Shown here piece by piece: positions 1 through 32,000 of a DNA stretch of 32,000 nucleotides (positions within the stretch are counted from its first letter, which is position 1; every line of letters starts with the position of its first letter). The stretch is from Gemmata obscuriglobus (GTDB taxonomy: Bacteria; Planctomycetota; Planctomycetia; Gemmatales; Gemmataceae). The stretch is from NCBI RefSeq assembly GCF_008065095.1, contig NZ_CP042911.1, positions 5,430,001-5,462,000 of the forward strand, given 5' to 3'. The notes below the pieces were generated by a model that saw only the letters and a program-made list of their open reading frames with translations, was not told the origin of the DNA and searched no databases. Position numbers and translations under genes: made by a program.

Positions 1-1304
1 GGATCGGTTGCGGCGGCCTTCGCGGGCGCCGCGACCGGCTTGCCCTTTGGGGCCGCGCTCGCGGGCGCCGGCGCCTCGGCTTTCAGCTCCGGTCGGCTCC
101 CGGCCTGACCGAGCAGCGCCGCACCGGCGCCCGCGAGCGCGAGCAGCCCCACAACACCGACCGCCGGCCGCACCAGCGACCGGCGCTTCGGACCGGCCTT
201 CTGCATCGCGGCCGGCGGCGGCGTGTTGCGCTCGACTTCGGTCGCGTCGAGGTCCGCGAACGGGTTCTCCTCGGACACGGCGGTCACCGACACCGGCACG
301 TACACCACCCTAGGCTCAGGGGTGACCACCACTTGTGACGCCCCGGTGCTGTTCGCGATCGCCAGGAGCCGCTTCACCACCTCCCCCGCCGACTGCGGCC
401 GCTCGTCGGGCTCCTTGGCGAGCAACTGGTGGATCAGGGTCGCGAGCGGGTCGGGCACCTGCGGGTTCAGGTCGCGCACCGGGAGCGGTGCGTCGGCCCC
501 GAGGGCCATTAGCACCGCCATTGTCGTCGGACCGTCAAACGGTAACCGGTTGGTGCAGAGCCGGTACAGCACGGCTCCGAGGCTGAAGAGGTCGCTCCGC
601 GCATCCACCTTCGCCCCGCGGGCCTGTTCGGGTGACATGTACGCCGGGGTGCCCACCACCATACCGCTCTGGGTCAACTCGACGTCCGCGTGGAGCGGCT
701 TGGCCAACCCGAAGTCGAGCACCTTCACCCGTCCGTTGGGCGCCTCGAGCCACAGGTTCCCGGGCTTGATGTCACGGTGAACGAGCCCGATCCGGTGGGC
801 CGCGGCGAGCCCCGCGGCGGTCTCCCGGGCCAGGCGCAGGGTCTGCGCGAGGGTGGGCGCCCCCTTCTTCTTAAGGAACGCGTCGAGCGGGTACCCCTGG
901 AGGAACTGCATGGCGATGTACGGAACGCCGTGGCGCTCGTCCGCCTCGTACACGGTGACCACGTTGTCGTGCTCGACCTGCGCGGCGGCTCGGGCCTCGC
1001 GCAGGAACCGCTCCTTGCAGCCGGAATCGGCCGCGGCCTCCGGGAGCATCACCTTGAGGGCCAGTCTGCGGTCCAGGCGCGTGTCGATGGCCGCGTACAC
1101 GGCCCCCATTCCCCCCTTGCCGAGCAGTTTGAGAATCCGGTACGGCCCGAAGGAGCCGGTGTCGCCCGCTTCCGTCGGCGGGCCGAACCCGTACCGGTGC
1201 GGCCCATAAGACGGGCCGCCGACGACGGTCGGTTCGGCGCGGCCGAGCGAGTCCTGAGTGTGGTCGGGTTCGATCACGTGTTGGGCGTCGGCGGGGCCGG
1301 CCAT
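1..1304 (-). CDS. Hanks-type Ser/Thr protein kinase, membrane-anchored. The 3' end runs off the left edge of the window.
   Basis: It is absent from the ORF track because it has no stop codon inside the window. My reverse-complement translation from the ATG at 1304-1302 gives MAGPADAQHV...GPYRILKLLGKGGMGAVYAA (Gly loop), LALKVM (catalytic Lys), GLVHRDIKPGNLWL (HRD), VLDFGLAK (DFG) and GTPAYMSPEQ (APE). A hydrophobic helix VGVVGLLALAGAGAALLG follows at about 105-175, and the frame stays open to position 1. Third-position GC is high. Confidence 0.9.
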   Translation of the reverse strand, partial: MAGPADAQHVIEPDHTQDSLGRAEPTVVGGPSYGPHRYGFGPPTEAGDTGSFGPYRILKLLGKGGMGAVYAAIDTRLDRRLALKVMLPEAAADSGCKERFLREARAAAQVEHDNVVTVYEADERHGVPYIAMQFLQGYPLDAFLKKKGAPTLAQTLRLARETAAGLAAAHRIGLVHRDIKPGNLWLEAPNGRVKVLDFGLAKPLHADVELTQSGMVVGTPAYMSPEQARGAKVDARSDLFSLGAVLYRLCTNRLPFDGPTTMAVLMALGADAPLPVRDLNPQVPDPLATLIHQLLAKEPDERPQSAGEVVKRLLAIANSTGASQVVVTPEPRVVYVPVSVTAVSEENPFADLDATEVERNTPPPAAMQKAGPKRRSLVRPAVGVVGLLALAGAGAALLGQAGSRPELKAEAPAPASAAPKGKPVAAPAKAAATD

Positions 1305-1535
1305 GCGCGAGCTCCACGTTCAGCGGCAGGGTCCGACACAAACGTTAGCACCAATCTTGGGGGCACTCCCGCCGGCGCGGCCACCGATTGCTCGGTCCCG
1401 GTGCGAACCGAACGCCCCGTCCGACCGCACCTCAAAATCGCAACTCGGCCTGAAGTGTTCTGGACCTGACTTCTGCATGGTTCGGCCGTACCCTATCATT
1501 CGGCACAGACCGCCGACGCCACACAGGAACCCCGT

Positions 1536-2096
1536 ATGTTCGCGCGCCGCGACTACATTCGCGATTACATGATGATCCCACCCGGGACCGGCGAGGCCGC
1601 GGTCGTGAACGTGATCGTCGAGATCCCCAAAGGCAAGCGGAACAAGTACGAGGTCGATAAGGTGACCGGGCTCATCAAGCTCGACCGCTACCTCTACAGT
1701 TCCGCTGTGTACCCGGGCGATTACGGGTTCATCCCGCAGACGCTCGCCGAAGACGGCGACCCGCTCGACGCACTGGTCATGGTGAACGAGGCGACGTTTT
1801 CCGGGTGCTTGATCGAGGCCCGTGTAGTGGGCATCTTTCGCATGAAAGACAAGGGCTCGAACGACTTTAAGGTGCTGGCGGTGCCGCACAAGGACCCGCT
1901 TTTCGCACACATCCGAAAGCTCGAAGACGTGCCGACTCACTTCGTCCGTGAGGTCGAGTTCTTCTTCACCACCTACAAGCACCTTGAAGGGGTGTCCGTG
2001 GAAGCGCTGGGATGGGCGTCCGGGGAAGAAGGGACCGCAGAGGTGCGGTTATCGGTGGACCGGTTCCGGTCGTCGCTTGGAAGCGTCCACGACTGA
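1536..2096 (+). CDS. ppa: Family I inorganic pyrophosphatase
   Basis: The 186-aa ORF contains VNVIVEIPKGKRNKYEVDK...LDRYLYSSAVYPGDYGFIPQTLAEDGDPLDALV...KDKGSNDFKVLAVP, the classic soluble PPase signature (EIP..s..KYE, YP.nYGfiP.T...DGDP.D). An AGGAA sits 7 nt upstream of the ATG at 1536. In-frame Met codons at 1569 and 1572 are alternative starts. Confidence 0.93.
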   Translation: MFARRDYIRDYMMIPPGTGEAAVVNVIVEIPKGKRNKYEVDKVTGLIKLDRYLYSSAVYPGDYGFIPQTLAEDGDPLDALVMVNEATFSGCLIEARVVGIFRMKDKGSNDFKVLAVPHKDPLFAHIRKLEDVPTHFVREVEFFFTTYKHLEGVSVEALGWASGEEGTAEVRLSVDRFRSSLGSVHD

Positions 2097-2121
2097 GGGC
2101 GCGCCGGGTTTCGCGCAGCAT

Positions 2122-2150
2122 ACGGGCCGCGAGTGCAACTCGCGGCCCGT
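2122..2150 (+). terminator. Candidate intrinsic terminator of ppa
   Basis: Perfect 12-bp GC-rich stem: ACGGGCCGCGAG, loop TGCAA, CTCGCGGCCCGT. It lies 26 nt after the ppa stop and is followed by GCCATTTAAT. Confidence 0.5.
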
Positions 2151-2185
2151 GCCATTTAATCGGATCTGATACTGTTTGCCGAAGC

Positions 2186-2222
2186 GTTACCGGAGCGACC
2201 GCTATTCGGTCGCTCCGGTAAC
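2186..2222 (-). terminator. Hairpin directly downstream of the S8 peptidase stop
   Basis: Inverted repeat GTTACCGGAGCGACC, loop GCTATTC, GGTCGCTCCGGTAAC. It starts 4 nt after the stop codon at 2227-2229 on the minus strand. There is no clear U-tract, so function as a terminator is inferred from its position in a convergent gap. Confidence 0.4.
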
Positions 2223-2226
2223 GGGA

Positions 2227-4383
2227 TCAGCGCGTACCTGCGTAGAAGGAGTCGTACAGCGTGAAGTCGGGTCCGTCGAACACCTTCACGTGCGACTTCC
2301 CTTGGGGTTCGGCAATCACGACAAGTTGGGGCTTGTTGTTCCCTTTAAATTGCCCAGCTTGAACCACAACCGGCACGTTCGAAAGCGGATCGAACGCTAG
2401 AAAATCGGCTCGCACGGCTTTGGTTTCCGCGTTCACGACCCGCACCCGGGGTCCTTGAGAAACGAGCAGTTCTGCGACTTCGTCACCGTCCATATCAAAA
2501 GCCGAGAGGCTGAAATCCTTCCAGAAGCCCGGCGGGGTCGCCAGGAACGAGTCACGAAGTGTCTGGGTTCCGGCAGCAAAGGTCTTCACGTGAACGCCCA
2601 ACCCACCTTCGGCAGCGGTGATCAACTCGCTGACCCCATCCCCGTTGGTATCGGCCACAGAAACCTTGATCGCGCCCGCGTACCCCGCGTACACGAACTG
2701 GCTGAACGTCATTGCGCCGGTGCGGCCGTCGAACACCTTGATGTGACCGTTCAGGTTGGCCGCGACGATAATATCGCCGATCCCGTCACCGTTCACATCA
2801 CCGACCGCGAGGTCGATCGGCCCCCGGTAACCGGCGAACGCGTAGAAGCTCCGGAGTTCGGCACCGGTCGCGCCGTCAAAGACCTTCACGTGCCCGCCGA
2901 ACGAAGCGGCGGTGACGGCGTCAGCAACCCCGTCGCCGGTCACATCGCCGGACGCAATCGTTACGCCGCCCATGTACCCCGGGTGCGGGGTCAGCGCTAG
3001 TTCTGTAGTGCCGCCGGGCGCCAGAACACGCACGACATCGGAGCCGACCGGCGCTGGAACCACGACCGGCGGAATGGTTGGCACGTAGTCGAACATATTG
3101 GCGACGTTTAACCGCCCGCCGGTTGCGACCTTGCCGATCAGGTTCGGGTACACGTCCACCGAACTCTTCAGTTTGTCAATTACCTGTTGGTAAGTGAGTG
3201 TGGGGTTGGCCCCCCAGTACAACGCGATGGCACCCGCAACGTGCGGGGTCGCCATTGAGGTGCCGTCGTAGGTGTCGTAGCCGCCCCCCGGGACGGTGCT
3301 GAGGATTTGGACGCCCGGTGCGGCCAGGGTGACGGTCCGGACGCCGTAGTTCGAGAACGAGCCCAACTGGTTGTTGTTGTCGATCGCCGCCACCGCGATC
3401 ACGTTGTCGAACTGTGTGGAATAGTTCGACGGCATGCGGAGCGGGTTCTGGTCGTTGTTGTCCCCGACCCCGTCGAAGCCACCGTTCCCAGCCGAACTCA
3501 CGAAAATGTGCCCGGCGTCTCGCGCGGCGGTGAGCGCGGCGGTGAACGCCGCGCTTCGGCCTCCACCGTCACTACCCCAACTGTTGTTCGATACCTTCGC
3601 CCCCATGGTCACCGCGTAGTTGAGCGAGGCAATGGCCCCACTGAGGGCGCCGGAATCGGGTCCGGTCCCCAAGAAGTTGAGGGCCATGATCTTGACATTC
3701 CAGTTGATCCCCGTCACCCCATCGCCGTTGTTCCCGACGGCCCCGATCGTACCCGCGACGTGCGTCCCGTGGGGGTCCACGTCAAGCGGGTCACCGGTGT
3801 TGTTCGAGAAGTTGTATCCGTGCACGTCGTCAACGTAACCGTTGCCGTCGTCGTCAACCCCGTTGTCCGGAATTTCGCCCAGATTGGTCCAGATGTTGGC
3901 CGCCAAATCCGGGTGCGTGTAGTCCACACCACTGTCGATCACGGCGATCACAAAATCCGGGTTGCCGGTACTAACGTTCCAAGCGAGGTTGGTGCCCGTC
4001 AGCGGGATGCCGTAGAGCGACTTGTAGTCCGTATCATTGGGCCGGCGATCGGCGCGGACGACCAGGTCCGGCTCAGCCGCTTGAACACCGGGCTGTGCGG
4101 CCAAATACGCGATCGCGTTAGTCAGATCTGTTCCAGCAGCCAGCCGAACGCTGTAAATGTTGAACCCGAGAGATCTCGCTTCCGTAGCGAACGGCGCCGC
4201 CGAAAGGACTGCAGAACTGGCACCGCTGTTCATGACGACGGTGACGCGGTCGCCCAGAATATCCCCGGCAGCGACCTGCGGGCCAAGCGGCAGGCTCGGG
4301 TCGTATACGGGTGTTAGCCGGTCCTCGAGGGATTCCATTTGGAGGAACGCACGACCGGCGCGCGGGCCACGCGAAAATGCCAT
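2227..4383 (-). CDS. Secreted subtilisin-like (S8) serine peptidase with an I9-like propeptide and a C-terminal FG-GAP/VCBS beta-propeller
   Basis: The 718-aa ORF carries the catalytic triad motifs VIDSGVDYTHPDL (Asp), HGTHVAGTIGA (His) and GTSMATPHVAGA (Ser). The C-terminal half holds repeated FG-GAP blades (GDVTGDGVAD..HVKVFDGATG..; GDVNGDGIGDII..HIKVFDGRTG..; DTNGDGVSELI; DMDGDEVAELL). The N-terminus MAFSRGPRAGRAFLQMESLEDRLTP is basic and followed by the LEDR motif. A GAGG lies about 8 nt upstream of the ATG at 4383. Confidence 0.93.
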   Translation of the reverse strand: MAFSRGPRAGRAFLQMESLEDRLTPVYDPSLPLGPQVAAGDILGDRVTVVMNSGASSAVLSAAPFATEARSLGFNIYSVRLAAGTDLTNAIAYLAAQPGVQAAEPDLVVRADRRPNDTDYKSLYGIPLTGTNLAWNVSTGNPDFVIAVIDSGVDYTHPDLAANIWTNLGEIPDNGVDDDGNGYVDDVHGYNFSNNTGDPLDVDPHGTHVAGTIGAVGNNGDGVTGINWNVKIMALNFLGTGPDSGALSGAIASLNYAVTMGAKVSNNSWGSDGGGRSAAFTAALTAARDAGHIFVSSAGNGGFDGVGDNNDQNPLRMPSNYSTQFDNVIAVAAIDNNNQLGSFSNYGVRTVTLAAPGVQILSTVPGGGYDTYDGTSMATPHVAGAIALYWGANPTLTYQQVIDKLKSSVDVYPNLIGKVATGGRLNVANMFDYVPTIPPVVVPAPVGSDVVRVLAPGGTTELALTPHPGYMGGVTIASGDVTGDGVADAVTAASFGGHVKVFDGATGAELRSFYAFAGYRGPIDLAVGDVNGDGIGDIIVAANLNGHIKVFDGRTGAMTFSQFVYAGYAGAIKVSVADTNGDGVSELITAAEGGLGVHVKTFAAGTQTLRDSFLATPPGFWKDFSLSAFDMDGDEVAELLVSQGPRVRVVNAETKAVRADFLAFDPLSNVPVVVQAGQFKGNNKPQLVVIAEPQGKSHVKVFDGPDFTLYDSFYAGTR

Positions 4384-4861
4384 GAGGAACCTCTATCGGT
4401 ACGGCAGTGATGGATACTGGGTGTTCGGCAGTGCGGCTCAAACGGTTTCGAGTTCCGAATCACTTGTGGTCAGCGCCAATCACCGCTGACGGGTTCTGCT
4501 TGCGGTGCAGAACTAAAAAACGGAACTAAAAACTTGCGAATCCAATTGGTAAGAAGTGTATCGCCGTAAAAAGGCGGGTACTAGAGCGCTTTGGGAAAAA
4601 CGGCGCGGAACTGGTATGTGTCCTTGGTCCTGTTCCGCCGCCCCTGCGACATCTGCTGGCCCCGCGGGCCGGAGCGGTCCGGGTTTTCTGGCAAACCTCT
4701 TTCTTGTCTCCGATTCTAACGCCCGGCTGTGCAAAAGAGGTACTGCCCTCACCAAATCTTAATTGTGGTGAAGGGCTTCCAGGGTAGAGTTATAACGGTA
4801 TCTCGCTGGCGGACCGATGGAACGACCAAAGGCGGCCGCAGCGGCTCTCACGGAGGGAGAT

Positions 4862-6133
4862 ATGTCAGCCCTGTCCCAACCGTCCGGAGCCCGTTCGGCC
4901 CGGTTGTTAGTCGAGAACCTTGAGGACCGGACCACCCCAACGTTTCTGTCACGCCCCGGCGGCGTGCAGCAGATCTCGGTGAACGGTGTGACCGTGCCCG
5001 CCGGTGGGCTCAGCATCGCCGCTGGCGATTTGCTCCCAGACTTCCCGACCAGCACCATTTACACGGCCCAGAACGAGTACGTAACAGGAACCGGTCCCGG
5101 TACGCTGGGGACGGTTCGGGTGTGGCGGCTTAACGGCGCCACCGCCGGACAGGCCGAGCCGCTTCTTTCGTTCGTTCCCTTCGCCGGTTTCACCGGTGGG
5201 ATAAATGTCGCCGTCGGAGACGTGACCGGCGACGGCGACATGGAGATTATCGCCGCCGTTGCGGGCAACGGCCCGCCGCACGTAAAGGTGTTCTCCGCGA
5301 ACGGGACCGAGTTGGGTAGCTTCTACGCGTTCGATCCGGGTTTCCGGGGCGGGGTGAACATCGCAGTCGGTAACGTTCTGGGTGGAATCGCGGGCGGCGG
5401 GTACGCCGGCGGCACCGTGAGCGAAAATTTCAAGCAAGAAATTATTGTTGGGGCCGCATCGGGCGGCAGCCCGCACGTGGTGGTGACCGACGCAGAGGGG
5501 ACCATCCTCCGCAGCTTCTTGGCGTTCGACCTGGGATACCGGGGCGGGGTGGTCGTCGCCGCCGGCAGCATCGACACCACCCGGTCGGATACCTTCGGCG
5601 CGAGCAGCGTGGACACGAACGCTTATGACGAGGTGATCGTCGGCTCCGCGACCAGTAGCGCGCACGTGAAAGCGTTCAGCGTATTTACCGGAGAGATCAA
5701 CCAGCGGCTCTCGTTCTTCGCGTTCGACCCGTCTACGTCCCAGGGCGTGACACTCGCAGCCGGGAGTACTGACGGGACCCGCGGTGCAGAGATCTATGTG
5801 GGCCAAATCACAGCAGGGCTGAACACCGCTCCCCAAGTCCGTGTGTACGACGGGCGTGGCCTTCTCGAACTCGCATTCAACCCCTACCCGGTTGGGTATT
5901 CGCGGGTGGTCAACATGGTCGTGGCGTATCTCACTCCGGAGAGCCGCGGACCGTCCTACTACGATCCGGAAGACGACGATTCATCGATTTTCGGGTTCCT
6001 TCCTGATGGGAACCCGGACTTCGTGCTCCAGGACCTTGCCCTGGTGGCAGGCGACGGCGCGTTCTTCCAGGAGCCACGGTTCTACGTCGGGATCGGGACC
6101 GGTGGTGTACCCGCTGGCGGGTTCGGTCCGTGA
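4862..6133 (+). CDS. FG-GAP repeat (integrin-alpha-like beta-propeller) protein, probably secreted
   Basis: The track ORF is 4817..6133. I prefer the in-frame ATG at 4862 because a GGAGG (4852-4856) sits 5 nt upstream. Repeats include VAVGDVTGDGDMEIIAAVAGNGPPHVKVFSANGTELGSFYAFDPGFRGGVNIAVGNV... and HVVVTDAEGTILRSFLAFDLGYRGGV... The N-terminus MSALSQPSGARSARLLVENLEDRTTPT carries the same LEDR motif as the divergent S8 gene. Confidence 0.85.
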   Translation: MSALSQPSGARSARLLVENLEDRTTPTFLSRPGGVQQISVNGVTVPAGGLSIAAGDLLPDFPTSTIYTAQNEYVTGTGPGTLGTVRVWRLNGATAGQAEPLLSFVPFAGFTGGINVAVGDVTGDGDMEIIAAVAGNGPPHVKVFSANGTELGSFYAFDPGFRGGVNIAVGNVLGGIAGGGYAGGTVSENFKQEIIVGAASGGSPHVVVTDAEGTILRSFLAFDLGYRGGVVVAAGSIDTTRSDTFGASSVDTNAYDEVIVGSATSSAHVKAFSVFTGEINQRLSFFAFDPSTSQGVTLAAGSTDGTRGAEIYVGQITAGLNTAPQVRVYDGRGLLELAFNPYPVGYSRVVNMVVAYLTPESRGPSYYDPEDDDSSIFGFLPDGNPDFVLQDLALVAGDGAFFQEPRFYVGIGTGGVPAGGFGP

Positions 6134-6143
6134 TTCGCTTTTC

Positions 6144-6203
6144 AAAGATGTCACGGCCGCGGGCCGCCCGATAATACGGGTGGCCCGCGGCCGTGACATC
6201 TTT
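6144..6203. terminator. Bidirectional intrinsic terminator (22-bp perfect palindrome) between convergent genes
   Basis: The arm AAAGATGTCACGGCCGCGGGCC (6144-6165) and its exact reverse complement GGCCCGCGGCCGTGACATCTTT (6182-6203) flank a 16-nt loop. The right arm runs into TTTT. The hairpin lies 10 nt after the FG-GAP gene stop and 5 nt after the NADAR gene stop. Confidence 0.6.
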
Positions 6204-6208
6204 TGGGT

Positions 6209-6670
6209 TCACACTTGCTCGGCTCGCAGTTCCTCGCGGAGCCGCATCAAAAGGTATCCCAGTCGGTTTTTGCCGCTCCCATCTCCGCCGTCTCCCCAGT
6301 ACGAGTCGTTGGCGGTTTGCTCGACCAGGGTTGCGTCGCCGGTCCCAAGTAAGACCGCCTTGAGTTCCTCGTGCTGGGTAAACTTGGCGCGCAAGCCGTC
6401 CATCATTATCCGCTCTTTCACACTTTCCCAGTCGCGCCGGAGTGGGCGCTTCCGGTCCCGCCCCATGCTAGCGGCGTCCATCGGCCGCTTGGCGAGCCGC
6501 ACCTGCTCCTCATGCTCGGTGCCTTCGAACTTCATCGCCTGGAAGAAGTGTTCCGTGGTCGGCCACCGCTTTCCCCGCAGGAAGACTGGGTGGCGGGAGA
6601 AATTCGAGAAGCAGCCGTACTCGGCGGCAACAGAATAGAAGTTGATGACCCGGGGAACAGGTTCGGACAT
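6209..6670 (-). CDS. NADAR (DUF1768 / YbiA-like) domain protein
   Basis: The track ORF 6209..6823 contains INFYSVAAEYGCFSNFSRHPVFLRGKRWPTTEHFFQAMKF...AKRPMDAASMGR...W..VKERIMMDGLRAKFTQHEELKAVLLGTGDATLVEQTANDSYWGDGGDGSGKNRLGYLLMRLR, which matches the NADAR family pattern (FSNF...sEH.FQA.KF...AK..GR...LL.TG...LvE....D..WG.G.dG.G.N.LG). I trimmed the start to Met-52 (ATG at 6670, MSEPVPRV) because a GAGG lies about 9 nt upstream and family members are around 150 aa. Confidence 0.85.
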   Translation of the reverse strand: MSEPVPRVINFYSVAAEYGCFSNFSRHPVFLRGKRWPTTEHFFQAMKFEGTEHEEQVRLAKRPMDAASMGRDRKRPLRRDWESVKERIMMDGLRAKFTQHEELKAVLLGTGDATLVEQTANDSYWGDGGDGSGKNRLGYLLMRLREELRAEQV

Positions 6671-6930
6671 TGGTAAGCCTCGGGCGTTTGGAGTGTTGTG
6701 TTGGAGGCACGCGGCCGCGACTTGGTTCGCGCGCCGGCCACAGCCCGGGCTGCACACAGATTCGGGCGCTGGAGAGTGGCAACGGCCAAGTGACCGGACC
6801 ACTTCGATTCCCAGCCCACTCACCGACGGGCGACTTATTGACCCTGTGACGCTTGCAAATCCGTCTCGCCGCCCGTTTATAAATATCCCGCTTGCGAATT
6901 TGATGTCTTAATCGCACCGTGCAGCTATGG

Positions 6931-7704
6931 TTATTTTTCTATTCTCCACTCCCATTTTTTCAGTTGCGCCATGCGGACATGATCGGTGAGATCGAACTGG
7001 AGCGGCGTCACAGTGATGAAGCTCTCACGCAGTGCGTCAACATCGGTGTCCGGGTGCGGTTCCGGGCAGGTGAACTCCGGACTGGCCCAGAAGTAAGTCC
7101 GTCCGCGCTGGTTCACCCGCCGGTCGAACTTCTCCACGTACGGCGACACGTTTTGTGGTAGCACCTTCACGCCGCGGACGGGGCCACGTTCCAGCACAGG
7201 GATGTTGACGTTGAACAGGCTCCCGGCGCCAGGCTTTTGCGCCAGGATTTGCTCGATCACTTGGCGGGCGTAACGCGCGCCGGCCTGGTAGTCGTAAATT
7301 TTCTTGTCGTACTCGAGTGACACCGCGATTGCGGTCTGCTTGTAGAACGCGCCCTCAATCGCCGCCGCGACCGTACCCGAGTAGAGCACGTTGATGCCGG
7401 CATTGCTGCCCGCGTTCATGCCGCTGATGATGACGTCCGGGGGTTCCGGGAGCAGTTCCAGCAGCGCGAGTTTGACGCAATCGGCCGGGCGCCCCTCGAC
7501 CGCCCAACCCACGAACGTCCTCGCGTCGTCCTCGAACACCTCGTTCACGAGGAGTGGTGTGAGGAGCGTCACCGAGTGACCCGCAGCGCTCTGTTCGGTT
7601 GCCGGTGCCACGACTGTGACGGTCCCGAGTTTCATTAGCTCTAAACGGAGCGCGCGCAAGCCGGGGGCGTAAATGCCGTCATCATTGGTGAGCAGGATCC
7701 GCAT
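6931..7704 (-). CDS. surE: 5'/3'-nucleotidase SurE
   Basis: MRILLTNDDGIYAPGLRALRLELMKLGTVTVVAPATEQSAAGHSVT...VISGMNAGSNAGINVLYSGTVAAAIEG is the canonical SurE N-terminus and core. The track ORF starts at 7740, but the family-typical MRILLTNDDG start is the ATG at 7704, with a GAAGG upstream. Confidence 0.93.
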   Translation of the reverse strand: MRILLTNDDGIYAPGLRALRLELMKLGTVTVVAPATEQSAAGHSVTLLTPLLVNEVFEDDARTFVGWAVEGRPADCVKLALLELLPEPPDVIISGMNAGSNAGINVLYSGTVAAAIEGAFYKQTAIAVSLEYDKKIYDYQAGARYARQVIEQILAQKPGAGSLFNVNIPVLERGPVRGVKVLPQNVSPYVEKFDRRVNQRGRTYFWASPEFTCPEPHPDTDVDALRESFITVTPLQFDLTDHVRMAQLKKWEWRIEK

Positions 7705-7837
7705 TGCGTTCAACCTTCGCGAATTGCTGGCGCCATACAAAGAAGAAATTCTACGCAGCCCGTTGTCCGACCGGGGCGATTGTATTGAACTTACTGATGG
7801 TTACGTTTGTCCAGGCCCGGAGGGCCGCGCGTGCGAG

Positions 7838-7866
7838 TTGACAGCCGCCTGTGGTGCGCCTATCAA
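7838..7866 (+). promoter_or_regulatory. Sigma-70-like promoter candidate (TTGACA-N17-TATCAA) for the downstream membrane-protein/phosphatase pair
   Basis: A perfect -35 hexamer TTGACA lies at 7838-7843, followed by a 17-nt spacer and TATCAA at 7861-7866. It sits in the SurE/membrane-protein divergent gap. Whether this organism uses E. coli-like hexamers is an assumption. Confidence 0.35.
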
Positions 7867-7928
7867 CTAACTGTTCGGCGCGCTGCCCGCATCGCGACTC
7901 GAAAAACGTCCGACCGGGATTTGATGCC

Positions 7929-9293
7929 GTGGAAGCGTCCATATTTCTTGATTTCCGACTCCCCAACGCAGCGACGTGGTTCTACTTCTCGCTGTTCCTG
8001 ACCGTCGCGCTGTTTTTCCAGTTCAACCGCCTGTTGTCCGTCCGAAATTTAGACCTATTGATGCTGTTCTTGCTGGTGCCGGGATTTTTGATTTTGCGAG
8101 AAGTTGCCGATCTCGAAGCCGCCGTGCGGGAGAGTGGTGATCCCGGTGGGGACCTGGCACGCCGCGCCGGCCGCGAACGCACTTTGGGTTACCTCTGGCT
8201 ACTGGCCGGGTCGCTGTTCTGGTTTCTACGCGCCATTCTCGACTCGGTGCTCGTGCGCCGGCCGCCGCTCGCCACCAACCTGAACACACCGGGGCTCGCG
8301 TGGCTCGGGATCGCCCTGTTCGTGGGCCTCACCGCGGTGGCCACGCGCCCGACCCCCGATCAGGCGAACCAGCAGCCTGTGGGCAAGAAGTCCGCGACCA
8401 TCGATCAGGTGCAAGACACCGCCACCGCAGTCGTGCAGCAGGCTCAAGACACTAACGGCGGGCACGCGTCGCGTGAGGCCGTGCGTTTTTGGGCCGAGCG
8501 CAGTTTGGCGATGCTCGGTCACGCTTCGGTCCTGATCGGGTTGCTGATGATCGGCTGGCGCCACTTCGGCGACATCACGACCGGAGTAGCCGCCGCGGCG
8601 CTGTACACGCTACTACCGTACACGGCCTACAACGTGGGGCAGTTTCACCACGTCCTACCCACGGCGTTCTTGGTGTGGGCGATCTTCTGTTACCGCCGGC
8701 CGACCCTTGCCGGCTGGCTCCTCGGGTTGGCGGTGGGGTGTGGGGTGTTCCCAGCGTTGCTGTTCCCGTTGTGGTTCGGCTTCTTCAGCCGCCGCGGCGC
8801 GATGCGATTCGGGTTCGCGTTTTTGACGGCCAGTGCCGTCAGCATCGGGGTGACAGCACTTGTCCTGTGGCTCGCAGGCCCGACCGGGCGCGGGGCGGTG
8901 GAGGCGCTGAACCTTGCTTACTGGAAGCCGTGGACGCCGCCGACGACCGAGAGCGTGTGGAGCGGGACGCACTGGGCGTACCGCTTGCCACTTTTCGTGT
9001 TGTTCGTGGGCTTCGTGGTCAGCACAACCATTTGGCCGACTCGGAAGAACCTGTCGCACCTTGTGGCGCAGTCCGCGGCGATCCTGATTGGTGTCCAGTT
9101 CTGGCACGCGGACCACGGCGGACTGTACGTGTTGTGGTATTTGCCGCTGGTACTGCTTATGGTGCTGCGACCCAATTTGACGGCCGCGGAGCCGCCCCCG
9201 ATTGCGCCCGGCAGCGTGCTGACCCGGCTGGCGGGTGCGGCGTGGCGCCGCGTGCGCCCGGGTGCGGCGACCGAGAAGCCTCTGGCCGTGTGA
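7929..9293 (+). CDS. Polytopic integral membrane protein of unknown function (about 11-12 predicted TM helices). The architecture is GT-C-like, but that reading is speculative.
   Basis: The track ORF is 7851..9293. There is a long series of hydrophobic helices: WFYFSLFLTVALFFQF, LDLLMLFLLVPGFLIL, LGYLWLLAGSLFWFL, LAWLGIALFVGLTAVA, SVLIGLLMIGW, LAGWLLGLAVGCGVFPALLFPLWFGFF, FAFLTASAVSIGVTALVLWLA, LPLFVLFVGFVVSTTIW, LYVLWYLPLVLLMVL. I chose the GTG at 7929 as the start because 7851 lies inside the putative promoter and the first 26 codons have weaker GC3. The start remains uncertain. Confidence 0.75.
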   Translation: MEASIFLDFRLPNAATWFYFSLFLTVALFFQFNRLLSVRNLDLLMLFLLVPGFLILREVADLEAAVRESGDPGGDLARRAGRERTLGYLWLLAGSLFWFLRAILDSVLVRRPPLATNLNTPGLAWLGIALFVGLTAVATRPTPDQANQQPVGKKSATIDQVQDTATAVVQQAQDTNGGHASREAVRFWAERSLAMLGHASVLIGLLMIGWRHFGDITTGVAAAALYTLLPYTAYNVGQFHHVLPTAFLVWAIFCYRRPTLAGWLLGLAVGCGVFPALLFPLWFGFFSRRGAMRFGFAFLTASAVSIGVTALVLWLAGPTGRGAVEALNLAYWKPWTPPTTESVWSGTHWAYRLPLFVLFVGFVVSTTIWPTRKNLSHLVAQSAAILIGVQFWHADHGGLYVLWYLPLVLLMVLRPNLTAAEPPPIAPGSVLTRLAGAAWRRVRPGAATEKPLAV

Positions 9294-9354
9294 TCTGCCT
9301 TCCACAAATCCCGTCCGACTGGTAACCTCCCGTGACCTTCGGTGGGGGGCACTT

Positions 9355-9939
9355 ATGCGCGATCGTTTGCGGTTCGTTCTCAGCTTAACGGCGGCCGCTC
9401 TGGTCATCGCGGCCCCACTGGTCTACTCAGCTAACGAGAACACGCACCGACGTAACTTTCGTGTGGTCGAGGAGGGCGTGTTGTACCGGAGCGGGCAGCT
9501 TACACCCGCGGGACTCGACAGCGTGGTCCGCGACCACAGCATCCGGACCGTAGTGTCGCTCCGCACCTCTCGAACGGCCGCCCCACCACCCGACAGTTGG
9601 GAAGAAGGGGTGTGCGCGGCGAAAGGGCTCAACCACGTTCGCATTGTGCCGCGTGTTTGGGGAGCGGACGAGAAGGGAGAGATTCCAGCGGAACAAGCGG
9701 TACAAGAGTTCCTGACGGTGATGGAAAAGAAGGAAAATCATCCCGTTCTGGTTCACTGCTTCGCGGGCATTCATCGCACCGGAACCATGTGCGCGATCTT
9801 TCGCATGGAGCACCACAGGTGGACCGCCGAACGAGCGATGACTGAGATGCAGCTATACGGGTTCGCCCCCGAGGATTTGCACGAACACATTTCGGTGTAT
9901 CTGCGCGATTACAAGCCCCGCGGAAAGGGAATGAAATAG
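9355..9939 (+). CDS. Membrane-anchored protein-tyrosine / dual-specificity phosphatase family protein (Cys-X5-Arg)
   Basis: The active-site loop is VLVHCFAGIHRTGTM (HCX5R[ST]). The upstream part reads NFRVVEEGVLYRSGQLTPAGLDSVVRDHSIRTVVSLR, typical of the atypical-DSP / tyrosine phosphatase family. The N-terminus MRDRLRFVLSLTAAALVIAAPLVYS is a signal sequence or anchor. The track ORF begins at 9235, but the ATG at 9355 removes the overlap with the upstream gene. Confidence 0.85.
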   Translation: MRDRLRFVLSLTAAALVIAAPLVYSANENTHRRNFRVVEEGVLYRSGQLTPAGLDSVVRDHSIRTVVSLRTSRTAAPPPDSWEEGVCAAKGLNHVRIVPRVWGADEKGEIPAEQAVQEFLTVMEKKENHPVLVHCFAGIHRTGTMCAIFRMEHHRWTAERAMTEMQLYGFAPEDLHEHISVYLRDYKPRGKGMK

Positions 9940-9960
9940 AGCGGTGTTGTCCGCTATTTT
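9940..9960 (+). terminator. Weak intrinsic terminator candidate after the phosphatase gene
   Basis: AGCGG, loop TGTTGT, CCGCT, followed by ATTTT, immediately after the TAG at 9937-9939. The stem is only 5 bp. Confidence 0.3.
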
Positions 9961-10704
9961 CCGCCGCAACCGCCGTGTTTTGTAGCCTTTTGGCCGGCGT
10001 CTGGGTTCCTAACAGTCGCAACAGCATCAAAATCATCATTGCACGATAACCTGATACTCGACAGCGTTGTCGCTTATCACGGGCACCGGATCGAGTCCGT
10101 TAGGACTTGTGGGGGCGCGGGCAGCCACTCGAAAATGTGCCGCACCACACATGACCAAGTGAACACCGGAGACGCTAGGGGGCGGACACACCGTACAACG
10201 CGTGCGAGCGTTGAAGTGCTGCGGGTGCCGGGGGCCGTCCGAGTTGTTGACTTTCGTTTCCCCACTTCGCACTACCTTTCGCGCGCCGCCCACCCGGACC
10301 TTCACCACAGCCGCAAGGGATCTCCTCACCCAGCAACCACATCATGCGAGATCGCCAGCGCGGGCTCGTCGCTCACGCGAAGCCCAGTGGTTTCAAGTTG
10401 GCGACAGCTTTGACCAGATCAATTGCAGCCCTCGAACACGCCCAAACTGTATTTGGAAAAACTCATCCCGCGGGCGTGCAATGCCGGCATCGGTGGCCTC
10501 AATGTCCCACGCCCCGCTGCGCGGCCGCAGGTTCTGTCGCCCGCTTTGCCGGGCCAGGCGCGTTTGATTCGGGCCGGCGAATACGGGTTCATCACCCGCG
10601 CCTGTGCCACCACTTCGATGGCGCATTAACCCGCCGTGGAACTCAACATTTCCGCCTGGAGAAACGGGCCGTTACGGTTCGGAAAATCCGTCCGAAGGTT
10701 CCGC

Positions 10705-10734
10705 TTGCATTGGGTTTCGTTCTGTGCGTATCAT
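10705..10734 (+). promoter_or_regulatory. Sigma-70-like promoter candidate (TTGCAT-N18-TATCAT) upstream of the first glycosyltransferase
   Basis: TTGCAT lies at 10705-10710, followed by an 18-nt spacer and TATCAT at 10729-10734. It sits about 48 nt upstream of the ATG at 10782, which is itself preceded by GGGAAGGAA. Confidence 0.35.
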
Positions 10735-10781
10735 CTCCCGACCGCGGGCGGACCCGCGGCCGCCACTGGGAAGGAACCCGC

Positions 10782-11870
10782 ATGGCCCTGGCTATCCCGC
10801 CAGACGGCACCCCGCCGCACGCGCCCGCCGCCGCACTGAGCCGCGGGCACGAACTCACACTCGCCCACCGGCGCGCCTCCGCGCCTGCGGCGCGGCTGGC
10901 GGTCGTCGTCGTCAACTTCTGCCAGTGGCGCAACACGGCACGCCTGGTCCAACAGCTCCGCCGCTCCGCGGCGGTCAAGACCGGGGTCGCGACGATCCAG
11001 GTTGTGGACAACGGGTCACCGTCGCACCCGCTCGCCAACCGGCTCGCCCGGATGCGTGGCGTCACGGTCCGCAAAGTCAACGCCAACCTCGGGTTCGCCG
11101 CGGCCGTCAACCGCGGGTGCAAACTAACCACCGGCCCGTGGGTGCTGCTCCTCAACCCCGACACCACGGTCACCGACGGCTTCCTCGACGACGTCCTCGG
11201 TCTGGCAACCCGCAACGATCTGCCCGTGGACGTCGGCGTGGTCGGGTTCCGACTGCTGAATCGGGACGGTACGCCTCAGCCCTCGGCCGGGTCGTTTCCG
11301 TCGTTCGGCCGAACGGTCGCGGGACTGTTCCTGGCACGCGCCAGACGCAAGTGTGACCTCAACCCGGGGGGTGATAAGCGAGCGGTCGAGTGGGCCACCG
11401 GGGGGTGTTTCCTGGTGCGGCGCGAGTGCTTCGAGCAACTCAGCGGGTTGGACGAATCGTTTTTCCTCTACTACGAGGATGTCGACTTTTGCCGCCGCGC
11501 CGCGGACCGCGGGTGGCGGGTGTGGTTCGACCCGGCGCTCGAGGTGACGCACCACTGGCCACTGCACGCGCGGCGGGTGCCGCCTCCGCTACGTCTGGTC
11601 ACGCGGCACGCGCTCTTAACCTACGCCCGCCGCCACTGGGCCGCCTGGCAGGCTAACCTGCTCTCCGGCGCGGTATGGCTCGAAGCCGGCGCGCGCGAGC
11701 TGGCGGCAACGGTTCGGGGCGAAACCGAGGCCGCGCGGTGCTTCGGCCAGCTCCGGCGCCTTGTCGGCGACATCACATCCGGGCGGACGCGTGAGGCGGC
11801 GGCCCGCATCCGCTATGCGGCGGCGTTCCTACACCCGATAGCGGCCGAACAGGACGGGCGCACCAGCTAG
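10782..11870 (+). CDS. Family 2 glycosyltransferase (GT-A fold, RfbF/rhamnosyltransferase-like)
   Basis: Motifs present: LAVVVVNFCQWRNTARLVQQL, VVDNGS, NLGFAAAVNRG, LLLNPDT and GGCFLVRRECFEQLSGLDESFFLYYEDVDFCRRAADRGWRVWFDPALEVTHH. The track ORF begins at 10344, but the upstream 146 codons are Arg/His/Cys-rich with no family similarity. The ATG at 10782 has an RBS-like GGGAAGGAA. Confidence 0.88.
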   Translation: MALAIPPDGTPPHAPAAALSRGHELTLAHRRASAPAARLAVVVVNFCQWRNTARLVQQLRRSAAVKTGVATIQVVDNGSPSHPLANRLARMRGVTVRKVNANLGFAAAVNRGCKLTTGPWVLLLNPDTTVTDGFLDDVLGLATRNDLPVDVGVVGFRLLNRDGTPQPSAGSFPSFGRTVAGLFLARARRKCDLNPGGDKRAVEWATGGCFLVRRECFEQLSGLDESFFLYYEDVDFCRRAADRGWRVWFDPALEVTHHWPLHARRVPPPLRLVTRHALLTYARRHWAAWQANLLSGAVWLEAGARELAATVRGETEAARCFGQLRRLVGDITSGRTREAAARIRYAAAFLHPIAAEQDGRTS

Positions 11871-11925
11871 TTTCAAGTTGCGAAGCCCAGGCTTCTGTCT
11901 TTAACTTGGAACCGGAGCCGGGAAC

Positions 11926-12855
11926 TTGGAACTCTCAATCGTTATCCCTTCGCACTCGCGACCCGACCTCCTCACGTTGTGCCTCGCCAGTGTGCGTGAC
12001 TACGCCCCTCCCGGAACGGAAGTGATCGTCGTGGACGACGGCTCCCGCGACGCGACGGTGTCACGCGCGGCGGCAGCGTTCGCGGGCGTAAAAGTGGTGC
12101 GCCGGCCGCGGGCGGGGGGGTTCTGCGTCGCAGCCAACGCGGGCATTGCGGCCGCGAGTGGAACGGTTATCGAGTTACTCAACGACGACGCCGAGGTAAC
12201 GGACGGTTGGGCCGATGCGGCACTGCGGTGGTTCGCCGACCCACAACTCAGCGCGGTGGCGCCGCTGGTATTACAGAACCGCCCCGAGCGGCGCGCACAG
12301 GGGCTGCCGCCGCTGATCGATACAGCCGGTGACGAGTACGACATGGGCGGGTTCGCACGGAAGCGCGGGCACGGGAGTATGTGGGAAGCGAGAAGTGGTG
12401 AGCCGGAAGTCGGAACTGAGTGGTCGGTGGCTCGCGGCTCAACCCATACACCTCACCCGGTCTGGGGCGCCAGCGCATGCGCGGCGTTTTACCGCGCCGA
12501 GGCCCTGCGCGCCGCGGGCGGGTTCCCGGAACACTTCGGAGCGTACTTCGAGGACGTGGACCTGTCGTTCCGGCTCCGCCGGCGCGGCGGCGGAATCGTT
12601 TTCGAGCCGCGTTCGGTTGTATGGCACCGCGTGTCGGGCAGTTACGGGCGCCGGCCGTCGCGCCGAACGCTGGAGCGTCAGTCCTGTAACGAAGAGCGGG
12701 TGTTCTGGCGCAACGTGCGCGGGCGCGAACTCGCAAAGCACCTGCCACGACACGCCGCCGTGCTCGCAGGCAAGGCACTGCGCCGCTGGCAGGAAGGCTC
12801 ACTGCTCCCGTGGTTCCTCGGGCGGGTGCGGGCGGCGGTAACGTCCGCCTCGTAA
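11926..12855 (+). CDS. Family 2 glycosyltransferase
   Basis: (M)ELSIVIPSHSRPDLLTLCLASVRDYAPPGTEVIVVDDGSRD, AGGFCVAANAGIAAASGTVIELLNDDAEV and YFEDVDLSFRLRRRGGGIVFEPRSVVWH are GT2 motifs, including the DxD-like DDGS/NDD. The start is a TTG at 11926. Confidence 0.88.
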   Translation: MELSIVIPSHSRPDLLTLCLASVRDYAPPGTEVIVVDDGSRDATVSRAAAAFAGVKVVRRPRAGGFCVAANAGIAAASGTVIELLNDDAEVTDGWADAALRWFADPQLSAVAPLVLQNRPERRAQGLPPLIDTAGDEYDMGGFARKRGHGSMWEARSGEPEVGTEWSVARGSTHTPHPVWGASACAAFYRAEALRAAGGFPEHFGAYFEDVDLSFRLRRRGGGIVFEPRSVVWHRVSGSYGRRPSRRTLERQSCNEERVFWRNVRGRELAKHLPRHAAVLAGKALRRWQEGSLLPWFLGRVRAAVTSAS

Positions 12856-12910
12856 GGACGGCCTTTGACGCCGGGCGGGCGTCCGTTCACCAGACGGCCC
12901 GCTCAGGCCG

Positions 12911-15889
12911 TCACCCCACAGGTTGCGGCGTGATGGTCAGCGCGGCCCGCACCGCGGTCACGAGTTCCTGCGGCCGGTACGGCTTGCTCAACAGCCCCTG
13001 CGACCCGTCCAGCTCGCTCAGGTCGTCGGCCGCATACCCGGTCGAGAACAGCACCCGCACGTTCGGGTCAATGCGAATCATGTGCCGTGATGCCTCGCTC
13101 CCCGACATCCGCGGCATCGTCACGTCCAGAATCACCAGCGCAATGTCCTGCCACTCGCGGGTAAACACCTCGACCGCCTCTTGCCCGTCTTCGGCCAACA
13201 GGACGTGGTACCCGGCCCGGGAGAGCACCGCGAACCCGAGGTCGCGGATCATCTGCTCGTCGTCCACCAACAGGATCGTGGTCGGGGTGTGACCGTGCGG
13301 GGGCGGGAACGGCACCGGCAGCGGGGTCGGCGCCTGCGACCGCGACGGCGTCGCGATCAGTTCCGACACCGGCAGGTTCAGCTCCATCCGGGTGCCGGTG
13401 CCGGGCGCGGAATGGACCTCGATCCACCCGTGGTGCTGCTTCACGATGCCGTGAACCATCGGCAGCCCCAGGCCGGTGCCCTTACCGATGCCCTTGGTGG
13501 TGAAGAACGGCTCGAACAGCCGCGTCTTCACCTCGTCGGACATCCCGCACCCGGTGTCCGCGACCGTGAACCGCACGTACCGGCCGGGCGGCACGTCGTC
13601 CCACCCGGCCGGCACCGGGTCGTCGGGCCGCAGGTCCACGGGCCGCGCGGTGAACACCACCACCCCGCCGTCGGGCATCGCGTCGCGCGCGTTCAGCCCG
13701 AGGTTCATGATGGCCTGGACGAGCAGCGTCGGGTCTGCGTGGACCGGTGGGCAGTCGGGCGGCACGTCCACCGTCAAGCCGACCCGCGGCCCCACCGTAC
13801 ACCGCATCAGTCCGACCACCTCGTTGAGCGCCGCGAGCGGCTCGACCGGCGCGAACACGAGCTGGTTGCGCCGCGCGTACCCGAGCAGCTTGCGGGTCAG
13901 GTCGGCGGCCCGGGTCGCGGCCTGCTCCGCCGCGCAGACCAGTTCCCCGTTCGGGTCGTCGGGGCCGAGCCGCACCAGCGACAGGTTGCCCAGCACAGCG
14001 GTGAGCAGGTTGTTGAAGTCGTGCGCCACCCCGCCGGCCATCTGCCCGATGGCCTCCATCTTGTGCGCCTGCCGGAGCTGGTCCTCGAGCAGCCGGCGCT
14101 CGGTGACGTTGACCGACACGCCCAGGCCGTACTCGTAAGCCCCCCGCGCGTCGCGGATGGCCGCGAACGAGAGCTCGGCCCACACCACCTGGCCGTCGGG
14201 CCGCAGGTACCGCAGGGAGTACGCGAACCGGTCGCGGGCCCCGGCCCGCACCTCGTCCATCAGCGCCTGCTGCGCGGCCAGGTCCTCGGGGTGCGTGACG
14301 CTCGCCGGGGTGAGCTGGAGCACCTCCTCGACCGAGCGCCCGAGCATCGCGGCGAACGCCGGGTTGCACGACACGAACAGCCCGGCCGCGTTGGTCAGGG
14401 ACACCCCCGCCGAGGTGCTCTCGAAGATGCCGCGGAACATCCCCTCGCTGCGGCGCAGCTCCTCCTCGGCCTTGCGCCGCTCGGTCACGTCGTTGACCAG
14501 CGCCAGCTTCACCCCGCGGCCCTCCAGGCTGAGCGCGAACGACGACACCTCGACGTCCAGGAGCGCGCCGCTGCGGGTGCGGTGCCGGCGCAGCGCCGGC
14601 GGGCCGTCCGGGCGGCTGCTGTCGCCGGGCGCGAGCGGCGGCTCCGCGTCCAGCACCCGGATGTCGGACACGGTGAGCGTCAGGAACTCGTCGCGCGTGT
14701 ACCCGTACTTGCGCAGCGCCGCCTCGTTGATCGCCAGGACGCGGAGCGTCTGCGTGTCGTACACGAACACCGGGTGCGGCACCGCGCGGAACAGTTGCCG
14801 GTACCGCTCCTCGCTCTTGCGCAGCGCGTCCTCGGCGGCCTTCAGCGCCGAGATGTCCAGGGCCACGGTCACCACCCCGCGGGCGCCGGCCGGTTCGCTG
14901 TCGATCCCGTCGGGCATCCACAGCGGCGCCTTACTGGCGAGCCACGGGCGCTCGTCCCCGTTCGGCGCCGGGTACCGGGTCTCGAACTGGGTCGGGCGGC
15001 AGGTGGCCATCACCTCGCGGTCCCGCTCGGCGGTCTTCGCGCCGTGCGCCGGGCCGACCAGTTCGGTCGCGGTGCGCCCGACCGCGGCCTCCGGGGTGAC
15101 CCCGAGCAGCTCCGCCTGGAACTGGTTCATCACGAGATACCGGCCGTCCCGGTCCTTGGCGCTGATCGGCCCCGGGAACGCGTCGATGATGGCGCGGAGC
15201 AACTGCCCGGTCTGGCGCGCGCGGCGCTCGGCCGACTTGCGGCGGTCGATGTCCCGCTGGATCAGCACCCAGTGCGACAGCGTGCCGTCCGGGTCCGGCA
15301 CCGGCACCGCGCTGAGGTCCACCCAAAACGGGGTGCCGTCCTTTCGGTAGTTGCGCAACTCCACACGCAGCGAGGTGCCGGCGTCCATCGCGGTCGCGAG
15401 CCGGGCCAGCGTCTCGGGGTCGGTGCTGGCCCCGCGGAGCATGTACAGCGACCGCCCGATGACGTCGGCGCGCGAGTACCCGGTGAGCCGGCAGAACGCG
15501 TCGTTCACATACATAACGGACCGGCCCGGGCGGACGGGTCCAGGCACCGCTTCGACGATGGCGACCGCGTCGTGCGCGTGGATGACTGCCGATTCGAGCA
15601 ACCGGAGCCGCACGTCGGACTCCGGGAGCGAGTCCTGCGTGGCGCCGCGCGGCGCCGGGCGCGCCGGGGCGGCGGAGCGGGCACGCCATCCGACGACCGC
15701 CGCCCCCAGAACCAGTACGGCCACCAGCGGCGCCGCCGCCGCCGGAGCGGCGACGGTGATAGCGGCCGCGGCCCCGGCCCCGACGACCGCGAGGGCGGCC
15801 GACATCCATGGGAACGGTGGTTTCTGAGGTGCGTGTGTCACAAGCGATCCAACGAGGACCGGCGGCACGAGCCGCCGGGGCGGGGCCAC
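12911..15889 (-). CDS. Hybrid sensor histidine kinase: 2 TM helices, about 4 PAS domains, HisKA, HATPase_c and a C-terminal receiver
   Basis: The 992-aa ORF has N-terminal hydrophobic helices (ALAVVGAGAAAAITVAAPAAAAPLVAVLVLGAAVVGW) and four PAS-like segments (for example VNDAFCRLTGYSRADVIGRSLYML and FVSCNPAFAAMLGRSVEEVL). The H-box is MEAIGQMAGGVAHDFNNLL. The N/G boxes are NLGLNARDAM, DTGCGM and GKGTGLGL. The receiver is ILLVDDEQMIRD...LVILDVTMPRMSG. The start is GTG 15889 or ATG 15805. Confidence 0.92.
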   Translation of the reverse strand: MAPPRRLVPPVLVGSLVTHAPQKPPFPWMSAALAVVGAGAAAAITVAAPAAAAPLVAVLVLGAAVVGWRARSAAPARPAPRGATQDSLPESDVRLRLLESAVIHAHDAVAIVEAVPGPVRPGRSVMYVNDAFCRLTGYSRADVIGRSLYMLRGASTDPETLARLATAMDAGTSLRVELRNYRKDGTPFWVDLSAVPVPDPDGTLSHWVLIQRDIDRRKSAERRARQTGQLLRAIIDAFPGPISAKDRDGRYLVMNQFQAELLGVTPEAAVGRTATELVGPAHGAKTAERDREVMATCRPTQFETRYPAPNGDERPWLASKAPLWMPDGIDSEPAGARGVVTVALDISALKAAEDALRKSEERYRQLFRAVPHPVFVYDTQTLRVLAINEAALRKYGYTRDEFLTLTVSDIRVLDAEPPLAPGDSSRPDGPPALRRHRTRSGALLDVEVSSFALSLEGRGVKLALVNDVTERRKAEEELRRSEGMFRGIFESTSAGVSLTNAAGLFVSCNPAFAAMLGRSVEEVLQLTPASVTHPEDLAAQQALMDEVRAGARDRFAYSLRYLRPDGQVVWAELSFAAIRDARGAYEYGLGVSVNVTERRLLEDQLRQAHKMEAIGQMAGGVAHDFNNLLTAVLGNLSLVRLGPDDPNGELVCAAEQAATRAADLTRKLLGYARRNQLVFAPVEPLAALNEVVGLMRCTVGPRVGLTVDVPPDCPPVHADPTLLVQAIMNLGLNARDAMPDGGVVVFTARPVDLRPDDPVPAGWDDVPPGRYVRFTVADTGCGMSDEVKTRLFEPFFTTKGIGKGTGLGLPMVHGIVKQHHGWIEVHSAPGTGTRMELNLPVSELIATPSRSQAPTPLPVPFPPPHGHTPTTILLVDDEQMIRDLGFAVLSRAGYHVLLAEDGQEAVEVFTREWQDIALVILDVTMPRMSGSEASRHMIRIDPNVRVLFSTGYAADDLSELDGSQGLLSKPYRPQELVTAVRAALTITPQPVG

Positions 15890-16123
15890 CGTTCGGAGGC
15901 TCCCAAGCTACCATAAACCCGATCCCGGACGGTTCCAAACGCACCGCCGATAATGCCGCCCGCCGGTTTGACGCCGGCGCTCGAAGTTTCGGGAGCGGTG
16001 CGAACCGATTCGCGGCAGCCCCGAATATCCGCGCCACGCGCGAACAGGTCGCGGTTGTCCCGCGTGGTCCCGACACGGTTTCTTCAAAAACCGGCCTGAA
16101 CTCGAACACGACAGAACTCACTA

Positions 16124-18016
16124 ATGGGCCACCGCAACCTCGCCGCCGCCGTCACCGACCTCGAACGCGCGGGCCGGCTCGTTCGCATCGAGCCGGAAAT
16201 CGATCCGTACCTCGAAGCGGCCGAGATACACCGGCGCGCGTACCAAGCCGGCGGCCCGGCGCTGCTGTTCACACGGGTGAAGGGGAGCCCGTTCCCGATG
16301 GTGTCGAACGTGTTCGGCACACTGGACCGGGCGAAGTTTCTATTCCGCGACGCGCTGGAAGACGTGCGCAAACTCGTGGAGCTGAAAACCGACCCGGCAG
16401 CCATCCGCAAACGCCCTTGGCGGTACTGGAACCTCCCGTTCCTCGGGTGGAGGCTGCGCCCCAAGTTCGTGCGCAGCGGACCTATTTTAGGACACACGAC
16501 ACGTCTTTCGCAACTGCCTCAACTGAAGTGCTGGCCGCTCGACGGCGGACCGTTCGTGACGCTCCCGCAGGTGTACACCGAGCACCCGGACACGCCCGGG
16601 TGGATGAAATCGAACCTTGGTATGTACCGGGTCCAATTCGGCGGGAACGAGTACGTCCCGGACCGCGAAGCGGGGCTGCACTACCAGATCCACCGCGGGA
16701 TCGGGGTTCACCACGCCGCGGCCGTGCGGCGCGGGGAGCGGTTGCGGGTGAACGTGATCGTGGGCGGGCCGCCGGCGCTGGCGGTGGCGGCGGTGATGCC
16801 GCTCCCCGAGGGCCTGCCGGAACTGGCGTTTGCCGCCGCACTCGGCGGCAGACGGCTGGAGCTGGTGCGCGGCAAACCGGTCCCCACGGCAGGGGACAAA
16901 CCGGGGGCGTCCGGCCTGCCGATGCCCGCGGAAGCGGATTTCGTCCTCTCGGGCTGGATCGACCCGACGCGCACGAAGCCGGAGGGGCCGTTCGGCGACC
17001 ACCTCGGCTACTACAGTCTCACCCACGACTTCCCGGTGATGACGGTGGAAACGGTGTACCACCGCCCCGGCGCCATCTGGCCGTTCACGGTGGTCGGCCG
17101 CCCGCCCCAGGAGGACACGACGTTCGGCGAGTTGATTCACGAGTTGACCGGTCCGGTGATCCCGACGGTGATGCCTGGTTTACACGCGGTCCACGCCGTC
17201 GACGCCGCCGGAGTACACCCGCTGCTCCTGGCGATCGGGTCCGAGCGATACGTTCCGTACGCCGAAACCCGACGACCGCAGGAGTTACTCACGCTCGCGA
17301 ACGCGGTCCTGGGCCAGGGCCAGCTCTCGCTGGCCAAATACCTGCTCATCGTGGCAAAAGAGGACGCCCCGGACCTCGACATCCACGACATCAGCGCCTT
17401 CCTGCGGCACCTGCTGGAGCGTTTCGATCCGGAAAGCGACCTGCACTTTCAAACCCGCACCACGGTAGACACGCTCGACTATTCGCCGGGGCTGGGGCTC
17501 AACGCGGGGTCGAAACTGGTGCTGGCCGCCGCGGGTCCGAAGCGGCGCGAGCTGGCAACCGCGACACCGCCGGGTTTGACGCTGCCGGACGGTTTCGCCG
17601 ACCCGTGTGTCGTGCTGCCGGGGGTTCTCGCGGTGAAAGGCCCGCCGATTCGGAAATCGGGCTCGCGGTGCCAGATCGACGACGCGGACGTGACGTGGCT
17701 CTGTTCGCAGCTCGCGCAACAGGAACCGCAACTCGCCGGCTTCCCGCTGATCGTGGTTGTTGACGACAGCGAGTTCGTAGCTCGCACGCTGAACAACTTC
17801 CTGTGGGCGGTGTTCACACGGTCGGACCCGGCAAACGACGTGTACGGGGTGGGGTCGTTCACCCACCGGAAGCACTGGGGCTGTCGCGGGCCGGTGGTGA
17901 TCGACGCGCGCTTGAAGCCGCACATGCCGCCCCCGCTCGAAGTGCCGCCGGAGGTGACACGGAAAGTAGACACGCTGTTCGCGAAGGGCGGGCCGCTGGC
18001 GGGTGTTGAGAAGTGA
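16124..18016 (+). CDS. UbiD-family (prenyl-FMN dependent) decarboxylase, long form. A role in menaquinone (futalosine-route) biosynthesis is possible.
   Basis: The 630-aa ORF contains LVRIEPEIDPYLEAAEIHRRAYQAGGPALLFTRVKGSPFPMVSNVFGT, NLGMYRVQ, HRGIGVHH and EGPFGDHLGYY, which are UbiD family hallmarks. The ~600-aa length resembles UbiD homologues of futalosine-pathway organisms, but that pathway assignment is an inference. No UbiX or UbiA partner lies in the window. Confidence 0.88.
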   Translation: MGHRNLAAAVTDLERAGRLVRIEPEIDPYLEAAEIHRRAYQAGGPALLFTRVKGSPFPMVSNVFGTLDRAKFLFRDALEDVRKLVELKTDPAAIRKRPWRYWNLPFLGWRLRPKFVRSGPILGHTTRLSQLPQLKCWPLDGGPFVTLPQVYTEHPDTPGWMKSNLGMYRVQFGGNEYVPDREAGLHYQIHRGIGVHHAAAVRRGERLRVNVIVGGPPALAVAAVMPLPEGLPELAFAAALGGRRLELVRGKPVPTAGDKPGASGLPMPAEADFVLSGWIDPTRTKPEGPFGDHLGYYSLTHDFPVMTVETVYHRPGAIWPFTVVGRPPQEDTTFGELIHELTGPVIPTVMPGLHAVHAVDAAGVHPLLLAIGSERYVPYAETRRPQELLTLANAVLGQGQLSLAKYLLIVAKEDAPDLDIHDISAFLRHLLERFDPESDLHFQTRTTVDTLDYSPGLGLNAGSKLVLAAAGPKRRELATATPPGLTLPDGFADPCVVLPGVLAVKGPPIRKSGSRCQIDDADVTWLCSQLAQQEPQLAGFPLIVVVDDSEFVARTLNNFLWAVFTRSDPANDVYGVGSFTHRKHWGCRGPVVIDARLKPHMPPPLEVPPEVTRKVDTLFAKGGPLAGVEK

Positions 18017-18035
18017 TCGAGTGCGACGGTGCTGC

Positions 18036-19604
18036 TCAGCGAATGATCTTGCACGCCGGCAGCGCCTGCTGAAGGGCGGCAACCGCCGCAGCGGTTATGC
18101 CGCCGGAGTCGGTCAGCTCCAGGATGCGCAGAGAGACAAGCGCCCGCAGATGCGCCAGCCCGCGGTCGGTGAGCCGCGGGCACGCTCGCAGGTACAGTTG
18201 CCGCACCCCCCGGAAGCCCTTCAGTAGCGCCACGCCCGCGTCGGTGACGCCCTCGCAATACGAGAGGTTCAGGTAAACCAGTGCGTCGAGCCCGGCGAGC
18301 CGCCCCAAGGCGCGGGTGTCGTCCTCGGTGGCTGCGGAGTTGATCGAGAACCGGTACAACTCGCCCGGCACTACCCGCACCTCGCCCGGCGTCGCCGCGA
18401 CGAGGCGCCACTCGGCGCCCCGGGTGATAGCGCGCGAGTACCACCGCCCGCGTGCGCCGATGTCCAGCGTTTGCGTGACGAGCGCGGCGGACGCGGAAAC
18501 CGATGAGCCGAGCACGTCCATCGTCTCGGTCGGCTCGTCGCGCGAGTCCTCCGCCGCCTTCGGGGCCGATGCTTGCGGCACGGTCTTCTTGCTGAGCAGC
18601 GTGCCGAGTACCCGCTCCCACGAGCCGGCGTCGCGGGGCCGGCGGGCCGGGTCCAGGGCCACGCTGCGGGCCGTCAGAGCCGCCAATTCGGACGGAACTT
18701 TCAACGCGCGGAGGGCGTCCAGCACGTCCGGACCGGGCAGCACGTTCAGGTCGCCGAACATCATCTGATACGCCAGCACGCCGATCGCGTACACGTCGTC
18801 GCGCGGGTCCGGCGGGCTGCCCAGGAACTGTTCCTGCGGCGCGTACCGCGCGCTGCCGACAGATTGAAGCATGGTCGGCACGCGGACGTTGAGGCCCGAG
18901 CCGGACGACTCCGCGGACTTGTCGGCGCGCCCGGCCTCGACCGCCATCCCGCCGATGCCGAAGTCCGTGATCCGCGGCACGGTCCCGGCCATCAACACAT
19001 TCTGGGGTTTCAGGTCCCGGTGAACCAGCGGCGGCCGCAGGTGGTGGAATTGCGCGAGCGCGCCGGTGACCGCGTGCAGCACCCGGACCGCGCGCCCGAG
19101 CCGCCGCGGGGGCGGCAGCGCCGCCCACTGCGCGACCGCCTCCGCCAGCGTCCCGCCCTCGACGTACTCGTACATCAGCCACGGGATGTCGCCGCTCAGG
19201 TTGCACTCCAACAGCGGCACGATGTTCGGGTGGTCGCCCCCGTACTTCATGACGCGCGCGACCACCGCCCGTTCGTGGTGGACCAGTTGGTGCTTGGCGA
19301 CCGGGTCGGTGCAGAACTTGACCGCAGCGGCCCCCTTGCGCTCGTGCCGGGCGAGCCACACCTCGCCGAACCCGCCTCCGCCGAGCCGGCGCTCCAGGGT
19401 CCACATTTCAAGGTTCGGGAGCTGGTCGCCGGGCGCGAACTTCGGGGGCGGGGTCTGGCGCGAGATGTCGTCCCGCGACTGCGCTTGCGTGTGTTCGTGG
19501 TCGCTGTGGCCCATGACGGTTCCCGGAAGATGGTGGTTAGGATACCGCCGCAGGACGAGAATTGGAACGGCGTCCGGGAGCCCGCGCGGGCGCGCCCCAC
19601 TCAA
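18036..19604 (-). CDS. Ser/Thr protein kinase (paralog A) with a C-terminal cysteine-type leucine-rich repeat domain and no TM helix
   Basis: Kinase motifs: LGGGGFGEVWLARH, AAVKFCTD, HPNIVPLLECNL, VHRDLKPQNVLMAG, ITDFGIGG and YAPQEQ. The C-terminus is LDALVYLNLSYCEGVTDAGVALLKGFRGVRQLYLRACPRLTDRGLAHLRALVSLRILELTDSGGITAAAVAALQQALPACKII, an RNI/AMN1-like LRR. An alternative ATG start lies at 19514 (MGHSDHEHTQ). Confidence 0.9.
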   Translation of the reverse strand: MSGARPRGLPDAVPILVLRRYPNHHLPGTVMGHSDHEHTQAQSRDDISRQTPPPKFAPGDQLPNLEMWTLERRLGGGGFGEVWLARHERKGAAAVKFCTDPVAKHQLVHHERAVVARVMKYGGDHPNIVPLLECNLSGDIPWLMYEYVEGGTLAEAVAQWAALPPPRRLGRAVRVLHAVTGALAQFHHLRPPLVHRDLKPQNVLMAGTVPRITDFGIGGMAVEAGRADKSAESSGSGLNVRVPTMLQSVGSARYAPQEQFLGSPPDPRDDVYAIGVLAYQMMFGDLNVLPGPDVLDALRALKVPSELAALTARSVALDPARRPRDAGSWERVLGTLLSKKTVPQASAPKAAEDSRDEPTETMDVLGSSVSASAALVTQTLDIGARGRWYSRAITRGAEWRLVAATPGEVRVVPGELYRFSINSAATEDDTRALGRLAGLDALVYLNLSYCEGVTDAGVALLKGFRGVRQLYLRACPRLTDRGLAHLRALVSLRILELTDSGGITAAAVAALQQALPACKIIR

Positions 19605-19638
19605 CCCCTCTCCCCAGAAAGAAACGTCGGAACGCGCG

Positions 19639-20784
19639 TCACCCGCGCCCGGCCGTCGCGAGGTACAGGAGCGCGCTCGCCAGCAGGAGCATCATCACGA
19701 GCAGCCCCAACAGGGGTTGCGCCCACCACCACCCGCCCGTGAAGTGGTGGGCGCGCAGAGCAGTGGTGAGCGCCGACTCGTCCGCCGCGACCAGTTCCCG
19801 CTCCGGGGCCGGCGGCACGACCGGCACCGCACCGAGTTCGGACACGCTCAGCGGAACCGCTTCGGAGGGCCTCTGCGCCCGTTGCATCAGTTCCGCCAGA
19901 GCCACCTCCCACTCGCCCGCGTCCTTCGGGCGCCGGTCCGGGTTCGTCGCCACGCTGCTCACGATCAAGGCCACCAGTTCACCCGGCACGCGCAACTGAC
20001 GCAGCTCGTCCTTGACATCGGGGCCGGGGGCAACGGTCACGTCGCCGACAAGGGCCTGATACGCTATCACCCCGAGCGCGTGAACGTCGTCGCGCGGGTC
20101 CGGAGGGCTGCCGAGCCGCTGCTCGACCGGAGCGTAATTGGCGCTACCCGCGGCCTGAAGCCCGGTCGGAACGCGGGCGGCGAGCGCGGTGCCGGCCGCT
20201 TCCACGTCCCGGGGCACGGGGACCCCGCCGATGCCGAAATCAATGATCCGCGGCACCTTCCCGCCGGCCATCAGCACGTTCTGCGGCTTCAGGTCGCGAT
20301 GAATCAACGGGGGGCGCAGCCGGTGGAACACCGCAAGGGCGCTGGCGAGAGCGTAGAGCGTGCGCACGGTGCGCCCCATGCGCTTCGTGAGTGGCAGGGA
20401 GCGCCACTGGGCGAGGGCGCTCGCGAGGGTGCCGCCCTCCACGAACTCGTACATCAGCCACGGCACGTCGCCGTCCAGGTTGCACTCCAGCAGCGGAACG
20501 ATGTTCGGGTGCGCGCCGGCGTAGCGCATCACGCGGAGCACCACGTTCTTTTCGTGGGTGACGAGCCGGAGCCGCGCGCCGGAATCGGTGCAAAACTTGA
20601 CCGCCCGGGGCGGTTCCTTCGCGTTCCAGGCGTGCCGGGCGAGCCACACCTCGCCGAACCCGCCAACCCCGAGCCGGCCTTCCAGCACCCAACTGCTCAA
20701 CCCGGGAACCGGTGCTCCGGCCGTGAGGGGAGCGGCGGCACCGTTCGAAGTTTGCTGGGGAACGCCTTCGGCACGCTCGCTCAT
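19639..20784 (-). CDS. Ser/Thr protein kinase (paralog B) ending in a single C-terminal TM helix (tail-anchored, no ectodomain)
   Basis: MSERAEGVPQQT...LGVGGFGEVWLARH, RAVKFCTD, HPNIVPLLECNLDGDVPWLMYEF, IHRDLKPQNVLMAGGKVPRIIDFGIGG. The protein ends ...GGWWWAQPLLGLLVMMLLLASALLYLATAGRG followed by the stop. The track ORF extends to 21444, but that extension overlaps the divergent gene and has no kinase similarity. The ATG at 20784 gives an N-terminal length comparable to paralogs A and C. Confidence 0.88.
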   Translation of the reverse strand: MSERAEGVPQQTSNGAAAPLTAGAPVPGLSSWVLEGRLGVGGFGEVWLARHAWNAKEPPRAVKFCTDSGARLRLVTHEKNVVLRVMRYAGAHPNIVPLLECNLDGDVPWLMYEFVEGGTLASALAQWRSLPLTKRMGRTVRTLYALASALAVFHRLRPPLIHRDLKPQNVLMAGGKVPRIIDFGIGGVPVPRDVEAAGTALAARVPTGLQAAGSANYAPVEQRLGSPPDPRDDVHALGVIAYQALVGDVTVAPGPDVKDELRQLRVPGELVALIVSSVATNPDRRPKDAGEWEVALAELMQRAQRPSEAVPLSVSELGAVPVVPPAPERELVAADESALTTALRAHHFTGGWWWAQPLLGLLVMMLLLASALLYLATAGRG

Positions 20785-20991
20785 GAAAGCTCGATCTCGG
20801 TGCGGGACCGCGACTCGATGTGAACGGGTAACGCCTGAATTGTATCCCCTGACCCGACCGTTCGGGAGCGCGACTTTCGCTCTCTCGGGGGTGCGGCGCA
20901 GGTAGCCGTCGGACGGCACGACAGCCCGTATACTCCTCTGGGGCACACGCGCGCCCGCACTTCTGACCTCGGCACAAGGAAGGGCCGACCG

Positions 20992-22440
20992 TTGCTTCAA
21001 TCCGTCCTCGTCGCGGCCACGCTGGCAACCGTCTGGGGCGTCTGGGCCGCCCGGAAACGGTTCCGCCCCAAAGCACGCGCCATGAAGCAGTACGCCCGCT
21101 CGCTCGTCGCGGACCCGGACGGTCACCGGGAACTCGACGAAGAGTACGAGCGGCGCTACGCGCTCCGGAACGCCGCCGAAGCCGCACCGTTGCTCACTCC
21201 GGCGGAACTGCCCGCCGCGATCGCCGATCTGCTTGACGCAGACCCGATCCGCTGCGACGCGGCCGAGATTCGCATCAAGAAGGTACTGGCGACGGCTGAA
21301 CCTCAGCTGCTCGCGGCCATCGACGCCCCCCGAGCCACCTGGGACAGAGACGAAAGCCAGGGCGTACCGACGGCCTCGGCCGAGCGGGTGGTCCGCCTGC
21401 TCGCCGAGCTCCCCTCGCGGGCACTGGGCGACCGCATCGGCCACCTGGTCGGTCGCCCCGAATGGTACGTCTCCAACCCCGCAATCAAAGCCCGCACCGC
21501 GCTGGGCCGCGCCGACCAGCTCCCCTTTGTGCTAGAGCAACTCGCCAAGCAGTCCCGACCGGCCCAAGAGGGGGTCGAACTGGCCATTGAGCAGGGCTGG
21601 GCGGAACCGGAGTTCCTCGACGGGATACGGGTATGGGCCGAGCGAACCGCCCTCGATCCCGCGCTGCCGTTCTCGTACTGGGCAGTCGGGTTCCACGCGC
21701 GGTACGGTGGGGCAGCCGCTCTCGAAGCCCTCAGCAGCCCGCAGGTACTGTCGGTTGCGAACGACCGAACCGTTCATGCCGCGCTCAAGCAACTGAACGA
21801 GCACGGCGTAAAACTCGATGCGAAAGTGGTGCGCCCGCTGCTCGATGCCGCGCTCACCCGCACGGCCATCTGGCCCTGGAACTGCACGTTCGGCCCGGCG
21901 CTGCGCGCGCTGGCGGCCACGGAGCCGGAGGCCGCCCTCCGCACTGCCGAAGAGTACCTCGATCGCCCCGACCACCCGTACCACCGCGAAGCGATCGACT
22001 TCGTTCGGGAGACAGCCGGACTACCCGCATCGGACGATCTCGAGCTACCGGTTGGGATGGAACTAACCGAAGGCGAACGGACGACCCTGGGGCACCTGAC
22101 CGACTGCCGGGTGCTCTACTGGGAGGTGTGCAACGGCGGACTCAGTCAGTACTTCTTCAACTCCGCCGGGGCCAATTGGCGCCGGCACGCGGCGGCGCTA
22201 CGGGCGATCGGGTTCGAGGCGGGGGCGGCGGCCCTCGAAGAAGCGGCGCGGGTGATCCACCCGGACGGCGCGAGTACCAACCGCGGCACACGCATCGCTC
22301 AGTACGCCGCCCTATCGGAGCGCCAGGAAAAGCGCCTGGACAAATTGAGCCCGCTGTTCTGGTCGGACGTGCCGCGGCTCCGGTTCATGTTGCGTCACCG
22401 GGAGCTCTTCGCCCGGCTTCGCGCGGCCCGGGAGCGGTAG
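20992..22440 (+). CDS. Membrane-anchored alpha-helical protein with a C-terminal DUF4375 / DMP19-like domain. Function unknown.
   Basis: The 482-aa ORF has very high GC3. An AAGGAAGGG lies about 8 nt upstream of the TTG start. The N-terminal hydrophobic helix is LQSVLVAATLATVWGVWAA. The C-terminal segment LYWEVCNGGLSQYFFNSAGANWRRHAAALRAIGFEAGAAALEEAARVI matches my recollection of the DUF4375 signature (..vnNGGf.Qyf.Ns.g......al..iGa......l..A). The central part is helical-repeat-like. Confidence 0.8.
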   Translation: MLQSVLVAATLATVWGVWAARKRFRPKARAMKQYARSLVADPDGHRELDEEYERRYALRNAAEAAPLLTPAELPAAIADLLDADPIRCDAAEIRIKKVLATAEPQLLAAIDAPRATWDRDESQGVPTASAERVVRLLAELPSRALGDRIGHLVGRPEWYVSNPAIKARTALGRADQLPFVLEQLAKQSRPAQEGVELAIEQGWAEPEFLDGIRVWAERTALDPALPFSYWAVGFHARYGGAAALEALSSPQVLSVANDRTVHAALKQLNEHGVKLDAKVVRPLLDAALTRTAIWPWNCTFGPALRALAATEPEAALRTAEEYLDRPDHPYHREAIDFVRETAGLPASDDLELPVGMELTEGERTTLGHLTDCRVLYWEVCNGGLSQYFFNSAGANWRRHAAALRAIGFEAGAAALEEAARVIHPDGASTNRGTRIAQYAALSERQEKRLDKLSPLFWSDVPRLRFMLRHRELFARLRAARER

Positions 22441-22454
22441 CTGTCTGTATTGCG

Positions 22455-24584
22455 TTACTCGGGTATCCAGCACACGCGAACCCCGATGTCTGGCCGCCGG
22501 GCCTCGGGCGAGTGCCAGTTGCGGTTCGCGGACCGGGCGTCGTGCGGCTGGTTGAACCACGAGCCGCCGCGCACCACCCGCGCGATCGTCCCGTCGTACT
22601 TGTTCTCACACCACTCCCACACGTTCCCGTGCATGTCGCACAGGCCCCACGGGTGCGGGTGCTGGCCCGCGTAGCTGCCGACCACAGCCGGGCGGTCCAA
22701 ATTCGGCCCTTTGGACGCGGTGCCGAAGGGCGCGGTGCCGTCCACGTTCGCCTGCGTCCCGTTCAACTCGCGGCCGAAGTGGAACGGATGCGAACCGGAA
22801 TCGGTGCCGCGACACGCGTACTCCCACATGTCCTCGGTCGGCAGCGCGAACCGGCCCCGGGCGCTCGCCCGCGCGGCGATCCCGTTGAGCCGCGCAACGA
22901 ACTCCTGGCACTCGTTCCACGTCACCCCCTCGACCGGGAACCGAATTGTATCGGCGCTCGAGCCGAGTTTGTCCGCGTGGCTCCTGCCGGGCCGGAAGTG
23001 GCTCGGCTGTGCGAACGGCGTGTCGGCCATCACCGCCGCCCATTCTGCCTGCGTCACCTCGTACCGCCCCAGCCAGAACCCCGGCGTGCGGAACCGGCCC
23101 CGCGTGTCTTCGGCCTCAGCACTGATGCGAAGCGGGCTCTGGTTGAACTGCTTGAGGACGGCCTCGCGCTCGGACGCGGGCGAACCGAGCTGGCGTTCGC
23201 CGGGTGGCACCCAGCAGAACGTCATTTCCGACCCGCCCGGCAGCGGCACCGCGCGCACCTCGCCGGGGTACGTGCCCGCGGTGCCGCGGAACCGCCCGGG
23301 GCCGCCCGAAACGACGTACACAACGCCCGCCACCAGCACCCCGAACACCAGCAGCGCCGCGACCGCCACCCAGGCGTTCGTCACCTGACGGACCCGGCCG
23401 CGGCCCGAAGAAACGGTCGGCCCCACGCGCCAGTTCGCTTTGATTCGGGACGCATCGGTCCGTTTCGACGGCACGGACGGTTCCGGCAGCGGTGCGGGCG
23501 GTTCTGGCAAAGAAGACGCCCGAAACGTTTCCGTGCGCGCGGCCAACGTGGCGGTTGACGGGGACACGTCAACCGTTTCGGGGGCCGGCGGGTCGTCGTG
23601 TTCAATGTCGGGGTGCGTTTTACACAGCAGCGCCCCGAGCGCATCTTCCCACTCCGTCGCGCTGTGCGGGCGGCTTTCGGGGTTGATCGACGCGCTGCGC
23701 AAAACCAGCTCGACGAGCACTTCGGGCGCGTGCAGCTTTCGGAGCTCGTAGGCCGCGTCTGTACCCGGCGCTGTGTTGATGTCGGCCGTCACGAGTTGGT
23801 AAGCGATGATCCCGAGCGCGTACACGTCGTCGCGCGGATGAGGCTCGCTGCCGAGCAACTGTTCCTGCGGGGCGTAGATGCGCGTCCCCGCTGCCCGCAG
23901 TTCCGATGGCAGGCGCGCCGCTACGGCCGTGGAGGACCCGAAATCGGTCTTGCCCGACGGGTGTAGTGCGATGCCGCCGATGCCGAAATCAGTGATCCGC
24001 GGCACCTTCCCGCCGGCCATCAGCACGTTGTGCGGCTTCAGGTCGCGGTGGACCAGCGGCGGGTCGAACCGGTGGCACGCGCCCAGCGCGGCCGTCAGCT
24101 CGTAGAGCGTCTGAACCGCGAGATCGATGCGCCGGCGCGGCGACATGCGACGCCACTTTGCGAGCGTGCTCGCGAGGGTGCCGCCCGGCACGAACTCGTA
24201 CATCAGCCACGGCACGTCGCCGTCCAGATTGCACTCCAACAGCGGCACGATGTTCGGGTGCTTGCCGGCGTACTTCATCACCCGGCGCACGACGTTTTGC
24301 TCGTGCGTCACGAGTTGGTGCCGCGCACCGGGGTCGGTACAGAACTTGACCGCACGCGGGGGCTGTTCGGCGTCCCAGGCGTGCCGGGCCAGCCACACCT
24401 CACCGAACCCGCCGCCGCCGAGTTTCTGCTCAAGTACCCAACTGTTGAGCCCCGGAACCGGGCTCCCGCTCGCGAACACTGGGAGCACACCAGGCGCTAA
24501 TCGGGGTGCGTCGAATGGGGTGCGCGCGCGGGTGGTGTTTTCGAAAGTACTGCTCATGGGCCGCTCGGGTGAGGGCGTAACCAC
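22455..24584 (-). CDS. Ser/Thr protein kinase (paralog C) with a TM helix and an extracytoplasmic FGE-sulfatase-fold (SUMF1/EgtB/PvdO-like) domain
   Basis: Kinase motifs: LGGGGFGEVWLARH, RAVKFCTD, HPNIVPLLECNLDGDVPWLMYEF, VHRDLKPHNVLMAGGKVPRITDFGIGG. The TM helix is AWVAVAALLVFGVLVAGVVYVV (about 23324-23393). The C-terminal part reads FWLGRYEVTQAEWAAVM...EGVTWNECQEFVARLN...LPTEDMWEYACRG...GLCDMHGNVWEWCEN...VVRGGSWFNQPHDARSANR, an FGE-sulfatase fold. The start is GTG 24584 or ATG 24557 (MSSTFENT). Confidence 0.92.
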   Translation of the reverse strand: MVTPSPERPMSSTFENTTRARTPFDAPRLAPGVLPVFASGSPVPGLNSWVLEQKLGGGGFGEVWLARHAWDAEQPPRAVKFCTDPGARHQLVTHEQNVVRRVMKYAGKHPNIVPLLECNLDGDVPWLMYEFVPGGTLASTLAKWRRMSPRRRIDLAVQTLYELTAALGACHRFDPPLVHRDLKPHNVLMAGGKVPRITDFGIGGIALHPSGKTDFGSSTAVAARLPSELRAAGTRIYAPQEQLLGSEPHPRDDVYALGIIAYQLVTADINTAPGTDAAYELRKLHAPEVLVELVLRSASINPESRPHSATEWEDALGALLCKTHPDIEHDDPPAPETVDVSPSTATLAARTETFRASSLPEPPAPLPEPSVPSKRTDASRIKANWRVGPTVSSGRGRVRQVTNAWVAVAALLVFGVLVAGVVYVVSGGPGRFRGTAGTYPGEVRAVPLPGGSEMTFCWVPPGERQLGSPASEREAVLKQFNQSPLRISAEAEDTRGRFRTPGFWLGRYEVTQAEWAAVMADTPFAQPSHFRPGRSHADKLGSSADTIRFPVEGVTWNECQEFVARLNGIAARASARGRFALPTEDMWEYACRGTDSGSHPFHFGRELNGTQANVDGTAPFGTASKGPNLDRPAVVGSYAGQHPHPWGLCDMHGNVWEWCENKYDGTIARVVRGGSWFNQPHDARSANRNWHSPEARRPDIGVRVCWIPE

Positions 24585-24643
24585 ACAAGCATCATCTAGA
24601 ACGCGATTGACTGCCCACGCGCGGGCCGGGACGAATCACGAAG

Positions 24644-24961
24644 TTAGTGTTCGACCTGAAACCACTCGCTCCCACTGGCCTCATACTTGGTGTAAGTGTC
24701 GTCGGTGTCAACGGGTGCCACTTCGACGCCACCCGCGCGAAGTGCATCGGCCAGCGGCTCGGCCGCCGCGACCTCCACCATGTACTGACGCGACACCCGC
24801 CCGCCCACGAGTTCGAACGTCACCGCCTCGGCGTAAAGTGCTTCGTAGGTGTCGGGTTGCGTGCGAAGCAGGTGCGACCAGAAGGCCGTCAGGCGAGACT
24901 TGAACGCCGGTGCCGGTTCGTCGGCGTTGGCGAGCAGCGTCAGGCACAGGTATTCGGTCAT
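24644..24961 (-). CDS. Hypothetical 105-aa acidic protein, probably co-transcribed with kinase paralog C
   Basis: An ATG-to-TAA ORF with strongly GC-biased third positions, checked codon by codon. It runs in the same direction as the kinase gene and ends 60-87 nt upstream of it. I recognise no domain (MTEYLCLTLLANADEPAPAFKSRLTAFWSHLL...EASGSEWFQVEH). Confidence 0.7.
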   Translation of the reverse strand: MTEYLCLTLLANADEPAPAFKSRLTAFWSHLLRTQPDTYEALYAEAVTFELVGGRVSRQYMVEVAAAEPLADALRAGGVEVAPVDTDDTYTKYEASGSEWFQVEH

Positions 24962-25019
24962 CGCTCAGGTCCCCGGGTGAGATGGCGGGCGCCCTCACCA
25001 CTGTTTGTATTGCTCCCCC

Positions 25020-25048
25020 TTGCACTTCGGTCGGGCGTGAGCGACAAT
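25020..25048 (+). promoter_or_regulatory. Sigma-70-like promoter candidate (TTGCAC-N17-GACAAT) for the PSD1-type gene
   Basis: TTGCAC lies at 25020-25025, followed by a 17-nt spacer and GACAAT at 25043-25048. It sits about 74 nt upstream of the ATG at 25122, in a divergent intergenic region. Confidence 0.3.
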
Positions 25049-25121
25049 CACACCACCTGCCGAAACTCTCGCTGCTGATCCACCCGCCCCGCCGAGCTAA
25101 CCCTATCAGAGGGTCTCTTCC

Positions 25122-27644
25122 ATGCAGACGCGATCCCGCCTCTGGTCGCTATTTGTCGCCGCACTGGTTGCTCCTTGCGCCCTTGCCTCCCGAACCGACG
25201 CCGCCGAGATCAACTCCGCCGACGTAAAGAGCATCGCCGTTTACCCCGCGAAGGTGACGCTGGTCGGTGCCGACGACGCGGCGCAACTGATTGTGACCGG
25301 AACGCTTGCGAGCGGGCAAACGGTGGACCTCACCGCCGAAGCGCAGTACCTCATTGCGGACGGCAAATCGGCCACGGTGACCGCCGGGCGCCTCGTGCCC
25401 AAGGCCGACGGCACCACGGACATCGCGATCACCTTCGGCGGTCGGGCCGTGCGGGTTCCGCTGAGCGTGAAAAGCGTGGGTGAGAGCCTGCCGCTCAACT
25501 TTACGAACCAGGTCGTGCCGGTGTTCACGAAGCTCGGGTGTAACTCGGGCGGGTGCCACGGAAAGCTCGCCGGGCAGAACGGTTTCCGGCTCTCGCTCCT
25601 CGGGTTCGAGCCGGACCTCGATTACGCCACACTTGTGAAGGAAGCCCGCGGGCGGCGCCTGTTCCCGGCCAGCCCGGACGCCTCCCTCTTCCTGACGAAG
25701 GCCACGGGGCGCGCCCCGCACGGCGGCGGCAAGAAGATGGAGCCCGACAGCGACGAGTACAAGCTGGTGCGGCGCTGGATCGCCGCCGGGATGCCGTGGG
25801 GCGAGGAGAAGGACCCGAAGGTCACGCGGATCAGCGTCTACCCCGAACACCGGGTACTGAGCCGGCACGGCAAGCAGCAGTTCGCGGTGTACGCGCACTA
25901 CACCAACGGCGCCGTCGAGGACATCACCCGCCGGGCGCAGTACGAGAGCAACGACACCGAGATCGCGACCGTCGACGAGCGGGCACAGGTCCGCACGCTC
26001 GGCATGAGCGGCGAGGCGGCCATCATGGCGCGGTATCAGGGCATGGTCGCGGTGTTCCGCGCCACGGTCCCGCTGGGGGTGAAAACTCCCGCGTGGGAGT
26101 TCGCCGAAAAGACCGTTGTTGACAAGTTCACCGCCAAAAAGTGGCGCGAACTCGGGCTGGTCCCATCAGACCTGTGCGGTGACGAGCAGTTCGTCCGCCG
26201 CGTGTTCATCGACATCACCGGGACGTTCCCCACGGCGAAACAGGTCACCGACTTCGTTGCGGACAAGGACCCGGCGAAGCGTGACAAGCTCGTGGACGCG
26301 CTGGTGGAGACCCCGGAGTACGCCTACTACTTCGCGAACAAGTGGGCTGACATCCTCCGCGTGAAGCGGCGCCAGGAGCAAAACCGGGCACAGGGCACGT
26401 TCGCGTTCCACGAGTGGATCCGCGAGCAGGTGGCCGCGGACACGCCGTACAGCGAGTTCGTCCGGGCCATCGTCGCCAGCACCGGCGACGAGCGGAAGTC
26501 CCCGCCGACCGTGTGGTACAAGGAAATCGATAAGGCCGAGCAGTTCGTGGACGACGTGAGCCAGGTGTTCCTGGGCCAGCGACTGTCGTGCGCGAACTGC
26601 CACCATCACCCCTACGAGAAGTGGTCGCAGGACGATTACTGGAGTCTGGCGGCGTTCTACGCCCGCGTGGGGCGGAAAGAGGCGCGGCTCCCGAGCGCGG
26701 ACCCGAACCGACAAGACAACCGCGTCCAGACGGTCTACATCCGCACCATCGGGAACGTGACCAACAAGCGGACCCAGAAGCCGGCCGAGGCGAAGCCGCT
26801 CGACGGCGACCCGATGACCATTCCCGTGGACGAGGACCCGCGCCAGAAGTTGGTGGACTGGATGGTGTCGCCCAAGAACCCGTTCTTCGCGAAGACGGTG
26901 GCGAACCGGTACTGGGCGCACTTCTTCGGCCGCGGCATCGTCGACCCGCTCGACGACATGCGGATCACCAACCCGCCGAGCAACCCGGAGCTGCTCGACG
27001 CACTCACGCAGAGCGTGATCGACAGCAAGTACAGCTTGAAGGCGCTCATTAAGACGATCTGCAAGAGCCGGACGTACCAGCTCTCGAGCGCGCCGAACGA
27101 GTTCAACAAGCACGACAAGCAGGCCTACGCCCGGTACTACCCGCGGCGGCTCCAGGCGGAAGTGCTGCTGGACGCGCTGTGCCAGGTGACCGACAGCCCA
27201 TCGCGGTACAACGGGCTGCCGGCCGATAAGAACGCCCCGAACCGCGCGATCATGCTGCCGGACGAGTCGTTCCAGTCGTACTTCCTGGACGTGAACGGGC
27301 GCCCGCAGCGGATCAGCGCGTGCGAGTGCGAACGGGTGAGCGAGGCGAACCTGGCGGCCGTGCTGCACATGCTCAACAGCGACGAGGTGCAGGGCAAGAT
27401 CAGTCGCGGCGGTGGTCGGGCGGACCGGCTCGCGAAGGCCGACGACAAGCGCCCCGACGAGGAGAAGGTGACGGAGCTATTCCTGTCGGCGTTCTCACGG
27501 AAGCCGACGGCGGACGACCTCGCGACGGCGATCGAGCACATCAAGAAGTTGGAGGCCAAGAGCGGAGCGGCCGGCAAGAAGACCGCTTACGAGAACATCC
27601 TCTGGGCGCTGGTGAACACCAAGGAGTTTTGGTTCAACCAGTAA
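25122..27644 (+). CDS. Planctomycete PSD1-type protein: signal peptide, two Ig-like (Big_2) domains, DUF1549 and DUF1553
   Basis: The signal peptide is MQTRSRLWSLFVAALVAPCALASRTDA. Big_2-like segments include IAVYPAKVTLVGADDAAQLIVTG... and ISVYPEHRVLSRHGKQQFAVYAHY.... DUF1549-type motifs are FTKLGCNSGGCHGKLAGQNGFRLSLLGFEPDLDY and CANCHHHPYEKWSQDDYW. The DUF1553-type C-terminus is LAAVLHMLNSDEV...ILWALVNTKEFWFNQ. Confidence 0.92.
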   Translation: MQTRSRLWSLFVAALVAPCALASRTDAAEINSADVKSIAVYPAKVTLVGADDAAQLIVTGTLASGQTVDLTAEAQYLIADGKSATVTAGRLVPKADGTTDIAITFGGRAVRVPLSVKSVGESLPLNFTNQVVPVFTKLGCNSGGCHGKLAGQNGFRLSLLGFEPDLDYATLVKEARGRRLFPASPDASLFLTKATGRAPHGGGKKMEPDSDEYKLVRRWIAAGMPWGEEKDPKVTRISVYPEHRVLSRHGKQQFAVYAHYTNGAVEDITRRAQYESNDTEIATVDERAQVRTLGMSGEAAIMARYQGMVAVFRATVPLGVKTPAWEFAEKTVVDKFTAKKWRELGLVPSDLCGDEQFVRRVFIDITGTFPTAKQVTDFVADKDPAKRDKLVDALVETPEYAYYFANKWADILRVKRRQEQNRAQGTFAFHEWIREQVAADTPYSEFVRAIVASTGDERKSPPTVWYKEIDKAEQFVDDVSQVFLGQRLSCANCHHHPYEKWSQDDYWSLAAFYARVGRKEARLPSADPNRQDNRVQTVYIRTIGNVTNKRTQKPAEAKPLDGDPMTIPVDEDPRQKLVDWMVSPKNPFFAKTVANRYWAHFFGRGIVDPLDDMRITNPPSNPELLDALTQSVIDSKYSLKALIKTICKSRTYQLSSAPNEFNKHDKQAYARYYPRRLQAEVLLDALCQVTDSPSRYNGLPADKNAPNRAIMLPDESFQSYFLDVNGRPQRISACECERVSEANLAAVLHMLNSDEVQGKISRGGGRADRLAKADDKRPDEEKVTELFLSAFSRKPTADDLATAIEHIKKLEAKSGAAGKKTAYENILWALVNTKEFWFNQ

Positions 27645-27671
27645 CGCCCAGAGCGTTGTCGAGTCCTCTTG

Positions 27672-27705
27672 TGTCCGCGGGCCGAAACCCGCGGGCATTT
27701 TCGTT
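27672..27705 (+). terminator. Rho-independent terminator of the PSD1-type gene
   Basis: The stem TGTCCGCGGG / CCCGCGGGCA is about 10 bp including one G-U pair, with loop CCGAAA, and is followed by TTTTCGTTT. It starts 28 nt after the TAA at 27642-27644. Confidence 0.6.
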
Positions 27706-27954
27706 TCGCTCGCACGAGCTGCATGAGACATGCGCAACGTTGCCGCAACATTCCGCCAAACAACTCATGAATCTGCCGCCACCTTTTGCGGCCCCGCCAC
27801 AAAACCGTAACCGACACACGAACGGCACACTCAGCAACGCACAAGTTCGCAAGCAATCAGCAAGCCGAATTGAGACCATATCATCGCGGCGCAAAGCGAG
27901 CACGCAAAAAGTGTTAAGTGGTAACGATCCTTTACAGGAGCGGACCGTTTTTTG

Positions 27955-30900
27955 ATGCGCGAACGAGATCCTGACACAAGGGCGCTAACCGTGTCGAAAC
28001 AACGATTGTGGCTGCGGGGGCTGACGTCTTTGGTTCGCGCGTGCGCCCACGGGGGCGGGTCGTCGCGGTCGCGCAGCGTCCCCGTTCTCTCGTCTCGCAT
28101 TGAGGTGCTCGAGGCCCGAACGGTTTTGAGTCACGCCAGCGGCATCACCTCGCACTTCGGGCCGGCCGCTGCGGAACGTGTTGCTACCCAGCACGAACTG
28201 GTGGTGGTCGATCCCCACGTTGCCGACTGGCAGTTTCTGGCCGCCAGCGCGAAGACCCAAGGGCGCGCGGTTCTCGTTCTGAACGCCGAACAAGACGGCA
28301 TCGCCCAGGTGGGCGCCGCGCTGGCGGCCGGCTCAGATTGGACCGGGGTTCACTTCTTCTCGCACGGCAGCGCCGACGGGTTCCAGCTTGGCGGGTCGCA
28401 AATCGACCGCGCCCGGATCGGGTCTTATGCGGACGAGGTCCGGCAGTGGCGCGGGTCCCTCGCTTCTGGTGCGGACCTGCTCTTTTATGAGTGCGATCTC
28501 GCCGGCGGGAGCGCGGGGCGGTCTCTTCTGGACGACTTCCGCGCGTGGACCGGTGCGGACGTGGCCGCGAGTACGAACGTCACCGGGGCCGCCGCGCTCG
28601 GCGGGGACTGGGTGCTCGAGTACCAACGGGGTGCGATCGAAACCGGCTCCCCTCTTACCGCCGCGGAGCAAGGCGCGTACGCGGGGACGTTTGCCACGTT
28701 CACAGTGACGAACACCGGCGACAGCGGCGCCGGCTCGTTGCGACAGGCGATTGCGGACGCCAACGCGGCCGACGAGGCGGACACAATCGAGTTCAACTTG
28801 TCCAATGCCGATCCCAATTTTAACGCCATGACCGGCAAGTGGACGATTACGCTCGCTTCGGCGCTGGATGTGGTCACCGAGCAGGTGTTAATCGACGGAC
28901 GCACGCAGGCCGGTTACGCCGGGGCGCCGCTCGTCGTCGTGAACGGCAGCGGCATCAACAGCAACGGCATCGATCTGGGGAGCGGTTCCTCCGGCAGTAC
29001 GGTTCGGGGCCTCGTTATCAACGGCTTTTCCGGCGCGGGCGTTCACATCGCCAGCGCGAACAACTTCGTTCAGGGCAACTGGATCGGGTTGAACGCCAGC
29101 GGAACGGCCGCGGCGGCCAACGGGACCGGAGTGTTACTAGACAACGCCGGCGGGAACACCGTGGGCGGCGCCACCGCGGCCGACCGGAACGTGATCTCCG
29201 GTAACTCACAAAACGGCGTCTCCGTTTCCGGAGCGATGGCAACCGGAAACACGATCCTGGGCAACTACATCGGGCTCGATCACACCGGCGCGGCTCCGAT
29301 CGGTAACGGCGCCAGCGGCGTACTCACCACGGCCGGCGCGACGGGCACAGCGATCGGCGGAACCGCCGCCGGCGCGGGCAACTTCATTTCCGGTAACGCG
29401 GAGTACGGGGTCCGGATCGAGGCGGACAACACGACCGTCGAGGGCAACGTCATCGGCCTGTTCGCGGACGGAAGCGTCTCGGCGAGTTCGGGTAACCACA
29501 TCGGCGGGGTCGTCGTCTCGTCGGCAAACAACGCCATCGGCGCGGCGTCCGCGGGAAACGTCATCAGCGGGAACGGCGGTGCCGGCGTCCACCTGCAAAC
29601 CAGCGGGGCAACCGGGAACGTGCTTCTGGGCAACTACATCGGAACCGACACCGCCGGTTCCGCGGCCACCGGGTTCGGCAACGCCAGCGGCGTCCTTCTG
29701 AGCAGCGGGGCGTCCGGCAACACGTTGGGCGGCGCGGCTGCCGGAGCGGGAAACGTCGTCTCGGGACACTCGGGCAACGGCGTGGATATGAATAACGCTC
29801 CCGGCAACACGCTTCTCGGCAACTTCATCGGCCTCGATGCGTCAGGAACGTCTGCGTTACCGAACTTACAAGGTGTCATGCTGATCGACGCTCCGAACAC
29901 CGTCATCGGCGGTTCGGCCGCCGGGGAAAGAAACGTCATCAGTGGGAACACGCAGAACGGAATTGCCACCATCGGCGAAGGGATCTCTGGCACGCGCATT
30001 CAGGGCAACTACATCGGCACCAACGCGGCCGGCACGGCCGCTGTCAGTAATGGGGGAGCGGGAATCAGCATCGACACGTTGTCCGGTTCGCGGTCGACGG
30101 GGCTCACGATTGGCGGCACCACCGCCGGTGCCGGGAATCTCATTTCGGGCAATAACTCCGACGGCATACTGTTGCAAGCCGACAGCACCCTCATCGCGGG
30201 CAACGTCATCGGCCTGAACGCCGCCGGCACCGCGCCTCTCCCGAACGGGACAGGCATCACGATCATCAACGCGCTGAGCAACACCATCGGCGGAACCACC
30301 GCGGGGGCGCGGAACGTTATCAGCGGCAACCTCGGTGAAGGGTTCCGCGTGTTCGGTTCGTCAACGTCCGGTAACCTCATTCAGGGCAACTACATTGGTA
30401 CCGACCCGGCGGGTTCGTCCGCGACCGGCTTCGGCAACGGGGGCAACGGGGTCCGGTTGATCGGCACTAACAACACGGTTGGCGGCTCGACGCCCGGAAC
30501 CGGCAACGTGATCGCCTTCAACAACGGCAGCGGGGTGAGCGTTGAGTCGGGGTTGGGGCAATCGGTCCTTCAGAACAGCATATTTGGGAACACCTCGCTG
30601 GGCATCGATCTGGGCAACAACGGGGCTAACTCAAACGACGGCGCGGCATCCGCTGGGCAGCCGAACCTGCTCACCGATTTCCCGGTATTCACCACCGCGA
30701 ACTTGGTCGGGAGCACGCTCACCGTCGCCGGCTACGTCGGCAGCGCGGCCGGGCAAGTCGAGTTCGCGAACAACCGCGTCGAGGTGTTCATCAGCGACAC
30801 CAGTTCCGCCAACGGGAGCGGCCGGACCTACATCGGCTTCCTGACGACCGACGCGAGCGGCAACTTCAGCGGCTCGCTGAATGTAACCGGGCTCGGCCTG

Positions 30901-32000
30901 ACGGTCGCCGACAGCGTCACGGCGACGGCCACCGACGCCGGCGGCAACACGTCCGAGTTCGGCACAAACTTCGATGTCAACGGTGAGCCCGTCGCGGTCG
31001 CGGACGCGGGCGCGGCGGTCGAAGCGGGCGGCACGAATAACGGCACGCCGGGCACCGATCCCACCGGCGATGTCCTCGCCAACGACACGGACCCGGATGT
31101 CGGGGACACGAAGGTCGTGACCGGCGTGGTGGCGGGGAACGCGGGCAGCGCGTCGGGCAGCGTGGGCGTCGCCGTAGCTGGCACCTACGGTTCCGTCGTA
31201 ATTAACGCGGACGGCTCGTTCGCCTACACCGTCAACAACGTCGATGCGGCCGTCCAGGCACTCCGCACGTCGTCCGACACACTGACCGACACATTTACCT
31301 ACACGATCACCGACGGGGGCGGGCTCACGAGCACCGCACAACTGACGGTCACCATCCACGGCGCCAACGACACCCCGACCGGTGGCGCGGTCGCGGCGAC
31401 CGCGGCCGAAGCCGGTGGGCTCGACAACCTGACTCCCGGCCTGAACCCGACCGGCACCGTGTTCACGAACATTTTGGACGTGGACAACGGCGACACCTTC
31501 ACCGTCACCGGGGTCACTGCCGGCGTCGTGGGTTCGGCGTCGGGCGCGGTCGGCTCACCGGTGGCCGGCGCGTACGGCTCGCTCACGGTCCGCGCGGACG
31601 GCACGTTTGTCTACACGGTCGATAACGCCAGCGCGTCCGTTCAGGCCCTGCGGGCCGGTAATTCCGTAACGGACACGTTCACCTACACCGCGGCCGACCT
31701 GGGCGACCTCACCGTGACCGCCCAGGTGACCGTCACGATCCAGGGGGCCGCCGACGCCCCCGGGGCTGCCGTTCTCGTTGCCGGGGGCACGGTCCCGCTG
31801 AACGCCGTGGCCGGGACGGTCGTGGGCCAGGTGGCCGCTCCGATCGCCGACGCGGGGGCCACAGTCGGTTACGCCCTGGTGACCAGCGCCAACGGGCTGT
31901 TTACGATCGATTCGAGCGGCCAGATCGCCGTCGCGCCCGGAGCGGTGTTCGGCAGCCAGAACCCGGGAGCGTACAACCTGACCGTGCGCACCACCGGTTC
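27955..32000 (+). CDS. Giant surface/adhesin-like protein (partial; continues past the right edge): DUF4347, right-handed beta-helix repeats, VCBS repeats, and a cadherin-like start
   Basis: It is absent from the track because it has no stop inside the window. I translated frame 1 from the ATG at 27955 (an alternative GTG lies at 27991), and it stays open to 32000. The N-terminus is ...SRIEVLEARTVLS. The DUF4347 region is ELVVVDPHVADWQFL...VLVLNAEQDGIAQVGAALA...VHFFSHGSADGFQLG...ADLLFYECDLAGG..GRSLLDDFRAWTGADVAAS.N.TG....GGDWVLEY. A FTVTNTGDSGAGSLRQAIADAN lead-in follows, then 8 beta-helix units. Next comes the module GIDLGNNGANSNDG...NLLTDFPV...TATATDAGGNTSEF, followed by two VCBS-type repeats. 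Confidence 0.9.
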   Translation, partial: MRERDPDTRALTVSKQRLWLRGLTSLVRACAHGGGSSRSRSVPVLSSRIEVLEARTVLSHASGITSHFGPAAAERVATQHELVVVDPHVADWQFLAASAKTQGRAVLVLNAEQDGIAQVGAALAAGSDWTGVHFFSHGSADGFQLGGSQIDRARIGSYADEVRQWRGSLASGADLLFYECDLAGGSAGRSLLDDFRAWTGADVAASTNVTGAAALGGDWVLEYQRGAIETGSPLTAAEQGAYAGTFATFTVTNTGDSGAGSLRQAIADANAADEADTIEFNLSNADPNFNAMTGKWTITLASALDVVTEQVLIDGRTQAGYAGAPLVVVNGSGINSNGIDLGSGSSGSTVRGLVINGFSGAGVHIASANNFVQGNWIGLNASGTAAAANGTGVLLDNAGGNTVGGATAADRNVISGNSQNGVSVSGAMATGNTILGNYIGLDHTGAAPIGNGASGVLTTAGATGTAIGGTAAGAGNFISGNAEYGVRIEADNTTVEGNVIGLFADGSVSASSGNHIGGVVVSSANNAIGAASAGNVISGNGGAGVHLQTSGATGNVLLGNYIGTDTAGSAATGFGNASGVLLSSGASGNTLGGAAAGAGNVVSGHSGNGVDMNNAPGNTLLGNFIGLDASGTSALPNLQGVMLIDAPNTVIGGSAAGERNVISGNTQNGIATIGEGISGTRIQGNYIGTNAAGTAAVSNGGAGISIDTLSGSRSTGLTIGGTTAGAGNLISGNNSDGILLQADSTLIAGNVIGLNAAGTAPLPNGTGITIINALSNTIGGTTAGARNVISGNLGEGFRVFGSSTSGNLIQGNYIGTDPAGSSATGFGNGGNGVRLIGTNNTVGGSTPGTGNVIAFNNGSGVSVESGLGQSVLQNSIFGNTSLGIDLGNNGANSNDGAASAGQPNLLTDFPVFTTANLVGSTLTVAGYVGSAAGQVEFANNRVEVFISDTSSANGSGRTYIGFLTTDASGNFSGSLNVTGLGLTVADSVTATATDAGGNTSEFGTNFDVNGEPVAVADAGAAVEAGGTNNGTPGTDPTGDVLANDTDPDVGDTKVVTGVVAGNAGSASGSVGVAVAGTYGSVVINADGSFAYTVNNVDAAVQALRTSSDTLTDTFTYTITDGGGLTSTAQLTVTIHGANDTPTGGAVAATAAEAGGLDNLTPGLNPTGTVFTNILDVDNGDTFTVTGVTAGVVGSASGAVGSPVAGAYGSLTVRADGTFVYTVDNASASVQALRAGNSVTDTFTYTAADLGDLTVTAQVTVTIQGAADAPGAAVLVAGGTVPLNAVAGTVVGQVAAPIADAGATVGYALVTSANGLFTIDSSGQIAVAPGAVFGSQNPGAYNLTVRTTG
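29074..30570 (+). repeat. Eight in-frame tandem repeats (183-195 bp, 61-65 aa) encoding parallel beta-helix coils inside the giant gene
   Basis: The anchor codons GGC AAC (GN[WYFV]IG[LT]) recur at 29074, 29260, 29443, 29629, 29818, 30004, 30199 and 30385. Units alternate between GNYIG[LT]D... and GN[VF]IGL..., so the super-period is about 124 aa. Each unit contains ..NG.GV.......NT[IV]GG..AG.GN[VF]ISGN...G[VI]. Confidence 0.75.
30976..31762 (+). repeat. Two tandem VCBS-type repeats of about 130 aa inside the giant gene
   Basis: Unit 1 is ..AVEAGGTNNGTPGTDPTGDVLANDTDPDVGDTKVVTGV..GSASGSVG..VAGTYGSVVINADGSFAYTVNN...VQALRTSSDTLTDTFTYTITDGGGLTSTAQLTVTIHGANDTP. Unit 2 is ..AAEAGGLDNLTPGLNPTGTVFTNILDVDNGDTFTVTGV..GSASGAVGSPVAGAYGSLTVRADGTFVYTVDN...VQALRAGNSVTDTFTYTAADLGDLTVTAQVTVTIQGAADAP. 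Confidence 0.7.

Follow-up and report, generated by a model that had tools for sequence, protein, structure and literature searches.

In the pknA-pknB operon of Mycobacterium and other actinobacteria, adjacent genes encode related Hanks-type Ser/Thr kinases (STKs), at least one of which carries an extracytoplasmic sensor domain, and the operon also comprises the phosphatase PstP, FHA proteins, cell-wall genes, and PASTA sensors. For Gemmataceae and Planctomycetota, Mahajan et al. 2020b reportedly described an STK repertoire that was expanded by paralogisation and domain shuffling. Gemmataceae carry 98-140 STKs, and FGE/SUMF1 is the third commonest STK partner domain, which is periplasmic in single-pass STKs (PMC11032199). 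Paralogisation and domain shuffling have been described for Gemmataceae kinases (Seeger et al. 2021, PMC8567305), periplasmic FGE-like domains included (PMC11032199, PMC8567305). Tandem duplication of STK genes is also known from myxobacteria (Perez et al. 2008, as cited in PMC11032199). The literature on Gemmataceae STKs treats the kinome globally rather than by subfamily. To our knowledge, the AVKFCTD subfamily, its conserved slot and its LRR_CC-tailed member have never been singled out.

The window analysed here comprises 32,000 nucleotides of the Gemmata obscuriglobus chromosome (NZ_CP042911.1, positions 5,430,001 to 5,462,000). It contains a locus that is, with good probability, a tandem paralogous Hanks-type Ser/Thr kinase array with domain shuffling in a conserved chromosomal slot.

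Layout of the locus and the shared kinase head

All five open reading frames that an earlier note had placed at this locus are present. Kinase A (18036..19604, minus strand; head at 18597-19403) and kinase B (19639..20784, minus strand, 381 aa) are followed by gene D (20992..22440, plus strand, 482 aa), which is divergent from B with a gap of 207 nt and convergent with kinase C (22455..24584, minus strand) with a gap of 14 nt. E105 (24644..24961, minus strand, 105 aa) lies on the same strand as kinase C, 59-86 nt upstream of it. One edge of the syntenic slot is formed by a UbiD-family decarboxylase (16124..18016, plus strand; Pfam UbiD, UbiD_C and UbiD_N), which is convergent with kinase A across 19 nt. 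The other edge is a PSCyt2/PSD1 (DUF1549/DUF1553) protein of 840 aa (25122..27644, plus strand; PSCyt2 159 bits, PSD1 152 bits), which is divergent from E105 at a distance of 160 nt. An HMM domain search with all five proteins detected Pkinase in A, B and C (85.5, 73.8 and 87.5 bits, respectively, against a Pfam gathering cut-off of 31.7), an additional FGE-sulfatase domain in C, DMP19 in D, and no Pfam match in E105.

The heads of A, B and C share a divergent AVKFCTD / HPNIVPLLECNL / PWLMYE / DFGIGG signature, and the motifs quoted by the earlier note are invariant in a three-way alignment. The similarity at DNA level that had been seen by eye was confirmed by a repeat search, which recovered the three head copies as direct repeats with 67-87% identity. 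The term "near-identical" was an overstatement, as the pairwise identities are 66.7% (A/B), 58.1% (A/C) and 65.3% (B/C) for the proteins and 72-74% for the DNA. Domain scores and the retained catalytic motifs, namely G(G/V)GGFGEV (GxGxxG), the AVKF lysine, HRDLKP(Q/H)N, DFG and AP(Q/V)E, identify all three as Hanks-type Ser/Thr kinases, and their heads are predicted to be catalytically competent. The fourth kinase of the window (1-1304) has, as proposed before, a clearly different head with only 27-28% identity to A, B and C.

This fourth kinase also served as a control for the reading that A, B and C are anti-phage or abortive-infection kinases (PD-T4-6 / MADS Mad6 / PglW-like) of a defence island. 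The PADLOC models PD-T4-6 and mad6 match the three proteins at 104-120 bits and NCBIfam antiphage_MADS6 matches at 81-89 bits; however, these matches are generic to the kinase domain, with the unrelated housekeeping-type kinase at 1-1304 scoring 323 bits, and the curated NCBIfam cut-off is 460. Assignment to PD-T4-6 or MADS Mad6 was rejected on these scores. The window harbours no other defence genes, mobile-element signatures or compositional anomaly, and the locus is syntenic across genera, so that a defence function appears scarcely credible.

The age of the head copies was judged from their divergence. A, B and C go back to old duplications and show no evident trace of gene conversion because dS between the heads is 0.73-0.88, the longest exact DNA matches span only 32-39 nt, and the direct repeats do not exceed the identities given above. 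The opposing reading, in which ongoing gene conversion (concerted evolution) rather than purifying selection on old paralogues upholds the similarity, can draw on a 90-nt window with 94% DNA identity between B and C and on the exact matches of up to 39 nt. However, this window corresponds to HPNIVPLLECNLDGDVPWLMYEFV, an invariant motif, and the GC3 of the genome is ~0.87; just 63-64% of the codons are identical among identical residues, and overall dS is 0.73-0.88. Furthermore, the paralogues cluster with orthologues from other genera instead of with their neighbours, which is the opposite of concerted evolution. Maintenance by gene conversion is thus highly improbable.

Tails, phylogeny and synteny of the array

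No mutual similarity was found between the tails of A, B and C (local alignment scores 23-39), and the three distinct C-terminal architectures described earlier were substantiated. Kinase A, whose ORF begins with TTG at 19604, probably starts at ATG 19514, resulting in 492 aa as in the gene call of the G. algarum orthologue. No TM helix is predicted for this protein, which points to a soluble kinase, and its tail aligns with the LRRs of human FBXL2 (PDB 6o60_C, E = 6.4e-24); Pfam LRR_6 is matched below threshold (E = 0.0017). Kinase B, which is 96% identical to protein P0001 of Gemmata sp. JC717, has a hydrophobic tail anchor at its extreme C-terminus (residues 354-379 of 381) and no further tail module.

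Kinase C, whose ORF begins with GTG at 24584, probably starts at ATG 24557, resulting in 700 aa in agreement with the G. algarum gene call. It has a single TM helix (391-421 of 700) and an FGE-sulfatase domain (PF03781) spanning residues 457-705, which scores 116.5 bits (cut-off 23.3) and for which PvdO (5hha), SUMF2 (1y4j) and PorK are the closest solved structures. Catalytic FGE/SUMF1 proteins possess paired copper-binding cysteines after a GGS(W/F) motif. In the kinase C ectodomain, this pair is absent after GGSW, where the sequence reads RGGSWFNQPHDARSANRNW without any cysteine. Because the Cys pair is missing and the relatives PvdO, SUMF2 and PorK are non-catalytic, a function as catalytic FGE was ruled out and the ectodomain is predicted to be an FGE-like (pFGE/PvdO-like), non-catalytic and periplasmic domain.

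A scan of 185,579 species genomes yielded 202 relatives of the kinase family, nearly all of them from Gemmataceae or Gemmatales. In G. algarum, whose genome was the closest one scanned, only four family members with head identities of ~40% or more were found among the 80 best-scoring loci, and three of these four are located in this cluster; family size is judged here from G. algarum and MAGs rather than from the G. obscuriglobus kinome. The objection that such kinases might be scattered at random was thereby addressed, and the cluster is a non-random group of paralogues from one small, lineage-restricted subfamily. In an NJ tree, the A-type (+LRR), B and C-type (+FGE) clades each have a bootstrap of 100. 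The A-type and C-type clades both span Gemmata and Frigoriglobus, the latter clade including Frigoriglobus tundricola, with their tails conserved, and they are older than the split of the two genera. All members of the B clade come from Gemmata, and its sister relationship to the C clade has weak support (42%); with deep nodes so weakly supported, it is uncertain how B arose.

The same slot, in which PSD1/PSCyt2 and E105 precede one to four family kinases that converge with UbiD, is conserved across Gemmata and Frigoriglobus. Locus L026 has PSD1, E105, a kinase, a kinase+LRR and convergent UbiD, and in L013 and L014 PSD1 and E105 are followed by a kinase+LRR, with UbiD next in L013. E105 is followed by a kinase+FGE, a kinase and a kinase+LRR in L017 and by a kinase and a kinase+LRR in L031, and four kinases stand in tandem in L005. 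In F. tundricola (L002), an IS1595 element lies between PSD1 and E105, and the only kinase that follows is of the C-type and has lost its FGE domain; the PSD1/PSCyt2 flank of G. obscuriglobus is 82% identical to the orthologue beside E105 in this species. A UbiD orthologue adjoins the last kinase in six loci (L003, L013, L022, L024, L026 and L027).

Homology, architectures, phylogeny and synteny establish these genes as a tandem paralogue array with adjacent same-strand homologues, duplication in the tree and varying copy number. According to the preferred reading, one Gemmatales-specific kinase subfamily would have been duplicated in situ before the divergence of Gemmata and Frigoriglobus, and the copies would have retained a competent cytoplasmic head, with C-terminal modules being gained or lost. 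In kinase C, the FGE-like domain beyond the single TM helix, predicted to be periplasmic and non-catalytic, presumably binds a ligand; kinase B is a Gemmata-only copy ending just past its tail anchor, and kinase A is soluble with an FBXL-type LRR that presumably serves protein-protein docking. A copy number of 1-4 across genomes is what unequal crossing-over between similar heads would be expected to produce. Every kinase may then sense or transduce an input of its own, independently of the others, and the shared head would reflect common descent, possibly with common substrates, rather than a dedicated relay. That adjacency is kept over genus-level divergence could indicate selection for co-regulation instead of mere history.

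Gene D and E105

The product of gene D is 100% identical to GobsT_46490 and begins with a hydrophobic helix, continues with ~300 residues of ARM/HEAT-like solenoid and ends in a DMP19/DUF4375 domain (PF14300; residues 371-461, 57.7 bits, cut-off 25, E = 2e-15). Its AF2 model (pLDDT 92.3) is all helical and gave only ARM-repeat resemblances in Foldseek. The earlier description as a membrane-anchored helical DUF4375/DMP19-like protein holds for the helical structure and the C-terminus, whereas membrane anchoring is only probable, given the moderate hydrophobicity of the N-terminal helix (Kyte-Doolittle 1.55). The C-terminal 110 residues match the domain of the Neisseria DNA-mimic protein DMP19 (PF14300; PMC3384305). 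In contrast to a small acidic stand-alone dsDNA mimic, the D protein has 482 aa with the additional helix and solenoid, and DNA mimicry by D is not to be assumed. Thirty full-length homologues were found, and those with a named source are all planctomycete and mostly from Gemmata. These ~485-aa proteins with ARM solenoid and DMP19 domain appear to be a conserved family in their own right that is confined to Gemmataceae-like sequences and may deserve annotation.

Gene D occurs inside kinase loci only at L001 and L003, and G. obscuriglobus and G. algarum are the only species in which it lies between kinases; it is absent from every other family kinase locus compared. Its orthologues elsewhere lie on five other contigs in unrelated contexts, with no kinase in the available sequence of at most ~8 kb on each side. 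From this distribution, gene D would be a lineage-specific insertion that entered the array solely in the lineage of G. obscuriglobus and G. algarum.

This bears on the suggestion of the earlier note that A, B, C, D and E105 belong to a single coherent module for multi-input sensing or surveillance. The five genes are contiguous, and their arrangement is identical in G. algarum JC673 and JC717. However, G. algarum is very close, and the shared layout represents simple inheritance because the flanking genes are 96-98% identical to those of G. obscuriglobus. At least three transcription units are required because gene D runs towards C and away from B, and gene D orthologues occur without kinase neighbours. 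Across genera, the proposed linkage persisted for the adjacent family kinases and for E105 beside the first kinase in Gemmata and Frigoriglobus, but not for gene D. With E105 linked only in these two genera and the kinases varying from one to four, the suggestion of a single module is largely refuted and has very little probability left. The phospho-relay reading is not supported either: the locus encodes neither a phosphatase nor an FHA protein, and no further relay component was found there.

E105, which is 100% identical to GobsT_46510, had been called an orphan, and it proved to be a real and strongly conserved gene. Its 140 homologues have ~105 aa and 55-100% identity, and 24 columns of the alignment are invariant, a C-terminal His among them. 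The AF2 model (pLDDT 93.4) has a ferredoxin-like alpha/beta fold with only generic ferredoxin-like matches in Foldseek (TM <= 0.51), and only 62 representatives were found among 1.84 billion proteins. This orphan family is confined to Gemmataceae-like sequences and absent from Pfam; its ferredoxin-like model is confident, and it may deserve annotation.

E105 and the kinase array might constitute a functional operon in Gemmata and Frigoriglobus, with E105 as substrate, regulator or chaperone and inputs from three compartments converging on a common output. E105 is located directly upstream of a kinase on the same strand in 12 loci, usually 150-250 nt from the kinase head and whichever kinase type comes first. 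The adjacency is kept at L010, L017, L020 and L031, where PSD1 or UbiD flanks were undetected, no terminator-like site was seen in the 59-86 nt gap between E105 and C in the window, and E105 is very strongly conserved. Among E105-anchored loci, however, a family kinase is located downstream in only four, and most E105 homologues are without one; a 340-aa multi-TM protein (L082-84, L089, L098, L107 and L143) or unrelated genes are found there instead. E105 has divergent PSD1/PSCyt2 beside it at least as often as a family kinase, and of ~26 evaluable kinase loci at >= 51% identity only 11 contain E105. Adjacency would also be trivial if E105 borders an array that is resized by unequal crossing-over. 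Linkage is confined to the Gemmata/Frigoriglobus clade, and a role of E105 as a dedicated kinase partner is not supported by these gene neighbourhoods. E105 is probably co-transcribed with the first kinase of the array, but a functional operon in the above sense is unlikely. Still less likely is a true operon in which E105 serves as common substrate or allosteric partner to kinases that sample periplasm (FGE-like), membrane and cytosol (LRR), although it would represent a compact multi-input Ser/Thr signalling hub made by tandem duplication. In the preferred reading of a tandem kinase array, E105 would be a small conserved protein that borders the array and is independent of it.

Comparison with known systems

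The locus resembles the pknA-pknB operon in the side-by-side position of related Hanks kinases, one of them with an extracytoplasmic domain, but it is devoid of the PstP phosphatase, FHA proteins, cell-wall genes and PASTA sensors. The myxobacterial tandem STKs share the pattern of neighbouring paralogous kinase genes that were duplicated and then diverged. They belong to another phylum and to other subfamilies, whereas the Gemmata paralogues predate a genus split and have clade-specific tails. The ectodomain of kinase C belongs to the same fold family (PF03781) as pFGE/SUMF2, PvdO and PorK/GldK, which it also resembles in lacking the catalytic Cys pair, and differs from them in being fused via a TM helix to a kinase. 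Similarly, the tail of kinase A aligns with the cysteine-containing LRRs of FBXL2-type F-box/LRR proteins, but it has no F-box, comprises only ~4 repeats and is joined to a bacterial kinase.

The closest correspondence is with the STK repertoire of Gemmataceae and Planctomycetota (PMC8567305, PMC11032199), in which cytoplasmic Hanks-type heads are combined with varied C-terminal modules, among them kinases with a single TM pass and a sulfatase-modifying-factor (FGE) domain in the periplasm, and in which gains are lineage-specific and recent. Array growth by duplication and re-tailing is accordingly an already known route of expansion in Gemmataceae and no new kind of system. The locus provides a clean, datable case of how their large kinomes are built, with one head joined to periplasmic, membrane-only and cytosolic tails. 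The expansion and contraction of the array at a fixed slot make it a useful case study, and kinases A, B and C are candidates for asking whether paralogous kinases share substrates.

Kinase heads and tails

The three minus-strand Hanks-type Ser/Thr kinases (STKs) A (18036-19604), B (19639-20784) and C (22455-24584) each contain a Pfam Pkinase domain, which is accompanied by an FGE-sulfatase domain in C. The ORF list places these kinases, gene D and the gene of the orphan protein E105 where the earlier note had put them, and all motifs quoted there are invariant in a three-way alignment of A, B and C. The description of the catalytic domains (heads) as near-identical holds for their unmistakable paralogy and not for the degree of identity, which in pairwise alignments is 66.7% (A/B), 58.1% (A/C) and 65.3% (B/C) for the proteins and 72-74% for the DNA. 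The similarity reported at DNA level is found again as three direct repeats with 67-87% identity, and the fourth kinase of the window (1-1304) is indeed different, being merely 27-28% identical to A, B and C. The three heads should be active kinases because the Gly-rich loop, the AVK lysine, HRDLKPxN, DFG, and APxE are retained in all of them.

In a bootstrapped neighbour-joining tree of 55 heads, calculated from numpy distances, A-type kinases from Gemmata and Frigoriglobus form a clade (bootstrap 100) in which all members have an LRR tail. The C-type clade (bootstrap 100) has an FGE tail in nearly all members and includes the kinase of Frigoriglobus tundricola, in which the ectodomain is lost. 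The B-type clade is found in Gemmata only and is weakly sister to the C-type. A fourth clade comprises kinases of about 400 aa without the AVKFCTD motif, which in some genomes fill the same slot beside the UbiD gene (L022, L024, L027). The tree partners of each G. obscuriglobus paralogue are orthologues from other genera and not its neighbours. With dS values of 0.73-0.88 between the heads and exact DNA matches of at most 39 nt, the duplications are old. Gene conversion among A, B and C is unsupported by dN/dS, sliding-window identity, longest exact match and tree topology, and concerted evolution of the heads is not supported by these sequences.

The C-terminal tails diverge completely, as had been described, and have nothing in common. 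Kinase A, proposed to be soluble with a cysteine-type LRR, has no TM helix, and its tail matches cysteine-containing LRRs from human FBXL2 (6o60_C, E = 6.4e-24), with Pfam LRR_6 remaining sub-threshold. Kinase B has a terminal TM helix only, a tail anchor at residues 354-379 of 381. The TM helix and FGE-fold ectodomain ascribed to kinase C are both present, as a single TM helix (391-421) followed by an FGE-like domain (FGE-sulfatase at residues 457-705, 116.5 bits in Pfam). The nearest solved relatives of this ectodomain are the non-catalytic PvdO, pFGE/SUMF2 and PorK, and no cysteines follow its GGSW motif, so that it is FGE-like, presumably a binding domain, and not an FGE.

A recurrent chromosomal slot

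A scan for the head in 185,579 species, with one genome per species, resulted in 202 relatives. The best 80 of these 202 are nearly all from Gemmataceae or Gemmatales and include two loci of G. algarum, namely this cluster with three genes and one singleton. Because of this distribution, with G. algarum as proxy in judging family size for G. obscuriglobus, whose own genome is absent from the scan, the head subfamily appears to be small and lineage-restricted. The clustering, which the earlier note had held to be non-random, is borne out by the same distribution, and the three adjacent kinases reflect duplication and not chance. The total number of STKs per Gemmataceae genome is 98-140 (PMC11032199).

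The layout of the locus is identical in G. algarum JC717 and JC673, where flanking genes are 96-98% identical. Comparison of every window protein with 81 loci by tblastn revealed a conserved slot, in which a divergent PSD1/PSCyt2 gene is followed by E105, by one to four family kinases in the same direction, and by a convergent UbiD gene. Locus L026 has PSD1, E105, a kinase, an LRR-tailed kinase and convergent UbiD, and L013 (Gemmata sp. IIL30) has PSD1, E105 and an LRR-tailed kinase, then UbiD. E105 is followed by an LRR-tailed kinase in L014, again next to PSD1, by an FGE-tailed kinase, a kinase and an LRR-tailed kinase in L017, and by a kinase and an LRR-tailed kinase in L031. Four tandem family kinases are encoded on one strand at 6466-12959 of L005 (uncultured Frigoriglobus CAZBXY010000039.1). 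At least nine members of the family, spread over five loci (L005, L008, L018, L024, L031), belong to the respective MAG; thus, the subfamily has grown far larger in some Frigoriglobus genomes than it has in Gemmata. In F. tundricola (L002, CP053452.2), an IS1595-family transposase ORF (8769-9302) lies between PSD1 and E105, followed by a single kinase of 413 aa (P0010), the member of the FGE-tailed clade without ectodomain. Unequal crossing-over between similar heads would lead to such variable copy numbers at a fixed slot.

Within the window, E105 and C are encoded on the same strand with a gap of 59-86 nt, C and D are convergent (14 nt), D and B divergent (207 nt), B and A on the same strand (34-124 nt), and A and UbiD convergent (19 nt). 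This layout gives at least three predicted transcription units. A sigma-70 promoter scan had zero matches in the window, and terminator-like sites were rarer than in shuffled sequence, although such a simple scan carries no real information for a planctomycete. Neither Rfam families nor tRNA genes were detected when the window was scanned for them.

The neighbouring genes E105 and D

E105 (24644-24961, minus strand, 105 aa) is 100% identical to G. obscuriglobus GobsT_46510 and has neither Pfam matches nor an NCBIfam entry. It is a real gene, with 140 homologues of similar length, nearly all 104-107 aa, that show 55-100% identity and 24 invariant columns, including the His of the C-terminal motif EWFQxxH. 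Among 1.84 billion representatives, an exhaustive profile search detected only 62 relatives and no tie to a known family; two longer matches to the profile resemble low-complexity noise. E105 represents a narrow, very strongly conserved and unannotated family of Gemmataceae-like sequences only. Its AF2 model (pLDDT 93.4) has a ferredoxin-like beta-alpha-beta topology, for which Foldseek against the PDB gave generic ferredoxin-like matches only (BLUF, ACT, S6, BMC; TM <= 0.51, E >= 6e-3).

The short gap to kinase C in the window, and an adjacency that persists in L010, L017, L020 and L031 without detected flanks, would agree with a functional operon of E105 and the first kinase. However, a family kinase lies downstream in just four E105-anchored loci (L087, L088, L101, L120), where E105 is at least 60% identical to the window copy; in the others, the downstream gene encodes a 340-aa multi-TM protein or something else. 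The most constant neighbour of E105 is the divergent PSD1/PSCyt2 gene (DUF1549/DUF1553; L082-L145), which is at least as frequent as the kinase. That such an operon acts as a compact multi-input hub is considered quite improbable. The adjacency of E105 and a kinase is confined to the Gemmata/Frigoriglobus clade, as would be expected of a gene directly beside an array that grows and shrinks.

The 340-aa protein following distant E105 homologues is not a degenerate kinase; this multi-TM protein has no relationship to the kinases and no copy in the window. It is encoded at 7476-8495 of L082 and 7406-8428 of L083, and also in L089, L098, L107 and L143, all from more distant genomes. It has zero Pfam matches, contains several hydrophobic helices along with a C-terminal part rich in beta structure, and shows 45% identity among the copies compared. 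A conserved 184-aa ORF precedes E105 in L082, L107 and L143, and the genes around E105 may form a different small conserved cluster. L082, a metagenomic contig, also encodes a 1202-aa Pkinase-Tubulin_2 fusion (2343-5951, minus strand) about 1 kb upstream of the E105 homologue; planctomycete STKs fused to tubulin-like domains are mentioned in PMC11032199.

Gene D (20992-22440, plus strand), which is 100% identical to G. obscuriglobus GobsT_46490, has the DMP19/DUF4375 domain assigned to its C-terminus (Pfam, E = 2e-15). From its description as a membrane-anchored helical protein, the helical part is retained by an all-helical AF2 model (pLDDT 92.3), and the anchor only in part, as the N-terminal helix is only moderately hydrophobic. 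This helix is followed by an ARM/HEAT-like solenoid and the DMP19 bundle, and a structure search for function matched designed or eukaryotic ARM repeats alone, with low TM. The family comprises 30 full-length proteins of about 485 aa with 46-87% full-length identity. It is restricted to Gemmataceae-like sequences (including L146-L149), and members with a named source are all planctomycete, mostly Gemmata. They are always stand-alone genes in varied contexts. According to tblastn against the 81 loci, homologues within kinase loci occur in G. algarum only, and in five other contigs the neighbours are unrelated and no kinase is nearby. Among them are genes for carbamoyltransferase and ABC transporters, for type II secretion and SMC-like proteins, for MsrAB and DinB, for FG-GAP, and for riboflavin. 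This distribution marks D as a lineage-specific insertion into the kinase array.

Interpretation and comparison with known systems

The locus is a genuine and non-random array, maintained in evolution, in which one kinase subfamily carries three different output or input tails. The observation of the earlier note is confirmed with a corrected level of identity, and its interpretation is partly supported. The five genes do not hold together as one coherent system, since D is tied to the kinases in G. obscuriglobus and G. algarum only and E105 mostly occurs without a kinase downstream. The suggested phospho-relay is not borne out either, as Pfam analysis of the neighbouring genes (UbiD, a PAS hybrid histidine kinase, GT2 glycosyltransferases, PSD1) found neither a phosphatase nor an FHA protein or any other partner for a relay. 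Most likely, A, B and C are three independent Ser/Thr kinases that possibly cross-talk. Kinase C would sense a periplasmic ligand via its FGE-like domain, kinase B would act tail-anchored, and kinase A would dock partners in the cytosol through its LRRs.

A role as defence kinases was rejected: the PD-T4-6 and Mad6 matches of A, B and C (PADLOC, NCBIfam) are generic, their NCBIfam scores are far under the cut-offs, and the control kinase at 1-1304 outscores them about three times on defence-kinase models.

The 32-kb window is rich in signalling genes, with the array, the kinase at 1-1304 and a 992-aa hybrid histidine kinase (12911-15889, minus strand; three PAS, HisKA, HATPase_c, receiver) two genes away from the array. 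It also encodes a fusion of a subtilase (Peptidase_S8) with FG-GAP repeats (2227-4383, minus strand) and an adjoining second FG-GAP protein (4817-6133, plus strand), with SurE (6931-7740) and an inorganic pyrophosphatase (1536-2096) close by.

The D family, with its N-terminal helix, solenoid and DMP19 bundle, differs greatly from the small DNA mimic DMP19 of Neisseria. That Gemmataceae have expanded their STKs through paralogisation and domain shuffling has already been published (PMC11032199, PMC8567305), and myxobacteria are known to have STK genes duplicated in tandem (Perez et al. 2008, as cited in PMC11032199). The Pkinase-TM-FGE-like architecture of kinase C has likewise been published for STKs, in which FGE-like ranks third among the partner domains by frequency and lies in the periplasm when the STK is single-pass (PMC11032199).
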